64,000 nt of DNA from a virus (lineage: Duplodnaviria > Caudoviricetes). Positions within the stretch are counted from its first letter, which is position 1, and each line of letters begins with the position of its first letter. The notes below the pieces were generated by a model. That model saw only the letters and a list, made by a program, of their open reading frames with translations, was not told the DNA's origin and ran no database searches. Positions 1-64,000 of the stretch are shown here, piece by piece. The DNA lies in IMG/VR virus record IMGVR_UViG_3300027991_000002, positions 1 through 64,000 of that record. The stretch is one strand, 5' to 3'. The position numbers were made by a program, and so were the translations under genes.

Positions 1-279
1 TTTGCCGTCAAGGTACTTGAAAATTTTATCGAAGTAATTATAACTTGGCTCGTCATCGTCATCGAATGAAACAATGTACTTTCCTTTTGCGGCTTTGATT
101 AATTCATTCCTTTTGTACCCAGTAGTCCCATCTCCTTCATTGACAATTATCTCAACTGCATGGTCGTTTACTTGAAGATACAACTGCCCTAAAAGACGTT
201 GCAGTTTCTCCGCCCTTTCAGGCAGATGACAAATCAGTACCGATAGTGTCGGCTTGCTATGTGGTAGAACTATCTGCAA
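1..279 (-). CDS. Glycosyltransferase family 2 (GT-A fold), 5' part; runs off the window
   Basis: Manual translation: ..KPTLSVLICHLPERAEKLQRLL..KRNELIKAAKGKYIVSFDDDDE.. (GT2 N-terminal strand and DxD motif). No in-frame ATG; TTG at 279 assumed as start. Confidence 0.7.
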   Translation of the reverse strand, partial: MQIVLPHSKPTLSVLICHLPERAEKLQRLLGQLYLQVNDHAVEIIVNEGDGTTGYKRNELIKAAKGKYIVSFDDDDEPSYNYFDKIFKYLDGK

Positions 280-290
280 GCCGACATGGT

Positions 291-935
291 TTAGGTTAAG
301 GAAACTTCGTCTCCGACTTCTGCTGAGGACAGGTCTTCTGATACAAGAACAACTCCGCCATCGTCAGTACAGGAACTTCCTACAACTGTAAATGTTCCTG
401 CGTCACCAATATCTATACTTGTGCCGGGAGTAAGGAAGTTATCCACGCAACACGCTATCGTGATAGCATTGATACATAGATTTATCGCTGTTACCAAAAG
501 AGGATAGGAACACCATTCCAGTTCTTTGTGCTTGGCTTGGTTTACATTTCCTAAATCGTAAAGCACTTTAGCTGGCTTGCTGGCTTCGGGATATTTGTTG
601 ACTACTGCGTCCGTGTTTAACAGAGAGAGTTTTCCCATCGGCTTGCGGTCTATCTTGTTCACAAAGATAGCGGCAGGGAACATCGCGGTGTTCTGTGCAG
701 TGTCGGCTGTTGCCTGAATAGCCGTTTTGAGCGCATCTGCTGTTTGACTTACAATGTACCTTTCGGTAATCATTGATTGATTGTTGTAATAAAGAATAAA
801 AGCATGGTCGTTAAAAAAGTCATAATGCTCTGACGTAATTAACTTGATGTTTTCGATTCCTAAAAATTTTTGATACGGTGTGTTAGACGTATCGTTGTTA
901 TTAAATTTCAACACTGTAACTGAAAGTAAGCTCAT
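291..935 (-). CDS. Hypothetical protein, possibly virion-associated (214 aa)
   Basis: Long ORF co-oriented with the late genes; no motif recognised. Confidence 0.5.
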   Translation of the reverse strand: MSLLSVTVLKFNNNDTSNTPYQKFLGIENIKLITSEHYDFFNDHAFILYYNNQSMITERYIVSQTADALKTAIQATADTAQNTAMFPAAIFVNKIDRKPMGKLSLLNTDAVVNKYPEASKPAKVLYDLGNVNQAKHKELEWCSYPLLVTAINLCINAITIACCVDNFLTPGTSIDIGDAGTFTVVGSSCTDDGGVVLVSEDLSSAEVGDEVSLT

Positions 936-1034
936 GATTTTTTTGAGTCCCCGACTTTGGTTTCTTCGGGGGCTTGGGACAAAAATACGTTATGAGTTTT
1001 ATTTAGTATCACGTTATTTTAAAAGTTTTCAACA

Positions 1035-1868
1035 CTAATAATATAAAGTTTTCGGCTTATCCCTTCCCTCACTTTGTACTCTCGCCCATTCCCTTTGGGC
1101 TTGTTCGATTTCTTCTCCGCTCATTTCCATGTCCTGATGCTTGACCTGTTTGGCGTTTTCTTTTAAAGTAACTTTTGATTTATCTTCAATTACACACCAC
1201 ATTCCGAAACGGTGCATGGCATAGAGTTCGCCTACAAAATTCTGCGTATCGTACATAATCGGTTTCGCGCACCATGATGGAAAGAAAACAAAATCATTTT
1301 CTTTAAGCCCGTACCCTGTGAATTGGCTTCCGTTCATTCGTGGCACTTCATCATCAAATTCTACTTCCTGTTTACCTGTTATCTTGGTATTGATTAGCGG
1401 AGTGCCGATGTGCTTTACTATGCCGTAGGTTTTGGACTTTTCTTTGATGTGTTCGGTTAAAAAATTGGTCGGGGTGTCTATCGGTTCTACAAGCACATAA
1501 CCATTGACAGGTATTATTTTTTCTTCCCTGATGACAAAGTAAATATTCTCGTACCTGATGAAAAAATAAACATCCTCTCCGTCAATCCAATATCTGCTTT
1601 TGTTCCATGCGTCATCGTTGAAGTAATAAACTGCTAAATCTCCTTCTTGGAGTTCGTTGGTGGTTTCCCATTTCATCTTGTCTTTATAAAGAACTCCAAC
1701 GCTTTTTACTATTCCTGTTTGACATTTATGCGCTCCTGACTGATTAGGTTTGTTTAAGGTAGCGTCTGAAATAAATAAGGTGTTGTCGCGGTTTTTGTAG
1801 ATGCCACTGATTAGCTCCTCGCGAGTGCGATTTACCTTTATCATCACATAGTTGATTCCTGCTTTCAT
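1035..1868 (-). CDS. Co-chaperonin GroES/Cpn10-like protein with two tandem domains
   Basis: Two GroES-like units: NYVMIK..QTGIVKSVG..LQEGDLAVY and IPVNGYVLVEPI..YGIVKHIG..LKENDFVFF. Confidence 0.7.
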   Translation of the reverse strand: MKAGINYVMIKVNRTREELISGIYKNRDNTLFISDATLNKPNQSGAHKCQTGIVKSVGVLYKDKMKWETTNELQEGDLAVYYFNDDAWNKSRYWIDGEDVYFFIRYENIYFVIREEKIIPVNGYVLVEPIDTPTNFLTEHIKEKSKTYGIVKHIGTPLINTKITGKQEVEFDDEVPRMNGSQFTGYGLKENDFVFFPSWCAKPIMYDTQNFVGELYAMHRFGMWCVIEDKSKVTLKENAKQVKHQDMEMSGEEIEQAQREWARVQSEGRDKPKTLYY

Positions 1869-2071
1869 TTATCCTTCCACATATCTATGAGTGTGTTGAA
1901 ATATATCTTGTCCTCTTTTTCGGGGTCATCTTCTGAAATTTCATACCTGTGATCTTCAAGTGATTTTCTGGAGTCAATCAAACTAAAAAATAAATCGTCA
2001 AATTCTTTAACAGATATTTCGTTGTTTCTTAATCTTATTCCCGCCTGACGGAGTTCGGATGCTATACTCAT
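1865..2071 (-). CDS. Hypothetical protein (68 aa)
   Basis: ORF with 4-nt start/stop overlaps to both neighbours. Confidence 0.55.
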   Translation of the reverse strand: MSIASELRQAGIRLRNNEISVKEFDDLFFSLIDSRKSLEDHRYEISEDDPEKEDKIYFNTLIDMWKDK

Positions 2072-2334
2072 ACTTCCCTGAATAAAATCTTATTTCTTTT
2101 TTCCTCGAACTCTCCTCTCATTTCTTCGTTCTTCAAAATAAACTTGTTGTTTTCTGTTTTGAAGTTTCCGTTTTCAATGACTACATACTCATTTAAGATT
2201 TTTGCTAATTCGTCATTGGCTCTTTTTATTGCAAATCCGAATTGCTTGTCGAAGTTTTTAACTTTACCTCTGTTTAAATAAACAAGGGCTGGCGTGAATC
2301 CGTTTTGGATTAAGAGAAGGTCTTGGACTGTCAT
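2068..2334 (-). CDS. Hypothetical protein (88 aa)
   Basis: ORF coupled to the downstream gene. Confidence 0.55.
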   Translation of the reverse strand: MTVQDLLLIQNGFTPALVYLNRGKVKNFDKQFGFAIKRANDELAKILNEYVVIENGNFKTENNKFILKNEEMRGEFEEKRNKILFREV

Positions 2335-2355
2335 TATACTTGGGGAGATGAGGGG

Positions 2356-2490
2356 TTATCTTTTTTTTCCACGCAAAAGTTTATCGAGCGCGATACGAAT
2401 AAGTTCTGATGCTGACCGCGCCCGATGGTTGATTTGCACCGTTCTGTTATTTATTTTTTCCGCGTGTTCGGGCGTGAATGTATGAGTCAT
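2356..2490 (-). CDS. Small ribbon-helix-helix/CopG-like DNA-binding protein
   Basis: MTHTFTPEHAEKINN..SASELIRIALDKLL; ATG at 2490 preferred over the longer track start. Confidence 0.45.
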   Translation of the reverse strand: MTHTFTPEHAEKINNRTVQINHRARSASELIRIALDKLLRGKKR

Positions 2491-2560
2491 TTTTATCACG
2501 GCACAAACATACATATAAATACCGACATCGCAATATATTTTATTTTCAATCTTTACTAAA

Positions 2561-2599
2561 AATATTTCTTGCATTATGTACGAGTATGTATTAAATTTG
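2561..2599 (+). promoter_or_regulatory. Bacteroidota-type promoter (-33/-7)
   Basis: AATATTTCTTGCAT 2561-2574 and TAAATTTG 2592-2599, just before ATG 2603. Confidence 0.65.
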
Positions 2600-2602
2600 C
2601 AA

Positions 2603-2995
2603 ATGTTTTTATCTAAAACCGCGCCTAATACTTATCGCGCAATTTATAATGAAGACATCTCGAAAGATAATGAGATTAAAATCGGCAGTGTCGGTAGGTG
2701 GACTAAATCTTCTCTGCGTAGCATTGAACAGAATCGCGGGTATTGGGCTGTTATCATCCCGCAGATTATCCGACAACTTGACGCGCGGGGAACGCAATTC
2801 CCGATTGGCTTCGAGAAAGAAGATGTGGTTCACGGACTGTTACACAAACTATTTTTGACCGCAGAGTTTATGGGAAAAGAAATTACAATCTCTACTGCTA
2901 AACTAAGTAAAGACCAAACATCTGAATATTGGGAGAGAATATCTTTATGGTACGCGGAAACTTTTCAAGAGGAATTAATCATGCCTAAGAAATAA
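2603..2995 (+). CDS. NinB-like recombination protein
   Basis: RSIEQNRGYWAVII matches the NinB RSxxQNxxxW motif; C-terminal STAKLSK..SEYWERI. Confidence 0.55.
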   Translation: MFLSKTAPNTYRAIYNEDISKDNEIKIGSVGRWTKSSLRSIEQNRGYWAVIIPQIIRQLDARGTQFPIGFEKEDVVHGLLHKLFLTAEFMGKEITISTAKLSKDQTSEYWERISLWYAETFQEELIMPKK

Positions 2996-3000
2996 TACCA

Positions 3001-3213
3001 ATGACAAAAGAAGCAGGTAAATTTTTTGCCGATTACTTTCATATAAAAGAAAGCGAAGCAGTTGACTGTAATCACATGACACTTGATTGCATGGACGAGT
3101 TCGATAAACAAGAAGCTATTGAATTTGCAGAGTGGATTCTTAGTAAAAGATATGTTCCTGAAATTTCAGCAGGAGATTTATACAATGAGTTCCTTAAACA
3201 GAAACAGAAATGA
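3001..3213 (+). CDS. Hypothetical protein (70 aa)
   Basis: ORF in a tightly packed operon. Confidence 0.55.
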   Translation: MTKEAGKFFADYFHIKESEAVDCNHMTLDCMDEFDKQEAIEFAEWILSKRYVPEISAGDLYNEFLKQKQK

Positions 3214-3464
3214 CAAACAACATGAAAAAGATTTGCAGAAATTGTAAACAGCCCGATTATAAATGTAGTTGTGGTGAAACTGATTTGGTTGATGCCGCGT
3301 TTGCGGTTGCCGAAGGAATTATCGAAGCGGAAATCATTTCTTCGCTGTTCGATTCATTCACATCTTCGAGCGACTCGTCAAGTTCATCCTCTGATTCTTC
3401 GTCAGGATTTGACGGCTTTGGTGGCGGGGATTTTGGCGGAGGCGGTGCGGACGGAAGTTGGTAA
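3210..3464 (+). CDS. Hypothetical protein with Cys-rich N-terminus and Ser/Gly-rich tail
   Basis: CRNCKQPDYKCSC; ends GFDGFGGGDFGGGGADGSW. Confidence 0.6.
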   Translation: MTNNMKKICRNCKQPDYKCSCGETDLVDAAFAVAEGIIEAEIISSLFDSFTSSSDSSSSSSDSSSGFDGFGGGDFGGGGADGSW

Positions 3465-3526
3465 TCAAAGAACAATTTTGAGAGAGTAAATATACAAAAA
3501 TAAATATTAAATTACTGTGAAGAAAA

Positions 3527-3627
3527 GCAGACGTGGTGAAACGGTAAACACACCTGAACACGAGTACCCAAAGACGTTTGGCGAAACTCAGTAAGGCACA
3601 CTGGAGGTTCGAGTCCTTCCGTCTGTA
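3527..3627 (+). ncRNA. tRNA-like RNA with an expanded anticodon-arm insert
   Basis: Acceptor GCAGACG/CGTCTGT, D arm GTG-AAACGGTAAA-CAC, T arm GGAGG-TTCGAGT-CCTTC. Stem CTGA/TCAG closes a 30-nt insert instead of a 7-nt loop. Confidence 0.65.
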
Positions 3628-3856
3628 CAAAATTTTCGACAACAGAAAGAAAGTGGACGATGAGTGAATTGAAATTGTTGATAAAATAGTTTTCAACATT
3701 TGTAACATTCGTGTTTTGTTGACGTAATATTGCAACGTAATTTTTAAATAGAATCTGTGATGCCAAAAAAATATTTAAGAAAAAGTCAGCACGATGGGGT
3801 TAGCGTTTCGTCACAGATTCCGCGCCCCGTTGTGTCTGATGATAAAATCTGTGACT

Positions 3857-5248
3857 ATGATTACTTTACGTCCCAACCAAGTTGAGCCAACCGATATAGG
3901 TATTCGGTTTTTCCAAAAGAGCGAGCCGCTCCCCTCTATTATTGTCGCGCCAACAGCTTTCGGAAAGTCAATAGTGATTGCAAAAATTGCCGAGAGCGTA
4001 GAAGATAATTTACTTATTCTGCAACCCTCAAAGGAATTGCTCGAACAAAATTTCGGGAAGTACATTGCGCTTGGCGGTCATGCCGCGATTTATTCCGCGT
4101 CTTTCAACTCTCGAAAAATCGGTGACGTCACTTACGCAACCATCGGTTCGATTAAAAAACTTGGCGCACACTTCAAAGAACTTGGCTTTACCAAAATGAT
4201 TATTGACGAGGCACATCTCTATCCGAGAGAGTCCGATTCGATGCTCGGAAAATTTTTAGCCGACAGTCAGATAACTCACGTGCTTGGTTTAACCGCAACC
4301 CCTTTAAAACTTCAAACTAATTTCGATGCAGGTGGAAATCCGTTTTCAAAATTAGTCATGCTTACGAGCAAGAGCAAGAAAGGAAACTTCTTCAAAGATA
4401 TAATTTACGTTTCACAAATACAAGAGATGGTTGAATTAAATTTTTGGAGTAAAATTGAATATGAGCAGTACGATATTGATGAATCAGGATTAGTTTACAA
4501 TTCCACCAAAGCTGAATTTACAGAGGAGAGTATTCGCGCTGTTTATAAATCCAACAACTTAGAAAAAATGATTCGGGCAAAGTTGGATGAGGTAAGCCAC
4601 AGGAAAAGCGTTGCTGTTTTTGTTCCGTCCGTTGCCGAAGCGCGGGAGCTTGCCGAAGCCATACCAAACTCCGTTGCTATATACGGAAATATGCCAGCCA
4701 AAGAAAGAACGGCAGCCGTTAAAGGATTTAAGTCAGGAAGCATAAAAACTGTTTTCAATGTCAATGTTTTGTCCGTTGGGTTCGACCATCCCGAACTCGA
4801 CACTATCATCTGCGCTCGTTCTACTGCCTCACTTGCGTGGTTCTATCAGGCAATGGGCAGAGGCACTCGTATCGCTCCGAACAAAAAGGATTGTTTGATT
4901 GTGGACTTCTCCGGCAACGTAAGGCGGTTCGGTAAAATTGAGAAGTTGTATTACAAAAAAGAAAATATCTGGAAGTTATACGGTGAGGGAGGTAAGCTGA
5001 TAACAGGATGCCCGATACACGAACTCGGTGAGCGAACAGAGTCATCCGAAGTATTGCGTGAAAAAGCAAAAACCGAACCGATACTAACCTTTGGGCAGCA
5101 CAAAGGCAAGCATATAGCCGATGTCCCCGAAGATTACCGTAAATGGATGATGTCTGATAGGTTTGAATGGAACAAGTGGAATATTCACATAAAAAAGTAC
5201 ATTGAAAAAAATCTTATGCCTAAAAAAGAGGAGGTTATCAATGGGTAA
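3857..5248 (+). CDS. SF2 (DEAH-type) DNA helicase with a C-terminal DUF3820-like domain
   Basis: APTAFGKS (I), IIDEAH (II), TAT (III), LSVGFDHP (V), QAMGRGTR (VI); C-terminal LTFGQHKGKHIADVPEDYRKW. Confidence 0.85.
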   Translation: MITLRPNQVEPTDIGIRFFQKSEPLPSIIVAPTAFGKSIVIAKIAESVEDNLLILQPSKELLEQNFGKYIALGGHAAIYSASFNSRKIGDVTYATIGSIKKLGAHFKELGFTKMIIDEAHLYPRESDSMLGKFLADSQITHVLGLTATPLKLQTNFDAGGNPFSKLVMLTSKSKKGNFFKDIIYVSQIQEMVELNFWSKIEYEQYDIDESGLVYNSTKAEFTEESIRAVYKSNNLEKMIRAKLDEVSHRKSVAVFVPSVAEARELAEAIPNSVAIYGNMPAKERTAAVKGFKSGSIKTVFNVNVLSVGFDHPELDTIICARSTASLAWFYQAMGRGTRIAPNKKDCLIVDFSGNVRRFGKIEKLYYKKENIWKLYGEGGKLITGCPIHELGERTESSEVLREKAKTEPILTFGQHKGKHIADVPEDYRKWMMSDRFEWNKWNIHIKKYIEKNLMPKKEEVING

Positions 5249-5990
5249 GGACAGTTATTGGTTCAGGCACGACTCAACCGCAGGACGCGGATTGCGCCTC
5301 CGAAAAATCGCTCATATCTACGGGCATTGGGGAAAGGGTATCTATTGGGACGTTATAGAAATATTGCGAGAACAGGATAATTATTGCCATTTAAAGGACG
5401 ATTCCTCACTTCAAATGTTATGTTCGTTAATTGGTTGTACTGACACCACAAAATTCGTAAATTGGTATAAAGATTGCATTAAAATTGACCTTTTGCAAGA
5501 AGATGCCAGTTCATTTTTTTCTTCTGTTTTGCGAAAAAATATGGGTTTTTGGGAAAAGCAAAAACGTAATGGAGGGCTATCGTCAGGAAATAAAGAGCCA
5601 AAGCATAGCCAAAGCATAGCCAAACTTAAGCCAACTAAAAGCCAAAGTAAAGCCAAAGTAAAGCCAAAGCATAACATAATAGGAGATAATATAATAATAA
5701 AGAATAAGATTAAAAAGGAGCAGTTGCTATTTTCTTCTTCTCCTTTTTTCGATAAGGTAGAGTTTGCGAAGGCGTTAGCGGGGTGGTCGAAGGACAAACT
5801 TAAGTACTACTACGACTCCGCGTTGACTTGGAGCAACGAAGGAAATAGCAAAAAGGATTGGATAGCTACGGTCAAAACTTGGGCAGCGCGGGACGAGAAG
5901 CTGGGAAAACTTAAATTCCAACCAGATAAAATAGAAACTCTAACAGCACCAGCGATTGACGCTGATGATTTTTACGACAGACGAAAATGA
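5241..5990 (+). CDS. Replication initiator (DUF4373/Lin1244-like N-terminus)
   Basis: YWFRHDS..GIYWDVIEILREQ, internal iterons, located next to the primase-helicase. Confidence 0.65.
   Translation: MGKDSYWFRHDSTAGRGLRLRKIAHIYGHWGKGIYWDVIEILREQDNYCHLKDDSSLQMLCSLIGCTDTTKFVNWYKDCIKIDLLQEDASSFFSSVLRKNMGFWEKQKRNGGLSSGNKEPKHSQSIAKLKPTKSQSKAKVKPKHNIIGDNIIIKNKIKKEQLLFSSSPFFDKVEFAKALAGWSKDKLKYYYDSALTWSNEGNSKKDWIATVKTWAARDEKLGKLKFQPDKIETLTAPAIDADDFYDRRK
5596..5672. repeat. Seven tandem 11-bp iterons (AGCCAAAGYAW-like); probable replication origin
   Basis: agccaaagcat x2, agccaaactta, agccaactaaa, agccaaagtaa x2, agccaaagcat, followed by an AT-rich tract. Confidence 0.75.
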
Positions 5991-7837
5991 AGGAAATAGC
6001 CGTAAAATATTATGAACTTGGGCTTTCGGTTATTCCGATAAGCGAAGATAAAATTCCTACTATCAAATGGAAAGTTAATACCGAGCAGTTAATTTCGCCA
6101 AACGGAAATTTTAATTCGGTGTATGGCGTTGGAATTGTAGCCGGAAGTGTTTCAGGAAACTTAGAGTGCATTGACATTGATTGCAAGTATGACCTGACAG
6201 GGACTTTGTATGAAGATTACAAAAACGCCATTAACGATGCTGACAATGAGTTATTAAAAAAACTTGTCGTTGTAAAAACTCCGAGTGGTGGCTATCACTT
6301 CATTTACAGGTGCGAAAAAATAGACGGAAATAAGAAATTAGCAAAAAGATACGCAAACGAAGAAGAAAAAAAACTTAAAGAAAAAGAAAAGGTTTTGATT
6401 GAAACAAGGGGAGAGGGAGGATATTTTGCCTGTTATCCAACCCCTAAATATGAGTTTATTTACAAAGATTTTACACAAATTTCAACGATAACGGCAGATG
6501 AAAGGGACACGTTAATTGAGTGTGCGAAGGTTTTTAACGAAGTGGTCACTCAATCCCGAACATCGAAAAGTTACACTTCTTCTGAAAACGTATTTACACG
6601 ATTTAACGCCACAGGTGATGTAGAAAAAATATTAGAAGAATCAGGATGGACTTTTAAGGGTATTTGCAGAGGAAACAGGATGTACTTGCGCCCGAATGGA
6701 GAAAAAAAGTGGAGCGCAGGGTATCATCCTGACTCAAAGTTATTCAGAGTTTTCACGCAATCAAGTGAATTTGATAATGATACGACTTACAATCCGAGTC
6801 AGGTATTGGCTTACATAAAATTCAATAAAGATTTTTCAGAAACAGCTAAATGGCTTCAAAACAATGGATATGGAGATAGATTTACAGAAACTACCATAAC
6901 TTCGGAATTAAATTTCTTGGCATCAAAATACGAAACCGATGCTTATATAGAGCAAATCCGCAACGGAACTTTTCAGATGGGACTTACCACAGGTCACGCT
7001 TCGCTTGATAAACATTGGCTTTTTAAGCCGTCACAACTTGTGATGATGCTTGGGCATGATAACATAGGAAAATCCGTTTGCGCGTGGTATTTTGCAGTAA
7101 AAAGCGCGAAACTCCATAATTGGAAATGGGTAATATGGTCAGGAGAGAACAAAACAGGCGGGATTAAAAAAAAAATGATTGAATATTACTTTGTAAAGAA
7201 AATTGAGGACTTGACCACATCAGAATTAGCGCAAGGCAGAAAATGGTTTGACGAACATTTTGCAATTATTGACAATGATAATATTTACACCTACAAAGAC
7301 ATGATTGCAATGGGTAAAAAGTTGATGGAGAAAGAACACTACGACTATTTTTTAATTGACCCGTACAATGGTCTTTTAAAAGAGGATGAAAACGAGCATC
7401 AATACGATTACAAGGCAATGTTGGAGTTTCGGTTATTCATAAAACAAACGCATTGTGGAATTTTCCTGAATGTTCACGCAATTACAGAGGCATTACGCAG
7501 AGTTTATCCGAAAGGACACCGATGGGAGGGACACCCGATGCCACCGCGAAAGTCAGACGCGGAAGGCGGAGGAAAGTTCTGTAATAAAGCAGACGATTTT
7601 ATAGTTGCTCACCGCATGGTTCAGCATCCCGACTTATGGATGGACATGGAACTGCACATAGTTAAAATCAAAGAGGCGGAGTCGGGCGGAAAACACACAA
7701 ATTTGGATAATCCTGTAATTTTAAAGATGATGCGCGGGTCGGTAGGATATGAAGAAACAACAAATTATTCTCCTCCGGCAATCCGAGATTATACCGAGCC
7801 AACACAACTTGAAGATTCACCCGAACCGCCATTCTAA
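5987..7837 (+). CDS. Primase-helicase (prim-pol N-terminus plus SF4 DnaB-like helicase)
   Basis: GNLECIDID, KTPSGGYHFIY, IETRGEGGY; Walker A GHDNIGKS; FLIDPYN. Confidence 0.8.
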   Translation: MKEIAVKYYELGLSVIPISEDKIPTIKWKVNTEQLISPNGNFNSVYGVGIVAGSVSGNLECIDIDCKYDLTGTLYEDYKNAINDADNELLKKLVVVKTPSGGYHFIYRCEKIDGNKKLAKRYANEEEKKLKEKEKVLIETRGEGGYFACYPTPKYEFIYKDFTQISTITADERDTLIECAKVFNEVVTQSRTSKSYTSSENVFTRFNATGDVEKILEESGWTFKGICRGNRMYLRPNGEKKWSAGYHPDSKLFRVFTQSSEFDNDTTYNPSQVLAYIKFNKDFSETAKWLQNNGYGDRFTETTITSELNFLASKYETDAYIEQIRNGTFQMGLTTGHASLDKHWLFKPSQLVMMLGHDNIGKSVCAWYFAVKSAKLHNWKWVIWSGENKTGGIKKKMIEYYFVKKIEDLTTSELAQGRKWFDEHFAIIDNDNIYTYKDMIAMGKKLMEKEHYDYFLIDPYNGLLKEDENEHQYDYKAMLEFRLFIKQTHCGIFLNVHAITEALRRVYPKGHRWEGHPMPPRKSDAEGGGKFCNKADDFIVAHRMVQHPDLWMDMELHIVKIKEAESGGKHTNLDNPVILKMMRGSVGYEETTNYSPPAIRDYTEPTQLEDSPEPPF

Positions 7838-8058
7838 TGCAACCAACCCTCCACCGCTGGTGGTATTGCAACCAAACATTTCGCGTAAAAGGACAGGAAT
7901 TTACCTATCTTGAAGCGGACTTTGACGACAACCGAGAATCAATAATCAGGTTCACAGACGGCAAGAAACGCTATACAATGCCAGAAACAGAGTTTTTTAA
8001 AAAAGTTTCAACATTAAAATTTGAATTACCTAAACCCGAACTCCTGCTAACCCGATGA
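7837..8058 (+). CDS. Hypothetical protein (73 aa)
   Basis: ORF coupled to the primase stop codon. Confidence 0.5.
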   Translation: MQPTLHRWWYCNQTFRVKGQEFTYLEADFDDNRESIIRFTDGKKRYTMPETEFFKKVSTLKFELPKPELLLTR

Positions 8059-8075
8059 ACTAAAAATAAAAAACT

Positions 8076-8471
8076 ATGAAAAAAAAAATCACAATTCTAT
8101 TCATGCTGACATTCAGCAGTTTGTTTGCGCAAATCAAACCTGAAAATATTGCTGTTGTTAGAAAGGTCGAATATTACACTTGGTACAAAGATACGACTAT
8201 TTGGACAACTGAAACAGTCACACATGGTGCAGGAAGCGGGGCGGTTGGCGGGGCGATACTTGGACATCTCTTGTTCGATATGCCTGTTACGGGCGCAATA
8301 ATCGGGGCTGCTGCCAATACCAAAATAGAAACATATCCCGTTCAAAAAGTCATACAAATTCCATTTAATGGCTATAAAGTTACTTTGAATGACGGATATT
8401 GGTTTAAAACATTTCATCAATATTCGCAATATGAAGTTGTGGATAAATCTAAACTTGATATTTGGAAGTGA
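8076..8471 (+). CDS. Exported glycine-zipper protein
   Basis: Signal peptide MKKKITILFMLTFSSLFA; GAVGGAILG..GAIIGAAA. Confidence 0.6.
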   Translation: MKKKITILFMLTFSSLFAQIKPENIAVVRKVEYYTWYKDTTIWTTETVTHGAGSGAVGGAILGHLLFDMPVTGAIIGAAANTKIETYPVQKVIQIPFNGYKVTLNDGYWFKTFHQYSQYEVVDKSKLDIWK

Positions 8472-8545
8472 AATTTAGGACGCACTCCTCCAAAGCACTT
8501 ATTCCACCACCCAAACATTTAAACTCCAAAATCGAAAGGAAAATC

Positions 8546-8908
8546 ATGTCAGTTAAAAGAATACAACGAAAGAGAACTCTTGGGTGGAAGATGCCCGAAA
8601 ATACTGTTTATGTCGGACGCGGGACGAAGTGGGGAAATCCGTTTGCGGTTGGGAAGTCCATTCCGAAACATTGGGAAAGTGTTTTTGACGATGCGGATAA
8701 ATTTCACTACTTCAAATGGATGGGCGATGTCGAAACAAATGAGGAGGCGGTTTATCTATTCAAAAAATATTGTATTCCATCGGTAGATGAACTCGAAATT
8801 AAGGAGTTACGCGGAAAAAATTTAGCTTGCTGGTGCAAAGAGAAAGAAAGATTTTGCCATGCAGATGAACTTTTAAAAATTGCCAATACTGAACTGACTG
8901 TTAAATGA
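8546..8908 (+). CDS. DUF4326-family protein
   Basis: VYVGRGTKWGNPF..LRGKNLACWC..CHAD. Confidence 0.7.
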   Translation: MSVKRIQRKRTLGWKMPENTVYVGRGTKWGNPFAVGKSIPKHWESVFDDADKFHYFKWMGDVETNEEAVYLFKKYCIPSVDELEIKELRGKNLACWCKEKERFCHADELLKIANTELTVK

Positions 8909-9046
8909 AACCCGAAGAAAGAAGATTAAAGCAATGGCGCAACGGAAAGCGAACATTTACCGAATGGTTGCGCGACCCAAAATGCACATTACTTATAAAC
9001 AACATGGATTTTCCTGAGCCAATAATTTTTAAAAAGCTAAAGTCGC

Positions 9047-9520
9047 GTGAAAACCTGTAAAGATTGTTCCCGCCCCGTTTTCACGCATGGCTACTGTAAA
9101 TCTCATGCGGCAAAATATTACTTGGGGAAGAAGAAAAAAACTCGCGGACAGTTGGTTAAGGAACTTGACCGCGTTTTCAGCATCTTCATTCGTCAGCGCG
9201 GTATGGACGCTCGCGGGTTCAATAGCTGTTATACCTGCGGGACTACCGCCCGATGGCAGGATTTACAATGCGGTCACTTCATTTCCCGCAGACACTACTC
9301 TACCCGTTGGGATGAGAAGAACTGCAAACCGCAGGATGCAAAATGCAACGTGTTCAATCAGGGCAACGCGCCCGTGTTCGCGGCAAAACTCATTGAGGAA
9401 TACGGGGCAAGTATTTTAAATCTTCTCATCGCCAAAAAAAATAACCTGATGAAAATTACCAATACTGAACTTGAAATTTTAATTAACGAATATAATTCAA
9501 AGAACGAGAGTGTAAAATAA
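9047..9520 (+). CDS. NinG/Rap-like recombination endonuclease
   Basis: LDRVFSIFIRQR..CYTCG..QCGHFISRRHYSTRWDEKNC..CN. Confidence 0.75.
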   Translation: MKTCKDCSRPVFTHGYCKSHAAKYYLGKKKKTRGQLVKELDRVFSIFIRQRGMDARGFNSCYTCGTTARWQDLQCGHFISRRHYSTRWDEKNCKPQDAKCNVFNQGNAPVFAAKLIEEYGASILNLLIAKKNNLMKITNTELEILINEYNSKNESVK

Positions 9521-9540
9521 CAAACTAAAATTAATTTTCT

Positions 9541-9741
9541 ATGAACGAAAACCAATTTAAAAATGATGCGAAATCCATCGTGGATTTGTTCTTCAACACG
9601 AAACTTTTCAAAGATGACGTAACTCGCGATGACATGAATGGCACAGAAGAATTTATCGCCTACTGTATGCAAAGCAGATTTGAAAGTTATCTGAAAATTC
9701 AAAAACTTTTAGAGTCAATAGAAAAAAACAAAATCAAATGA
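9541..9741 (+). CDS. Hypothetical protein (66 aa)
   Basis: ORF in operon. Confidence 0.5.
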   Translation: MNENQFKNDAKSIVDLFFNTKLFKDDVTRDDMNGTEEFIAYCMQSRFESYLKIQKLLESIEKNKIK

Positions 9742-10088
9742 CCGAACCCGAAATTATCCTATCTTTACTTTCTCAAAAGAAGATGACACAGGGAGAGATT
9801 TTTCATTCAATGAAAGGCAATGAGCATAAATCATACGATACAGCTTTGCGCCACATCCGCCAAGTCATCCGCGACCTACGCTTTCAAGGGCATAAAATTT
9901 TGTCTGACGATTCAGGATATTGGATTCCTAAACCTGAAAACGAAGAACGCGAAGCCAAAGAATACATCGAGAGGATGGAGAGAACGGCTAAGGCGCAAAG
10001 TCGCGCATGGATGACGACATATAATCAGATGAAAAAAATTCTTAATGTGTCGAGTGAATATTTTGAGGGGACGGCTAAATTATTTTGA
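9738..10088 (+). CDS. Winged-HTH-like hypothetical protein
   Basis: RHIRQVIRDLRFQGHKILSDDSGYW pattern. Confidence 0.5.
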   Translation: MTEPEIILSLLSQKKMTQGEIFHSMKGNEHKSYDTALRHIRQVIRDLRFQGHKILSDDSGYWIPKPENEEREAKEYIERMERTAKAQSRAWMTTYNQMKKILNVSSEYFEGTAKLF

Positions 10089-10742
10089 ATGATGGAACTG
10101 AACCAAGAAACTTTATTCGGGAAGAAGGTAATCTCTACCATTAGTTTTAATGAACAGGAGATTATCAGAGATATTCTGTTTCTTCATGCAGATGGAAAAT
10201 ATATTGATTGCGACCCGACTTATTCGGTAGGGAATTTTTATAAAGACGGATTGCCAAAGCCAAGATTAAAGTTTGACCTTGCGCCTCAAATAGCAGGGGT
10301 AGTTCAAGCCGATGCGCGGAATTTGCCTTTGGAAGATTTGAGTATAAATATTTTAATGTTCGACCCGCCTTTCATTTGCGGCATACCAGCCGAAGCACCT
10401 ACCGGAATTATTCGTGAACGGTTTGGGTTCTACAAAAACGTGCCGGAGTTGTGGCAATTCTACCTTGACGCTATAAGAGAATTTGAAAGAGTAATTGCGC
10501 CAAAAGGATTATTGATTTTCAAATGTCAGGATACTGTTGATGGAGGTAAAAATTATTTTACTCATTGTCAGGTTTTGAATATGGCGGTTGAAACAGGTTT
10601 TTATCCCAAAGACCTTTTCATACTTGCCGCAAAAAACAGAATCGTAGATGTGCCGATGGATTCACAGCAACACGCTCGTAAATTTCATTCTTACTTTTGG
10701 GTGTTTGAAAAAATAAAATCAAAAGTAAATTATGTCAAATAA
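10089..10742 (+). CDS. SAM-dependent DNA methyltransferase (amino-MTase)
   Basis: QADARNLPL..LMFDPPF (motif IV); LIFKCQD. Confidence 0.7.
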   Translation: MMELNQETLFGKKVISTISFNEQEIIRDILFLHADGKYIDCDPTYSVGNFYKDGLPKPRLKFDLAPQIAGVVQADARNLPLEDLSINILMFDPPFICGIPAEAPTGIIRERFGFYKNVPELWQFYLDAIREFERVIAPKGLLIFKCQDTVDGGKNYFTHCQVLNMAVETGFYPKDLFILAAKNRIVDVPMDSQQHARKFHSYFWVFEKIKSKVNYVK

Positions 10743-10941
10743 CTCCTCCCAAGATACCATTTCATAATGAAACTAAAGTGAAAACCAAATCCGAATCCGA
10801 CCTCTTCGCCATCATACAATACTGCAACTACGCAGAAGAAGAAATAGAGATGAGTGAGAGTTTCAGAAAAACCATTTACGAAGTCCGTGCAGAGGCGATT
10901 CGGGAGTTTGACAGGAGGATAAAAAACTTAAAACAAAAAAT

Positions 10942-11262
10942 ATGAAAGACTGGCAAAAAGAAATTCAACCCAAGTTAGAAAAACTTAATGAGTTGACAAC
11001 GGAAATTTTAAATCAACTTCCAAAAGTTGAACCCGAAACCGATGTGATTGATAAAATACGTTCAGCGTGTTTTGACGGCTCTCCTCATTCTATAAATATT
11101 TGTATGAAAAAATACGCCTCTCATATCCTGAGTGAAGCGATTCGCAAAACAGAACTTTATATGAGTGATAAATGTGTTGTATCAACAACCGATGAAGCCA
11201 TAAAAATAGGAATGGATAATGCGTTGCAAATTTTAAAAAACTTTCAAAAAGATTTGCAATAA
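10942..11262 (+). CDS. Hypothetical protein (106 aa)
   Basis: ORF with an AT-rich leader. Confidence 0.5.
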   Translation: MKDWQKEIQPKLEKLNELTTEILNQLPKVEPETDVIDKIRSACFDGSPHSINICMKKYASHILSEAIRKTELYMSDKCVVSTTDEAIKIGMDNALQILKNFQKDLQ

Positions 11263-11270
11263 TTCCTAAA

Positions 11271-11309
11271 AATATTTCTTGCATTTGGAAAAATAATTGT
11301 TTACATTTA
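11271..11309 (+). promoter_or_regulatory. Bacteroidota-type promoter, second copy of the 14-mer
   Basis: AATATTTCTTGCAT 11271-11284 and TACATTTA 11302-11309. Confidence 0.55.
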
Positions 11310-11330
11310 CACTCACAAAACTACACTCAC

Positions 11331-11501
11331 ATGGGATTTTTCTCAAACATAATTTCCGCCACCGTCAAAGTCGCGCTAACCCCTGTGGCGGTAGTGAAAG
11401 ACGTGGTGAACATCGCCACAGGCGAAGAAGCGGATGCTACAAAAGACTTACTCAAATCTGCGGGTGAAGACGCGGAAGAAGCAATGGAGGATATAACATG
11501 A
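11331..11501 (+). CDS. Small hypothetical protein (56 aa; not in the ORF track)
   Basis: MGFFSNIISATVKVALTPVAVVKDVV..; follows the promoter and overlaps the next ATG. Confidence 0.6.
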   Translation: MGFFSNIISATVKVALTPVAVVKDVVNIATGEEADATKDLLKSAGEDAEEAMEDIT

Positions 11502-11689
11502 AAAGACCTGTCCTCTCCCTGAGAAAAAAAATAATTTATCTCTACAACAACCTGATTCTCCGTGCCTGCTACGAACTCGCTCACATGAAAATAATCTCTA
11601 ACAAAACTTTTGCCAAATGGTCGGACTCTCCGCGTGAAATAAAATGCAATCTCCAAACTTTCGGCAACACAACAAGAAAATTTAACTGA
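11498..11689 (+). CDS. Hypothetical protein (63 aa)
   Basis: Coupled ORF. Confidence 0.45.
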   Translation: MKRPVLSLRKKIIYLYNNLILRACYELAHMKIISNKTFAKWSDSPREIKCNLQTFGNTTRKFN

Positions 11690-11703
11690 CCACATAAAAG
11701 AAC

Positions 11704-11925
11704 ATGGAAGAAACCCGAAACGAAATTCAAGATGGACAAGAAGTAAAACCGCAGTTTGAAACCGAACTCGCGGCACTCATCAACAAATTCTCCAAAGAGA
11801 ACGGCAGCAACACACCCGATTGGATTTTGGCGGAATACCTCCAACGATGCCTCGACAACTTTAACTACACTTCTCGCGCTCGTGAAAAATGGTACGGAAA
11901 AAGTTTATCAATAGGCGGAAACTAA
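11704..11925 (+). CDS. Hypothetical phage protein (73 aa)
   Basis: ENGSNTPDWILAEYL motif; function unknown. Confidence 0.55.
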   Translation: MEETRNEIQDGQEVKPQFETELAALINKFSKENGSNTPDWILAEYLQRCLDNFNYTSRAREKWYGKSLSIGGN

Positions 11926-11944
11926 TTCCTGACAAATCCCCAAG

Positions 11945-12169
11945 ATGAAAGACCCAATGACCGAAAAGGAAATCTACGATACCAACATAGCCGTCCTCGA
12001 ACGCATCATCCTCACTTTCGCCAAGCAAATGAGAGACGATGGCGCGGCAATCTTCAACGATGAAACACTAAAACTCTACGTCAAACAATTTGTCGGCAAC
12101 TTAGATAACACAGAAATAAATTACCCCCCTAACCACAATCACCAACACAGTAAGTGTCTTTTAAAATAG
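11945..12169 (+). CDS. Hypothetical protein (74 aa)
   Basis: ORF only. Confidence 0.45.
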   Translation: MKDPMTEKEIYDTNIAVLERIILTFAKQMRDDGAAIFNDETLKLYVKQFVGNLDNTEINYPPNHNHQHSKCLLK

Positions 12170-12689
12170 GTAAGTAAGTTGATGATAAAAGTAAGGGCTT
12201 ACACCCCATTTTTCGGGGCATACCTTTTCACTCAGGGAAATTCACTTTTAAACAACCCATCCCCCTTACTGAAATCTGACTTTTGAATTCTGAAAACAGA
12301 AATTAAATATCTGTTGCAGGATGACAACAGGACTGCATTACGTTGCGAATATCAAGCGCAAGAGATAAGAGAATGATAATGTGTGTTTGAACGGGTGAAA
12401 CGTTATTACGCAATGTTATTCTATTGGCTTGCCGATGTGAACATGACAACATAAAAAAGTGTTTACCCGTATTTCTGAGCATATTTGCCACTATTTGCCT
12501 ATGTTCAACACGGAAATAATAATAAATTCGATGGCTAAAAGTGATTTGAAAAAGACCGCGAAAACAGTTTTTAGTTTGTGGTTAGGGTGAAAAGGGGTTG
12601 ACCTCTTGTTAAATAAATTTGTTTTTAGTGTTAATTAGTTTTTACTTGTCAATATACAGGAGAATAAAAATAGTTTGTAATTTTGTCGT

Positions 12690-12875
12690 ATGACACGGGG
12701 GGCGATAGTACGTGAAAGATTGATAAATAATAGGCGTTTTGTGCCTTTGAGTGATTATGCGCGGCTTTGTCGTATCAGTAGGCAGGGGGCGCGACACCGG
12801 CTTTTAAACAGTTTGCCAAAGGATAAAGTTTATCAGGATGATTTTTCGGCTTTGTGGTGGGTTTGTGTTGAGTAG
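12690..12875 (+). CDS. Small HTH-like protein
   Basis: VPLSDYARLCRISRQGARHRL. Confidence 0.5.
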   Translation: MTRGAIVRERLINNRRFVPLSDYARLCRISRQGARHRLLNSLPKDKVYQDDFSALWWVCVE

Positions 12876-12882
12876 TTCCTGA

Positions 12883-13126
12883 CTATTGGCGGGCGTCTAA
12901 TAAAGTTTTTAGCTCTGTCAATCTGTTAAGGTAGGGCGCGAAAGTTATCTGGGTTGCGTTCGCAGTAGCTTAGATGGCTGTTGATGAATTGGCGGACGTT
13001 GGTAATTTTTGTTTCCTTGTTTAGCTGTATTTGTTCGGGCAGGTTTGCCGCCTCGAAGTATGCGCGAAGGTCGTTAAGGGCTGCCGCGTTTTTTGGTTGT
13101 GGTTCAGGTGAACTTTCGTTACTCAT
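12883..13126 (-). pseudogene. DUF6965-like small protein with an apparent 1-nt frameshift
   Basis: LPEQIQLNKETKITNVRQFINSHL..; the expected PYLNRLTELK tail lies in a shifted frame near 12935. Confidence 0.45.
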
Positions 13127-13338
13127 CTGCTTATTATTTCAGTGTGTGAAAGTAAACAAAAGTTAGTCAATATGCAAGACATTTTTAATATTTATTTTTT
13201 ATTTTCTCCTCTGTAAATGATAGTTTGGTATGATGTTTGTTTTAATCTTTTAACATTAAAATTTAAACTTTGAAAGATACAATAATATATTAGAATCGTC
13301 TATTGTTTTGCGTCCACAAATGAACGTAATTTGCACCC

Positions 13339-13488
13339 ATGAAACAAACAACTAAAAACGACCTGATGACAATAGCAGAATACGCAGCTACTAAAGGAGT
13401 AAGCGTACAAACTATATATAATTGGATTGAGAAGAAAGATTTGAAAACGCGCAAGGTTGGAAAAATCACCTTAGTAATAGTGAACTAA
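13339..13488 (+). CDS. Excisionase-like HTH protein (49 aa; not in the ORF track)
   Basis: LMTIAEYAATKGVSVQTIYNWI. Confidence 0.65.
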   Translation: MKQTTKNDLMTIAEYAATKGVSVQTIYNWIEKKDLKTRKVGKITLVIVN

Positions 13489-13535
13489 TTTTTTTGTCTT
13501 ATATATTGAAACTTTTAAACTTACAAACAGTAAAC

Positions 13536-13691
13536 ATGAAAAAGAAATATTCAACAGCCATTATGTTAGCTTGCTTAGGACTAACAAAAAATACATTCAG
13601 GAGCCATGCCGATTTAGTACAGGCATTTAAGAAACAGCAAGCGAAGATACAAAAGGCGCAAGCATCTATAAATAAAATCTTTAATAACTGA
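13536..13691 (+). CDS. Hypothetical protein
   Basis: MKKKYSTAIM..; AT-rich leader. Confidence 0.4.
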   Translation: MKKKYSTAIMLACLGLTKNTFRSHADLVQAFKKQQAKIQKAQASINKIFNN

Positions 13692-13742
13692 CAAGCCGAA
13701 CACAGTCAACCAAAGTAGGCAACAAATTTAAACTACTACAAA

Positions 13743-14021
13743 ATGAAAACTATTACAACAAATCTTTACTCATTCGATGAACTGAGCGAAGAAGCAAAAA
13801 ACAAGGCAATCATTGAACAGATTAACTTTGAGATTGAAGTAGCGGACGAAAATAGCCCGTTTATTCCAGTCTTTGAAGAAATGGAACGGATGCACACCCC
13901 GTGGTTCACTGCTGCAACAATTTTTCACACACCGGAATATAAAAACATCATCATTGAAAATCTAAGAGTGAATGAATATACATTCCTCTCTGATGGTACA
14001 ATGCAAAACTCCCGGTCGTAG
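13743..14021 (+). CDS. Hypothetical early protein (92 aa)
   Basis: MKTITTNLYSFDELSEEAK..NEYTFLSDG. Confidence 0.6.
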   Translation: MKTITTNLYSFDELSEEAKNKAIIEQINFEIEVADENSPFIPVFEEMERMHTPWFTAATIFHTPEYKNIIIENLRVNEYTFLSDGTMQNSRS

Positions 14022-14157
14022 TAGTACGGGCGGCATCCCTTGTCGCGTCTTACTTAACTGATAAGACAGGCGTAACGGGCAACCGGAGCAAGGGAGCAAA
14101 AAATACCTGCCAGCTTCAACAGGAACAAATGAAGCGTAACTATTAACACACAACACA

Positions 14158-14754
14158 ATGAACAACACACAAACAGCAGTAAAAGAAATTGAATTTACCC
14201 GCATCAACAATGATGTAAACGAAAATCCGCGCTTTGTCTGCCATTTCCTGAACTTTATTAACGAGCAAGACCGTAAGACCTTTTTCGGGTTTGAACTCGG
14301 TTACGACCTTGCTATTGCGAAATCCCGCGAACTGGGAGGGCGGAAATTCCATAACAGGCAGTACGGAGGCGGAATAGTATTCCAAATGTATGACGGTGAA
14401 ATTCCCGCAATGACGGAACGCGTCCGCGAAATTCAGAGCCGTACTATTAAATTCAAAACAGAATGGACGGACAAAGATTTTCGCAAAATGGAACGGGCAA
14501 TAGCTAAACACTTTAGCGGGCAAACCACCACAACGCGGGACGGGGTTTTCTATCTTGGCTCATTCAAAGAAATAGATAGCAACTTCGGGCTGGCTTACAC
14601 TTCTTCGGGCGTTCATGCTTGCTACGGAATATGCAACACCGAAGTAAAATATAATGAGAAATACAACTATCAATTTTTCATCATGTCAGAGGACGGCAAA
14701 CCGTATGCAGAACTTTGGGACACAAACGAAAACGAAAAATACATTCAACTATAA
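14158..14754 (+). CDS. Hypothetical early protein (198 aa)
   Basis: NNDVNENPRFV..GGRKFHNRQYGGGIVFQ. Confidence 0.6.
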   Translation: MNNTQTAVKEIEFTRINNDVNENPRFVCHFLNFINEQDRKTFFGFELGYDLAIAKSRELGGRKFHNRQYGGGIVFQMYDGEIPAMTERVREIQSRTIKFKTEWTDKDFRKMERAIAKHFSGQTTTTRDGVFYLGSFKEIDSNFGLAYTSSGVHACYGICNTEVKYNEKYNYQFFIMSEDGKPYAELWDTNENEKYIQL

Positions 14755-14855
14755 AAATGTGTGTTGCCTGTCAAACAACCCCGTAAGGTTTAAGATAGGA
14801 AGCAAAGAACGAACAAAAACAAAGTATAAATTTAACTATCAAAAATGAACAGACA

Positions 14856-15215
14856 ATGAAAAAAGAAACTCAAAATAATCAGCCGTTACCCTCGTACATT
14901 CTTAACCTTTTCGCCAAGTGCGAAGCACTGAAAGCGGAAGAAAGATTAACTACAACTTTTGGCGCGAATCATAGCTACGATATTTTTCGCTACGAAGGAA
15001 AATTTTTAATCCAACAAACGGGCAACTATTGGAAACGTGATGCAATTTATGAAAGTTTCAAATTTGCAACCGCAAAAGAACTTAATCAAAAACTGCGTAC
15101 TATTCCGTATTACGATTGGTACGCTAAAAATCATTTCACAGGTAAAACGCAACACATGGATAATATTTCTAACTTCTGTAATGCGTTCAAACTTGAAACT
15201 GTTGAAACTATCTAA
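14856..15215 (+). CDS. Hypothetical protein (119 aa)
   Basis: ORF in the early cluster. Confidence 0.55.
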   Translation: MKKETQNNQPLPSYILNLFAKCEALKAEERLTTTFGANHSYDIFRYEGKFLIQQTGNYWKRDAIYESFKFATAKELNQKLRTIPYYDWYAKNHFTGKTQHMDNISNFCNAFKLETVETI

Positions 15216-15265
15216 CCCTCATCAGCGAACACAAAAAACAAACTGATTTAAAACTGAAAAAAACA

Positions 15266-15493
15266 ATGACAACCCGAAAGATGATTTTTAAGAATCAAGC
15301 AGAACTCGACAACTTCTTGGAAAACCACATTGCGCGAGCCGGAACTATTGAGCCGTTCTTTGATGGCAAGCTGGTAGTGAATATGATTTGCGTAGGATGT
15401 GAGCATAAGCATCACCCCGTTAATTCTGCCGTTCATTTTGACAGCGTTAATATAGATGATGAGTATAATGACTTCATAATGCCTCTGCAATGA
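15266..15493 (+). CDS. Hypothetical protein (75 aa)
   Basis: ORF in the early cluster. Confidence 0.5.
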   Translation: MTTRKMIFKNQAELDNFLENHIARAGTIEPFFDGKLVVNMICVGCEHKHHPVNSAVHFDSVNIDDEYNDFIMPLQ

Positions 15494-15701
15494 GATACAG
15501 GCAACAGTATGAAGGCGAATGGGTTTACCCTCGAAGAAAAAGATATTTTATGCGCTGTTGCGATTGTGGCTTGGTTCATATTATTAATTTCAAACTTGTA
15601 AAACGCGGCAATGGAAAAGCAATTTTATTTCAGGCGTTCCGGCAACCAAAAAAGAAAAAATAAATTTCAATCTATCTAACTAATCCCTAAACACACCACA
15701 C

Positions 15702-15941
15702 ATGGAACACACAACATTTATTGAAACTAACAGCCACCGCGCTCACCAGCAGTTTTTAAATACCAACGTGCCGTTTGACCGCCACACGGATATAAAAACT
15801 AAGCACCCGAAAAATAAAAATTGGTTTATATGTACGCGGGTGATTTATGAAATTCCGCGCGAAGCCCTTTACAGAGTGAAGCCGATAAAAGGGATAACAA
15901 TATTTAAAAATAATCCTATCAAAGAACATAACAGACCGTAA
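15702..15941 (+). CDS. Hypothetical protein (79 aa)
   Basis: ORF in the early cluster. Confidence 0.45.
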   Translation: MEHTTFIETNSHRAHQQFLNTNVPFDRHTDIKTKHPKNKNWFICTRVIYEIPREALYRVKPIKGITIFKNNPIKEHNRP

Positions 15942-16173
15942 TCTGTAACCCGAAAATGTTTTTATGTGCCGTAACACATTAACATTTTTACCTCGATAAA
16001 CTTACAAATAAATTCTGAAAATAAGATGAAACAAACGCACCAATTAACTCCAAGTGATTTACGCCCCGTCCTTCCATCCATAGCGAGGCAAAACAAACTC
16101 AGACTCAATAGACCAGTTGAGTATTTGAAAGCAGTACGGATATTTATTAAAAGCATTAAACAAAACTAAAACT

Positions 16174-16650
16174 ATGAAAATCAAAATCGAAGATTACAAA
16201 GGGCAAGAAATTTTTTACGAGGAAGATTACGACAAATTTACTTGCGACATTTCTATTGAGGATAAATATAAAAACGCAAAACGCGGTTCGCTTATTGATA
16301 TGAGAAAAGAAATAGATGCTTTCATAAAACTAAATGTAAACTTTGTCCCGTTTAAAGCGATACGCAATCGATGGAGCGATTTTGAAATAGTAGAATTTGA
16401 ATCTATCCGTACTGATGGAAAGTTTTTAGCGCGGAGAGAAAAAGCGTCAAACCGCGACCAAATTGGCAAAGATGAACAGAAAGAATATTTTGAATATAAC
16501 CCTAAGTTAGTTGATGAATATAGGGAAGCGGAACGAATAAAAGATGAGGCGTATAAGGTTTATGAGAAAACAAAAAAAGATATTATTTCAAGATTGAAAC
16601 CGCAAAGTTTTGCCAAGTATGACAGCATTATTAATAAGAACAAACAATGA
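16174..16650 (+). CDS. Hypothetical protein (158 aa)
   Basis: ORF with an AT-rich leader. Confidence 0.6.
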   Translation: MKIKIEDYKGQEIFYEEDYDKFTCDISIEDKYKNAKRGSLIDMRKEIDAFIKLNVNFVPFKAIRNRWSDFEIVEFESIRTDGKFLARREKASNRDQIGKDEQKEYFEYNPKLVDEYREAERIKDEAYKVYEKTKKDIISRLKPQSFAKYDSIINKNKQ

Positions 16651-17027
16651 AAACAAAAATCCTAATCCTGTTATTTGCTTTTGCAAGTTGCAAGAAAGAT
16701 TTGCCCGAACCAATGGAAACAGAACCTGAAAACCTGATGTCGGTACAAGCGACACCAGCTACGTTCCACCTCGACTTCCAAACCGCAGGAGTAAACATAA
16801 CAAACTTACCCGCCACAAGCGTTCAGACGTTAGATAACAACGGAGATGTAGGTAAAATGATAACATTCACTCAGGACAATTTCATCGTCTGTTTTTGCCG
16901 TCTTTATTCAGGGGAGGTAATTCAGATAACAGGGAGTATAAATTCGCATCCGTTTGTGGTTATTAACGGAGCTATGAATATTTGTCACGGCAATCAACAA
17001 CAATCATTTACATATAAACTTTACTAA
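16647..17027 (+). CDS. Putative lipoprotein (126 aa)
   Basis: Lipobox-like MKTKILILLFAFASC. Confidence 0.6.
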   Translation: MKTKILILLFAFASCKKDLPEPMETEPENLMSVQATPATFHLDFQTAGVNITNLPATSVQTLDNNGDVGKMITFTQDNFIVCFCRLYSGEVIQITGSINSHPFVVINGAMNICHGNQQQSFTYKLY

Positions 17028-17028
17028 C

Positions 17029-17352
17029 ATGAAAAAAAGAAACAAATTTACCATTGACTACTTCATAAAGAAGTTTCAAAAAATCCCATCGTCCGAAATA
17101 GGAAAAGGAAAATTGGCTGACCATTGCGCCATGTGGCACGTAGGAATAAAAGAACTTCGCAGTGATTATGTTGCTAAAACCGTAGAAGCAAAAGCATTTG
17201 TAAAAATTTTCGGAAACTTTGAAAACATATATAATACAAATGACCGCGAAAGAAATTTCAACGGAATACACCTAACAGGAAGAACCCCGAAAGAGCGCAT
17301 TTTACGCGCACTAAAAATGATAAAAAGTAAAAAAATAATTGTTAAATATTAA
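17029..17352 (+). CDS. Hypothetical protein (107 aa)
   Basis: Coupled ORF. Confidence 0.55.
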   Translation: MKKRNKFTIDYFIKKFQKIPSSEIGKGKLADHCAMWHVGIKELRSDYVAKTVEAKAFVKIFGNFENIYNTNDRERNFNGIHLTGRTPKERILRALKMIKSKKIIVKY

Positions 17353-17492
17353 CAGCCATGAAAACTTATATTTTGTACAGCGACCACCATTCACCACACC
17401 ATTTACTCCCGCTTCTCCCTTGCTTATTTGAAAGCGAAATTTGAACGTGCAGGAATAAGAGTTATGGAAATTGCCAATACCTACCTGTACAG

Positions 17493-17717
17493 ATGAACGA
17501 AATTTACATTGTTCCGCAAAATGGACGCTGGTACTTATTTAAAAGCGATAAATCAATCGCAGGTTCAAAGACAGGATACAAGAGTAAGCAAGCAGCAGAA
17601 CGCGCAAAATGGTACTTAGAACAAGGCAGGGACACTATCAAGGCAACCTACGCTCAGAAAAGACAGATGAGCCAAGAGATGAGACACTTAAACCAAATCA
17701 GATATGAACAAAGATGA
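17493..17717 (+). CDS. Hypothetical protein (74 aa)
   Basis: ORF overlapping the next gene. Confidence 0.5.
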   Translation: MNEIYIVPQNGRWYLFKSDKSIAGSKTGYKSKQAAERAKWYLEQGRDTIKATYAQKRQMSQEMRHLNQIRYEQR

Positions 17718-18081
17718 ATTAATGAAACCGCGTTACAAGGTTATTGCGCTATATCCTGATTCGCCTAATAAAATTGGCGACATTATCCACGTTTACGGAC
17801 AGGGCTATATTTATCCTGATAAAGTAGAAGCAAATTTTGACCGCTATCCACATCTGTTTAAAAAACTCCAATGGTGGGAAGAGAGAGAAATTTCAGAGTT
17901 GCCTGAATATCTAAAGTGGAAAAACAATCCCGAAGTTTTTAAACCATACACTATTGAGATTTTAGGTTTCGGGCGATTTTATTTGTCCCGTGAAGATTAT
18001 ATTGCAAACAACGATTACGATTTGAGCCACACCCTCCCCTCCTCTGTTGAGGAGTTTAACAATTTAAAACATAAAAAATGA
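17704..18081 (+). CDS. Hypothetical protein (125 aa)
   Basis: PRYKVIALYP..YPHLFKKLQWWEER. Confidence 0.6.
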   Translation: MNKDELMKPRYKVIALYPDSPNKIGDIIHVYGQGYIYPDKVEANFDRYPHLFKKLQWWEEREISELPEYLKWKNNPEVFKPYTIEILGFGRFYLSREDYIANNDYDLSHTLPSSVEEFNNLKHKK

Positions 18082-18413
18082 AACACACTAAAAGCGAATG
18101 GAAAACCGAAAACAACGGAGATGGCTTTACGCTGTTCACGGGCGACACTGACGGTTATCACACAATGATTGGCGAAATTTATTTGGACGATGGCAGTAAC
18201 GGGATGCCTGATGTTCGCACAATCCCACCAGAGAAAGAAGCCGAAGCGAACGCGAAACTGATTTCCGCTGCCCCCGACCTGTTGCGCCTTGCGCTTGATT
18301 TTCAAACCGCATTCAATGAGCGCGTTCAAATGAAGCCCGAACCGGAACACCTTAAATGGTTTGTTGAAGTTACAAGGCGAATGACTGATATAATTGCAAA
18401 AGCTACCGAGTAA
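18078..18413 (+). CDS. Hypothetical protein (111 aa)
   Basis: MKHT..W..EANAKLISAAPDLL, a common phage motif. Confidence 0.6.
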   Translation: MKHTKSEWKTENNGDGFTLFTGDTDGYHTMIGEIYLDDGSNGMPDVRTIPPEKEAEANAKLISAAPDLLRLALDFQTAFNERVQMKPEPEHLKWFVEVTRRMTDIIAKATE

Positions 18414-18464
18414 ATCAAAGAACGATTTTACGAGTACAAAATAAAAAATCTAAATGAAACACAC

Positions 18465-18728
18465 ATGAAAGAAAATAACTGGATTCCTGTATCGGAGAGA
18501 TTGCCCGAATTTGAAACCGAAGTTTTACTTTTTGGGCGTACCCAACATTTAGAACCTGACGAGGACGGTCAGCGCATCCCTGACACAACTTGGATAGCGG
18601 TTGGCGAATTATCAGAAGTAAAAACATCTAAGTTGGGCAACAACTATTTATTTGAAGTAGATTTCACGGATGAGAAATGTGAAAACGTTACTCACTGGAT
18701 GGAACTCCCCGCGCCTCCCGCCAAATAA
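18465..18728 (+). CDS. DUF551-family protein
   Basis: NWIPVSERLPE..VTHWMELPAPP. Confidence 0.7.
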   Translation: MKENNWIPVSERLPEFETEVLLFGRTQHLEPDEDGQRIPDTTWIAVGELSEVKTSKLGNNYLFEVDFTDEKCENVTHWMELPAPPAK

Positions 18729-18784
18729 TTTCAATGAACTTACAGAGAGCAATTTACAAAACTCAAATTAAATTTTCGTGAACA

Positions 18785-19024
18785 ATGGGTAGACAACTCA
18801 CAAAAGAAAAGCAGGACGAAATCGCCTCCTTATATGAAAGAATAATGACAGGGGAAAAGCTGACAAGCAAACAGGTAAACGGCATAGCCGACAAACTCAA
18901 CATCTTAAAAGGACGCGGATATAAATTCTCCTCTGAAAGAAATTCGCACACGGTACTCAAGACGTATTTTTGTACGGAGGTGGATGTGGAGATGAATAAA
19001 CAAATAAGTAAAAATCGCAAATAA
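18785..19024 (+). CDS. Hypothetical protein (79 aa)
   Basis: ORF only. Confidence 0.5.
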   Translation: MGRQLTKEKQDEIASLYERIMTGEKLTSKQVNGIADKLNILKGRGYKFSSERNSHTVLKTYFCTEVDVEMNKQISKNRK

Positions 19025-19060
19025 TATTTCTTGCATATAGATAAACATTTACTATATTTG
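19023..19060 (+). promoter_or_regulatory. Bacteroidota-type promoter, third copy of the 14-mer
   Basis: AATATTTCTTGCAT 19023-19036 and TATATTTG 19053-19060. Confidence 0.7.
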
Positions 19061-19079
19061 CACTCACATTTTAATCCAC

Positions 19080-19313
19080 ATGGCAAAGCAAAAAAACATC
19101 GCAGAGCATAAATTAAAAATGCAGAAACTCTCGGAAGAACTGAAAGGGAATTTGCCACGCGTGGCAATGGAAGCGAAAGTAACAATTACCACCGTCATGC
19201 GCGTACTTAATAACGAGTATGTTAATTGGGAAGTAATCCGCGCAGCCATTAAAGTCAGAAACAAAATCATTCAGGAAAAACTGCAACAACAAAAACTGCT
19301 TTCAAAAATATGA
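19080..19313 (+). CDS. HTH-like regulator (77 aa)
   Basis: LPRVAMEAKVTITTVMRVLN. Confidence 0.55.
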   Translation: MAKQKNIAEHKLKMQKLSEELKGNLPRVAMEAKVTITTVMRVLNNEYVNWEVIRAAIKVRNKIIQEKLQQQKLLSKI

Positions 19314-19492
19314 CCTACTCCCGCGCCCTGCTGACAAACTACTTAGCCGAACATCAGAAATGGTACAAGATAGGCGAAGCTCTGCTAAACTCCAACACAG
19401 ACCGCAAAACAAAATCCGAAGTAAGAAAAGTTTTGAAAGTAAAAGAGAAGATAATTGCTGATTTGAAAACTTCTATAAAGAAACTGAAATAA
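19310..19492 (+). CDS. Hypothetical protein (60 aa)
   Basis: Coupled ORF. Confidence 0.5.
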   Translation: MTYSRALLTNYLAEHQKWYKIGEALLNSNTDRKTKSEVRKVLKVKEKIIADLKTSIKKLK

Positions 19493-19698
19493 TGGACACA
19501 ACTACTCCCGCTTTTCCGTTACCACAGGAAAGCGATAATACAGAGAGACAAGGTTTAACCAAACGCGAATACTTTGCGGGACTTGCTATGCAGGGGATGT
19601 TAGCATACGATAACCGACATGATATATCGGGATGGGATGCGATTGCAAAAGACGCGGTTAAATGTGCGGATGAACTTTTAAAAGAACTCGAACAATGA
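19492..19698 (+). CDS. Hypothetical phage protein (68 aa)
   Basis: PAFP..GLTKREYFAGLAMQG motif. Confidence 0.6.
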   Translation: MDTTTPAFPLPQESDNTERQGLTKREYFAGLAMQGMLAYDNRHDISGWDAIAKDAVKCADELLKELEQ

Positions 19699-19913
19699 AA
19701 GCCACAGGCAAGTACGAATCCGAATGTTGTAGTAAACCGGCAGTAAACGTAAAACTGCTAATCAACGAGCATTACGGCTGGTGCGTAGTTTGCGGGAAGT
19801 ATGGAAGAGTATTCGACACCGGACTAAGCCAACCCCTCACCCACGCAGAACTCATAGACGGATTTAAAAATAAAAAAGATGTGCACCCTGACACAAATCA
19901 TAAACAACTATAA
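19695..19913 (+). CDS. Hypothetical Cys-containing protein (72 aa)
   Basis: SECCSKP..CVVCGK. Confidence 0.5.
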   Translation: MKATGKYESECCSKPAVNVKLLINEHYGWCVVCGKYGRVFDTGLSQPLTHAELIDGFKNKKDVHPDTNHKQL

Positions 19914-20151
19914 CTACGTCAATGAACTTGACGACAAGCTGTTGGAAACAATGGAAACAATGAAAGTAGTCCCCGAAAGCGCAAGACGGCTTCACAGAAT
20001 CTACGGCTCTGCACTTCAGCGGATAGACAAAGAACGAATCGAATGTATCAATTTCCTGTTCACTAAGTTCCGCAAGGTCGCGGCAGAAACCCCAAGAATC
20101 TGCACCATCGAAGAAGATATGAGAATCACATACAATAAATCAAAACTATGA
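19879..20151 (+). CDS. Hypothetical protein (90 aa)
   Basis: ORF only. Confidence 0.45.
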   Translation: MCTLTQIINNYNYVNELDDKLLETMETMKVVPESARRLHRIYGSALQRIDKERIECINFLFTKFRKVAAETPRICTIEEDMRITYNKSKL

Positions 20152-20215
20152 TACAAATATCCATCCTCATCACCATCTTAATTTTCAAACTTCTCATCTT
20201 CGGGAGGAAAGCAAA

Positions 20216-20395
20216 ATGAAAAACATTTTTAAAACCTACACCGCAGGGGAGGCAATCAAAAAACTCCGCCAAGACCAAAACAACTTGTGGGAGTTCATCA
20301 TGAGGCATCCTGAAATCAACTGCGAGGAGCAGAAAAAAAGATATTACGAAATTGAAAATGAGATTGAAAAACTTCAACCAAAAACAGAGCTATGA
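20216..20395 (+). CDS. Hypothetical protein (59 aa; not in the ORF track)
   Basis: MKNIFKTYTAGEAIKKLRQ..; ATGA overlap with the next ORF. Confidence 0.45.
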   Translation: MKNIFKTYTAGEAIKKLRQDQNNLWEFIMRHPEINCEEQKKRYYEIENEIEKLQPKTEL

Positions 20396-20571
20396 AAACA
20401 GATTTTCAACGCTACATGGACTTCATGCTTGCCCAGCGCGTAAAACTCGACAAGGAAATCATCAAAACATATTACCACGAAGAACTCATAAACCGAGTGG
20501 TAGAAAAAAAACTTCCAAGTGAAATATTAAAAAGCACATGGGAAGAAATATTTAACAGAAGTAATAACTAA
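20392..20571 (+). CDS. Hypothetical protein (59 aa; not in the ORF track)
   Basis: MKTDFQRYMDFMLAQR.. Confidence 0.45.
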   Translation: MKTDFQRYMDFMLAQRVKLDKEIIKTYYHEELINRVVEKKLPSEILKSTWEEIFNRSNN

Positions 20572-20587
20572 CCTAAAACCTAAAACA

Positions 20588-21274
20588 ATGGGACTCAAAG
20601 ACAAATCACATGAAAAGACAACATTCCTGAATATCGTTCAGGGAGAATTTGCAAAGCGCGTATCCGAAGGAACGCCAAACGCAATACAAAGAGAAATTGA
20701 ATATGAAGATGTAAAGAAAACCGTATGGGAAACACGCCACGAATCTCTGTCGGGCATAATCAAAAGTATCGAAATAAAAGAAGATGGAAAGTTTGGCGAC
20801 CAGCTTCTCATCAACTTGCAGGACGGAATGGACGTATTTACGGTTTCGCTCGGACTTAGCTCCCGTGAAGCCAAAGGATTCATGCTATGCCTGCCCAACA
20901 TAGACGTATCGGAAGAACTCACTTTATCGCCCTACAATTATGAGCGCAAAAAAGACGGCAAAAAAATGATAGGGCTTGGCATCACCCAAGAATCAACAGG
21001 AGTAGGCGAGTTTAAAAATGTGCCATATTATTACACCAATGAAAACGGATTACCTCATGCTGATGTTGCCCCTGATGAAAAACTTGACAAGGATGAATTT
21101 AAAATCCTGATGGCGCAAATCACAATCTTCCTGAAAAAAGAAACTAAGAAATGGATTGCATTGCATGATGGAAAAGTTGAAGAACAGAAAGCCGTTGTTC
21201 CATCAGGCGGAAGCGAAACTACCGATGACCTCCCATTTAGATTTTCACCAAATCAGTTTAAGTTCAACCTATAA
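20588..21274 (+). CDS. Putative single-stranded DNA-binding protein
   Basis: Beta-rich body with a DDLPF acidic tip near the C-terminus; located in the recombination module. Confidence 0.55.
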   Translation: MGLKDKSHEKTTFLNIVQGEFAKRVSEGTPNAIQREIEYEDVKKTVWETRHESLSGIIKSIEIKEDGKFGDQLLINLQDGMDVFTVSLGLSSREAKGFMLCLPNIDVSEELTLSPYNYERKKDGKKMIGLGITQESTGVGEFKNVPYYYTNENGLPHADVAPDEKLDKDEFKILMAQITIFLKKETKKWIALHDGKVEEQKAVVPSGGSETTDDLPFRFSPNQFKFNL

Positions 21275-21283
21275 ACCTAACCT

Positions 21284-22315
21284 ATGCAAGCAACAGAAAC
21301 GAATGCCCTTGTTCAAGTAGTTGAAACAAGCGGACTCGAACAAACTAAAGGGCAAATCCTTTTAGGAATGTTCACCCCATACTTTAACCGTATGGCAGAA
21401 ATTGAGGGTAAAATTAATTTGCTCAATAAAGAAAATCCATCTCCTCAAGATGTGAGCGCGGCAAGAGATATTCGTATCTCTCTGATGAAAGAGGTTCGCA
21501 AGCCAGCCGAGCGCGTGAAGGATGAAGGAAAAAAGTCAATCCTTATTGAAGGTCGCCTGTATGACAATCTATACGGAGTGATTAACAACACCTCCAAAGG
21601 GCTTGAAATGCAATGTGAGCAAATTGAAAAGTTCGCTGAACTTCGAGATTTAAAAATGCGTGAAGAAAGAAAGGTTAAACGAGTAGAGCAACTTTCTCCC
21701 TATGTTCCTGATATTTCATTTTACGATTTACTCAATATGCCTGACGATGCTTTTAACTCATTACTTGCTACTCAAAAAGCAGGACAAGAGGCATTGTTAG
21801 CCCAACAAAAAAGAGAAGAAGAAGAAAGAATCGCAAAGGAAAAAGCTGATGCCGAAGCGCGTGAAGCACAGAGGGTAGAAAATGAACGGCTTAAAGCAGA
21901 GGCGGCAGAAAAGGAAAGGCAACTTGCCGAAGAACGCGCAAAAGTAGAAGCGGAGCGTAAAGCCGCAGAAGAAAAGTTACGCAAGGAAAGAGCCGAAGCC
22001 GATGCTAAAATAAAAGCCGCGCAGGAAGCGCAAGCCAAGGTTGAGGCAGAATTAAAAGCCAAAGCCGATGCAGAAGAAAAAGCGAAGCGTGAAGCCGAAG
22101 CAAAAGCAGCAGCCGAACTAAAAGCACAACAAGCCGCAGAAAAGAAAGCCGCGAAAGCACCTGACAAAGAAAAACTAAATAAATGGATTTCTGATTTTGA
22201 CTTGCAACCGCTTCTCACATTAAAAGATGCTGGCGCAAAACAAATTGAAGAAGATATAGTCAGAAAGTTTTCTGCATTTAAAACATGGGCATTGCAACAA
22301 ATCGAAACGCTATGA
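21284..22315 (+). CDS. Coiled-coil protein with an E/A/K/R-rich segment (343 aa)
   Basis: Long helical low-complexity region. Confidence 0.6.
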   Translation: MQATETNALVQVVETSGLEQTKGQILLGMFTPYFNRMAEIEGKINLLNKENPSPQDVSAARDIRISLMKEVRKPAERVKDEGKKSILIEGRLYDNLYGVINNTSKGLEMQCEQIEKFAELRDLKMREERKVKRVEQLSPYVPDISFYDLLNMPDDAFNSLLATQKAGQEALLAQQKREEEERIAKEKADAEAREAQRVENERLKAEAAEKERQLAEERAKVEAERKAAEEKLRKERAEADAKIKAAQEAQAKVEAELKAKADAEEKAKREAEAKAAAELKAQQAAEKKAAKAPDKEKLNKWISDFDLQPLLTLKDAGAKQIEEDIVRKFSAFKTWALQQIETL

Positions 22316-23322
22316 ACACAAAAGATTTTGAAGAAGTAAAAACCGTTTGGACGGATGACATTATCATTCACAAACAGCCGTATACCGTTTACAGAATAAA
22401 AGTTGGCGGAGGAAGAATTTACTATACGCTGGATGCAGACAATAATCCTACGTTCTATATTTCGCTCACCACCCTTACCAAGCATACGCTCCCAACGGGA
22501 GAACAATTAATAAAATGGATTGCTCAAACAGGGTACTATGAGTCTAAGAGATATATGAACGAAAGAGCAAACTACGGTACTTTAATGCACATGGCAATCG
22601 GACAATTCCTTATCTTAAAGTTTTGGAACTTTGAACAGTCCGAAGATTTTATTACCAACACTATTCAAGATGGGGCTATTGATGCTATTGAACCCGATAA
22701 GTATAATGATGACCTGAATCGTGACGTTGCCGCATTCGCTCAATTTTGTGTAGAGCATAAAGTAAGACCATTGGCAATAGAACTTGTACTTGTATCTAAT
22801 AAAGGGTACGCTACTTTAATTGACCTTGTGTGCAGAATGACTATTGAGGAGAAAGGGTACTTTGGAGAAACGTACAAGTCAGGAGTACAAAAAGGAAATC
22901 CGAAAGAATCAAAACGCGAAAAAGAAATCACCGCGCTGTTAAACTTTAAATCAGGCAAGAAAGGATTTTATGAGGAGAACGAAATTCAACTTGAGTTTGA
23001 AAAGAAATTGTTTGAAGAAAATTATCCTGAAATAAAAATTGACAAGATATTTAATTGGTCGCCTAAAGATTGGAACAACTCACCAACATATAATCTGAAA
23101 GACCAATCTGATTCATTGAACAAAGAAAAGGCAGATGCCCTACTTGCTATTGCCGCGATTGAGCTTATGAAAAAAACTCCGATGGAAAGAAAGTTAGTAG
23201 GCACACTTTCGCTTGGTCAAACTCCGCAAATTGAAGACAAAACTATTTATGATATTGTCAGGGAGCGAGCCGCGAAAAGGCACGTAGAGAATGTTCCGAA
23301 GAAAGAAGAAATGGCAATTTGA
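22312..23322 (+). CDS. PD-(D/E)XK-like exonuclease/recombination protein
   Basis: YYISLTT..ANYGTLMHMAI..AIELVL..YATLIDLVC..LNFKSG. Confidence 0.55.
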   Translation: MNTKDFEEVKTVWTDDIIIHKQPYTVYRIKVGGGRIYYTLDADNNPTFYISLTTLTKHTLPTGEQLIKWIAQTGYYESKRYMNERANYGTLMHMAIGQFLILKFWNFEQSEDFITNTIQDGAIDAIEPDKYNDDLNRDVAAFAQFCVEHKVRPLAIELVLVSNKGYATLIDLVCRMTIEEKGYFGETYKSGVQKGNPKESKREKEITALLNFKSGKKGFYEENEIQLEFEKKLFEENYPEIKIDKIFNWSPKDWNNSPTYNLKDQSDSLNKEKADALLAIAAIELMKKTPMERKLVGTLSLGQTPQIEDKTIYDIVRERAAKRHVENVPKKEEMAI

Positions 23323-23355
23323 AACAGTTGAATAGCCCCTCATGTAAACCAATAG

Positions 23356-23445
23356 ATAGAACGAAGAAGCACTAACGAATGTAAAATTTTTGCCATTGAA
23401 AACAGACAGATTAAAAATTTTATTTCGCTTTGTGCTGTGTTATGC
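23356..23445 (-). mobile_element. attC-like site 11 (90 bp, terminal)
   Basis: ATAGAAC..agcactaacgaatgtaaaattttt / aaaaattttatttcgctttgtgct..GTTATGC. Confidence 0.7.
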
Positions 23446-23531
23446 GAGTGCGCATGGATTTTATGCGGTGGGGTTCGTTCTTTTTTCTGTTTTCAATTTT
23501 TAGCGTTGGCATTAATTAAACAATCATAAAT

Positions 23532-23948
23532 ATGAAAAGGCAACAAACAATAGTATCGGAAAAAGAAATCCTGAAACTCGGTGGAGTTGATAAGGGATAT
23601 AAATTTGAACGCACCAAGCATGAACATGGGGATAGAGAAAAAATATTCTATAAGCAATGGAAGAAGGAAAATAAGCAGTTACGATGGCTAAACTTCGGGC
23701 AGGGAATATTGCAGGATTTATTTGCCATTACTGGTAATAATCCTTTCAACTTTATGAGGGGAGGATTGATAGGTTGGAAATTAATAATCAACAGGAGGGA
23801 TAGATACATTGTGGCAACAGTGATGCAATGGCTCGGAACAAATTGCGGTTGGTGCTGGCTTGAAGAAACACTTAGGAAGTGCGGGTACAGATTAGAAAAA
23901 ATTGAGCGGGAGGAAAAAATTGAAAACAGAAAAAAGAATGTCGCATAA
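23532..23948 (+). CDS. Cassette gene, hypothetical (138 aa)
   Basis: Stop TAA lies inside the GCATAAC core box. Confidence 0.65.
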   Translation: MKRQQTIVSEKEILKLGGVDKGYKFERTKHEHGDREKIFYKQWKKENKQLRWLNFGQGILQDLFAITGNNPFNFMRGGLIGWKLIINRRDRYIVATVMQWLGTNCGWCWLEETLRKCGYRLEKIEREEKIENRKKNVA

Positions 23949-24000
23949 CGGCAAACGCTTTATGCCGTTATTTTCAATGGCATTAAAGCGTATGTTCTAT
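23943..24000 (-). mobile_element. attC-like site 10 (58 bp)
   Basis: Minus strand: ATAGAAC-ATA-CGCTTTAATGCC-loop-GGCATAAAGCG-TTTGCC-GTTATGC. Confidence 0.85.
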
Positions 24001-24025
24001 TTAGGTTTTTAAAATTCTTTGAGCG

Positions 24026-24238
24026 ATGGCAAACAAAATATGCAGAATAACAATATTAGCTTTCATGTTCGGAGATATACCGAAAGGAATTGAGAACGGA
24101 TATGATGATTGGGACTTAGAAAACGGAATACAATATTGTGAAGAATTGATGCGCTATGAAGGAATGACACATGAACCGATGGATAAGTTTGAGTTGAAGA
24201 AATATATTGAATGGGCAAAACAGAAATTGAAAGAGTGA
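24026..24238 (+). CDS. Cassette gene, hypothetical (70 aa)
   Basis: ORF lies between matching cassette-end IRs. Confidence 0.6.
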   Translation: MANKICRITILAFMFGDIPKGIENGYDDWDLENGIQYCEELMRYEGMTHEPMDKFELKKYIEWAKQKLKE

Positions 24239-24261
24239 GTGTGGCAATTTTAAAAACTTGA

Positions 24262-24598
24262 ATAGAACGTTGCTCGGATTGAAGAATGTAAATTAAAATT
24301 ATAGCGATGCACAAGAACAGAACAGCAAACGGATTAAGGTTGCAAGAGCAACATAACCAACGTTACAAGAAAATGTTGATAGGAAAAAAAGCGAAGGACG
24401 GGCGAACGGTTATTAACACAGAATGGATTGGAAACAGCACATACGGATGTGTTCGATTATTTTTCGATAATCAAACCGATGATTTATGTAGTAGTACAAT
24501 GGGATTTAAACCGACAAGAGAGGATTTTACAGACAGGTACGGAATTACATGGTGAGCGATGGCAATTTTAATTTATTTCTTTCAATCTGGTGTTAGTT
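24262..24598 (-). mobile_element. attC-like site 9 (337 bp, gene in loop)
   Basis: ATAGAAC..ggattgaagaatgtaaattaaaatt / aattttaatttatttctttcaatct..GTTAGTT. Confidence 0.8.
24307..24555 (+). CDS. Cassette gene inside the attC loop, hypothetical (82 aa)
   Basis: ORF bracketed by AGCGATG direct repeats. Confidence 0.6.
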   Translation: MHKNRTANGLRLQEQHNQRYKKMLIGKKAKDGRTVINTEWIGNSTYGCVRLFFDNQTDDLCSSTMGFKPTREDFTDRYGITW

Positions 24599-24628
24599 TT
24601 AGTTTTTAACAGGCAAACAAAATAGAAA

Positions 24629-24820
24629 ATGGAAAAGTTATCAGACAAAGCAGAAAAGAGAATTAAGAAAATCTATCCTGATGCGAGGGCAGAGAGGGAT
24701 GGCGCAATGTTCTTTATAGTAACTGACTTACTTAAAGGAGAGGACAGAACTTTAGGTGGTGGATTTAGCAGAGATGGCGCGTGGTGTAGCGCGGGTTGCT
24801 CTGTGCCTGTTAAAAATTGA
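24629..24820 (+). CDS. Cassette gene, hypothetical (63 aa)
   Basis: Stop codon abuts the AACTAAC core box. Confidence 0.6.
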   Translation: MEKLSDKAEKRIKKIYPDARAERDGAMFFIVTDLLKGEDRTLGGGFSRDGAWCSAGCSVPVKN

Positions 24821-25166
24821 AACTAACGAGGAAGGATTTGTGAAGTAAAATTTTCGATTAAAAACTATAACCTTTAAAAACAGAAAAGCGATGGAAGTAA
24901 AAGGATTTTATATCAGAAGCAATGGCGACCCTTCGGTTGGTATATTCTCTGCTCAATGGGAATTGCGAAATGACTTCGTATTTGACGACATAGAAGATTT
25001 GGAATATTTCAGGTCGGGGCTTGCGCGTTTGCTCGGTGAGCATTGCGGGGAGAGGTGCTATGTGCAAACTTTTGAGGAGTGGGCTGAACAAATTAAATTA
25101 GAAGAAAAAATGTGTAGTGACGCACAGAAGGAAGAAAATTTTATTTCATCAAATCCTGTGTTGTCG
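24821..25166 (-). mobile_element. attC-like site 8 (346 bp)
   Basis: AACTAAC..aggatttgtgaagtaaaatt / aattttatttcatcaaatcct..GTTGTCG. Confidence 0.8.
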
Positions 25167-25253
25167 GATAGTTTGCCTTTTGATTTAGCAAGTCATCCTG
25201 ACACAGAAGCTGACGGACATGTATTCTGCGGTAAATGTGGAAAAGAAAAGTGA
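24891..25253 (+). CDS. Cassette gene, hypothetical (120 aa); starts in the attC loop and reads through the arm
   Basis: ORF track; ends 10 nt before CGACAAC. Confidence 0.6.
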   Translation: MEVKGFYIRSNGDPSVGIFSAQWELRNDFVFDDIEDLEYFRSGLARLLGEHCGERCYVQTFEEWAEQIKLEEKMCSDAQKEENFISSNPVLSDSLPFDLASHPDTEADGHVFCGKCGKEK

Positions 25254-25263
25254 GGCAAATTTC

Positions 25264-25795
25264 CGACAACGGGAAGGGGATTGAAGAATGTATTTTAATT
25301 TTTTAGCATGGGCAAACTAATGGTAACACCAATATTCCAAAACGAAGCGTTCGCGTTCATCGAACAACACCACAGGCATCATAGAAAGCCAGTAGGCAGC
25401 GTGTTTCAGATTGCAGTGAGCGAGGGTGAGCGTGTGGCAGGGGTGGCGGTTGTTGGCAGACCAAACGGACGAAAACAGCAGGACGGATTTACATTAGAAG
25501 TTACACGGCTATGCACAGACGGAACTAAAAATGCCTGCTCAATGCTTTATGCAGCTTGCTGGAGAGCAGCCAAAGAATTAGGTTATCGAAAACTGATTAC
25601 ATACATACTGAACACTGAGCCGGGGACATCATTAAAAGCAAGCGGGTGGAGATGCGTTGGGGAGCGCGGTGGCGGGAGTTGGAACGTACCGAGCCGCCCC
25701 CGTGTTGACAAACATCCGTTGCAGAAAAAATTGTTATTTGAAATCGAGTAGCGCGATGGGAAAATTAAAATATTTCTTTCAATCCCATGTTGTTG
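25264..25795 (-). mobile_element. attC-like site 7 (532 bp, gene in loop)
   Basis: CGACAAC..gggattgaagaatgtattttaatttt / aaaattaaaatatttctttcaatccc..GTTGTTG. Confidence 0.8.
25308..25751 (+). CDS. XF1762-family / Mom-like GNAT-fold protein (cassette gene in attC loop)
   Basis: FIEQHHRHH..GVAVVGRP..LEVTRLCTDG..NACSMLYAACWRAAKELGYRKLITY..SLKASGW. Confidence 0.75.
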   Translation: MGKLMVTPIFQNEAFAFIEQHHRHHRKPVGSVFQIAVSEGERVAGVAVVGRPNGRKQQDGFTLEVTRLCTDGTKNACSMLYAACWRAAKELGYRKLITYILNTEPGTSLKASGWRCVGERGGGSWNVPSRPRVDKHPLQKKLLFEIE

Positions 25796-25828
25796 GCAGC
25801 GTAGCTGAGTTTGCTTTTCGCAAATTGC

Positions 25829-26038
25829 CAACAACGTCACGCAGGATTTATGAAGGATTTTTTACGATTTTAAAACCAACAAATATGAAAACACCAAAAG
25901 AAATTTTAGAAGGAAAACAAGCATTCAAAGATTTCCTGTATAAAGCACCCGACTGGATTAGGGAAGACATTATTGCAGCAATGATGGAATACGCATTGGA
26001 GCAAGTAAAAAATCTTTCATTAAATCCTGTTGTTGTTG
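25829..26038 (-). mobile_element. attC-like site 6 (210 bp)
   Basis: CAACAAC..caggatttatgaaggattttttac / gtaaaaaatctttcattaaatcctg..GTTGTTG. Confidence 0.8.
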
Positions 26039-26145
26039 GGCGCAGCGAACAGTTAAAATCTGACTTGTACAAATTCAGGGATATGTATTGTCAAAATATT
26101 GACTTAGCTACCATAGATGAATATGTTGACGGCTTAGGATTTTAA
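25887..26145 (+). CDS. Cassette gene, hypothetical (MKTPKEILEG..)
   Basis: ATG 25887 follows an AT-rich leader; the upstream extension in the track crosses cassette boundaries and was rejected. Confidence 0.55.
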
Positions 26146-26149
26146 TTGC

Positions 26150-26280
26150 CAACAACGTTCATCGGATTTATTCTCGTTGCATTAAATGATAAAAACTTAA
26201 ACCATAAATAAAACTCATTATGAAAAACAAACCTACGATTAAAAAGAAAGCCAGCAATGGAATGAAATCCGTTGTTCATG
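26150..26280 (-). mobile_element. attC-like site 5 (131 bp)
   Basis: CAACAAC..cggatttattctcgttgc / gcaatggaatgaaatccg..GTTCATG. Confidence 0.75.
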
Positions 26281-26540
26281 GCAGTGCGGATAAATGGTCA
26301 AAAATTAAGTGGAGCAAAAAAGTTTTGCAAAAAGCGCAGGAAAATCATATCTGGTTGAACGCTTTTGATTGCGTAAGACCGACACCTGCATTCTGCGAAA
26401 GTCTTGGTAGGTCAATCATCAATAAATTACGGGATGAAGAAAATTTAATCCCGATGAGTGGCATTACATCGGATGTTGAAGCGATGCGAGAGATTGCAAA
26501 ACTTACCCCGATAATGTACATGAGCATTAACAAGAGCTAA
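26220..26540 (+). CDS. Cassette gene, hypothetical (106 aa)
   Basis: Starts in the attC loop and ends before CATGAAC. Confidence 0.6.
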   Translation: MKNKPTIKKKASNGMKSVVHGSADKWSKIKWSKKVLQKAQENHIWLNAFDCVRPTPAFCESLGRSIINKLRDEENLIPMSGITSDVEAMREIAKLTPIMYMSINKS

Positions 26541-26554
26541 GATGTGAGCATTGC

Positions 26555-26611
26555 CATGAACGGTAGAGATTGTTGCCGTTAATTTCAATGGCATACAATC
26601 TAATGTTATCT
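26555..26611 (-). mobile_element. attC-like site 4 (57 bp)
   Basis: Minus strand: AGATAAC-ATTA-GATTGTATGCC-loop-GGCAACAATC-TCTACC-GTTCATG. Confidence 0.85.
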
Positions 26612-26643
26612 GCCGTTTTGGATTAACTAAATAAATATAAATT

Positions 26644-26949
26644 ATGAAAGCAAAAGAGTATGCACAAAGGGTAACAAGTACAGAAAATGTTCAAGATGCA
26701 ATGACTGAGCTTGGCAAATGCGGAAAAGATTTTTTCAACGAATTTATCGCAATGAGAAAATCACGTAACATAAAAACCGATGATGGATTATTAACGCTGG
26801 TGAAAGAGTTCGATAATAAATTCAGAACATTTTCTGTACTTGTGGATTCACACTACAAAGGGATGGTTAAACCAAATGGATTCATTGAACTGCTTCGGGA
26901 GTTTGTTCCTGTACTTGCTAATGAATATGAAAGGAAAAATGGCAGATAA
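26644..26949 (+). CDS. Cassette gene, hypothetical (101 aa)
   Basis: Stop TAA lies inside the AGATAAC core box. Confidence 0.65.
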   Translation: MKAKEYAQRVTSTENVQDAMTELGKCGKDFFNEFIAMRKSRNIKTDDGLLTLVKEFDNKFRTFSVLVDSHYKGMVKPNGFIELLREFVPVLANEYERKNGR

Positions 26950-27778
26950 CGGTTACGGCTTTAAGCAGTGGGGATTATTAGCACAAATGTTCAATCGAAG
27001 CGATAAAAAAAATAAAGAAAAATTTTTAGGGAGGCATTTTTAATTTAATCATTTAATCATAAATAAAACAAAATGGAAAAAGTAACAAACACAGCAAAGA
27101 ACCCACGACTTGAATGGTTGATGGGTGGAAATCCTAATGCTATTGAAGCACAGGAAGTGCAAGGACAAAAGGAACTTGTGAAATCATCACAACTACCAGC
27201 GAAAGTAAATTCGCCAAGAGGAGTGAACATTGAGGAGCAATACGCCTTGATGGGAATAAAAGTAATTGGCAAAACCAAAGGAGATGAATTATTCCTTGAT
27301 GTGGAATTGCCAAATGGGTGGAAGAAGGAAGCAACCGACCATTCAATGTGGAATAAATTGGTTGATGATAAAGGAAGGGAAAGGGCAAGTTTCTTTTACA
27401 AAGCTGCATTTTATGACCGAGATGCTTTTGTGAATTTTAGCACACGGTATAATTGGAATGCCAATTACGAGGATAAGGACAATGTGAGCTACTTTGTAAA
27501 AGATAACTCCATAGGTGAAATTGTATTTGAAACAGAAAAGATGAGTAAAGATGTAAAACAGCCGAACTACTTTAAAATACAGGATGAGTTACAAAACCAA
27601 TGTAAACAATTTCTGAAAGACAAGTTCCCTGAACACGAAAACATAAATGCTTATTGGAATTAAATCATTTAATCATTAAGAGCGTGGGCAAAAATTTTTC
27701 TTTATTTTTTTTCGTTCATATCAGCACGAACTTAAATATGGAGCGATACACCCCATTGCTTTAAAGCCGATGTTATGC
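26944..27778 (-). mobile_element. attC-like site 3 (835 bp, gene in loop)
   Basis: AGATAAC..cggctttaagcagtgggg / ccccattgctttaaagccg..GTTATGC, plus inner arms aaaaaaataaagaaaaattttt / aaaaatttttctttattttttt. Confidence 0.8.
27073..27663 (+). CDS. Cassette gene in attC loop, conserved phage hypothetical (196 aa)
   Basis: GRERASFFYKAAFYDRDAF motif; flanked by a 14-bp direct repeat. Confidence 0.65.
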   Translation: MEKVTNTAKNPRLEWLMGGNPNAIEAQEVQGQKELVKSSQLPAKVNSPRGVNIEEQYALMGIKVIGKTKGDELFLDVELPNGWKKEATDHSMWNKLVDDKGRERASFFYKAAFYDRDAFVNFSTRYNWNANYEDKDNVSYFVKDNSIGEIVFETEKMSKDVKQPNYFKIQDELQNQCKQFLKDKFPEHENINAYWN

Positions 27779-27940
27779 GAAGTTGCCAATACCAAATTCA
27801 AAAAGACAAAAAACTCATTGGCAATTTTGCATAACGTTCGAGGATAAACGAAGTGCATGAGTAACCGAAAAATTAACTGAACAGCAAGTAAGAAATTTTA
27901 ATAAAAATATTTTTAGGGAGGGAATTTAAAAAACAACATT

Positions 27941-28099
27941 ATGAAAATAAACTTTGATGTGAACCTGCCGGATTGGTTTGTAATAACCGGACTTACTGTT
28001 TTTACAGTTTGGATGATTCTTGACATAATAAAAAACTGGCTCAAACTTATCATTTGGAATTATGAGAGGAAAATTAAAAAAATGGAAAACGAAAAGTAA
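27941..28099 (+). CDS. Small membrane protein (52 aa; not in the ORF track)
   Basis: MKINFDVNLPDWFVITGLTVFTVWMILDII..; TAATG coupling to the next gene. Confidence 0.5.
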   Translation: MKINFDVNLPDWFVITGLTVFTVWMILDIIKNWLKLIIWNYERKIKKMENEK

Positions 28100-28524
28100 T
28101 GGCAATCTTAAACTATACAACCTCCATTGATTCTGAAAAGACAATCGGAGAGATTCAAAAATGCTTAGTGAAGCACGGGGCAATGAAAATCACCACTGAT
28201 TATCAGAACGGGATTCCATGCGCTGTTACTTTCTGCCTAATCATCAAAGAGAATATGGTTGGGTTTGCATTGCCAGCAAATTATTCAGGCGTTCTCAGGG
28301 CAATGAAGCGAGATGGAAAAGTTCCGCGCTCAAAATGCACAGAGGAGCAGGCAATAAAAGTTTCATGGAGAATAGTGAAAGACTGGGTTGAAGCGCAGAT
28401 GGCAATAGTTGAAGCTGAACTTGCACAGATGGCGGAAGTGTTTTTGCCGTATGCAGTTACAAAGAATGGAAACACTCTTTGGAAACAGATGGAAGGAAAC
28501 GGAATGTTATTACTTAACTCTTAA
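28099..28524 (+). CDS. Cassette gene in attC loop, conserved phage hypothetical (141 aa)
   Basis: NYTTSID..WRIVKDWVEAQMA..EVFLPY. Confidence 0.65.
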   Translation: MAILNYTTSIDSEKTIGEIQKCLVKHGAMKITTDYQNGIPCAVTFCLIIKENMVGFALPANYSGVLRAMKRDGKVPRSKCTEEQAIKVSWRIVKDWVEAQMAIVEAELAQMAEVFLPYAVTKNGNTLWKQMEGNGMLLLNS

Positions 28525-28692
28525 CCTTTTTACAATTTGAAAAATTGTGATGAGCGTAGGCAAAATATTTTTATTAAAATTTCTCTAACCGTAATTGACA
28601 GTACAGATGGAAGCATTTCGTTTATCCTTTGTTATCAGATGAAAAATTATCCCTTTTGAGCGCGGGATGCTCGTAATTTAATAATTACAAAA

Positions 28693-28890
28693 ATGAAAAC
28701 ATGGGAATATAAAATTAATAGCGTAAATGAATATGATGCTTTTGAAAATGTTGGCGGCTCGGTTGCCGAAAGAATTTTAGATGGAGCGTCAAAAGACGGA
28801 TGGGAATTAGTGTCTGTTGTCGGAATAAACACAATGGTAATTTTTTACTTTAAAAGAGAATTAAATAATGGAGGTGCGGTGGCGGGATAA
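28693..28890 (+). CDS. DUF4177-like protein (cassette gene)
   Basis: WEYKI..GWELVSVV..FYFKRE. Confidence 0.6.
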   Translation: MKTWEYKINSVNEYDAFENVGGSVAERILDGASKDGWELVSVVGINTMVIFYFKRELNNGGAVAG

Positions 28891-28899
28891 TTTTTTTTC

Positions 28900-29027
28900 T
28901 GATAACGGATGAAGATAAAAGAAGCAGCCCTAAATAGAATGTTCAGCGGGTACGTAACCGATAGGGTAACTGAACTTAGGCAGACCTCCGATTTTGCTCG
29001 GCTGTTTCTTTTTATCTTGTGTTGTGT
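28900..29027 (-). mobile_element. attC-like site 1 (128 bp)
   Basis: TGATAAC..aagataaaagaagcagcc / ggctgtttctttttatctt..GTTGTGT. Confidence 0.8.
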
Positions 29028-29085
29028 GAGAGCATAGGGATTTCAGGCGATGGGCAGTTTTTAACTTAAAATAATTTTAAAGCGT

Positions 29086-29400
29086 ATGGCAAAGATTTAT
29101 TTCAGCAAATACAATGATGAGGAAGTGGCTTATACATTGGACTATTGGAAAACTTACATGGAAGAAAACCTCATTGAAGAAATGACATTGTTTGAAGGCA
29201 AGCGAATGACAGGCGAGGGCTATTTCTATTGTAAAGAATACTTTGAAGTTGGATTAGCGAGAGAGTCATGTGGAAAGATATGCGAGGGATATAAGCCGAA
29301 CAATGGCAAGAATGGCAGATGCAAACATTATGGATATTGCTATGAGCCAACAGATAAAAGGTTGGTGTTGCAAGCGGGCGGAAAAATTATTTTAAGTTAA
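29086..29400 (+). CDS. Cassette gene, Cys-rich hypothetical (104 aa)
   Basis: CKEY..CGKICEGYKP.NGKNGRCKHYGYCY. Confidence 0.6.
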   Translation: MAKIYFSKYNDEEVAYTLDYWKTYMEENLIEEMTLFEGKRMTGEGYFYCKEYFEVGLARESCGKICEGYKPNNGKNGRCKHYGYCYEPTDKRLVLQAGGKIILS

Positions 29401-29407
29401 AAATTTC

Positions 29408-29470
29408 ACACAACAAATATATGTATTTTTCTCTTACAACTATTTGAAACTTAAACCATAACACCATGCA
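29408..29470 (-). mobile_element. Candidate attI site
   Basis: Minus-strand G|TTGTGT core matches cassette 1 but has no attC arms; lies just upstream of the int-like gene. Confidence 0.55.
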
Positions 29471-29492
29471 AAATTTTTTGTATATTTAAAAC

Positions 29493-30062
29493 ATGAATAA
29501 CGCTCTCATTTATGCTTTAGCTTGTCCGGAAACAGGTCAAATAAAATATGTTGGCAAAACAAATCATTCATTAAAAAGAAGATTGCAAAATCATATAAAT
29601 AACAAGAGGTCAAAAAGCAGGTGCTCTTTTTGGATTAGAGAATTAAAAAGTAAAAATATCTATCCTGAAATAATATTACTTGAAACAGTAATTGATGGGC
29701 TATGGAGATTTAGAGAATCAGAATGGATAAAAAACTTTGGCAGAGATAATTTATTAAATGAAAACGCAGGCGGTGGAGGAATGGGGACATCTAAGATAAA
29801 TTATGTTTTTTCTTTTTCCGAATCTCTTTCACAATATTCTGAAAACACTAAGAGAAACTATTTAAGCATAGTAAAAATATTCTTACATGAACATGGATGC
29901 GTTTCAACATCAGCAGTTATTATTAATAAAAAAATGATTGAAAATTATATGATGAGATTTAAGAATAGACACAGTTATAATCAAACCTTGTCTGCATTAA
30001 AAAAATTCTTTTTATTTTTAGGTCAACCAAGAAAATTAAATGCAATTAAATATTGGTATTAA
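29493..30062 (+). CDS. GIY-YIG nuclease fused to an integron-type integrase N-terminal (SAM-like) domain; no catalytic recombinase domain
   Basis: LIYALACPETGQIKYVGKT..RL..H..E (GIY-YIG); YSENTKRNYLSIVKIFL..SYNQTLSALKKFF..QPRK (IntI-like core-binding domain). Confidence 0.7.
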   Translation: MNNALIYALACPETGQIKYVGKTNHSLKRRLQNHINNKRSKSRCSFWIRELKSKNIYPEIILLETVIDGLWRFRESEWIKNFGRDNLLNENAGGGGMGTSKINYVFSFSESLSQYSENTKRNYLSIVKIFLHEHGCVSTSAVIINKKMIENYMMRFKNRHSYNQTLSALKKFFLFLGQPRKLNAIKYWY

Positions 30063-30147
30063 CTCTCTCCTTGCAAACTTATATTCACATGAGTTCAAAG
30101 ATTGTAGCGAATGTGGTTACTCCGCTAAACTTTATCCGGCAGTCAGC

Positions 30148-30231
30148 TTAACCTTGTCCCCGATATTTTTTAAATGAATCGGACTTGTTACGGTGTTTTT
30201 TATGCTTCCCCCGCTTTCGTGATTTACTCAC
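30148..30231 (-). CDS. Tiny basic protein (27 aa)
   Basis: GTG start; MSKSRKRGKHKKHRNKSDSFKKYRGQG. Confidence 0.45.
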   Translation of the reverse strand: MSKSRKRGKHKKHRNKSDSFKKYRGQG

Positions 30232-30260
30232 ATACCCTTTTATCTTTTTTTCTTTTGCCA

Positions 30261-30656
30261 TCACTCAATAAATAAAACTTCTTGTTGGAAATTCTTATTC
30301 ATGCCAAAATGAATACTTTTATTTTTGAAATTTATTCCAATTCGTTGCATACCTAATTTTAAAGCTGATTTTACATATAGATATGCTTTATGGCTGTCCC
30401 AAGTTCCAGCAGGTCTTTTGCAAAGAATATCGGCTACCTCTGTGGGTATAAACGTATGCTCATCTGTGGCGAATCCCCCTACTGCAACTGAATGTTCAGG
30501 AGTGGAATAGGTTCGTGTGACAATTATCGGAACTCCTGCATCCTCGCGTATGTCATCCAATAGTTTTATGAATTCAAAAGTACACTTCTCAAAGTCAATG
30601 TTTTTATCATTGAGCGATGAGAAGTGCTTAAAAGAATTTGCTTGGTCAGGTGTCAA
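30261..30656 (-). CDS. Endolysin, peptidase M15-like
   Basis: LLDDIREDAGVPIIVT..H..ADI..RIGI..SIHFG. Confidence 0.7.
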   Translation of the reverse strand: MTPDQANSFKHFSSLNDKNIDFEKCTFEFIKLLDDIREDAGVPIIVTRTYSTPEHSVAVGGFATDEHTFIPTEVADILCKRPAGTWDSHKAYLYVKSALKLGMQRIGINFKNKSIHFGMNKNFQQEVLFIE

Positions 30657-30916
30657 GCAGGTGTGTTGGCTGTTACAGCATTTGCTAATTCCTGTGCTTT
30701 GTCATGCACTTGGGTTGCCAGCGCGTCAATAGCAGCTTGGTCGGGTTTGAGTTGCGCAATTTGCGCAGACAATCCATTGAGTAATGTGATGGCAGAATCA
30801 ATGACTGTGTTTTCTGCGGCTACTTCGTTTTGGTTTAAAATTATTAAATTTAGTTTGTTAAGAATTAAATTTTCTTTTGAGTGATGGTGATAAATGTGAA
30901 AGGATAGCCATTTCAT
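30653..30916 (-). CDS. Small coiled-coil protein in the lysis module
   Basis: TVIDSAITLLNGLSAQI..LANAVTANTPA. Confidence 0.55.
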   Translation of the reverse strand: MKWLSFHIYHHHSKENLILNKLNLIILNQNEVAAENTVIDSAITLLNGLSAQIAQLKPDQAAIDALATQVHDKAQELANAVTANTPA

Positions 30917-31170
30917 TTAACAGGTTCTTTTTTTCCGAACTCATCATTAGAATTTGTCCCTAACTGCTTTCCAAGATAAGATAAAAATCCTGTGGCAAAT
31001 CCAATTCCAACTGCTTTACCAATAAGTGCAATAGTAATTACAGGCGCGGATAATGCAGGTATTATTGCCGATACAACTCCGACAATGCCTGCAAGCACAA
31101 GTCCTTTTGAAAGGTCATGTGTGGACACCTTTCCGAGAGGTGCGGGTTCTGGTGCAAGTAATGTTGTCAT
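30913..31170 (-). CDS. Putative holin
   Basis: 85 aa, two hydrophobic segments, charged tail, next to the endolysin. Confidence 0.65.
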   Translation of the reverse strand: MTTLLAPEPAPLGKVSTHDLSKGLVLAGIVGVVSAIIPALSAPVITIALIGKAVGIGFATGFLSYLGKQLGTNSNDEFGKKEPVK

Positions 31171-31457
31171 TATTTGAGTTTTATGTTTACCTGAACATTT
31201 GCAGTGAGTGTGCTGTCGTGCGGAATCTGAATTTTAACTCCTCCGAATGTAGCCCATTCTCCGTTGATTAACTTTTGTGCTTCTGATGGAACATTAATAT
31301 GCGCATCAACTTTTAACTTACCCGTGACAACAATATTAGAATCAGTTTGAAGATAAGAGATTAATTCTCCTGATGCTGTTGGAGTTTTACAGGTTGGCGC
31401 AAGGCAGATAAACGTGGTTATCGCTCCTGCTGTAATTGTGAGTAATAGTTTTTTCAT
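31170..31457 (-). CDS. Exported/lipoprotein-like protein (95 aa)
   Basis: N-terminal hydrophobic segment followed by Cys. Confidence 0.5.
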   Translation of the reverse strand: MKKLLLTITAGAITTFICLAPTCKTPTASGELISYLQTDSNIVVTGKLKVDAHINVPSEAQKLINGEWATFGGVKIQIPHDSTLTANVQVNIKLK

Positions 31458-31470
31458 GGCTGTAAAGATA

Positions 31471-32346
31471 CTAATTAATTGTTATGTTTATTGATTGTGA
31501 TGATTCCTGATTGTTAAAATTAATCCCTGTGACAGTTATAATATGCTGACCGGGCGAAAGATTAGTTATCCAAAATTGTACTCCCGTAACAGGATTGAAA
31601 TAAGGACTTCTGTCGTGATTAGCCCAATATCCATTTGTTATTTTTTCCTGTCCATCCCAAAGAATTCTTACAACTTGTGCCTCTGCGGAAACATTTGCCG
31701 TTACCATCAATGACCCCATTGCATCGGTTGAATAGCCGTTGTAAGGTGAAGTGATTGTAACCGTTGGAAGATTAGCATTCATTGTCCCCGCCAAAGTGTT
31801 CATGGTTTGATTGATAGAAATATATTCGCTTAAAGAGTAAGTTACATTCCACATACATGCCCCGTGATTACATGATGACTGCATAAAATAACTTCCTGTA
31901 TGTTGGAAATACCATAATGTATGACTTATTTCATGTACTGCGCCCTCTCCCGAATTAATAGCATTATGATAACAAGCTCCACATAAACATACAGTTCCGC
32001 CTCCGCCTCCGCATATATTCTTTGACAACACAAGAATAAAATTAACATGGGGCAGATGAAAGGAATTTACCTCTGCCGCGACTTTTGAATCTGTGCAAGT
32101 GCCTCCGTCAAAGAATCCGCTTTCCTTGCATTGAAATTTATTTTGCCATGATAAAGGAATGAAGTTGAACTGTTGCTGCCGCTGACTGATTCTGATAAAT
32201 AATTCTGACTTTACATTTTGAAGGTCAGATAAGAATAATGCCTGCTCATTTCTGCCATAAGATTCCCCAACAACAGCGATGTCAATCGTTTGACTATAAC
32301 TTTTTATAGTCAATACAAGCGCAATAAATAAGATTATTTTTTTCAT
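31471..32346 (-). CDS. Secreted zinc metallopeptidase (M64-like start, HExxH) with C-terminal Ig-like domain
   Basis: Signal peptide; IDIAVVGESY; GAVHEISHTL; PTVTITSP..H.ITVT..SQSINITIN. Confidence 0.65.
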   Translation of the reverse strand: MKKIILFIALVLTIKSYSQTIDIAVVGESYGRNEQALFLSDLQNVKSELFIRISQRQQQFNFIPLSWQNKFQCKESGFFDGGTCTDSKVAAEVNSFHLPHVNFILVLSKNICGGGGGTVCLCGACYHNAINSGEGAVHEISHTLWYFQHTGSYFMQSSCNHGACMWNVTYSLSEYISINQTMNTLAGTMNANLPTVTITSPYNGYSTDAMGSLMVTANVSAEAQVVRILWDGQEKITNGYWANHDRSPYFNPVTGVQFWITNLSPGQHIITVTGINFNNQESSQSINITIN

Positions 32347-32350
32347 GGCT

Positions 32351-32617
32351 TTATGTATAAAATGTGAACTTTCCGTCTTCGTGTTTCACGTTGCTTTTTC
32401 GGGTGTTAGGAAAAAAATCGCTCCACTTAAACTCGTCAATTTTATGTCTCTTATTTTCGGTTGCTTTTATCTTTATCGTCTGTTTGATAATCTGCTCCGC
32501 CTGTTCTTTAGATGTGGCAGGTAAAGATACGTTTATTGTGCATCCTGAAACGGAGATGTTGACATTATAGTTTTTCAAGCCGTTCAATTTCTTTTTTGAG
32601 TTTTTTAATTTCTTCAT
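32351..32617 (-). CDS. Hypothetical protein (88 aa)
   Basis: ORF only. Confidence 0.45.
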   Translation of the reverse strand: MKKLKNSKKKLNGLKNYNVNISVSGCTINVSLPATSKEQAEQIIKQTIKIKATENKRHKIDEFKWSDFFPNTRKSNVKHEDGKFTFYT

Positions 32618-32697
32618 CGCTTAATGAGATAATTTCTTTTGCAGATTTCAATTCCGCTTCAAGCCGTTCAATGACTTTCATTAAGAATATGACAGGG

Positions 32698-33066
32698 CTA
32701 TTCTCCTCCATCTTTCTTCTTTTTGTAATCTTTTTTTATTGTTGCAACAATCTCTCCAATAACTTCCGCGATTGAGTTTTGAGACTTGGCATTTAAAGCC
32801 GCTTCATATACCGTTTCTGTTGGCACATCACCCTCTTTGAGTTGTCGCGGGCTTTGGGCTTCAAGTAAATCTTTCAGTACGTTTAACGTAGCCAAATCAA
32901 GTTGTCGTTGATTATATTGTGAGATTAAATTCTTCTGCTCTTGAATAAAGTTAATAAGTTCAATCTCCTGCTGGACAAGTCCTACAAGGTCTATCACCTT
33001 TACATTGTAGGCGTTTTCCAAACTGTCCATTATTTCAGGGGTTAGTTCATTAGACACTTCGCTCAT
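32698..33066 (-). CDS. Hypothetical protein (122 aa)
   Basis: Coupled ORF. Confidence 0.55.
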   Translation of the reverse strand: MSEVSNELTPEIMDSLENAYNVKVIDLVGLVQQEIELINFIQEQKNLISQYNQRQLDLATLNVLKDLLEAQSPRQLKEGDVPTETVYEAALNAKSQNSIAEVIGEIVATIKKDYKKKKDGGE

Positions 33067-34340
33067 TGTACGTTATAATAATAAGTTGCTCTTAATCCGT
33101 TATCTTTTCCATAAGCAAATGATTGCGCTGATTGTCTTTGACCTACATATCCCTGTCCTGTATGCCATGCGTCCGTACCACTCATTGAACACAGTGTCCT
33201 TAAAACTACTGTCTTGTTTTCTACTGTTGTGTTAAAAACTTTAATTCTTTCATGGTGTTTATCCCCTCTGTGAAACTCTCTGTATTTTGCTTTTGACCAC
33301 CATTCGGGAACTTCGCTTGCCATGAGTAAAGGTAAGTCATTTTCCTTTTCTAAATTGCCGTGCGTTAATCCGATTAACGTATTGCCATACAAAAAGTATT
33401 TTCTTGCCGTTGGCTTGTTATTCACATTAACATCCATGCAATTATGAAACCAACATTCAATGGCATCTCCGAGATAAAACTCTGCTTGGTTAGCATGGTT
33501 TCCATATATTCCAATGGCTTCCACAGGGGCTACCTGCGCGAGAGTTTCAATTCCCTTAACTAAAAGTTTCCTTCCGCCCGTAAACATTTTCTGCCATCTC
33601 GAATCGGTATCTTGCGGTGTGCCTGCGGTGGTGGCATTGCTCTTTCCTTCTGAATTAAAAAAGTCATTACCAAAAACAAAAAGTATTTTTTCAATATTGT
33701 AAACCGAAACAGCACGTGAAATCAAATCTTTGAGCGCATCGTTAAATCTTTGTTCGGCTATTTTAGTGTCGTAATCCTTCCCGCTTTCTTCATGCCAGCA
33801 TAACTTAGCGTAATGTAAGTCGTAAATTGAAATCTCAAGCATCACAGGTTCTTTGAAATTGTTTTTGTAAATTACCTTTGGGTATTTAGGTGCATAATTT
33901 TTTAAATCTTCTTTTAACTCATTTAAAACTTCTGCCTGCTGTTTGTTTTTTAAAGGGATAAAACAACACGACATAATATATCCACCACTTGACTTGTCTT
34001 TGAACCATACCATTGAAATGCGCCAATCCAAAGGGCTTCGTCCATACCGTTGAAATATTTCTTCATCTGTTAATTTTTTGTCAACAGTGTCTTTTATTTC
34101 TACCGAGCCGTCATTATTTCGTCTTTCAAAATACTCTACGGTATCTAATATTTCTTTTTTCAGGTTTTGCGTTCCTCCCTCAATTTCATCTCTATACCTA
34201 TACAACCCTGTTTTTAATGCAATAAAACTATACTCTCCTTTATAAAAACCTACCAGTCGCCTAATCCATTCATTATCTTGTTCGTCAGGGAATCTTCTCA
34301 ACACACTAAATATTTTATTCCAATCTTTTTTTGTACTCAT
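33063..34340 (-). CDS. Calcineurin-like metallophosphoesterase
   Basis: DLH, GND, GNH, HG and GDKHH motifs in the expected order. Confidence 0.75.
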   Translation of the reverse strand: MSTKKDWNKIFSVLRRFPDEQDNEWIRRLVGFYKGEYSFIALKTGLYRYRDEIEGGTQNLKKEILDTVEYFERRNNDGSVEIKDTVDKKLTDEEIFQRYGRSPLDWRISMVWFKDKSSGGYIMSCCFIPLKNKQQAEVLNELKEDLKNYAPKYPKVIYKNNFKEPVMLEISIYDLHYAKLCWHEESGKDYDTKIAEQRFNDALKDLISRAVSVYNIEKILFVFGNDFFNSEGKSNATTAGTPQDTDSRWQKMFTGGRKLLVKGIETLAQVAPVEAIGIYGNHANQAEFYLGDAIECWFHNCMDVNVNNKPTARKYFLYGNTLIGLTHGNLEKENDLPLLMASEVPEWWSKAKYREFHRGDKHHERIKVFNTTVENKTVVLRTLCSMSGTDAWHTGQGYVGQRQSAQSFAYGKDNGLRATYYYNVQ

Positions 34341-34483
34341 ACATACAATGGTGTTGAATTGTCAGGCGGTTTCGGTGGATTGAAAATACGATACAGTATT
34401 GCAACAGCCCAAATAGCAAATCCGAGTTTCCAACTCCATATTGCGATAATAAAAACTGTCAGGCAAAAAAGAAATATTTTCAT
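34337..34483 (-). CDS. Small membrane protein (48 aa; not in the ORF track)
   Basis: MKIFLFCLTVFIIAIWSWKLGFAIWAVAILY..; coupled on both sides. Confidence 0.5.
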   Translation of the reverse strand: MKIFLFCLTVFIIAIWSWKLGFAIWAVAILYRIFNPPKPPDNSTPLYV

Positions 34484-34710
34484 ACTGGAATCAGGGTTTT
34501 GTTATCAAGTATCTCACCTGACTGCCCGAAGGTGTGTGTAATATATTCCACACTTTCATGTTCTTCAAGTAAGTTATGTAAAAAAACTATCTCGTCATTG
34601 CCGTCTGTCCTTTGCTGGAAGCGGTCAGGGTTGCATAAACACTCTGCTTTCATCAGGTGTTTCTCCCATTCTTCTTTTGCGAGCGTATGGCGTATCACTA
34701 ACACTTCCAT
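34480..34710 (-). CDS. Hypothetical protein (76 aa)
   Basis: HLMKAECLCNP motif. Confidence 0.5.
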   Translation of the reverse strand: MEVLVIRHTLAKEEWEKHLMKAECLCNPDRFQQRTDGNDEIVFLHNLLEEHESVEYITHTFGQSGEILDNKTLIPV

Positions 34711-34775
34711 CTTTCTACAAAGGTTACGTTAGAAAGTGATAAAAGTCACATGGGTTTTGAAAAGTTTTAAACAAC

Positions 34776-34804
34776 AAAAAACCCCCACGTCAGGCAGGGG
34801 TTTC
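34776..34804 (-). terminator. Intrinsic terminator
   Basis: Minus strand: AAACCCC-tgcctgacgt-GGGGGTTT running into a T tract. Confidence 0.65.
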
Positions 34805-34949
34805 TAAAAACATCATCAACTCAACAAGAACTTAACATGAAAACTTTACAAAGATAACAGTTTTATTAAACCAAACAAGATAAATAAAAATAAAATTATC
34901 ACAAACCATACAAAGTTGCCTTTGTCATTGTGCATCACTCGTAGCCAAT

Positions 34950-35285
34950 TCATGGATTTAAAAATCTACTCTCAATCATACGGTCATTGTATTGTTTGTC
35001 ATAATCAACCCACCATTCTGCGCCTGTTTCAGAGTTTGATTTTGATGCTTCATATATAGAAGCTACTTTGATATTTAAAAGCTGGTCACCACGCTTTAAA
35101 GAGATAATATCTTTATTGTTTTTATTAATTGCCGTGTCATGTTCCGCAATGTAAGTTAATATTTGATTTTGATTAGTGACAAGTTTTGTTCCTACTGTTG
35201 AAAGATATGGAAGTCCAATTAACAGAAAAAAATTCACCAATGCTTTTACGGAATCTTTTGTAAAAAAAACTGTGGCTTTTGTCAT
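34950..35285 (-). CDS. Membrane-anchored coiled-coil protein (111 aa)
   Basis: One hydrophobic segment followed by heptads. Confidence 0.55.
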   Translation of the reverse strand: MTKATVFFTKDSVKALVNFFLLIGLPYLSTVGTKLVTNQNQILTYIAEHDTAINKNNKDIISLKRGDQLLNIKVASIYEASKSNSETGAEWWVDYDKQYNDRMIESRFLNP

Positions 35286-35337
35286 ATCGCAAAACTACCT
35301 ATTTGTAAGTTAATATGATTTTGGTCATGGGGAAGTT

Positions 35338-35721
35338 TTAAACATCAGTAAGATGTTCAAGGTAAGCGAATGTGGATTGGGCTGTCAGATATTTTACAAT
35401 TACAGGCGAAGCATCAGAATTTATTTTATGAACTTCTAATTCAACTGTCGTATCATATAACTTTTGCTTATCCTCTACAAGTTGCTTTAACAGTTTTGAT
35501 TTTTCTTCTTCTGTTGTTGCAGAGGGAATTGCTTCATTGTAAGCATTGTTCAACTCTATTTCCGCTTTGGAAAAACTTTCCATCAGCGGTTTTATTTTAT
35601 TACGCGTTTTGTTAGCGGCATACACTACCGAATATGCATCTTTTAACTCTGCCTTGAGTTCTTTTGAATCACATATTTCAGTGATGGCTTTTGAAATTGA
35701 AACGAGGTCTATGTTTGTCAT
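35338..35721 (-). CDS. Hypothetical protein after the tail fibre (127 aa)
   Basis: Helical ORF; position suggests a fibre chaperone. Confidence 0.5.
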   Translation of the reverse strand: MTNIDLVSISKAITEICDSKELKAELKDAYSVVYAANKTRNKIKPLMESFSKAEIELNNAYNEAIPSATTEEEKSKLLKQLVEDKQKLYDTTVELEVHKINSDASPVIVKYLTAQSTFAYLEHLTDV

Positions 35722-35728
35722 AAATTAT

Positions 35729-38700
35729 TTATTCTGCTTCCCAAAGGTAAACTTGCGCAGTAGGTGTTCCTACTTTTGTCCAAGCTATATCAAAGGTTGT
35801 TGATGTTACATTTTGAACTACTCCTTGTATTGTATTTCCTGATGAGGTGGCGACAAAAATAGTAAAAGTAGTCGAAGATTGCGGGGCTTGAGTAGTTGTT
35901 CCTGCCGATGTCATGTAAATACAAGTCTGTCCTCCTGCGGCTGTATAAACTCCCATTGAAACAGGTGTAGGTGTGGCAGAGGTGCTTGCTGTAAATGTTC
36001 CTATTCCATATAAACGAATGGTGGTAGGTATTCTGCTGACATTATGTGTTACTGTTGTGGTTGTGGTGGTCGTTGCGGTGGCTGCCACTCCTGAGCGTGA
36101 GTTGACACCTGAAATCCAATTTGTGCCATCGGATTTTAAAGTATTTCCTGATGTCCCCGGCACTGCCCATGTCTCTGTTGAATAAATATTGTTTGTGGCA
36201 TCAGATACAAGTATTGTTCTTGCTGCTCCACTTGCCGATGGATAGGTTGGCGTACTCCATGTAGGCACTGCACTTGCTCCACTTTGCAGAACCTTTCCTG
36301 CGGTTGCATTAACAGCTAAAACTCCCATTGCATTTGAACCTGTTGCAACAAATATATCCCCTGTGTTAGCCGTATCAGGAATAGTTAATGTAGATGCTAC
36401 AAAATTTGTAGCATTTCCTCTTGGGAATGTTCCTGCTGCTGCTGCGCTGCCAATTTGAAATCCCGCAAATGAATCAATACTTCCTGCTGTTGTTTTTATT
36501 CCGCTGCCAAACGAAAATATATCACTTGCGTTTAAATTGACTCCTAAGTTTGCACTGTTGGCAGCATTTCTCCAGTTTATTGCTCCAGTATTGGCAAGTC
36601 TAAATACTCCGGCAGAAGCTGAATTAGCCGCAGAGCTTGTGAAGTTACCGCCCTTAAAACTTGAAGATGCTAATTGAACAGCAGACGAATCAAAAGTTAA
36701 TGCTGAATTGGTTTTGATTGCATTATTCGTAGTTGCCTGAGAAGTAAAAAAAGCAATAAAGCAAGTAGTGTCTGTGGATTCAACAGCAGTGGACATTGAA
36801 TCTACTGTCATTACTGTTCCTGCGCCACTGACAGTAACATCTCCATAATCTGCATCTCCTAATACGGCTGTTGGAGCAGCCCATGTTGCATCTCCTCTCC
36901 AAAAAGTTGTATTGCTTGCGCTTGTTCCTGAGTTAAGATTTGCAACAGGAAGATTGCCTGAAACATCTGTTGCTAAAGCTACTTGTGCAAAAGATACTGT
37001 TGTCCCGTCTGTTCTTAAAACACGGTTGGCTACCGCTCCTGATGTAATAGACGGAACTCCTGTACTTGATGTCACCAAAGCTCCTGTATTAGCCGTTGCT
37101 AACGCTGAGATGACATTCGCTGCACTGGCATAAAGAATCGTGCTTATCGCGGCTGTATTAGGTAAGGTGAGAGTACTCCAAACGGGAGCAGTAGTCACTC
37201 CTCCGCTTCTTAAATAACTTCCCGCTGCCACATCTGCCAACGCTGAAAAGACATTAGTAGCAGAAGCATAAATAATATCTCCTGTGGTGTAAGTGTCAGG
37301 AATAGTAAACGTGCTGTAAACATTATTCGTTCCGTCACTTCTTAATACTTTCCCTGCTGTTCCGCTTGCGCTCGGATAAGTTGGGGTACTCCACGCAAGC
37401 CCTGTCGCTGCTGCGGAAGAAACCTGTAATATCTGCCCATCGGTTGCGCCTATCGCTAATCTTGTATTTACTGTGCTGAAAACAAAAATATCTCCTTTTG
37501 TGGTAAGTGGAGAAACATCGGCTGCTGTCACCGTACTCCATGCAGGAGCGGCACTCACCGCACCTGTTCCTGTCTGACTGAGGAACATTTTGGTAGTGGT
37601 GATGTTTCCCGCAAGTGCCAATAATTGTCCTGACGCGGGAGGCGTTGAGCCATAAAGTATATCTCCAAGTACATAAGAAACTAATCCTGTGCCTCCGTGA
37701 TTAGCTGAGAGTGTTCCCGCGATGTCATTAGCTAAAGATACTGCTGCCCAACTTGGATTACCTGCTGCATTACCGTGTAAAACTGTTGTTGTTGTCCCTT
37801 GATTAACAAAGTCTGCACTTGCAAGTGTAGGTGCTGCCCATGAAGTTATTCCACTTCCATCTGTCTTAAAAAACTCATTCGCATTACCATCACTATCAGG
37901 CAAAGTCAATGTCCATGTTCCTGCAATGGCTTTGGGTTGTATAGTCACAAGTCCCGATGTAGAGCCATAAAAACCTGCATTGCCGAGTGTGGTGTTTAAA
38001 GTGCCGAGTAAAAGTCCAACAGGTAACCTGACTTTTCCTGTTGAATCCCATTGTAAAGTAGTGGTGTGTGCGTGTGGTGCGCCTGCCAAGACGTTACTTT
38101 CAAGATACATCGAAAATGTCCCTGTGGCGTTGTCAAGTTGCATTAATGCTCCATAACCATTTACCCCCGCTAAATATGCTCCGTCCGGTGTTGAATTGAA
38201 TCCGATACCTCCTACTCCTGCTCCTGCTGCTGATGCGTAAAAACCACCTACGCCTCCTGCTATATCCATTCCTGCGTTTAAAAGGATGTTGGTAGCATCG
38301 TTAAAAGTCAAATCAGCACTTGTCGTACCACCTGCTGTCACTCCATCGCCAAAGGGTATTCTTGTGGCTGCATAGATTGGTGCGCCTGCGCTTGCCGTCC
38401 AACTTAAATTGCCTGCTCCGTCATTAGTCAACGCTCCTGCCGCGTTTGCAGGAATAGTATTTCCGTTTATCTTGGCTACCGTTGGATTTACATACGTTCC
38501 TGACAGGTCGCCCCCTGCGGCTATGCCCGCTATGGTGGTTAAATATCCTGAATCGTTGACAAATTGGGAAATGTTGGTTGAAGTCAGGTTAGCTGTCAAA
38601 ACTCCTGCTGCTACATTTAAAGTAACGTCATTGCCTACGTTGCTTATCGAAGTAATAAATGCTGCTCCCCCTGCCGTAAATTCAAGTCCTGATTCATCGG

Positions 38701-38998
38701 CTTTTACACTGACTACTTTTGTTGCTTGTCCTACATAAGAATTGGGAACATCGGTTAATTGAGTGAACTTTGTTGCTCCGTATTTATTTATTAATCCTTC
38801 GGGTAAAAAATCAGTAGTCGCTAAAACTATCTGTTCTATTGCTTTCCATACATTTCCTGTGGGTTGGCGTTGCTGTTCGTAAAGAATCGAGGTGGCTAAA
38901 TCAATCGCCTGAACACCTTTTTGAGCAGTTACTTCTGATGGTATTCCTGAATGAAGAAAGTCATTCGTGGCAACAGGATTTATTTTCTTTACCGCCAT
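35729..38998 (-). CDS. Tail fibre protein (1089 aa)
   Basis: G/A/T/S-rich with repeated modules (GDI..A..G.VL.S.G..P.W; PTYPSASG..x2). Confidence 0.8.
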
Positions 38999-39622
38999 TT
39001 CGCAAACTTAACTCAAATAGTAGCGGTTTCTACATGGAAGAAAAAAATATTTTTAACAAAATGTTGGAAGTGAATAAAAAGGTATTATCTTTGCATCGGC
39101 TTTTAGGTTTACGTTCTGTATCACATATCAATTATAAAAATAGTTATCGGGAAACCGAGCAACAAACCCTAACACCCTAAAAGCCCATTCTAACGTTTGG
39201 GTTTTTGTGTTTTAGGAAAATGAAGAATTGCAATATTGAAAATAGTTTCACGGGAGGTGTTCCGACTCAAGGAGGTGATGCGCTAACACGAAAGTGGAGG
39301 ATGCAGGGTGTCGGAGGTATTGTAACATAAAAGAGTTACTTACTTTTGTAACTCAAAGCAAAATGAAAACGAGCAAACTTTTAAGATACTTAATTGGAAC
39401 GCGCAAAAGCCCCCTGTTAGGGCGGAGCAATTTTGTTTTTCAGAGGGGGACTTTTTCTTTTCTTTTTAAGCTTCTTTGTAGTTGTTGCTTTTCTCTCTTT
39501 CTTTTCTTTTATTGCTGGTAGTTTAAGGTTGGTAGCATTAACTTAAATTATAGGTAACACAGAAGTAAATAATTCATATTCACCCCCAAAAAACTTTTTT
39601 TAACTTTACAAAAATCTCTCCC

Positions 39623-40021
39623 ATGAAAAGTATATCGCTTTATTTGAAATACCTTTTGTTGTTATTGGCTTTGGGAGGGATGTGTTCGTGTGAGAAGTAT
39701 GAACTGCGGAAAGAACAACGGGCAAAAAGTGTTCAGTCTCATCTTTACATCAGCGAAGGATTTGACATGCCTAATCAGATAACGCATCAGGATATTGTTA
39801 ATATTTGTCAGCAATTAATAAACGAAAATCCGCAATATGATTCACTCTACATTAATAAACTACCCCCCGATGGAGAGCCAAGTACTTATACTGTTGTAGG
39901 TCATGTCAGGTTTATTTTTCATTTTTGGAGTGTGAAAGCAACTAACAATACTTCGATAAATATTCAATATGATTCTACAAATTACGACCTGACTAATTTA
40001 GGTCGTATGCACGATGATTAG
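39623..40021 (+). CDS. Lipoprotein moron on the opposite strand (132 aa)
   Basis: LLLLLALGGMCSC lipobox; the only + strand gene accepted in the late module. Confidence 0.6.
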   Translation: MKSISLYLKYLLLLLALGGMCSCEKYELRKEQRAKSVQSHLYISEGFDMPNQITHQDIVNICQQLINENPQYDSLYINKLPPDGEPSTYTVVGHVRFIFHFWSVKATNNTSINIQYDSTNYDLTNLGRMHDD

Positions 40022-41730
40022 TAGTTGGCGCGATTGGTTTCGTAACTGTCAACACCTGCGCCTGTAATCAGAAAATCAATAAAATCAAAGTTCGCACCGA
40101 CTCCTACAAAAGCTATTGCCCCTTTTAGTCGAGGATTATTTGCCGCAAGTCCTGAGTTGATTGTAAGCGTTATTCCTGTGTCAGGAATCAATCTGAAATT
40201 TCTTGTAAGAGTGGCGGGTGCAGATGGTTTAACGATAGAATTAATGGTATAGGTGGGATTTGCCCCTTGTAAAACAAATGCGCCTGCAATAGTATATTTT
40301 TGAGGAATCGTTAAAACATTTGCCGCAAAAATCGCTGCATCATCTAAGTCAAGATTAACTTTTAGAGTTGAAGTGTTGTTATCATTGGAATTGCTACTTC
40401 CGATAGTTTGTCCTGAAAAAGAATAATCAATCGTTGCGTTTATTCCACCACCTAAAAAAATATTTGAACTTAAATTATTTCCATTGGTAATATCAATAGT
40501 ACCTCCTGCATCTATTATTGTTTGATTGTAAAAAACACCTTCATTAAGATTAGTAAAATAAAGAGTCGAACTCCCAATTAAATTATTGTCAGCTATAAAT
40601 CCTCTTTGATTTAAACATGAAAGAGTTGAACCACTTTCAACAAAGTTTCCTGATACATTATCATTGCCCCATTGAAATACTGCAATAACTCCTGCATTAT
40701 TCCCATCTGAAACTTTATTCTGTCTTTTGTCTGCACGGTAAACTAAAATGTCATCAGCAAATTTGTATTGTATGTCATCAACTTCATTTATGTAGCCGTT
40801 AGTCACAGACGGAGTAAGCAACTGATAAGCGGTATTGTTAGTAACGGGGTCTGTACCGTTGAAAGCTGTTTCATCAATCACCACGTAATGACTCCCATTC
40901 CAAAAAACAACATTGCCATTTACAAGTATTGCAGGTGCAGGATAAGTAACCGTCAATTCATTTGCTGAAACTCCTGTCCCATTATCTATCGTATTGCCCG
41001 GCACGTAAAAGTTCGCAGGTGTCGTTCTGAATATCGTTATCGTGCTTCCGTCATCCGAGATACAAGTTCCTACTGCTCCGTTGGCGGCTTCCGTTATCGT
41101 CTCGCCTGCTACGAAATTACCGCCTATTAAAGTGTCGTAGGTTATCGTAACAAGTTCAAGTCCTGTATGCCATACGCCTGCATTGGCTGATGCTCCGTTG
41201 TAAAGAACATAACCCGCAACTCCGCTATAATCACCTGCGCCTTGAAAATCGGGATTAAGAGCGTTCAACCATCCGTTTAAAAGAGGAGTATGAGTAGGGT
41301 TAGTTGATGTATCAATAGGCAATAAAATACTGCGGTCTGTGATGTAGATTTTGTCGTAAAGAGTGGTATTGATTCCATTTGACAGCGCATTTGAAATATT
41401 GGTATAAGTATCTATCAACGTCCCGCCCCCTCCTGTACGAGCATGCCATTGGCGAACTCCGAAAGCGTCTGTGCCGTAATCATAATTAGGAGGTACTGTG
41501 GAAAGGTCATTCATTAATTCAAATGGTGCGCCCTGAGAACCGATACCTACTATTGAATTGCGAGTGAATAACTGACTGCCGAGCCATTTTAGGAAACCTG
41601 TAAAATCAGTTTGAAAATTCTCCCACAACTTTTGCCCTGTGGTTTGCCTTTGGGAAATACGCACTCTCTCTTTGCCTGTGATTTGCGAGGCATTGAGGAA
41701 CTTTTCAGAACTTGTGGGTTTAGAACTCAT
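40018..41730 (-). CDS. Tail fibre/spike-like virion protein (570 aa)
   Basis: N/G/T-rich, beta-helix-like C-terminal half. Confidence 0.65.
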   Translation of the reverse strand: MSSKPTSSEKFLNASQITGKERVRISQRQTTGQKLWENFQTDFTGFLKWLGSQLFTRNSIVGIGSQGAPFELMNDLSTVPPNYDYGTDAFGVRQWHARTGGGGTLIDTYTNISNALSNGINTTLYDKIYITDRSILLPIDTSTNPTHTPLLNGWLNALNPDFQGAGDYSGVAGYVLYNGASANAGVWHTGLELVTITYDTLIGGNFVAGETITEAANGAVGTCISDDGSTITIFRTTPANFYVPGNTIDNGTGVSANELTVTYPAPAILVNGNVVFWNGSHYVVIDETAFNGTDPVTNNTAYQLLTPSVTNGYINEVDDIQYKFADDILVYRADKRQNKVSDGNNAGVIAVFQWGNDNVSGNFVESGSTLSCLNQRGFIADNNLIGSSTLYFTNLNEGVFYNQTIIDAGGTIDITNGNNLSSNIFLGGGINATIDYSFSGQTIGSSNSNDNNTSTLKVNLDLDDAAIFAANVLTIPQKYTIAGAFVLQGANPTYTINSIVKPSAPATLTRNFRLIPDTGITLTINSGLAANNPRLKGAIAFVGVGANFDFIDFLITGAGVDSYETNRANY

Positions 41731-42170
41731 CGTACAATAGCCACTTTAAACACTCCTCCGTCTAATACTAACGGGTCAACTGGTTTAGTATCCTGACCTG
41801 TAAATACCGTAGGAGAAGCAGATACCGATTGTGCCGCCCCGTTGATATTTCCTGAACCGCTTGCAAGCTGTACAGAAATCTCTTTCGCGGCTGGCTTTAA
41901 AGTCCTTCGTAACGCTTGCGCTATCGTTATATCAGCCGTAAATTTTTCTTTGATGATACAATGAGTGTCATCCTGAACGGAAACTACCTGATGAGCTTCT
42001 TTGTTAGTGGTAGCATCAAGCAGCCAGTCGTAATTATGCAGTTCTGTTAGAAAAGCTGTTGCGATTCCAGTTACATACACTCCGCTTGTGGTGGCTGTGC
42101 CTGTTAAGGTGGTTGAGCGTGGAGCGGTGTCCACCCCTGATGCTTGTGAATAAAATTCTGAATTTGCCAT
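41727..42170 (-). CDS. Virion structural protein (147 aa)
   Basis: LTGTATTSG..VTG..TAF fibre-like motif. Confidence 0.55.
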   Translation of the reverse strand: MANSEFYSQASGVDTAPRSTTLTGTATTSGVYVTGIATAFLTELHNYDWLLDATTNKEAHQVVSVQDDTHCIIKEKFTADITIAQALRRTLKPAAKEISVQLASGSGNINGAAQSVSASPTVFTGQDTKPVDPLVLDGGVFKVAIVR

Positions 42171-42402
42171 AGTAAGTGTTTTTACAAATATAGATTATTG
42201 ATTAATTGATTTTATGTTTTGTCAGATTTCTTTTTAACTTTTTTGTGCATGGAAGCGTAACCACTTGCGTGAGCGGGAAGTTTTTTCCCTTTACTTGCAG
42301 CGTTCCATTCGTCAACGTCCACACCTTGTTTTTCAAGTTCTTTTTTATGGATGTTAAAGTATGCGGCTTGGGCAGCAGATTTGTACGGCATAGTATTTAG
42401 TT

Positions 42403-45400
42403 TTAACGGTTTCTGTTTTCTGTTCGGGTTTCTTGACGGTCTGTGGTTCTTGAAGATTGATTTTTAACAGGTGGCGCAACTCCTATTCTTGTTCCTGTAA
42501 ATCCTGAAACCATTCCAATCCATAGTCCTGTAAAATAATCTTCTATCTGTGGCTCACTTACCCCCTTGTCGTGCATTTCAGTATAAACATCTCTTGCCCC
42601 CTCCGATACCGGAATAGGGGCTTGTGAAAATAAATATTCTTTCCACGTCATCTTATGATTGTATTTATGCGCAGGCGGAGCATCGGAAAATGGCAATGTA
42701 TTTCCCGCGAAATCATGTTGTGTTAATACATCTGCTCCTGTGGATGCAAAAGGAGAAAGTTTGCCTCTTAAATACTTACCTGTTGTTTCATATAATTTAT
42801 CTGCTTGCGTTTCCCCTTTTAATTCTTTCTTATCTAAAAATGGAAGTGAAATTAATACAGACAACAAGTGCATAGATGAAACAAGTCCTCCTGTTACATC
42901 TATTGTCTTATCTCCGATTTTATGTTTCATCCAATCGGATTCTAACGGATGAGTGAAGTTTATTTTTTTATCTGAACCTGATGCAGAAAGTAATCCTTGA
43001 TTGACAGCAAGTGAAGCGATATATGTTGCTGACATTGCTCCAATTCCTTTTGCGATTATTTTCGCTGCGGCTTTTTCAGACGGAGTTGCGTTCTTCCAAT
43101 TTGTAAATGTTGTTACGGCTTTTGTCGGCTCTCCGATTAGTCTCGCCCATCGTGATGCTTCAAGACGCGGGGCGAATATCGCTGTGCCTACTGTTTCAGG
43201 AATAGGAACTTTACTCGTTCCTGTGGAATGATTTACAAGTGTTGCAATTTCTTTTGCGGTATTAGGGTCTGCTTTTTCTACATCTGAAAGTTTATTATAA
43301 AAATTATCAAACAAATCCTGACGAAAAACTTTTAATGCAAAAAATCCTCTGTCCCCTGCTGTACCGAATTTTCCAAAAAACTTTTTTAAGCCACCATAAT
43401 CATCATAAATAGAATTAGGGTCATTGGCAAGTCCCGAACGTTTGGCTAAAATAAAATTAGGTCTGCTTTGCAAATCTTCTTTTGCCATTTCGTAGTCGGA
43501 TGGCTTGAACATATATCGAAATTGTTTCCCAAAATCTGTCCAATAAGATTTCCATGTTGAGGGACGAAATATATTTGTTCCCGCGTGTGTAACCATTCCT
43601 ACCGTTCCGTGACCTGCGATAGCTTTTTCAAAAAAGAACTTAGGGATGGCTTTGAATATCTTTGTCAGTCGCGGTGTATTGGTTGTCTTAACCCATTCTT
43701 TTGCTCTGCCGATTGCTTGATTTCGTTTGTATTGAGTGCGATACATTTCATCGGTGATTGCGCGTACTGCTTTGGGTTGTGAGATTGCATTACGAACCTG
43801 CTCCCTTGTTAATCCTAAATCTTTAGAAACACCGTTGAGCATATTTTCATAGATACCGTCTTTGTCGAGATAATTTTCTTTTGCATAATTCCAAATATCT
43901 CTGACCTCCTGTGTGGTAAACTTAGAATCTTTTTTATCTACAAACTTGGTCAGAATATCATCATTTGTAAATTCATTAAAGTGGTTTTTAAATGCGCTTT
44001 CTGCTTCATCTTTTTTGTCAAAGTTTTTATACCAATCACTTGCTTTGATATGTGCAAGTCCGTCTGCGATTGCTTGCGCAACTGTTCCGCCTGCTTCAAC
44101 AGTTTTTGCGGCAACTTCCAGTGCCCCGTCCCAAACTATTGATGCGGGCGAAGCGGCTGAAAAAACAGACGGTCGTGAAGTTTTCCCCTGACGAATTATG
44201 TTGGCAATTTCTTTTGCTCTCTCCTTAATGTTCTTTGGAGTTTCTTCAACGGCTGCATTGAGAGCATCGGTTAATTTTTGTTTTAACTTTTCAACTTGAT
44301 TTGTCAGAGTTTTTACTTTGCCCGAAAGTTCTTTTGCTTCTGCAATTTGTTTTGGAGTGGCTTTTTTACCATCCGCCTCTACCGCCCTGACAAGTCCTGT
44401 CCAACTACCTGTATCAATATCTACTTCGCCTTGATGTGCCGCAAATGCTTTGTGCGCAAGAGTTGAAAGTGGTTTGACTTTTGCTAAATAATCATTCTCT
44501 TTTTGTTTTGCCACCTCGTATTCTTTACTGTTACTACCAAATTTATCTCCTGCTGCATTTGTTTCTCTGCCTAACTCATTAGCATAACTTTGAGCGATAG
44601 CAACTTTGTCGTGGAGTGGAATTGATTCATCGTTAATCATTGCGATAGGGTCTGCGCCTTTTGCTCGTAACTCATTGCCTCTTGCAAGGGCTTCTTCGCC
44701 TGTCCATCCGACACCTGATTCGGCAGGTTCGTTTCCTAATGTTCCTGCTCGTTGCTCTCTTGCTTTAATGGAGATTCCTGTTGTTCCACTTGGGGGTTCG
44801 CCTGATTCTGCGGGAGGTTCTGGTGGATTCTGCGAAGTTGTTCTATCTCCAACATTCGTCTCGCTTTCTGCTTGGTGGTCAGATGCGGGTTTTGATGCTT
44901 CAAGTTCTGTTGCTCGTTGTTCATCTGTTAATGAATTAAACCAGTTATCGTAATCATTGGATAAAGTATTTTCGTTTCTTGTATCGTGCGGAATGTGTTC
45001 AAGTTCTTTTCCTATTGACTGCATGAAGTCATTGATAGGTACTTGAATATTTTCTCCGCTGTCGGGGTGTTTTAAAATTACTGTTCCGTTTTTTGCCTGC
45101 TCATCTAATTGAGTTAAGAGTTCGTGCGCTCCGTTAGTAGGTCTGTCATTCACTACATCGCCCATTGCGGTTCTTATCTGTCTTTCAGACATCCGCTTGC
45201 CATCCATTCCTACTATGACAGGAAACGCATGACTGCCAACTTCGTTCAGTTTATTAAATACCTCCTGCGTCTGCAAATCACGCCTCTCCAAAGGTACGAA
45301 ATCTTCTTTGATTCCTTTGTTGTTAATATCAGTATTTACTGCACTTACTTTTTTGCCATTTTTATTTCTTAAAGTAATTCCGTTTTGCTTCTCGTCAATA

Positions 45401-46851
45401 GTCAATCCTAATTCTTGTGCTTTGATGACAATATCGTTTCTTGCTTTTGCGCCTTCGGAAGTTTTCTTTCCTAACCTTCCGTTTTTCATATCATTGTAAT
45501 CGGCAATTTGATTTACAAGATTGTTGATTTGTTTTTGACGAGGGGAAATTTGACTTGTTGTTTCTTCCGCTTGAGCATTTTCTGTCTTGTCAGATTTTGT
45601 CAAGTCAGGTTGTGGCTTAATGGCATCAATATTTTGCTGAATGTTATCAATAGCGGGCTGAACCACTTCTTTGCTTGCATCACTTAATCCGTTGGTTGCT
45701 TTTTCTAATTCTGCTTTTGTGTCTTGGAGATGTGTTAGAGTTGCCGCGTCCTGTGCTTTACCTAACTGTTCATCGGCAACGCTTTTGTGTAGGTTGTCGG
45801 ATTCGGCTTTTAAAACAGGTGCGAGTGGTGAGTCGGGATTTTTCTTAATATCCTCGTCTATCGCTGTGGCTTTTTCTTCTGCGGGATGCGGAGTGAAATT
45901 AGCTTCTGTTTTTTGTTCTGCCTTTTGTCTTTCTTCGGGAGTGGAATTGTCAATGACTTCTTTAGGAGTGAATTTTCCTTCTGCATATTTCGCGCCTCCG
46001 AACACCACAAGGTTAGCTACAAAATCCGCTACGGCTGCCGCATTTTCTTTCCACTTAGGAACAGGAATATTTGCTTCCTTATATTTATCTTCAATTATTT
46101 TTTTTGTTGGCGACATCCACTCTGCTGCCTGCGGATTGGTTTCTTCAAGTCCCTGCGAAGCGATATTAAACGCGGCAAGTTCGGGAACTACGGCACTCGC
46201 CACTCCCAATGCTGTTTTGCCTAACCCAACTCCGACATTTAATAATCCTGATGCCATTCCTTCTTTAGCGTCTATGGCTTCGGTCTTTCCTAACTGTTCT
46301 ATGCCTCCTTTTATGCCCTGTACGGCTGCGGTGGCTGCCGTTGGAATAGTTTCCCCTAAAGGATTAATCCCCTCTAAAATCCCTGATTGTGCTTCTTGCT
46401 TGGCATAAGGGTCAACCTGCATTAAAGCGGCTTGGACTTTCATATAATCCCTGCCACTGTATGGTTCTGCTAACTTATCCTTATACGCTTTTCTTACATT
46501 GGGATTAGCGAACATCGGGTCTTTAAAAGTTTCTGATGCTTGCTGTTGTAAGTAAGGCAGTTGTCTGTCTAAGCTGACAGATTTAATATCTCTTGTCGCA
46601 CCACTCGGCTGCTCTTGTGAGCCATCTTGAACAGGCGGAGAAGAAATGTCTTCGGTAGGTGTAGTAGATTGATTTTGCTCTTGTGTAGAATTTTTTTTTA
46701 CGTCCACCTGTGAAGCGTAATCGGGATATTTGGCAATAATCTTATCCGTTAATACATCGTCAGGAATATCTTTATAGTCGGGGTATTTCGCTTTGATTTT
46801 GGCTGCGAAATCCTTAACTGATAGTTTGGGTTGGTCTATTACTTCGTCCAT
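42403..46851 (-). CDS. Large internal virion/ejection-type protein (1482 aa)
   Basis: Helical A/K/E-rich; third of three tandem genes after the tail stabilisation protein. Confidence 0.65.
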   Translation of the reverse strand: MDEVIDQPKLSVKDFAAKIKAKYPDYKDIPDDVLTDKIIAKYPDYASQVDVKKNSTQEQNQSTTPTEDISSPPVQDGSQEQPSGATRDIKSVSLDRQLPYLQQQASETFKDPMFANPNVRKAYKDKLAEPYSGRDYMKVQAALMQVDPYAKQEAQSGILEGINPLGETIPTAATAAVQGIKGGIEQLGKTEAIDAKEGMASGLLNVGVGLGKTALGVASAVVPELAAFNIASQGLEETNPQAAEWMSPTKKIIEDKYKEANIPVPKWKENAAAVADFVANLVVFGGAKYAEGKFTPKEVIDNSTPEERQKAEQKTEANFTPHPAEEKATAIDEDIKKNPDSPLAPVLKAESDNLHKSVADEQLGKAQDAATLTHLQDTKAELEKATNGLSDASKEVVQPAIDNIQQNIDAIKPQPDLTKSDKTENAQAEETTSQISPRQKQINNLVNQIADYNDMKNGRLGKKTSEGAKARNDIVIKAQELGLTIDEKQNGITLRNKNGKKVSAVNTDINNKGIKEDFVPLERRDLQTQEVFNKLNEVGSHAFPVIVGMDGKRMSERQIRTAMGDVVNDRPTNGAHELLTQLDEQAKNGTVILKHPDSGENIQVPINDFMQSIGKELEHIPHDTRNENTLSNDYDNWFNSLTDEQRATELEASKPASDHQAESETNVGDRTTSQNPPEPPAESGEPPSGTTGISIKAREQRAGTLGNEPAESGVGWTGEEALARGNELRAKGADPIAMINDESIPLHDKVAIAQSYANELGRETNAAGDKFGSNSKEYEVAKQKENDYLAKVKPLSTLAHKAFAAHQGEVDIDTGSWTGLVRAVEADGKKATPKQIAEAKELSGKVKTLTNQVEKLKQKLTDALNAAVEETPKNIKERAKEIANIIRQGKTSRPSVFSAASPASIVWDGALEVAAKTVEAGGTVAQAIADGLAHIKASDWYKNFDKKDEAESAFKNHFNEFTNDDILTKFVDKKDSKFTTQEVRDIWNYAKENYLDKDGIYENMLNGVSKDLGLTREQVRNAISQPKAVRAITDEMYRTQYKRNQAIGRAKEWVKTTNTPRLTKIFKAIPKFFFEKAIAGHGTVGMVTHAGTNIFRPSTWKSYWTDFGKQFRYMFKPSDYEMAKEDLQSRPNFILAKRSGLANDPNSIYDDYGGLKKFFGKFGTAGDRGFFALKVFRQDLFDNFYNKLSDVEKADPNTAKEIATLVNHSTGTSKVPIPETVGTAIFAPRLEASRWARLIGEPTKAVTTFTNWKNATPSEKAAAKIIAKGIGAMSATYIASLAVNQGLLSASGSDKKINFTHPLESDWMKHKIGDKTIDVTGGLVSSMHLLSVLISLPFLDKKELKGETQADKLYETTGKYLRGKLSPFASTGADVLTQHDFAGNTLPFSDAPPAHKYNHKMTWKEYLFSQAPIPVSEGARDVYTEMHDKGVSEPQIEDYFTGLWIGMVSGFTGTRIGVAPPVKNQSSRTTDRQETRTENRNR

Positions 46852-48408
46852 TTAAAAGAGTCCTAACGGGTCGGTTTTTTTAACAGGGGATGTTGTAGTA
46901 TTTTTTCTACTTGCATATCCTTTTCTTTGTGGAAATGTGTCTTCTAATTTTTGTCTTACCAATGTGTTATACTTAGATTCAAGTGCTGCGTCTATTGGGG
47001 CAAGGTATTGAACTGTTTCTGAACCTTTGGTAAATTTGCCTGTATCAATTAACTTTTGCTTAGTGTTCTCGTAAGCATCTTCTGATTTTTTAATATCATC
47101 CGCGCTTGCATCAGGGACTTGACCTGCAAGATAAGTTGCTTTGTCCGCCTCAGACATATTGCTTGTTATTTCTTTATTAGTCGGCTCGGTAGCTTTAGGA
47201 TTTGGCGCGGTCATCATAAGGGCTGCATTGCCGTTTTTATCTATCGTCACCCCTGTCGGATGAAATGCCGCTTTCTCATCTGCTGAAACAGATGTAGTTT
47301 CATAATTGCCTTTTTTGTTTGACTCTACCTTATACACTTCATTGACAGGTAAATTTTTAAGTGCTTGTTCGTTCTGAAAAGTCAAAGGCGCATATTGGGA
47401 ATAGTAAACTTTCTTTCCTCCGTATTCCAGCGGAACATATTTCTCTCCTTCTTTGTTTGTTTCAGGAGCGGTGACGATAGCATCTATATTTACGGGCTGT
47501 CCTACTTCGCCTTTGGTTTTTTCAAATGCTCCTGATGCTTGGTCAGGAACACTTGAAGCAGTTGTTGATGTTCCTAAATGTGTGTCCCAAAGTTTTTTTG
47601 TATAATCAATAGCCGCCTGTCCTTTGATGCCTTGTCGCTCCAAATCTTTTAATCCGTACTGCCCTTCGGGACTTATAAGAAATGCGTGGAAGTTAGTGTC
47701 TGATGCTTCGGGAGGAACACCCTTGTAAGAGTACCCTGTTATCATTCCGTTTTTATCTGTAACTGTTTTTACATAGGTGGCAGCCGTAGTCTTTGCCATC
47801 TGCGCCATCTTGGTCTGCCATTCAGGGTATGCTTCTTGCAACATCGGTCTGTCGCCTTCCTGTGAAAACTGTTGGTATGAATCCGCTAATGGCTTTTTAT
47901 AAAAGTCAGAATTTGCTTTCATGCTTTCAGGGTCTATTTTATCTTCCTTCCCTTTGTAAGCATTTACATCTTGCGAGTGCCATTGTTTCACCTGCTCAGA
48001 GAAATTCTCCATCTCTTTTAACTGACTTAAATTTTTCTGAATGTCGAGGGCTTCCTTGGCTTGCTGCGCGTTACGCGGGTCAAATTCTTCCCAACTTCTG
48101 CCTCTGTATTTTTGAAGATATGCACTTGCCTTGTCTAATAAATCGCTTTTTTGTTGATTGAGTTCAGTCAGGTGGTTAGCCCAGCCGTTTATCTTAATAT
48201 CGTTTAAATCTGATAGTGCTTTCCGCGCTGCCTGCTGATTTCTTTTTCTGTTTAAGTCCTCCTGTTGGATAGCGTGCCACAACACCTTTTGCGGAGTGAG
48301 TTCGCCTTGTGGTAAGACAATAGCCGAGCCAGTCGTGTCAATAGGTTTGCTATTAACAAGTCCCTCAGCGGTTGACCCTGCTACGTCTGTATTTAATACT
48401 TCATCCAT
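46852..48408 (-). CDS. Internal virion/ejection-type protein (518 aa)
   Basis: Q/K/A-rich; TAAATG-coupled. Confidence 0.6.
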   Translation of the reverse strand: MDEVLNTDVAGSTAEGLVNSKPIDTTGSAIVLPQGELTPQKVLWHAIQQEDLNRKRNQQAARKALSDLNDIKINGWANHLTELNQQKSDLLDKASAYLQKYRGRSWEEFDPRNAQQAKEALDIQKNLSQLKEMENFSEQVKQWHSQDVNAYKGKEDKIDPESMKANSDFYKKPLADSYQQFSQEGDRPMLQEAYPEWQTKMAQMAKTTAATYVKTVTDKNGMITGYSYKGVPPEASDTNFHAFLISPEGQYGLKDLERQGIKGQAAIDYTKKLWDTHLGTSTTASSVPDQASGAFEKTKGEVGQPVNIDAIVTAPETNKEGEKYVPLEYGGKKVYYSQYAPLTFQNEQALKNLPVNEVYKVESNKKGNYETTSVSADEKAAFHPTGVTIDKNGNAALMMTAPNPKATEPTNKEITSNMSEADKATYLAGQVPDASADDIKKSEDAYENTKQKLIDTGKFTKGSETVQYLAPIDAALESKYNTLVRQKLEDTFPQRKGYASRKNTTTSPVKKTDPLGLF

Positions 48409-49143
48409 TTATAGCGAAGATAATTCCCATGAATAAGGGTAGCGTCCGTTTTTAATTTTGAACTGCTCCATCTTTTGTTGAGTATTTAATCCTTGTATCG
48501 GAACGTTTTTTTGTGACATATCCAATGTGGTATTTGTATTGTTCGGCTGAATTGGTGTTTTATTTCCACCTCCCGTATCATTCTGCCCCATTCCGTAATA
48601 TCCTGCTGCGGCTGCGCCAAGTAAATCTTGTGTTGCTCCGTACTTATTAGCTTCTGAACCATATCTCAATGCTGATTCAGCTTGCTTGGCTTGGGTGTAT
48701 GGTTGGTATTTATTCCATTCGCTTGCCTGATTCTGCCACGAAGCAAATGCTCCTAACTGTCCTGTTAGATTCTGTATGTTTTGATTTTGATTCTCTGCGC
48801 CTTTGATTGCTAAATCTCCTAACTGATTTTGCTCGTTGCCTATCATCGCTGAACCTGTCGCAAGTGCATCCACAGGGCTTCCTGCGGTCTCGGTGGCATA
48901 TCGTAATCCTCCTGCGGTGGCTGCTCCGATTTTTTGTTCCATAAGTGGCTGACCGGGGAGTGTCGTTGCTAACGCTCTGTATTTAGCTATCTGTAATGCT
49001 TGTTTTGCCGCATCAGGGATTTCAAAAGGTGGACGCTTGATATGAGATAGCGCATCAGCTTCTCTTTTCTGTTTGTTAGCAAGCTCATTCTTTTGATATG
49101 CGCTGTACGCTGCTAATGCTGCAAGGACGATTGGGAATGGCAT
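48409..49143 (-). CDS. Ejection/pilot-like protein (244 aa)
   Basis: Hydrophobic N-terminus MPFPIVLAALAAY; A/Q/G-rich. Confidence 0.6.
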   Translation of the reverse strand: MPFPIVLAALAAYSAYQKNELANKQKREADALSHIKRPPFEIPDAAKQALQIAKYRALATTLPGQPLMEQKIGAATAGGLRYATETAGSPVDALATGSAMIGNEQNQLGDLAIKGAENQNQNIQNLTGQLGAFASWQNQASEWNKYQPYTQAKQAESALRYGSEANKYGATQDLLGAAAAGYYGMGQNDTGGGNKTPIQPNNTNTTLDMSQKNVPIQGLNTQQKMEQFKIKNGRYPYSWELSSL

Positions 49144-49166
49144 GGGTTATAGTTTTGCAAATGTAA

Positions 49167-52100
49167 TCATTGACGAATATTGTCTGACAACGGTGAATAG
49201 ATAGTTATTAAGTCCACCGCGTACATCTCTACAAGATTTGTATTGCTGTTGGTTAGTTTTACTGTTGCTACTGCTGAACGCATTTTATCTCCGTTGATTC
49301 TTGCTTCATCCGCGCTTGGAAAGTTAGGCGTATTCATGTCGCGTAAAATTGCTCCATACAATATACCTTCCTTTTTTATGAACATATTTTTTCCGAGAAT
49401 AGTCATTTGTCCGAGTGGACGAGTGACATCAGGAGCGATAGTCATTTCCATTTCCCAAACATCGGTTGACTCTTCCGATATTGCCTGCCAACTCTTCACT
49501 TCAGATGGATTGTCGTTTGCTACAACTGTAATTACAGAATCATATTGTACTCCGTAGAAATTATTTTTTATCGGTGAATCATGCACCCACAACTCTCCAT
49601 TCTTAAAACTTAAAAATGTATTTCCGATTTTTCCGTAACACTCTGGTATAAATGGAAAGAATTGCGTCCACCGTGTCTTTCCCCCTTCTTCTGCACCCTC
49701 GTTGAAAGCAATAGTTTCTCCATCTATATTCGGTAAATCTCCCCACGTTACAACTAACAGGTTGTGGTAGGCATCGTATCCCGCAATGATATTAGGATTT
49801 GTTTTCATCCCTCTGTCGTTAAAAAAACTCTGTACTTTGTAATTTGAAATAGGAAAAAGTCCGTTGCTTGAATATCTTATCTCCGCACCTTTACTTTGGT
49901 CGTTCCACCAAGCGTTGTTGTTGTAGTCATCACAACTTAATTTATGCTGCGTCCCCCATGAGCCAATAAGCGTATCGGCTGTATTTAAAACTGAATCTGC
50001 TAACGCAAGTATTAATTCTCCCTGTGGGCTTCTCACCATTTGTTTTTTAACATAAAACGTTTGAGTCTTATGCTCACATATAACAAGCAAAACGGATTGC
50101 GCCATAAGTCGCATCCACATGATTTTTCCGAATGAAACTTCAATGTCATAATTTTGATTGAGTGCTTCAAAGGAACTGAATCCGTTGGTTTGTGTGCCGA
50201 CAAAGAACTGATTTGAAAATCTTATTTGTCCTTCTTGAAATATTTGTTTTGAATTTTTGTCAAGTATCTGCGGGCGACCTGTCTGTGTAGTAAACGATTC
50301 GTAAAAATCATTCACACTTGAATCTTCAATGTATTTTGCTCCGCCTAAAACAAAGTTTCGGAATCTGTAATACACATCTCCTGACTTGAATGTTCCTGTG
50401 GCGGGTTGGGTTGCGGTTTGGTCTTGCGTGCTTCCTCTGTGATACTTTACTCCGTTTAACTCGTAGATTTCATAACATTCTCCGAACTCGTAGTACCTTG
50501 TTTGGTCTGCTGGTTTAGGGGTGTAGATTTCAAACAGAGTGCCTACATCGGGGCGGAAATTAACATTGTTAATCAACACTTCAATAAAACTACCATCAGG
50601 TTCTTGGTAAACGATTTCAGCGTCTTGGTAAGTGGTGAAAAGGTTGCCTGCTCCGTTGCTTATTAATCGTATTCTGTCGCCTTGTTCCCATGTGTAATTA
50701 AGTTGTGCATTGGGATAACGAGTATGATAATCGGCTATTGATGTTGTTGTGATTCTGACTTTAGTAAAATTATTAAGATATGTTACTCCGTGAGTATTGA
50801 TTTGTAAGAAACTCGGTACAGTATGTTTTCGCACTATCTGATAATGCGTAGCCCAACTTGGGGGCAGAGAAGAAATCGCCCAACTTATTTCTGCAAATCC
50901 TGTCAGGTGATTCTCTGTGTAAAACGGAACGTATAAATCTCTGATATGTTCTTGTACGGTTGTCTGACGGTTTTCTCTGTCGTAATAGATAACTGCAAAT
51001 GTTTCGTTGAGCCCGCGTTTCCATGCGGAGATGGATTGAAATTCTTCGAGTAAGTCAGCAAGTAAATTTAACAGGTGATACCACTTTGATTTGATAGAAA
51101 AATCTACATTGTTATAATTTACCGCATCAATAGTTAATGCAAGGAAAAAAGAATCTTGCGCAAAATTGTAAACGATAAAATTATTTACTGAACTAAAAAC
51201 TACATCTGAATTTCTATCAGTGACGGGAAATCCTGCAATAAATGTTCCCGCGAAAGTGTCTATGTAATCAGGAACATAAAAATACCCTTGTTGGTCAGTA
51301 GATACCCAAGAGCCAAGAGAATTTATTACCGAGACATTTGCCTGTGGAATATTTCCGTCTAAAACAAATCCATCAATAAAAGTTCTCGACAATGTTTTTA
51401 CTTGTGAACTACCATTGCGAAACGCTATTTTATTAAAAGAACCACCACCAAAGTTAGTGGTAAAATCTATAATTGTTGTACCATTAAATGCCTGTGCAAT
51501 AGATAAAAGATTTCCGCCAACAGTTATTCCTTCGATTCTGTTAAATGGCGGATTCACATTCGCTACATAATAAAAAAATCCATTGTGGTCTGTCACAGCC
51601 ATGTGGTTTACCCATGCTCTCTGTGACCAATTAGGTTGTAGTCCGTTGAAAGTGCAATGAGTAGGAATTATCGCTGGCGATGATAAAGAAAAAGACAATA
51701 ACGCCCTTTCTATTCGTGTGTCTTCCAATATCTGAGTAGAACTTGTCGGAGTGATTGGTAAATCCGAATCACAAACATTACCCTCGAATACAGTTACATT
51801 TTGCGAAAGTATTCCGGCAAACCATGTCTGTATAGACGAATGATTAAATTTTATTGTCCATAAGTCCGCGATTGCGCTACATCCCACATAAATTGTGTTG
51901 TCAGCATTTTGCGCCTGTACTGCATCATGTGATATTTCAGTCGCCCCTACCTTTATTTTCATCTCAAATCCCTGCGGAACATTGCCTGAATAGGTATTTG
52001 AAGCAGAGCCGACAGATATAACAGGAGCAGATGTTTTTTGATACCCTCTATTGCTTAAATCACCTGCCGTTGTTTCTGCGCCTGCTATTCTGATAATATA

Positions 52101-53936
52101 TTCTCCTTCGGGAACTCCATCAATTTCAAATGTGCTATAAATATTATTCCCAAATGCAGAATCGTTTGCAGTATCTCCGATATAATTTCCATTTTGGTCA
52201 CGTGAGGCAGAACCAAGATTAAAAGGATTTCTTGACCTGTATGCGTAGTCATTATTTGTATTGGAAAAGTTTTCTGAAAAAGCATCGTTTATTCCAGCAG
52301 GCATATTCCATGTACCATCGGAGTTTTGATGATTACTCCAACTCGACATATTCTGCTTAGATACTCCGTAAAAATCTGTCCCTGCTAAATAAAATACAAA
52401 CCCCGGCAATCCCATTATTTGTCCTGTCATTGCGGTGGGAACTCCAAACGATAATCCGCCAAAAAAAGGAATCCCGTCAACGGGGTCTGCGCTTCCCCTC
52501 CATATAGGAGTATTAACTCCAAAACTTGTGTTACCTCCGTCATTAAGAAACAACGGTCTTATCACCACTATCCCTTTTATCTTATAAAGCTGTGGCGGTT
52601 TTTTAAAACTCAAACTTAAACTTAAATCTACGCACTCTGAATCATACCCTTCTTTATTTCCTCCGTACATCATCCTGTTGTCAGCGACTTCCTGTGCTTC
52701 GCTTGTAATAGGAATGGCTTCAAAAAGTTTTACTGCAAACGCATCATCAACTGCATTGTACGCTTGGTCGTTATAGAATTTAAAAACATTTGTTCGTGAT
52801 GGCGATAATGGATTGTAGCCGAACTGAAATCTTTCCAACTCTGTTACAAAACACCACTTGCCTAACTCTCCTTGTTTGACATAAATCTGTACTCCTTTTA
52901 TTATCGTCAGGTTCTCATCGTTTAATCTTGAATCAGTGAAATCTATTTCTACATAATTACCCACTCCGTTTGAAACAATAGAAATCGGAGAGAGGGATGA
53001 CTGTTGCGCGTCAACTCCTTTGTATGCAAGTCTGAACTGAAATATCTTGCTGACAATAAAATTTGTGTTCTTAGTTGTATCAGTCAACACTCTTATTGCA
53101 GGTTCGCATATCGGTGGATTGAAATCCGCGTTGATAAAGGTTTCTAAGAATCCGTCAGGATAAATGTTAATAAAAACTCTTACCGCTGGCGAACTCGGAA
53201 GTCCCGTGTTTATATTCGTTTCAACTTGTAGGGTGACATCGTAAATCCCCGCCACATCAAACTCCACTTCAATAAACTGCTCACATGACTTAGCGTGAAA
53301 GTCTGTTTGGTTGTTATTAATCGCATCAACAAAATTCGCTATCCCTTGCTCTAAAGTCTGGTCTGTCGGTGATACATATAATAGCGTATTGATATTCGAG
53401 TATAATAAGCTATATGCGTCACCTGCTCTGAAATTAACAAAGTCAAAGTAAATATTAAATTTTACTTTTTTGAATACTCCGTTTTCATCCTGCCGTTGTG
53501 CGCGGTCAATATTTATTGACCTCTGCGGGACTGTGCCTTCTGTCCAGCTCAGTAAATCATCAACTAAATTTACCGAACCTATTTTACTGTTGAGGTCAAA
53601 CTTTAAAAGTGGCTCATTCTTTACTATCGGTACTATTAAATTAGTTGACTTGTAATACCTGAGTATGTTATGATTGAGATTAGAGTTCCATACAAGATAA
53701 ATGCACGTTTCTTTTTTTGTGTCTTCAAATCTGCCGATGACTTCATTTGTCCCTGCGGGGAGTGTGTAAGGAACTAACCTGTTCCCGTCTGCGTTCTGAA
53801 CGATGTTATGCTTCTGAACTTTGGAAACTCCGTTGTAAATAGAAGAAGCGTAGATGTAATCTTCGGGCGGAACTATTTTAATGGAATCATCCAAATTTAA
53901 TCCGCCCTGCGCGATGCGCTTCGTTTCTCTTATCAT
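49167..53936 (-). CDS. Tail stabilisation/nozzle-like protein (1589 aa)
   Basis: GGLNLDDS..; NRMMYGGNKEGYD; FIPECYGKIGNTFLSFKNGELWVHD; size and position. Confidence 0.7.
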   Translation of the reverse strand: MIRETKRIAQGGLNLDDSIKIVPPEDYIYASSIYNGVSKVQKHNIVQNADGNRLVPYTLPAGTNEVIGRFEDTKKETCIYLVWNSNLNHNILRYYKSTNLIVPIVKNEPLLKFDLNSKIGSVNLVDDLLSWTEGTVPQRSINIDRAQRQDENGVFKKVKFNIYFDFVNFRAGDAYSLLYSNINTLLYVSPTDQTLEQGIANFVDAINNNQTDFHAKSCEQFIEVEFDVAGIYDVTLQVETNINTGLPSSPAVRVFINIYPDGFLETFINADFNPPICEPAIRVLTDTTKNTNFIVSKIFQFRLAYKGVDAQQSSLSPISIVSNGVGNYVEIDFTDSRLNDENLTIIKGVQIYVKQGELGKWCFVTELERFQFGYNPLSPSRTNVFKFYNDQAYNAVDDAFAVKLFEAIPITSEAQEVADNRMMYGGNKEGYDSECVDLSLSLSFKKPPQLYKIKGIVVIRPLFLNDGGNTSFGVNTPIWRGSADPVDGIPFFGGLSFGVPTAMTGQIMGLPGFVFYLAGTDFYGVSKQNMSSWSNHQNSDGTWNMPAGINDAFSENFSNTNNDYAYRSRNPFNLGSASRDQNGNYIGDTANDSAFGNNIYSTFEIDGVPEGEYIIRIAGAETTAGDLSNRGYQKTSAPVISVGSASNTYSGNVPQGFEMKIKVGATEISHDAVQAQNADNTIYVGCSAIADLWTIKFNHSSIQTWFAGILSQNVTVFEGNVCDSDLPITPTSSTQILEDTRIERALLSFSLSSPAIIPTHCTFNGLQPNWSQRAWVNHMAVTDHNGFFYYVANVNPPFNRIEGITVGGNLLSIAQAFNGTTIIDFTTNFGGGSFNKIAFRNGSSQVKTLSRTFIDGFVLDGNIPQANVSVINSLGSWVSTDQQGYFYVPDYIDTFAGTFIAGFPVTDRNSDVVFSSVNNFIVYNFAQDSFFLALTIDAVNYNNVDFSIKSKWYHLLNLLADLLEEFQSISAWKRGLNETFAVIYYDRENRQTTVQEHIRDLYVPFYTENHLTGFAEISWAISSLPPSWATHYQIVRKHTVPSFLQINTHGVTYLNNFTKVRITTTSIADYHTRYPNAQLNYTWEQGDRIRLISNGAGNLFTTYQDAEIVYQEPDGSFIEVLINNVNFRPDVGTLFEIYTPKPADQTRYYEFGECYEIYELNGVKYHRGSTQDQTATQPATGTFKSGDVYYRFRNFVLGGAKYIEDSSVNDFYESFTTQTGRPQILDKNSKQIFQEGQIRFSNQFFVGTQTNGFSSFEALNQNYDIEVSFGKIMWMRLMAQSVLLVICEHKTQTFYVKKQMVRSPQGELILALADSVLNTADTLIGSWGTQHKLSCDDYNNNAWWNDQSKGAEIRYSSNGLFPISNYKVQSFFNDRGMKTNPNIIAGYDAYHNLLVVTWGDLPNIDGETIAFNEGAEEGGKTRWTQFFPFIPECYGKIGNTFLSFKNGELWVHDSPIKNNFYGVQYDSVITVVANDNPSEVKSWQAISEESTDVWEMEMTIAPDVTRPLGQMTILGKNMFIKKEGILYGAILRDMNTPNFPSADEARINGDKMRSAVATVKLTNSNTNLVEMYAVDLITIYSPLSDNIRQ

Positions 53937-54697
53937 CTGCGCGGTGTGCTTCTAACGGAACTTAGGTACGAATCAACAGCTTCCGAACCTGTAAACGAAT
54001 TTACAAACGTCACCACCTTTTCGTATTCTACTAAGTAATCTCTGCGGGCTGTTTCCCTACCCTCGTCATCAGTCAGCGAGTGCCATACAATAAATGCTGT
54101 AATCGCTTCGGTAGTGTAATCAGGAACATTAGTCTGTCCGCAAAGATTCTTCCCGCTCGAAGTGTATTCGAGAACTATTTCTGTTGCAGGAAATACGCTT
54201 GATAATTGAATGACTCCTGCGTTGTAATCGAATCGGTAATATCCTCTTAGGTTTTGTCCGGCAGGAATACCATATTGCTCTCCTACCCATTGTCCGTTTC
54301 GCCACGCGGGAAGAAAGAAATATCCTAATGCTAACGGCTCTACCCCTTTTGGAAGGTCTGTCTGTGTCTGTCCTGAAATCGGATTGCCACAAGAATCGCA
54401 TCCGTGCGCTAAACAAATATCTTCGCACAGAGTCAGCGTTACCATCTGTCCGTTTATACAAACTCCTACGGCTCGGTAGTCAACAAAATCTTTCGGAAGT
54501 TTAACTTGCAGTAAATCATTCGGAGTCAGATAAACCGTTCTGTAATTAGTCCTTACTCCTGCAAATCGGTTCATGTCACCGTTATAACAGCGATATGCTC
54601 TCTGTAAGCACCTTTGATAGTTAGTCGTAGTGTGATAGTCAAGACGAGGGTCTTGCATCGCTTGTTTTACTGCGTAATCTAACGGATAGCTTCTCAT
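53933..54697 (-). CDS. Tail ring/tubular protein (254 aa)
   Basis: VKLPKDFVDY..IVLEYTSSG..VPDYTTEAI; position. Confidence 0.6.
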   Translation of the reverse strand: MRSYPLDYAVKQAMQDPRLDYHTTTNYQRCLQRAYRCYNGDMNRFAGVRTNYRTVYLTPNDLLQVKLPKDFVDYRAVGVCINGQMVTLTLCEDICLAHGCDSCGNPISGQTQTDLPKGVEPLALGYFFLPAWRNGQWVGEQYGIPAGQNLRGYYRFDYNAGVIQLSSVFPATEIVLEYTSSGKNLCGQTNVPDYTTEAITAFIVWHSLTDDEGRETARRDYLVEYEKVVTFVNSFTGSEAVDSYLSSVRSTPRR

Positions 54698-55281
54698 TAC
54701 GGTTTCTCTTCGTCTTTAAGTGGTACGGTTTCCTGAATCTGTAATTTACTCAACACATAATCCAAAATCTCCTGTTCGAACATTTGCGGTACAGGAAAAG
54801 TGTCGGTGTCCGATAAATTAGATATGTTGGCAATCATCTTAACAAGAACTTCTGAGTTGTGATATTGCGATTCTAAACCTTTAAATATAACTTTTTTATT
54901 TTCCACCTTGTACGATGTCTGTCCTTCCATATTCTCCGCGTCAAGTCCTTTAAACAACCACTCATCCCCCGAAAGAGTGTGAATGAATTGTACGCTGTCA
55001 TTTTGAACAGGAGAGATAATTATAAATGATTCTCTCAGTTTAACGAACCCTGCGGGTAAATTCAAATACCACTTGCTTCTTATCGGGTCAAATTTTGTCT
55101 TGACATAAAATGGCGAATAAAATTCTGCCATCAAATCGTGATGCGATTCAAGATACCGTCCCATTGCTCCGTTACGGGCAATGTCAGCAAGTATATCTAC
55201 CTCGCGGAAGTCAGGGCGTTTGAGAGAATTGGTATTCCCTGCCTGCCATAAACTGACCGCCAACTCATGGAATTCTGCCAC
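54697..55281 (-). CDS. Tail ring protein (194 aa)
   Basis: YLNLPAGFV..FPVPQMFEQEI; position. Confidence 0.55.
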   Translation of the reverse strand: MAEFHELAVSLWQAGNTNSLKRPDFREVDILADIARNGAMGRYLESHHDLMAEFYSPFYVKTKFDPIRSKWYLNLPAGFVKLRESFIIISPVQNDSVQFIHTLSGDEWLFKGLDAENMEGQTSYKVENKKVIFKGLESQYHNSEVLVKMIANISNLSDTDTFPVPQMFEQEILDYVLSKLQIQETVPLKDEEKP

Positions 55282-55300
55282 TAAAATGGTGTTACTCCTT

Positions 55301-55969
55301 TCATATTACTTGTTTAGATTGTGCCGCATAATTTTGCAACATTTCACTGCTGAGGTTCACGCCTATTTTTCTCAAGAGAATATCACATACCGATTCATGT
55401 GTTATGTCCGGTAGCTCAAGTTGAACTGAATTAGCCGAATCATACACAGGAACTCCGTTGACTATCGTGTAAGCAAACACAGGAGTTACAGGATACCTTA
55501 AATAATAAAGTTTATAATTCCCTTGTGGGTTAAATTCTATCTGTGTTCCGTGCCACTTGCATATCGGATATTCAATGGTTGGTTTTTTTATTTGAGCGAT
55601 ACTTCTGAATGTCCACTCATCGTCATCCACTACTTCGACAGGAAACTCTACTTTCTTTTTGTTATCACAGTCATCGGTTATAGTAGCAGGAAGTCCAAGT
55701 GCTGTGGTATACATATAATCCACAGGGACAGTCGCTAATCCGTTGGTGACTGTAAGTGTAACTGATGTCTTAAATATCCTTAGATTGTTTGGGATTAGAA
55801 GTATAGGTCTGCCATCATTCTTTTCAGGTGAGATACCAAGTGAGTTGGTGATGTAATCGAGTTGGGCAGTAGGAATTAATAAGTTTGCCTCCGATGGCGA
55901 CAGTGTATTTCCGCTCTGTTCCTTATTGGCGCAAAAATTTACGAAGGCGATGACTTGAAAAATATTCAT
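55301..55969 (-). CDS. Head-tail adaptor/ring protein (222 aa)
   Basis: NKEQSG..SPSEANL..YLRYP..VQLELP. Confidence 0.6.
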   Translation of the reverse strand: MNIFQVIAFVNFCANKEQSGNTLSPSEANLLIPTAQLDYITNSLGISPEKNDGRPILLIPNNLRIFKTSVTLTVTNGLATVPVDYMYTTALGLPATITDDCDNKKKVEFPVEVVDDDEWTFRSIAQIKKPTIEYPICKWHGTQIEFNPQGNYKLYYLRYPVTPVFAYTIVNGVPVYDSANSVQLELPDITHESVCDILLRKIGVNLSSEMLQNYAAQSKQVI

Positions 55970-56051
55970 ACATAAATATTATCTTCAAATACCTCTATTG
56001 TTGTCATGGTCGAAACAAATTCGTAATCAAGAGGGGCTGCCGTGTTATTCA

Positions 56052-57161
56052 TTAATCTTGTTTTTGATAGATAAGTGAACCGCTTGCTGTCGCTGTTTCT
56101 GCTCCACCTAATGTGAAGATGAAATTAACCACATCTCCCGCGCTGCCCGAAGCATTTGCCGTGATTGCCGTTCCTTGATTGTTAGTATTAGCCGGGTCGG
56201 CTGCGGTGAAACTTACTACTCCGCCTGTTACTGGTGTACCGTTAATGTCCATTGCGACTGAAATATTATTTGCTGCCGCGCTATCTAAGTTCAACCAAAT
56301 ATCTGTGAGAGTGAAATTATCTCCCATTGTGATTGAGAACTTTCCTGTGCTTAACGCAAAGTCAAGATAGACAGGGAGTGATTGAGTATTGGCGTTTGCA
56401 GATTCTTTACTTGGAGTGATTGCATTTGTTTGAATTGTCAACGCACCTGTATTAGCGATTGCTCCGTCAGAACTCAAAGTTTTTATTTGAGCTATGCTTC
56501 CCGCGCCTGTGTTTCCTGTTATCACTTGCCCGTCAGTCATTGCTTCAAGTTTCTTAACTTCTATTCCTGCCGTGTCACTTATGTCCGCATTGGTAATTAC
56601 TTTAGATGCAAAAGTTGAATTGCCTGCTTTGTCAACATCTACAACTCCTGTAATGACGTTTGCTGCAACGACTCCACCTGCCTGACCCATTGGGATTACT
56701 GAGTCTGCGCTTATGTCTAAAGGAGCAGGGCGATTTGAAACTCCAACTAAAATACTCCCGCTTGCAAGGTCAGCCATCTTACCTACTGTAACTGCTTTAT
56801 CCGTAATGTCTGTCGTTCCTAAATTTGCGTTGCCGTTGATACTTGGTTTTATAACCGTTGCCAGTGAACCTCCTAATTTATATCCTGTCACTTCAAAGTT
56901 ATTTGATGCTACTCCACTTGTGATGTTGTTTCCAAATATGGTGAAGTTGTGACCGTTGAGAATCACCGAACCTAAAAATACCATAGGAAACTCTGCGTAG
57001 TCAGGTGTAGTTCCGTCTGCTGTGATAGTCCAGTCGGCAGCTAACGTCACCGTTCCTGTTGTCTTTAGAAAATATTTTTGCTTGCCATCAGAAGGAAGTA
57101 ACGTTGCCGTCCCGCCTCCTGCGGTGATGTCTATGACTCGTCCACTTGGATATATTGCCAT
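56052..57161 (-). CDS. Virion structural/fibre-like protein (369 aa)
   Basis: G/A/T-rich; ITDKAVTVGKM and ITNADIS repeats. Confidence 0.6.
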   Translation of the reverse strand: MAIYPSGRVIDITAGGGTATLLPSDGKQKYFLKTTGTVTLAADWTITADGTTPDYAEFPMVFLGSVILNGHNFTIFGNNITSGVASNNFEVTGYKLGGSLATVIKPSINGNANLGTTDITDKAVTVGKMADLASGSILVGVSNRPAPLDISADSVIPMGQAGGVVAANVITGVVDVDKAGNSTFASKVITNADISDTAGIEVKKLEAMTDGQVITGNTGAGSIAQIKTLSSDGAIANTGALTIQTNAITPSKESANANTQSLPVYLDFALSTGKFSITMGDNFTLTDIWLNLDSAAANNISVAMDINGTPVTGGVVSFTAADPANTNNQGTAITANASGSAGDVVNFIFTLGGAETATASGSLIYQKQD

Positions 57162-57163
57162 GA

Positions 57164-57880
57164 TTAGAAGTTATAAAGTGTTACTGTGAAAAATCTTGCC
57201 GTTCCTGTCCCTGCGCATTTTAATTTTATCGGAATGATGTTCGCGCTTAAATCAGATACCGCTTGTGATGAGTTTTGAAAGTCGCTGATGCCATATCCCA
57301 TAATGTTGAAGAATCCTAACGAAGTTGCATCTCTCCAAATCTGAATAGTGGTAGCGTCAATCCTGAATACTCTTAGCTTTCCTTTTGCTCCGTAAGTGTT
57401 TACGTCTGCGCCTAAAATGATTGTTGTAGAAACACTCTCAACATCTATCTTTACTTGGTCAGATGAATCAGTGGTTGAAATGTTTAAGAAGAAATCAATA
57501 TCAATATAATCTCCGTCTGACTTTAAAGAATTGGCAGGCATTTGGAATGTAAACACATCGGCTAATGCTCCTGAAAACGCTACTCCTGCGGGAGATGCTA
57601 TTAAACTATTATAGATTACTGCCGAACCACTTGCGCCTGTTGCACCGGGGTCGCCTTGCATGGCAAATCCTTCATCCACCCATCCCGCTCCGCTAAAACT
57701 CCACATTTCCCCTGCGGGAGTGGAATCTCTTTGGATATAAACATCTCCTGCTTTATCAGTGGAGATTATTGTTGGTAGTCCATCGCCAAAACGTGTGGTT
57801 GAACCGTCCACGCCAGCAGGACAGGTGCAAGTTTCTTCTGTTTCGGATGCGCCGCATCCACATGGATTTGTTTCGATCAT
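57164..57880 (-). CDS. Virion protein with a short collagen-like segment (238 aa)
   Basis: GDVYIQRD..MQGDPGATGASG. Confidence 0.55.
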   Translation of the reverse strand: MIETNPCGCGASETEETCTCPAGVDGSTTRFGDGLPTIISTDKAGDVYIQRDSTPAGEMWSFSGAGWVDEGFAMQGDPGATGASGSAVIYNSLIASPAGVAFSGALADVFTFQMPANSLKSDGDYIDIDFFLNISTTDSSDQVKIDVESVSTTIILGADVNTYGAKGKLRVFRIDATTIQIWRDATSLGFFNIMGYGISDFQNSSQAVSDLSANIIPIKLKCAGTGTARFFTVTLYNF

Positions 57881-58476
57881 TTGCAGTTGCAGATATTTTG
57901 CAAGACGGATAAAGTGTACTCCGCTTGCTTTGTTAATTTATTTTTTACTTGTTGTTTTAAGCCGTACAGAAGCACAAATGCCTGCATAGCTTTAAATGAT
58001 TTTCCTTTGTTTGAACAAGAGCAATCACAGATATTCGGGCATTTACACATCACTTCCAAAGCTGCATCTGCCATCAGTTGTGACACGCAACATTCAAGTG
58101 CGCATCCTACTAATATTAAGCACCAAACTTTATAGGTAAATGGATTTCCTGCATCATCAATCCCTGTCACCGTGTAAATAATCTTCAACACCTGTGTTGG
58201 AATACTTGTGGTGTATCCTATCATCGCAGGTGTTACTGTGAATATCGCTCCTGTAATATTTGGTAAAGTCGGATACACATCAACCACATAGGGTATTGCG
58301 GTGTCTTTTGTGGTGATGGTTAAAGTTGCGGTAACGGAATTTCCTATTGTAACATTAGGTAGCCCCCACCCTGTTAAGTTGGTTGGATTTACGTTTGAGT
58401 AAACGCCACTAACGTCCGTTACTTTTAACGAAGCGCAATCACCTGTCGCTACTGCGAATTTGAGTTGTAGAGCCAT
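57877..58476 (-). CDS. Structural protein with a Cys-rich tail
   Basis: Probable start MALQLKF at 58476; CALECC..CKCPNICDCSC. Confidence 0.55.
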   Translation of the reverse strand: MALQLKFAVATGDCASLKVTDVSGVYSNVNPTNLTGWGLPNVTIGNSVTATLTITTKDTAIPYVVDVYPTLPNITGAIFTVTPAMIGYTTSIPTQVLKIIYTVTGIDDAGNPFTYKVWCLILVGCALECCVSQLMADAALEVMCKCPNICDCSCSNKGKSFKAMQAFVLLYGLKQQVKNKLTKQAEYTLSVLQNICNCK

Positions 58477-59666
58477 TAGAATGGTACAAAAGGAATTATA
58501 TCGGATGGTGCGCATACCGTATTAAACGGAGGCGAACCACATTGCGTATTTACAATCTGAACTATGTAGGTTTGCGCTGTTGACAATCCTGTAAGGTCAT
58601 AAAAACTAACTCCGCTTACAGGAACTACTGTCCATGTAGGGCTTCCGAGTAAACGGTATTGAACATTGTTATTTGTTACTCCACCAAAACAGGGCGCAAC
58701 AAAATTCCAATTAACACGCACTGATGTTGGCAATACGTTTGTAATTGTTACAATAGGTGCTTCGCACTCAAATGGAAATGGAGGAGGCAAAGTGTCGTGA
58801 TAAGCAATATCCATAGCCCAAAGAATGTTGGTTAAATTAGGAGGTGCTGTTGCGTCAAAGTTTAACGTGAAAAATGTCGCTTGATTTGCTATCAACGCTT
58901 TTATGTCGCTTAATACATCCAGTCCTGCCATCGTCTGTAAGGCATTACAATTTGCAAGTGCTGTCAGTGTAGAATTAAAATAAGTAAAATTCCCTCTTGA
59001 AGAGAGATACCCTGCTCCCGCACAATTTCCGTTTCCTGTCGTACTTCTAATGGTTGTACCCAATGTAGTTCCATTTACTTTTATCGTTGCAGCGTCACTG
59101 CTTATATTGCAGATATGCGATGTGTCTAACCCTACCGCAACAGGAACTGTATTGTCAATGGGAATAACAAAGTTTAAAGGATATTGCAAAGTCGTACTTG
59201 TCATATTGTACGCATTGAGAAACATACAGTAATTAACTAAATCCATTGCAGGATTTTCATATTCTACCACAAGAGTAAAAGAGGCAAACCTTGCATTTGT
59301 AGTTGATACGGTTTGCGCTGGAACAATAAGCGTATAGTTGTTTATTAAAGGAGATATGTCATTGGTGATGTCTATAACATGAACTGCTGACGTTGAACCG
59401 TATCCATTTGACCAACTATTAGTGACTTGATTGCTTGCGTCAAATGTATAGTTAAATGCGGATGCGCCATTTAAAGTCACCGTTATTGGAGGGCAAACTA
59501 AGAATGGCGCAGATATTTTACCTGCTCGTAAATATGCTTTTCTAATCGTACACCCTGCGGGAATGGAAATAGAAAACGCCCCTGTAGTTGGCAGTATGTC
59601 ACACGGAGGCGTATAGCCGCCTACGGACACACCTCCTTTCCATCTGTCTATAACGTAGAATGCCAT
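58476..59666 (-). CDS. Virion protein with a C-terminal fibronectin type III domain (396 aa)
   Basis: ITNVLPTSVRVNW..VQYRLLGSPTW..YDLTGLSTAQTYIVQI. Confidence 0.65.
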   Translation of the reverse strand: MAFYVIDRWKGGVSVGGYTPPCDILPTTGAFSISIPAGCTIRKAYLRAGKISAPFLVCPPITVTLNGASAFNYTFDASNQVTNSWSNGYGSTSAVHVIDITNDISPLINNYTLIVPAQTVSTTNARFASFTLVVEYENPAMDLVNYCMFLNAYNMTSTTLQYPLNFVIPIDNTVPVAVGLDTSHICNISSDAATIKVNGTTLGTTIRSTTGNGNCAGAGYLSSRGNFTYFNSTLTALANCNALQTMAGLDVLSDIKALIANQATFFTLNFDATAPPNLTNILWAMDIAYHDTLPPPFPFECEAPIVTITNVLPTSVRVNWNFVAPCFGGVTNNNVQYRLLGSPTWTVVPVSGVSFYDLTGLSTAQTYIVQIVNTQCGSPPFNTVCAPSDIIPFVPF

Positions 59667-60392
59667 TTAATTACCTCCCTCCCTTTCTTCTATATTGCCA
59701 GTTTCGCGCAATTCGACATTGGAATCTCCCGACAAATCTTCACAATCATCAACAGCAGGAATAGGGTGAACTTTGTCGCAACATTTCACATTCTTTGTCA
59801 TCCACGTACTCGTTTCAACCATTTGGTCGTACTGGGTTGTAGTGATGCAGTTATCAGATTCAGTTTGGTATTTCGCTGGAATCTCAGGTGCTATGCCACC
59901 ACTCATGGTAACATTCATTTCAATATTACCTAACAGAAACTCTTGTGTGACCGTAACAACTAAGTTTACCGTGTCTCCGTTTTGTGTATAAGGAGCGCAA
60001 AATAAAGCCCCCCATTGGCTTGTCGGAGTGTAACTCCATTGTACTCCGCTTGCTTGTGTTAAAGCATCTACCACTGCGTCCTCTAAATCAGAGAAAGATG
60101 TATAAATCTCTCCTAAGATTATCGGGTTGCCGTTGTAGGTAAAAGTGATGGCATCGAAATCCGTAGGGAGATTCGGGTCTATCGGAGCGAACAGTAATAC
60201 CGAATTAGTATTCCCGCAAGCGTTCTGTCCGGGGTCGCTGATTAGCGTACCAACGGGTATGTAAGCATTAAATGTCGGCTGGGATGCTACAAGCCATGAG
60301 AGTTTACAAAATAAGTTATCCGCACATTCTCTGCCGTTTTTTAACAGGTATGCGTATTCATACGTTAATACTCCGATTTGGCATCCATTCAT
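59667..60392 (-). CDS. Structural protein (241 aa)
   Basis: ORF in the late operon. Confidence 0.55.
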   Translation of the reverse strand: MNGCQIGVLTYEYAYLLKNGRECADNLFCKLSWLVASQPTFNAYIPVGTLISDPGQNACGNTNSVLLFAPIDPNLPTDFDAITFTYNGNPIILGEIYTSFSDLEDAVVDALTQASGVQWSYTPTSQWGALFCAPYTQNGDTVNLVVTVTQEFLLGNIEMNVTMSGGIAPEIPAKYQTESDNCITTTQYDQMVETSTWMTKNVKCCDKVHPIPAVDDCEDLSGDSNVELRETGNIEEREGGN

Positions 60393-61291
60393 CCCACTGT
60401 TTCAGTTTCAAGAAATGAGGTTAATTGCTTTCGCCAATCTCCGCTTTTTACGGATTGCAGCCATATTATAAGCGATTCTTCGGGTTGCTCGGATGCGTTG
60501 TGAACAAAGATTTTTTCTCCTGTTTCTTTTTTTCCGTTGCCTAAATCAATCTGAACATACCACGCTCTTTCTACGGGTTGGTAGATAATCTTTCCTTTTT
60601 CTTTTGCTTCGTAAACAAGTGAAGTGACTTTGAATTGGTCAGTTTTCATCTTTGCCAAGAAATTGGTCGGATTGGCTTTTGCCATCGTCATCAACTCATC
60701 TCTCAACACAACTTCTTTTTTATTTTCGGTATCGGCAATCTGAAATCCTCTTGCAGTGACTCTTAACTGTTCGATGCCTGTAATGTCTTCGATAGACATA
60801 ATGGCTCTTGCTTCTGCGCGTTGACGGTCAACTTTTTCCTGTGATTCTTTTTCTGCATCAAAAACATAGAACAAGTATTCACCTTTGGGTTTTCTTATCT
60901 TATTTAACTCACTGCCTTTTAAATCAGGATGCTCAAGTAAATAAAATGCCGCGTCAAAATCGGTTATCACAATAGGTCGTGTGTAATAAAACTTTAATTC
61001 GTGTCGTGTGTGAACGGCTTTCTCGCCACCTACGGCTGGTGTGTAGTTAAGAACATACGCTACCTGCCTATTGTCTTTGTCCCAATATCTCCATGACACT
61101 CCTTTAGAAGCTGACGCGCTTAATCTCTTATCTCCTTTTTCGTTTTCCTGCATGAAGAAGTCCGCAGGATTCCTTCGGAGTTCAATATTTATATTTCCTT
61201 CTTGCAAGTTGTGTTTTTCCAAAAATGTTTTTTTCATCTTTAGACCGTCACCTTTGGTGAAGTCTATAATCTGGTCGTTAATTACTATCAT
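60389..61291 (-). CDS. Capsid-associated protein (300 aa)
   Basis: Directly downstream of the major capsid gene. Confidence 0.55.
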   Translation of the reverse strand: MIVINDQIIDFTKGDGLKMKKTFLEKHNLQEGNINIELRRNPADFFMQENEKGDKRLSASASKGVSWRYWDKDNRQVAYVLNYTPAVGGEKAVHTRHELKFYYTRPIVITDFDAAFYLLEHPDLKGSELNKIRKPKGEYLFYVFDAEKESQEKVDRQRAEARAIMSIEDITGIEQLRVTARGFQIADTENKKEVVLRDELMTMAKANPTNFLAKMKTDQFKVTSLVYEAKEKGKIIYQPVERAWYVQIDLGNGKKETGEKIFVHNASEQPEESLIIWLQSVKSGDWRKQLTSFLETETVG

Positions 61292-61374
61292 TGTTTTAGC
61301 TATTATTAAGGATGGAAAGACTTATTACTCCTCACCCTGTTATCTGTAAATCGGTACAGACACCGTATTGTAGA

Positions 61375-61405
61375 AATAAGAGGGGGTATCGCTCCCCCTC
61401 TTATT
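61375..61405 (-). terminator. 12-bp perfect hairpin after the capsid gene
   Basis: AATAAGAGGGGG-tatcgct-CCCCCTCTTATT, 10 nt downstream of the stop codon. Confidence 0.65.
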
Positions 61406-61415
61406 GGAATTTTAA

Positions 61416-62795
61416 TTAGACACTGAATAATCCAAACAACTGATTACCTGCGGTGAACTCAAATCCGCCTTCTGCGCGGATATTGTGTTTCGCTATATCA
61501 TTGTCGGTCACGTACTGCGAGGAATTTCCTCCGCTACCTGACGTATCCCATATTTCCATCATACGGTTGTTGCCCGCATAATTTCTGTAACGGTAACGGA
61601 TGGTAGGCAGGTATCCTTCCTGTGACTGTGATGAACCCATCGGCATAAAGAGCATGGTGAAACGGTCTTTAAAGCCCGGTGCGCCTCCTTGTTTTGGATT
61701 CCAGAACAATGGCTGTTGTTGGAAATAATAATTGCGTTCGTTGAACACAATCGCGTTGAATCCGAGATTAGCCACAAGTTTTGAGTTACCTGCGAAATAC
61801 TGTTCTTTCAAATGCTCTGTCGCATATTGAACGTTGGTATTTTTGAGGTAGTTTTGAAGCACTTGGTCTTTTTCGTTGGATGCTTTGTCGCCAATCCAAA
61901 CCATGATGTCATTGCCCGTGAACTCTTGGATGATGGTTTCATCAACTCCATAGAAATCAAGGATTGACATCAGACCCGGTGTGTAGGTGTCTGTGTGTCC
62001 TTTTCTTTTAATGTAGTTAATGTAACCTTCTCCTGTGATGTACGGAGCAGGGTTGCCGTTGGCTGTGGTGTCGGGGTCAGTGATTGACACGGTGTTGCTC
62101 TGTCCATATAATCCTGATGCTGATTGAGCAAGTGCCATTCGGATACTTGCTTCCCATACACCGAGAATATAAGGGGTCATTGCATTTTGTCCAAGCGAAG
62201 TAGTTGTCCACCAAAGGGCTTCTGAACCACCTGCTTGTTGTACGGCTTCTGACCAAATCTGAGTTTTGAAGTTGTCTTTGTCGTACAAACGGAAAACTCC
62301 GGGAGGGGTCTTACCACCCGAGCCTGAGATGTGACCGATAATCGTTATGGTCTCACCTGCTACAAGGGCTGGTAAGTTAGTCGCTGTCAGCGAACGGACT
62401 GTCACCGTTGACAGAGGACTTGAAAGTGCTGTTACAACACCTGTTACGTCTGCTGAAAGAGGGGTTGCGTTAGGATACCTGACAACATCACCTATTCTTA
62501 CATAAGACGAACCTGATACTATATCGGCTGCCTGCAAGGTGATAACCTGCGTTGCGCCTGCGGCTACAACACCGTTTGAGTGAAATGTTTCATAAATAAA
62601 CCCTGCCGTGAACGTTGAAAATATCGGTTGGGTAGTTGGGGCTTTGGCGTTCATCGCTAAAAGCGTGTCGAACATCTTGCCTCCTTGGTCTCCGCGGGCT
62701 TCGATAAGCTGTGCGAGGATTTCGGGTTTTAAGGAATCGGGGATGAGTAAGGCGTTGACCGCATCACTACTCATCGCTACTATTGTATCTGCCAT
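61416..62795 (-). CDS. Major capsid protein (459 aa)
   Basis: Size, position after a scaffold-like gene, downstream hairpin, C-terminal D..KHNIRAEGGFEFTAGN pattern. Confidence 0.75.
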   Translation of the reverse strand: MADTIVAMSSDAVNALLIPDSLKPEILAQLIEARGDQGGKMFDTLLAMNAKAPTTQPIFSTFTAGFIYETFHSNGVVAAGATQVITLQAADIVSGSSYVRIGDVVRYPNATPLSADVTGVVTALSSPLSTVTVRSLTATNLPALVAGETITIIGHISGSGGKTPPGVFRLYDKDNFKTQIWSEAVQQAGGSEALWWTTTSLGQNAMTPYILGVWEASIRMALAQSASGLYGQSNTVSITDPDTTANGNPAPYITGEGYINYIKRKGHTDTYTPGLMSILDFYGVDETIIQEFTGNDIMVWIGDKASNEKDQVLQNYLKNTNVQYATEHLKEQYFAGNSKLVANLGFNAIVFNERNYYFQQQPLFWNPKQGGAPGFKDRFTMLFMPMGSSQSQEGYLPTIRYRYRNYAGNNRMMEIWDTSGSGGNSSQYVTDNDIAKHNIRAEGGFEFTAGNQLFGLFSV

Positions 62796-62817
62796 TTGAG
62801 TTTAGTTTAAAGTTAAA

Positions 62818-63948
62818 TTAACGACCATTTCTTATTGCTTTCACGGTGTTAAAGAACTGCGTGGTCACTGCGTCAGGTTCTTTACCCTTGTTTTCGGTTT
62901 TTTCTCCTGCTTTATTAGGAGAATGAATTGCTGTCTTAACCCTTTCTCTCTCTGCTGCTATGGCTGTATTTACCATGCGGGTTGCTATCGCTTCAAAGTT
63001 TTCTCCCAAAATTTTTGTCCTTACTTCACTCGGTATGGTATCCATTGCATTTTTTTCATTGTAAGGGATGCCTTGCGATGTGAAGTATTCCACCGTTCCG
63101 TCAATAAATTGATTCACCTTTTGGGTTGCTTCACCCTCAACAGCGAACTTGACGTTTAATTCAGTCACGCTTTTGTCGGGGTTTTCAACTTTAAAAGGAA
63201 TAGTGATGTCTTTAGGAACAAACTTGGATGCGTGAGGTTTCCATGTCTCGCGGATTTCGTTTTGTACCTTTTGAACATCGGGAACTTGAGGTACTTCTTG
63301 GGATTTTACTTTAAGAGTTGATAGAAACTCTTTGGCTTTTTTGCCATTGGCTTTCAGTTCACCTTGCGCTAAATAGATATTCTCTAATTCTTCTTCAAGG
63401 CGCGATTTTTCATCGGGGTCAACAGATTCATTTATCTTACCTTGCAAAGCGTTGATGTCTTTTCCTGTTTTGTAGAGAATTTTAACCTTGCGGTCAGCGT
63501 CTTGAGATGTCAGACCATCTTGGAATTGCCACATGAGTTTTACCGCGTCAGCTTCCGTAAGTGATTGCGGGTCTATTCCTCTCATTTGCAAAAACAGGTC
63601 AACATTTCCTTTTGACTGCTTCATCTCGTTGAACTTGATGACTTCTTCGTCTGCGGGCTTGATATAACCGTTGTAATCAGAAAGTTTCTTTTTGGCTTCC
63701 TCTAATTCAACTTGATACTTGTCTCTTTCAGAGAGGAAGATTTTAATGTCTTCAGGCGTAGCGATACGCTCGTCTATGGTCTTGAAATCAAAAACAGGGG
63801 TTTCAACTTTTGGTTGCTCCGCAGGAGTTTCAACTATCGGTGTTTTCACTTCAGGTTGTTCTAATGGAGTTTCAATTTTCGGCTGTTCCGATTTTACTTC
63901 GGGTTTGGCTTCTAATGCTTCTGTGATAAAAGTTGGAATACCTTGCAT
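62818..63948 (-). CDS. Scaffold-like protein (376 aa)
   Basis: Acidic/Pro-rich N-terminus, coiled-coil, directly upstream of the capsid gene. Confidence 0.55.
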   Translation of the reverse strand: MQGIPTFITEALEAKPEVKSEQPKIETPLEQPEVKTPIVETPAEQPKVETPVFDFKTIDERIATPEDIKIFLSERDKYQVELEEAKKKLSDYNGYIKPADEEVIKFNEMKQSKGNVDLFLQMRGIDPQSLTEADAVKLMWQFQDGLTSQDADRKVKILYKTGKDINALQGKINESVDPDEKSRLEEELENIYLAQGELKANGKKAKEFLSTLKVKSQEVPQVPDVQKVQNEIRETWKPHASKFVPKDITIPFKVENPDKSVTELNVKFAVEGEATQKVNQFIDGTVEYFTSQGIPYNEKNAMDTIPSEVRTKILGENFEAIATRMVNTAIAAERERVKTAIHSPNKAGEKTENKGKEPDAVTTQFFNTVKAIRNGR

Positions 63949-64000
63949 AGATTTTTATTTAGGTTACAAAATTGTTCACAAGTTATACGGAATCAAAATA

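Follow-up and report, generated by a model that had tools for sequence, protein, structure and literature searches.

The window, that is the whole stretch of phage DNA that was analysed (64,000 nt), contains a cassette array of about 6.2 kb within a phage genome of 75,207 bp. The array, the attI-like sequence at its right-hand end and the adjoining nuclease gene are listed in Table 1. Each GTTyyyy box is complementary to the yyyyAAC box of the next site; nine of these matches are perfect over 7-10 nt, and six of the nine extend to 14-24 nt. ORFs lying outside the sites are likewise bracketed, in their case by GTT...AAC inverted repeats spanning 19-24 nt.

Table 1. Features of the cassette array and its right-hand flank (positions in the window; refined site limits: first base, the A of AAC; last base, the final T of GTT)
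Feature	Position	Strand	Length and content
Whole cassette array	23360..29414	+	11 AAC...GTT sites and, in alternation with them, GTT...AAC bodies; the last AAC box is the end
Small site sm0	23360..23441	+	82 nt; without ORF
Small site sm1	23947..23996	+	50 nt
Giant site S1	24266..24594	+	329 nt; loop contains ORF 24307-24555 (82 aa)
Site S2	24825..25162	+	338 nt; start of ORF 24891-25253 in loop
Giant site S3	25268..25791	+	524 nt; loop contains Mom-family ORF 25308-25751
Empty GTT...AAC body completing the S3 cassette	25789..25835	+	47 nt hairpin; 10-bp stem GTTGTTGGCA/TGCCAACAAC
Site S4	25833..26034	+	202 nt; ORF 25885-26145 starts in loop and continues through the 3′ arm
Site S5	26154..26276	+	123 nt; ORF 26220-26540 starts in loop and continues through the 3′ arm
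Small site sm6	26559..26607	+	49 nt; 85% identity over 55 nt with a site of phage G001
Giant site S7	26948..27774	+	827 nt; loop contains ORF 27073-27663
Empty GTT...AAC body completing the S7 cassette	27772..27835	+	64 nt hairpin
Giant site S8	27833..28633	+	801 nt; loop contains ORFs 27941-28099 and 28099-28524
Small site sm9	28904..29023	+	120 nt; without ORF
attI-like sequence past the last AAC box	29412..29492	+	AAC AAATATATGTAT...; conserved with L242, L245, L244 and L249
GIY-YIG nuclease with tyrosine-recombinase core-binding (SAM-like) domain	29493..30062	+	189 aa; PF01541, PF02899

The arms and the ORFs that they enclose had been described in the initial annotation and were verified at their coordinates. 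Compared with dinucleotide shuffles of this AT-rich sequence, pairing was far better in all seven sites, with arm-arm duplexes of -14.8 to -26.2 kcal/mol (S1, -18.3 kcal/mol) and z = -3.5 to -7.5 (S1 -4.2, S2 -6.7, S3 -6.7, S4 -7.5, S5 -3.5, S7 -4.6, S8 -4.0). The arms are paired at 83-100%. In minimum-energy and ensemble folds of the single-stranded DNA, 22-34 arm-arm pairs were retained in every site, including the one of 835 nt, and the S1 arm stem was seen in both the MFE and the centroid fold. Only the arm pairing stands out, as the folding energy of whole sites is unexceptional (z = -1.7 and -1.0).

The entire 75,207-bp genome was scanned for ungapped inverted repeats with a score of at least 15 and a spacing of up to 1200 nt, and all eight strong repeats fell between 23.3 and 29.5 kb. 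The best four ORF-flanking inverted repeats among 226 ORFs all belong to ORFs of the array, where scores reach 14-23 compared with at most 10 across 94 control gene contexts. Long sites were additionally searched with a detector for AACG...TGTT with an anchored arm duplex of -13 kcal/mol or lower. It reported 6 long sites in the 6.2-kb array at -16.2 to -20.9 kcal/mol (energies of individual sites: S2 -19.7, S4 -20.9, S7 -20.3, S8 -17.3; the 123-nt site S5 had -14.0) and 4 matches on both strands of 144 kb of control sequence of the same composition, the best of them no lower than -14.7 kcal/mol. The idea that the arms are chance matches within A/T-rich intergenic DNA can draw on their A/T-rich composition and on the numerous false matches of the detector in a GC-rich bacterial contig. 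It is refuted by the shuffles for every site, by the lack of strong inverted repeats in the rest of the genome, by the control sequence and by the control gene contexts, and its probability is close to nil.

The architecture was compared over 25 sites of three phages, namely 11 from the window and 14 from two other phages. In all of them the AAC and GTT triplets lie in the outer boxes of an imperfect hairpin, and the order of elements is xxxxAAC, an unpaired spacer of 4-8 nt, a stem of 5-8 bp, a second stem, a spacer of 1-4 nt and GTTyyyy, so that the unpaired central spacer is longer on the AAC side than on the GTT side. A single bulged base between the first and the second stem is present on the 3′ arm in about 19 of the 25 sites; among the long or ORF-invaded ones the proportion is 9 of 10. 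The L-stem families GGATTGAAG... and GGCTAAACGAAG... were found in short as well as in long sites, and the loop motif TGCCGTTATTTTCAATGGCA of sm1 is common to sm6 and one site of phage G001. The arms of S1 and S3 are homologous around unrelated loop genes, and all four positions that differ between them in a 12-bp stretch are compensated. Because the two size classes agree in their boxes, in the asymmetry of the spacer, in the bulged base and in the families of L-stem sequences, the comparison supports the view that giant and small sites (50-130 nt) constitute one site family. The sites do not qualify as integron attC sites proper, and no IntI is present.

In 11/11 sites the fold of the + strand exceeded that of the - strand in stability. 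Stem mismatches were G·T in 59 cases versus A·C in 4 (11 versus 0 in the window), and the + strand is therefore regarded as the folding one. Judged from the sequence, this strand, which is the sense strand of the cargo, appears to be the counterpart of the integron 'bottom strand'. For the position of the crossover, junctions were compared. Three contigs with an identical recombinase (P0004) share one sequence from ...ATAAC|GTATAATATACGC up to the gene and diverge left of that junction. An ORF-less cassette, X, is present in G001 in four full copies that agree at 149-150 of 150 nt and in a fifth truncated by the contig, all beginning directly after the AA of the preceding box. These comparisons point to a crossover at AA|C on the + strand, so that the array would be read from its right-hand end. 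With this framing no ORF is divided between cassettes. Reading of ORFs from the loop through the arm had been noted previously for S2, S4 and S5 with correct coordinates, but each of these ORFs lies within a single cassette; that of S2 crosses the 3′ arm and stops upstream of the next AAC box.

Cassettes span AA|C to AA|C and may be better pictured as dumbbells with cargo on either side of a recombination core. Cargo was found past the R box (short site with a gene in the body), past the L stem (giant site with an empty body of 47-64 nt), in both of these places, or across the 3′ arm. Additional stems of 12-24 bp beside the gene clamp the distant arms. S7 has a 20-bp core stem, an internal loop and a perfect A/T-only inner stem of 23 bp (27005-27027 / 27690-27712), and S8 has a 16-bp core stem and a perfect 23-bp inner stem (27891-27913 / 28562-28584). 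That the loops enclose real genes is supported by the Mom-family gene in S3 (Pfam PF25680, E=2.6e-7), by one loop gene with 15 phage homologues and by a phrog_17260 match of the second ORF of S8. At 94 other phage loci, homologues of loop genes occur without arms.

A different function of the long-range stems was considered, in which they act mainly in RNA, with a stem of 20-24 bp around each gene of a rightward polycistronic transcript serving in processing (e.g. by RNase III), stability or translation control. Recombination of the DNA would then rely on nothing beyond the boxes and short local structure, and the 'giant attC' would therefore be an overlay of two layers. It is the sense strand that folds, nearly all mismatches are G·U-compatible, and the G·T bias is equally expected from stems acting in mRNA. 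Perfect A/T-only stems of 21-24 bp surround genes in sites and bodies of this phage and of G001, and a conserved motif, [AT]GCGN[ATG]GG[CGA], lies between stems and ORFs, with 14 of its 28 + strand matches in the array. However, in S1, S2, S3 and S4 the long-range stem runs on from the recombination core with spacer, first stem and bulged base, as in short sites, and three features belong to the DNA level, namely the complementary boxes, the sharp limits of repeated cassettes at AA| and a first cassette that varies. A role mainly in RNA is considered unlikely, although it deserves some weight.

At the right-hand end, the fused-recombinase family has AAC GGTAWATATACGC at the position equivalent to the attI-like sequence. 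The 189-aa nuclease is without a catalytic recombinase domain (Pfam; alignment) and is a member of a conserved short family (P0122-P0135); in relatives a separate recombinase gene lies downstream. No tyrosine recombinase was found in this phage genome, which has no PF00589 match anywhere. Since the nuclease gene has been kept and the recombinase is absent, the array is probably static, and would be a stored set unless a recombinase comes in trans.

The same site grammar was found in four phage contigs that otherwise look unrelated. In the relatives, arrays adjoin the gene of an Xer/IntI-like tyrosine recombinase, and a GIY-YIG nuclease with a recombinase core-binding domain either is fused to this enzyme or precedes it; array, attI-like sequence and recombinase follow in this order on a single strand. 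The co-occurrence of array, attI-like sequence, GIY-YIG core-binding protein and tyrosine recombinase, fused or as two genes, was seen in G001, L139, L242, L245 and L248; the GIY-YIG core-binding protein is absent from the cultured phages of the GenBank set. The relatives' recombinase scores 132 bits against a TIGR02249 cut-off of 265, and in the alignment to VchIntIA (2a3v) IntI residues 208-245 are skipped, i.e. the IntI-specific insertion is missing. The layout is not confined to the phage analysed here, as it recurs in the independent phage G001 with its intact fused recombinase. G001 has giant sites at L124 496-1000, 1042-1700 and 5207-5585 (arm duplex energies between -21.7 and -22.7 kcal/mol), the last being the cassette that adjoins the attI-like site, and empty bodies like that of the S3 cassette at L124 998-1044 and 5583-5623. 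The near-identity of its repeated cassettes and its intact recombinase suggest that recombination in G001 is recent.

The long sites might also be disabled relics, i.e. short sites stretched by later insertion or fusion, no longer recombined and tolerated because this phage lost its recombinase. The share of long sites is highest in this phage, which has no such enzyme (6-7 of 11), and zero in L245, where a recombinase is accompanied by 11 short sites, a distribution that fits decay after enzyme loss. The three ORFs crossing a 3′ arm could likewise reflect relaxed constraint. On the other hand, the arms are still paired at 83-100% and the changes between S1 and S3 are compensated, the additional perfect inner stems look like adaptations to long loops, and G001 has three long sites beside an intact enzyme. 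Such a relic status is judged improbable.

With regard to known systems, attC sites of integrons have 57-141 bp (PMC5371416) and a terminal structure that is variable and does not code. The phage sites resemble them in the imperfect hairpin, the AAC/GTT outer boxes, the unpaired central spacer, the extrahelical base and the variable terminal loop (attC features: PMC5371416), as well as in the single folding strand, the probable AA|C crossover, the complementarity of the cassette start to the box at its own site and a probable fixed entry site for new cassettes beside the recombinase gene. In contrast to integron attC, S1, S2, S3, S4, S7 and S8 have 202-827 nt, with whole ORFs in the loops of S1, S3, S7 and S8 and an ORF starting in the loop of S2 and of S4, cassette ends pair over 19-24 nt instead of 7, cargo genes point toward the attI-like end whereas integron genes point away from attI, the relatives' recombinase without the IntI-specific insertion is accompanied by a GIY-YIG nuclease, and the platform is located in phage genomes with terminal repeats. 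Assignment to strict integron attC sites or an integron platform was rejected on the absence of IntI here, the missing insertion in the relatives' recombinase, site length and gene direction. Phage CALINs are attC-type arrays with small genes in virulent phages, including a Polaribacter (Bacteroidota) phage, in which the integrase is absent (Qi et al. 2023, PMC9892861). This phage likewise has an array of attC-type sites, small genes and no integrase in its genome, and its four short sites look eligible as CALIN by structure; the published CALINs, however, were found with standard attC models, comprise two to a few normal-sized sites and were described without a dedicated phage recombinase (PMC9892861).

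Group IIC-attC introns and IS1111-attC elements are inserted in attC sites (PMC3001079). They also split an attC site by a long ORF-bearing insert, whereas the phage loops carry small cargo genes, the gene fitting the loop almost exactly. Such insertions were rejected, as no reverse transcriptase or transposase domain, including DEDD transposase, was found in any loop ORF (Pfam), and neither a ribozyme family nor any other Rfam entry matched. XerCD integrates the folded single-stranded DNA of CTX phage at dif. There, too, an Xer-type tyrosine recombinase acts on a hairpin of single-stranded DNA, but one phage genome enters dif, in contrast to an array of exchangeable cassettes each with its own site. 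PeSL promoter/stem-loop cassettes of T4-type phages carry repeated sequence motifs for which recombination through homology has been proposed (PMC2839356, PMC4122927). Small accessory genes, a variable phage region and flanking stem-loop motifs that promote shuffling are common to both; identity was rejected because the array stems vary in sequence per cassette and share only boxes and architecture, and the boundary fixed at AA|C and the linked site-specific recombinase differ as well. For a cassette layout with whole genes in recombination-hairpin loops of up to about 830 nt, no description was found in the literature. The proposal of a new architecture with cargo in the attC loop is partly supported, in that the long sites belong to the same family, enclose real genes and recur in an independent phage, but has to be widened, since bodies hold cargo too.

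On balance, we lean toward an explanation in which the long sites truly belong to the recombination sites of an integron-like cassette system carried by phages. The folded site comprises an R-box duplex (xxxxAAC/GTTyyyy), the unpaired spacer with its asymmetry and an L stem from which a single base bulges. Its terminal loop is free to vary and in these sites takes up one complete gene or two. Excised as a single-stranded circle, a cassette would take the form of a dumbbell. In the relatives, the recombinase encoded beside the attI-like end, with a GIY-YIG nuclease of the same core-binding type, would cut at AA|C, and cassettes would be inserted next to the recombinase's own gene. Recombination at the long sites is something that we infer. 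Against the explanation it must be said that no recombination event at a long site was observed, that the phage richest in long sites has no recombinase and L245 is the reverse, that arm pairing across 260-760 nt of single-stranded DNA faces competition in the cell from SSB and the GTT...AAC stems, that whole-site folding energies are unexceptional, and that homologues of the loop genes lie without arms at other phage loci.

In a wider reading, which we put forward tentatively and would not back at even chances, phages of uncultured, probably Bacteroidota-infecting lineages have their own gene capture, in which an Xer-like recombinase teams up with a GIY-YIG nuclease and acts on cassette sites of a folded strand and on an attI-like site. 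The hairpin would tolerate loops of up to about 0.8 kb, and genes could therefore be stored within the site or beside it, while dumbbell single-stranded circles would move anti-defence cargo among unrelated phages.

A compact site of 57-141 bp is taken for granted in integron biology, and the search software has a size limit. If hairpin sites can recombine despite kilobase loops, a whole class escapes cassette surveys, and the distance over which single-stranded arms fold in vivo would have to be revised. One-strand exchange in integrons is resolved by replication (PMC3458562); the linked recombinase is non-IntI and always accompanied by a GIY-YIG nuclease, which suggests a different resolution. 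A Mom-family gene, two N6/N4 methyltransferases, Tad6 and a PAPS-reductase-like gene are among the cargo of this phage and its relatives. Phages may therefore use the system to trade anti-defence genes. The varied placement of genes beside the site, across an arm or in the loop provides material on how cassettes first arise.

The contig (75,207 bp) is viral and bears 127-bp direct terminal repeats; the window represents its first 64 kb, in which the replication genes of the phage are located on the + strand and the large structural genes on the − strand. Between 23.3 and 29.5 kb lies a series of small + strand ORFs with an unusually high G-over-C skew of 0.17-0.26. For this region the initial annotation had described giant attC-like sites, whose distant paired arms enclose ORFs wholly or in part; attC sites of integrons measure 57-141 bp and have a variable terminal structure (PMC5371416). 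This observation was confirmed. The arms and the enclosed ORFs were found at the same positions, and folding as ssDNA left 22-34 arm-arm pairs in place at every site, that of 835 nt included, whether the minimum-energy structure or the ensemble was considered. Compared with dinucleotide shuffles, pairing of the 60-nt site ends (−13 to −26 kcal/mol) yielded z-scores of −3.5 to −7.5, while the total folding energy of whole sites did not differ significantly from shuffles (z of −1.7 and −1.0); the pairing signal is confined to the arms. All eight ungapped inverted repeats of the genome with a score of at least 15 and arms at most 1.2 kb apart were located inside the array, and the four best flanking inverted repeats among 226 ORFs belonged to array ORFs. 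An ungapped search for AAC...GTT stems missed most sites because of a bulged base, and a thermodynamic detector was used instead, for which a site needs AACG and TGTT as well as an arm duplex that is anchored. It returned six long sites with −16.2 to −20.9 kcal/mol in the 6.2-kb array and no match better than −14.7 kcal/mol in 144 kb of control sequence searched on both strands. Two further inverted repeats were noted, one of 19 nt (perfect) within the coding sequence of an array ORF and one of 52 nt (73% complementary, arms 807 nt apart) in the early-gene region outside the array.

An arm alignment of 25 sites from three phages revealed a common plan: AAC is separated by 4-8 unpaired bases from a stem of 5-8 bp, after which one base is bulged on the 3′ arm and a second stem follows, often containing fixed G·T pairs; 1-4 unpaired bases precede GTT. 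This plan and the stem families were common to short (49-126 nt) and long sites. At the long window sites S1 and S3 the genes are unrelated but the arms enclosing them are homologous, and in a 12-bp stretch all four positions differing between them are compensated. Homologues of two loop genes occur in 94 other phage loci without arms, so that the arms are part of the system and not of the genes. A small site of the window is 85% identical over 55 nt to one in another phage, which otherwise has only the nuclease gene in common with it; this hints at a possible common pool of sites or cassettes.

In the window array each GTTyyyy box is complementary to the yyyyAAC box at the next site, as for GTTCTATT at 23994 with AATAGAAC at 24268 and for GTTATCAG at 28631 with CTGATAAC at 28906. 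The paired stretch reaches 19-24 nt in several cassettes, and therefore ORFs located between sites, in the cassette body, are also bracketed by inverted repeats. When cassettes are framed from AA/C to AA/C (the slash marking the boundary between AA and C), each ORF of the window array falls within one cassette, including the three that cross an arm. Four cassette types were distinguished (see table); as circular single strands all of them would be dumbbells and would differ only in whether the gene sits at one end or the other of the core stem. Perfect A/T-only inner stems of 23 bp are additionally present in S7 and S8, and similar perfect stems also flank genes located in bodies.

Features of the cassette arrays and associated genes in the window and in related phages
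Feature	Window	Related phages
Cassette with short site and gene in body	4	11 of 11 in L245
Cassette with gene beginning in loop and crossing 3′ arm	S2, S4, S5	one in L242
Cassette with genes at both sides	S1, S8	
Cassette with gene in loop only, body empty (47-64 nt)	S3, S7	G001 496-1044, 5207-5623
Motif [AT]GCGN[ATG]GG[CGA]	23464-29281 (14 matches)	L124 1-5700 (17 matches)
16-nt direct repeat or near-identical motif	27048-27063, 27664-27679 (ORF 27073-27663)	L124 about 2025-2040, 2605-2622 (ORF 2054-2608)
19-nt inverted repeat	26674-26692 / 26825-26843 (ORF 26644-26949)	
52-nt inverted repeat	12624-12675 / 13483-13534	
Small site, 85% identical	26558-26611	L121 207-261
Mom-family gene	25308-25751	
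Tad6, several N6/N4 methyltransferases, PAPS-reductase-like		L245 2106-2729, 3198-3887, 6695-7408; L139 719-1618; L248 1618-2358
Nuclease gene, with recombinase where present	29493-30062	L245 8001-9453; L242 7042-8498; L248 2463-3912; L124 5690-6874
20-aa match to recombinase	30080-30139	
ORF-less cassette, G001		L124 1746-1893, 3185-3332, 3766-3913, 4763-4910; 1-121 truncated at contig start
ORF-less element, L139		451-595, 2855-2999, 3278-3422

The cargo that could be identified is of DNA-modification or anti-defence type. Target duplication around loop genes was considered and dropped, as direct repeats were at noise level except for 16 nt at S7. The S7 repeat, ATCATTTAATCAT(A/T)AA, has a near-identical counterpart around an ORF of G001, an unrelated phage. 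In the gap that separates the ORFs from the bracketing stems, and frequently on either side of a gene, the motif [AT]GCGN[ATG]GG[CGA] was found (e.g. GAGCGATGGC and GTGCGGTGGG); the array holds 14 of the 28 matches that the genome has on the + strand, and the motif is also enriched in G001 but not in the related loci L245 and L139.

With respect to strand, G·T exceeded A·C mismatches in the stems by 59 to 4 overall and by 11 to 0 in the window, whose base composition would lead one to expect both at roughly the same frequency, and the + strand fold was the more stable one for 11 of 11 sites. The + strand therefore corresponds to the bottom strand of integrons, but unlike in integrons the cargo genes are directed towards the attI-like end. 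As folding and transcript sequence concern one and the same strand, a role of the stems in RNA processing or stability is an alternative possibility, with which the perfect stems of 21-24 bp and the enrichment of the motif beside ORFs are consistent.

Directly 3′ of the array a protein of 189 aa is encoded that combines a GIY-YIG nuclease with a recombinase core-binding domain; no tyrosine recombinase was found in this genome. The short GIY-YIG and tyrosine-recombinase core-binding family is conserved (174-224 aa) and is either fused to a recombinase or followed by a separate gene. Such a separate recombinase gene (276-279 aa) directly follows the short gene in L242/L243, L245/L246 and L248, with arrays upstream, and the short gene stands alone in L249 and in the window. 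A search for longer, full-length relatives of the 189-aa protein found none, and the protein is a member of this family and not a recent truncation; it was present in no cultured phage of the GenBank set. Just 3′ of the nuclease gene, 20 aa (LYSH..., E = 1.6) resemble the part of the L245 recombinase around its C-terminal tyrosine motif. This sole trace 3′ of 30062 could be what is left of a recombinase gene since deleted, but the match was not significant and was not counted as evidence. Resolving the one-strand exchange might be the task of the nuclease; alternatively it might cut the same sites in a site-directed manner.

A loop motif common to two small sites led to G001, a second phage (74,657 bp, terminal repeats), whose array at about 120-5623 of its locus L124 follows the same grammar and ends at a gene for a GIY-YIG domain fused to a complete tyrosine recombinase. 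About 15 full-length relatives of the fused protein were found, with Bacteroidota chromosomal recombinases as the next tier of matches. XerA/XerC-type enzymes are nearest to the fused recombinase, which did not reach the integron-integrase cut-off and skips the IntI-specific segment when aligned to VchIntIA. Outside the module the phage backbones showed no similarity in the regions compared. Other searches yielded no close relatives: the flanking gene at 22285-23322 led to one relative (40%) without array, the 15-nt arm pattern gave 118 matches attributable to chance, the S1/S3 arm pattern matched solely methyltransferase coding sequence in JGI metagenomes, and the small-site loop pattern gave coding-sequence matches without AAC/GTT context in bacterial genomes and a jumbo phage. 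Alignment A2 was too diverse to find loci, and a locus search with alignment A3 returned L245's own record only. Rfam gave zero matches in the three arrays.

Clusters of attC sites without integrase have been reported from phages, with normal-sized sites detected by standard tools (PMC9892861), and group IIC-attC introns are known large inserts in attC sites (PMC3001079), but the window loops are without such machinery. In T4-type phages, PeSL cassettes shuffle small genes through repeated motifs (PMC2839356). Full-text searches of the literature turned up neither cassette arrays with a GIY-YIG-linked recombinase nor attC-type loops bearing genes.

Evidence on the crossover position came from P0004, a recombinase encoded identically on three contigs of different samples, which are identical from ...ATAAC followed by GTATAATATACGC up to the gene and diverge left of that AAC. 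Every lineage has a conserved attI-like sequence after its last AAC, and so does the window; read from the right, the layout matches the order recombinase, attI, array. Seven of 15 assemblies (L140, L142-L146, L244) start at this sequence, 48-90 nt 5′ of the recombinase or nuclease gene, which suggests that arrays are polymorphic within samples; L141, unlike these, starts with sequencing adapter. G001 carries a structured ORF-less cassette of 147 nt, whose four full copies are identical at 149-150 of 150 positions, and L139 contains three copies of an analogous element of about 145 nt. In both arrays these copies start precisely behind the AA of the box before them, and neither cassette matched an Rfam family.

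Long sites were most frequent in the phage without recombinase and absent from L245, which has the enzyme, and they may therefore be relics. The strongest indirect case for long sites being usable comes from G001, where the enzyme is intact, signs of recent activity are present and a long-site cassette adjoins the attI-like site. The initial proposal that an attC-like site stores cargo in its loop is supported as an architecture and has its place in a fuller model, in which dumbbell cassettes would fold from the + strand and cross over at AA/C through a Xer-like recombinase partnered by a GIY-YIG nuclease, the recombinase being absent in this phage.

Follow-up and report, generated by a model that had tools for sequence, protein, structure and literature searches.

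With moderate confidence we identify the open reading frame (ORF) at 29493–30062 of a phage genome as the gene of a homing-type selfish GIY-YIG endonuclease, whose core-binding (CB) domain was captured from a neighbouring Xer-like recombinase. The DNA analysed, called the window below, is a stretch of 64,000 nucleotides from a phage record of 75,207 bp with direct terminal repeats. A preliminary description of the window had taken the ORF for a GIY-YIG nuclease fused to the N-terminal domain of an integron integrase (IntI). To judge by a layout and an end point shared with 13 relatives, the ORF is a full-length member of a rare two-domain family of its own, and not a truncated integrase.

The + strand of the genome carries helicase, primase-polymerase, methyltransferase, Mom-like and exonuclease genes (about 2.5–30 kb), and the − strand virion, endolysin and exonuclease genes (about 30–64 kb). 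The nuclease gene is the last gene of the + strand and is transcribed towards the late and lysis genes of the − strand. The features of this region are as follows.

23478–29403, + strand: array of single small genes, each bracketed by inverted repeats of 19–28 nt.
29493–30062, + strand: two-domain nuclease gene, an ORF of 189 aa (protein P0001), assigned from Pfam, the family and a structure model.
29499–29747, + strand: GIY-YIG nuclease domain, residues 3–85, with the order beta-beta-alpha-alpha-beta-alpha; PF01541 over its cut-off.
29769–29792, + strand: glycine-rich flexible linker, residues 93–100, the only stretch with pLDDT below 50.
29802–30038, + strand: core-binding (SAM-like) four-helix domain of tyrosine-recombinase type, residues 104–182, assigned from Pfam, profiles and the model.
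30261–30656, − strand: endolysin-like gene, the first of the converging minus-strand late block (PHROG 894, E 2.6e-7).

Inverted-repeat pairs scoring at least 17 numbered eight in the 64-kb window, all of them inside the array, and shuffled sequences gave none. The nuclease gene lies at the downstream end of the array and runs in the same direction as the cassette ORFs, which are on the + strand upstream of it; the divergent, minus-strand array of the preliminary description is therefore not upheld. The last closing repeat arm is 90 nt from the nuclease ATG, and the corresponding distance is 66–98 nt in three other loci (L001, L007 and L008). Related platforms that have no nuclease gene show the same polarity, with 25 hairpin pairs upstream and 3 downstream in 33 loci. 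Neither the nuclease gene nor a nuclease–recombinase unit is itself a hairpin-bracketed cassette, as none of nine loci had a bracketing inverted repeat. Scans for Rfam families, tRNAs and terminators found nothing relevant.

Pfam matched residues 5–84 of P0001 to the GIY-YIG domain (PF01541; E 1.3e-7, 32.2 bits against a cut-off of 22.6), and a scan of the 75-kb genome found no second GIY-YIG gene. The positions Y7, Y19-V-G21, R30, H34, E75 and N89 are present in order, and from the order and spacing of the motifs we take the Y..Y..R..H..E..N positions to be the catalytic residues of I-TevI. An AlphaFold model of P0001 (mean pLDDT 88) places a beta-beta-alpha-alpha-beta-alpha fold at residues 3–85, a disordered glycine linker at 93–100 and four helices between 104 and 175 (104–111, 117–133, 146–153 and 159–175). 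When the model was searched with Foldseek, the N-terminal half resembled the I-TevI catalytic domain (1mk0, TM 0.73 on target) and the N-terminal domains of UvrC, and the C-terminal half resembled the CB domains of XerA, Cre, XerD and IntI. The ORF ends at the linker that joins the CB and catalytic domains of recombinases, and it contains no R-H-R-Y catalytic domain. Pentatricopeptide-repeat matches of P0001 in a sequence search of the PDB were rejected as an artefact, being weak matches summed over repeats. The preliminary description thus had the GIY-YIG part right, and also the point at which the ORF stops, where a catalytic domain should begin.

In Pfam the C-terminal half was assigned marginally, residues 114–176 matching Phage_int_SAM_1 (E 1.1e-4; 22.9 bits, just over the cut-off of 22.3). 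Phage_int_SAM_4, the profile named for this half beforehand, scored 20.5 bits on P0001, under its cut-off of 27, but it matches 14 of the 17 aligned family members (best E 2.9e-11), which makes the assignment firm. A profile of the family, run against solved structures, matched the CB domains of XerA (5hxy, E 9.4e-8) and VchIntIA (2a3v, E 3.6e-4). The half is therefore a CB domain, as the preliminary description had it; the IntI type that it had added does not hold, the closest relatives being Xer-like.

To collect the family, HMMER was run exhaustively over 1.8 billion representatives, and it returned 14 full-length relatives of P0001 with 174–250 aa and 33–45% identity. Thirteen of them have both domains, and the C-terminal half of the other, P0013, looks unrelated. 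All 13 relatives with a CB domain finish at the same point, with a conserved ...NQPKKLxxIKYxY tail. Among 14 members G21, E75 and N89 are invariant and Y19, R30 and H34 nearly so, and the linker glycines G93, G94 and G96 are invariant across the family. A distant relative of 456 aa (P0121) runs on into a complete recombinase catalytic domain. A word-indexed homologue search with P0001 found P0001 only; the same kind of search with the family profile found few members at normal lengths and none among longer proteins, which is weak evidence. The databases searched held no named member of the family and no cultured-phage record that matched the protein over both domains. Phages of Polaribacter and Cellulophaga carry the small integrase, and in the one such record examined, Polaribacter phage Leef_1, a series of small genes precedes the integrase, and upstream of it there is no nuclease gene. 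The conserved two-domain family, the intact catalytic residues and the common end point argue for one of the options raised in the preliminary description, that of a selected chimeric nuclease for att-like DNA.

In five lineages (P0002, P0005, P0006, P0007 and P0010) the stop codon of the nuclease gene overlaps or abuts the ATG of a complete tyrosine recombinase of 264–279 aa, the ATG usually lying inside the ...KYEY codons of the nuclease. The best family for these partners was the XerA-like NF040815, with 163–200 bits and a cut-off of 220; they reached no curated cut-off. With the IntI model (TIGR02249 / NF011946), whose cut-off is 265, they scored 136–166 bits and matched only as two separate stretches. 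The predicted partner is thus a small Xer-like enzyme of the Xer/IntI superfamily, and not IntI. A full-length recombinase at this locus, which the preliminary description had proposed looking for in relatives, is accordingly found in these five lineages as a separate gene, and is missing from six of 11. In L008 the recombinase gene is followed by NinG, a recombination gene.

A profile built from the five recombinases matched residues 106–188 of P0001 with an E value of 8.7e-13, so the CB domains of nuclease and recombinase are paralogous. The nuclease CB domains group apart, with mutual scores of 99–216 against 65–156 with the recombinase CB domains. Since they group together and not with their own partners, the capture of the domain appears to be old. 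Co-variation of a nuclease CB domain with the CB domain of its own partner was looked for and was not seen.

The same five-recombinase profile detects what is left of a recombinase gene immediately downstream of the nuclease gene in the window:

30074–30151, + strand: 3′ stub of the deleted partner recombinase gene, QTYIHMSS..TPLNFIR followed by a stop, containing the catalytic-tyrosine block and having no start codon.

The match covers 30074–30139 on the + strand at model positions 254–275 of 276 (E 0.046), and is the second best of 3917 six-frame segments of the window, the next-best segment having an E value of 1.2. Two single recombinases also find the stub by tblastn, at ranks 2 and 3 of about 1000 HSPs. 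When the 198-nt gap was shuffled, none of 2000 shuffles reached the stub score of 11.1 bits, and the best scored 5.5. The stop codon of the stub, at 30149–30151, is within about 2 codons of the ends of intact recombinases, and the stub corresponds to the last ~22–28 codons of the gene. At the other end the recombinase ATG is missing, the window having AAATATTGGTAT where AAATATGAATAT is expected. No match to Phage_integrase (PF00589) was found in the whole 75-kb genome. These alignments indicate that a separate downstream recombinase gene is deleted in this phage, with a 3′ stub left behind. The preliminary description had seen no catalytic remnant downstream, and the stub with its catalytic-tyrosine block corrects it; its suggestion that the array was left without a recombinase of its own agrees with the lack of a recombinase catalytic domain in the 75-kb genome. 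With no recombinase of its own, the array of this phage would depend for cassette movement on a recombinase acting in trans or on homologous recombination stimulated by the nuclease. A syntenic relative with the undeleted state was not found by a single-protein locus search or by a search with the exonuclease gene. A tblastn search of all fetched loci with 17 flanking genes, in which the positive control worked, gave no match at E 1e-6 and marginal ones at 1e-2.

Loss of the recombinase is not confined to this phage. Among the 11 nuclease-bearing lineages with sequence context, six have no intact recombinase, and in these the nuclease ORF is intact. The recombinase remnants in the six are listed here.

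P0001 (window), + strand: model positions 254–275, E 0.046.
P0004 (L004): model positions 238–262, E 2e-10.
P0012 (L015): model positions 240–271, E 4e-11; the L016 copy has an additional in-frame stop.
P0009 (L011): the first 13 codons only (5′ stub).
P0003 (L006): no trace.
P0015 (L018): no trace.

In three of the four stubs it is the 3′ end of the gene that is kept, with the last 30–45 codons. The breakpoints of the deletions vary, lying at about codon 0, 3, 5 or 13 on the 5′ side and at about codons 233–250 on the 3′ side, and P0004 clusters with a partner-bearing member (support 95/94). The differing breakpoints and the placement of P0004 in the tree together indicate that the deletions were independent, and they exclude a single ancestral deletion for all the orphans. 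Deletion between two platform pseudo-sites within the recombinase gene was also considered, and neither the weight matrix nor the nhmmer profile described below found such sites. The stub in the window is far more decayed than those of L004 and L015 (11 bits against 32–35 bits), so the deletion in this phage is presumably old.

Upstream of the nuclease gene lies a conserved non-coding block, referred to here as the platform block:

29399–29451, + strand: conserved non-coding platform block, about ATTGC...YTAAC.TA..ATATGTAT...AAC.A.TTGAAA.

The DNA profile of the block was trained only on positions −85 to −16 of 40 nuclease-free recombinase genes, and in nuclease-free loci the block lies at about −75 to −20 of the recombinase ATG. 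The sole match of the profile in the 64-kb window is at 29399–29444 (E 0.076), and a weight matrix also has its top score in the window at the block (17.8, with 7.1 for the runner-up). The profile matches eight of 12 nuclease-bearing loci (the window and seven others), once each and on the + strand, and in all eight the match is 4–104 nt upstream of the nuclease ATG. Most phages therefore have the order array, platform block, recombinase, and a few have the nuclease gene between block and recombinase. The positions of the block in the two types of locus indicate that the nuclease gene is a precise insertion before the recombinase ATG. The block itself is probably the promoter of the operon, an attI-like recombinase site, or both.

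The occurrence of the nuclease at these platforms was surveyed in 80 loci on viral contigs (IMG/VR), chosen because their recombinases are 41–100% identical to one of the five partners. The nuclease gene was present in one of the 64 loci with enough upstream sequence, the query partner's own contig, and absent from the other 63; most nuclease-bearing contigs come from collections other than IMG/VR, the source of this census. A tree built from 42 recombinases requires five changes to accommodate the five with a linked nuclease, all of them forced by well-supported branches. One pair of contigs, from the P0012 lineage and not from that of P0001, was informative about transfer, the remaining pairs being of the same strain. 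In this pair (L015 and L016) a single mismatch was counted over the 597 nt of the nuclease gene; identity was 92.9% over the 99 nt that precede it, 77.3% in the recombinase stub and about 63% farther on. Purifying selection cannot give this pattern, because synonymous sites would then differ too; recent transfer of the gene can. The family thus combines a nuclease and a separate DNA-binding domain on a linker with sporadic presence at one precise insertion point, as expected of homing endonucleases.

These observations lead us to the following scheme. The CB domain would have been taken long ago from the small Xer-like recombinases at the fixed end of the array. Its paralogy and position suggest that it docks on the recombinase's own site, which may be the platform block, the AAC/GTT boxes at the hairpin bases, or both. 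The GIY-YIG domain, held on the flexible glycine linker, would cut nearby in the manner of I-TevI. On a co-infecting nuclease-free platform, repair of the break would copy the nuclease gene into the space between site and recombinase ATG, and may also co-convert flanking cassettes. By its conserved positions the nuclease gene of this phage looks intact.

The main rival to the homing reading is a cooperating accessory nuclease, which would dock beside the Xer-like recombinase through its paralogous CB domain, by analogy with XerC/XerD, and would nick or resolve intermediates of hairpin-cassette recombination; in this phage it would be the orphan of a broken module. We regard this as possible though unlikely. 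Tight translational coupling, with stop and start codons overlapping or abutting in five diverged lineages, is a counterpoint to homing and fits such a protein as well, as do the paralogous CB fold shared by nuclease and recombinase and the constant position of the nuclease at the array end. Recombination genes occur nearby, such as the NinG gene that follows the recombinase in L008, and the GIY-YIG nuclease of the Tsy transposon offers a precedent (PMC10293859). Against a standing partnership, the nuclease is absent from 63 of 64 related recombinase platforms, and the nuclease-linked recombinases are scattered over the recombinase tree. Moreover, the nuclease ORF is still intact in the six nuclease-bearing lineages, of 11, whose recombinase is lost, the mosaic boundary in L015/L016 falls at the 3′ end of the nuclease gene, and the CB domains show no partner-specific co-variation.

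A further idea is that the nuclease, by cutting at the platform and the hairpin boxes, drives the exchange of cassettes between co-infecting phages by break-induced recombination, and so replaces or competes with the recombinase. We think this rather unlikely. If true, it would account for the repeated loss of the recombinase after the arrival of the nuclease, and it would be a recombinase-independent way to run an integron-like array.

It is less likely still that the P0001 gene, whatever the family does elsewhere, is a functionless leftover that has been decaying since the recombinase was lost. The partner is deleted, and the decay of its stub points to an old event. P0001 is also the most divergent member of the family, with the longest branch among the close members, and six of its seven departures from conserved columns fall in the CB domain; as a counterpoint to homing, it could therefore be drifting. 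The frame is nevertheless open over 189 codons, with every catalytic and glycine-linker position kept. P0001 retains 54 of 61 family-conserved columns (0.89), inside the family range of 0.78–0.93, its model is confident (pLDDT 88), and other orphan lineages have intact nuclease genes too.

Finally, an integron integrase gene that lost its catalytic half when a GIY-YIG homing endonuclease inserted, as the preliminary description had proposed, would account for a CB domain without a catalytic domain beside an array, but is extremely unlikely: 13 relatives keep the same layout and end point, relatives have the recombinase as a gene of its own farther downstream, where this phage has the stub, the partner recombinases fail the IntI models, and a GIY-YIG domain N-terminal to the CB domain is an order that a single insertion cannot produce. 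What survives of that proposal is its homing component; the truncation does not, P0001 being a full-length family member and the recombinase separate and Xer-like.

The nearest known systems are I-TevI and the Seg proteins of T4, which are free-standing phage GIY-YIG homing endonucleases. Like them, P0001 begins with a GIY-YIG catalytic domain that a flexible linker joins to a DNA-binding module at the C-terminus, and the family is sporadic among related phages, at a fixed intergenic point beside a conserved gene and, in the one informative pair of contigs, with a sharp break of identity at the boundary. The module differs in being the CB domain of a tyrosine recombinase and not a helix-turn-helix, a zinc finger or a NUMOD, and the target suggested for P0001 is the recombinase's own site, both homing and cleavage being putative. 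XerC and XerD are comparable as two adjacent paralogous proteins with a shared CB domain that could occupy neighbouring half-sites; unlike them, one partner here carries a nuclease where the catalytic domain of a recombinase would be, and this partner is missing from most platforms.

The arrangement of nuclease, linker and DNA-binding domain is the general layout of homing endonucleases (PMC10448857). Odn, the origin-directed nuclease of ICP1 phages, belongs to the GIY-YIG superfamily (T5orf172) and has acquired a RepA_N DNA-binding domain; it is aimed at the site of the protein that donated the domain, and attacks the origin of a hostile satellite (PMC10448857). P0001 likewise carries the DNA-binding domain of another DNA-binding protein. 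Its donor, unlike that of Odn, is a neighbouring gene in its own genome, with the nuclease gene sitting as an insertion in the donor's operon.

Tsy is a bacterial transposon that targets comM, and its GIY-YIG nuclease is encoded in one operon with tyrosine recombinases; the nuclease is dispensable and boosts transposition (PMC10293859). The passages used here mention no CB-domain fusion for the Tsy nuclease; P0001 has one and stands in a phage cassette array. The distribution of the P0001 family, set beside that account of Tsy, argues for selfish mobility over a standing partnership.

Arrays with attC-like sites and no integrase (CALINs) occur in virulent phages (PMC9892861). Arrays of the type described here are integron-like in having a recombinase of the Xer/IntI superfamily at their fixed end, a conserved site between array and recombinase gene, and cassettes separated by folded sites with AAC/GTT boxes. 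They differ from an integron in that the recombinase is small and Xer-like, fails the IntI models, and is co-directional with the cassettes and downstream of them rather than divergent; the nuclease has no counterpart in integrons.

A literature search found no paper on a GIY-YIG nuclease with a tyrosine-recombinase core-binding domain. P0001 and its relatives would add a new type of targeting module, a tyrosine recombinase's own CB domain, to the modular GIY-YIG homing endonucleases. After Odn, they would also be the second case in nature of a phage nuclease that finds its target through a domain taken from the very protein whose site is attacked. For annotation, the family is a caution that proteins beside arrays described as having the N-terminal domain of an integrase only need not be broken integrases. 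The captured CB domain and the platform block together point to the place where the array recombinase binds in the hairpin-cassette arrays of Bacteroidota-type phages. Six of 11 lineages have lost the recombinase after the nuclease arrived, which suggests that a selfish nuclease and the recombination platform are in conflict.

Three independent deletions in the recombinase gene, the small Xer-like tyrosine recombinase gene found directly 3′ of the nuclease gene, all spared its last ~25-45 codons, which form the catalytic-Tyr block. The retained sequences are:

Window 30074-30151, recombinase 3′ stub
L004 (P0004 lineage) 685-759, recombinase 3′ stub
L015 (P0012 lineage) 904-1008, recombinase 3′ stub

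The common 3′ limit is not accounted for by any pseudo-site or repeat. One possibility is that a cis element in the 3′ end of the recombinase gene lies behind this shared limit.

In a tree of 42 loci, unevenly sampled, the terminal branch of each of the five nuclease-linked recombinases was longer than those of the nuclease-free recombinases next to it. The terminal branch of the L008 recombinase measured 0.41, compared with 0.06-0.14 for nuclease-free neighbours, and that of the L001 recombinase 2.75. With that caveat on sampling, the longer branches would fit a relaxation of constraint on the recombinase once the nuclease has arrived.

A single protein, P0121 (456 aa, L005:889-2259), combines the GIY-YIG and core-binding (CB) domains with the catalytic domain of a tyrosine recombinase, present in full (Phage_integrase match at E 4.2e-27), and with an extra tail of ~75 aa. 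This fusion was seen only once, and could have originated by joining of a nuclease-recombinase gene pair.

Other genes lie beside or near the nuclease or recombinase. In the P0015 lineage, the gene overlapping the nuclease stop by 14 nt (L018:1017-1442) encodes a non-recombinase protein of 141 aa, which starts ...IIGIDTGVNTGFA. Its sole match was to DUF460, weak and below the cut-off, which makes a nuclease of RNase-H-fold or RuvC-like type a possibility. Two further loci contain:

L008:11450-11998, NinG/Rap-type gene directly 3′ of the recombinase (Pfam, above cut-off)
L012:6307-6691, TnpB/Cas12f-like (OrfB_IS605) gene, a few kb downstream of the nuclease-recombinase pair

The L008 platform thus holds a further recombination-related gene.

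The cultured Polaribacter phage Leef_1 (L017) has a related small integrase. About 55 nt upstream of its ATG, at 4900-4967, lies a sequence, GCTAAC...TATATAC, weakly similar to the platform block, the conserved non-coding sequence preceding the recombinase in nuclease-free loci.

Within the window's array of hairpin-bracketed cassettes, a perfect 19-nt inverted repeat (26674-26692 / 26825-26843) differs from the other pairs in being internal to a cassette ORF (26644-26949) rather than flanking it. Modification genes in the window include:

25308-25751, Mom-like DNA-modification gene, a single hairpin-bracketed cassette
10089-10742, DNA methyltransferase gene in the replication module

In both L007 and L008, cassettes encoding an N6_N4 methyltransferase immediately precede the nuclease gene. 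They recall the methyltransferase cassettes reported for phage CALINs.
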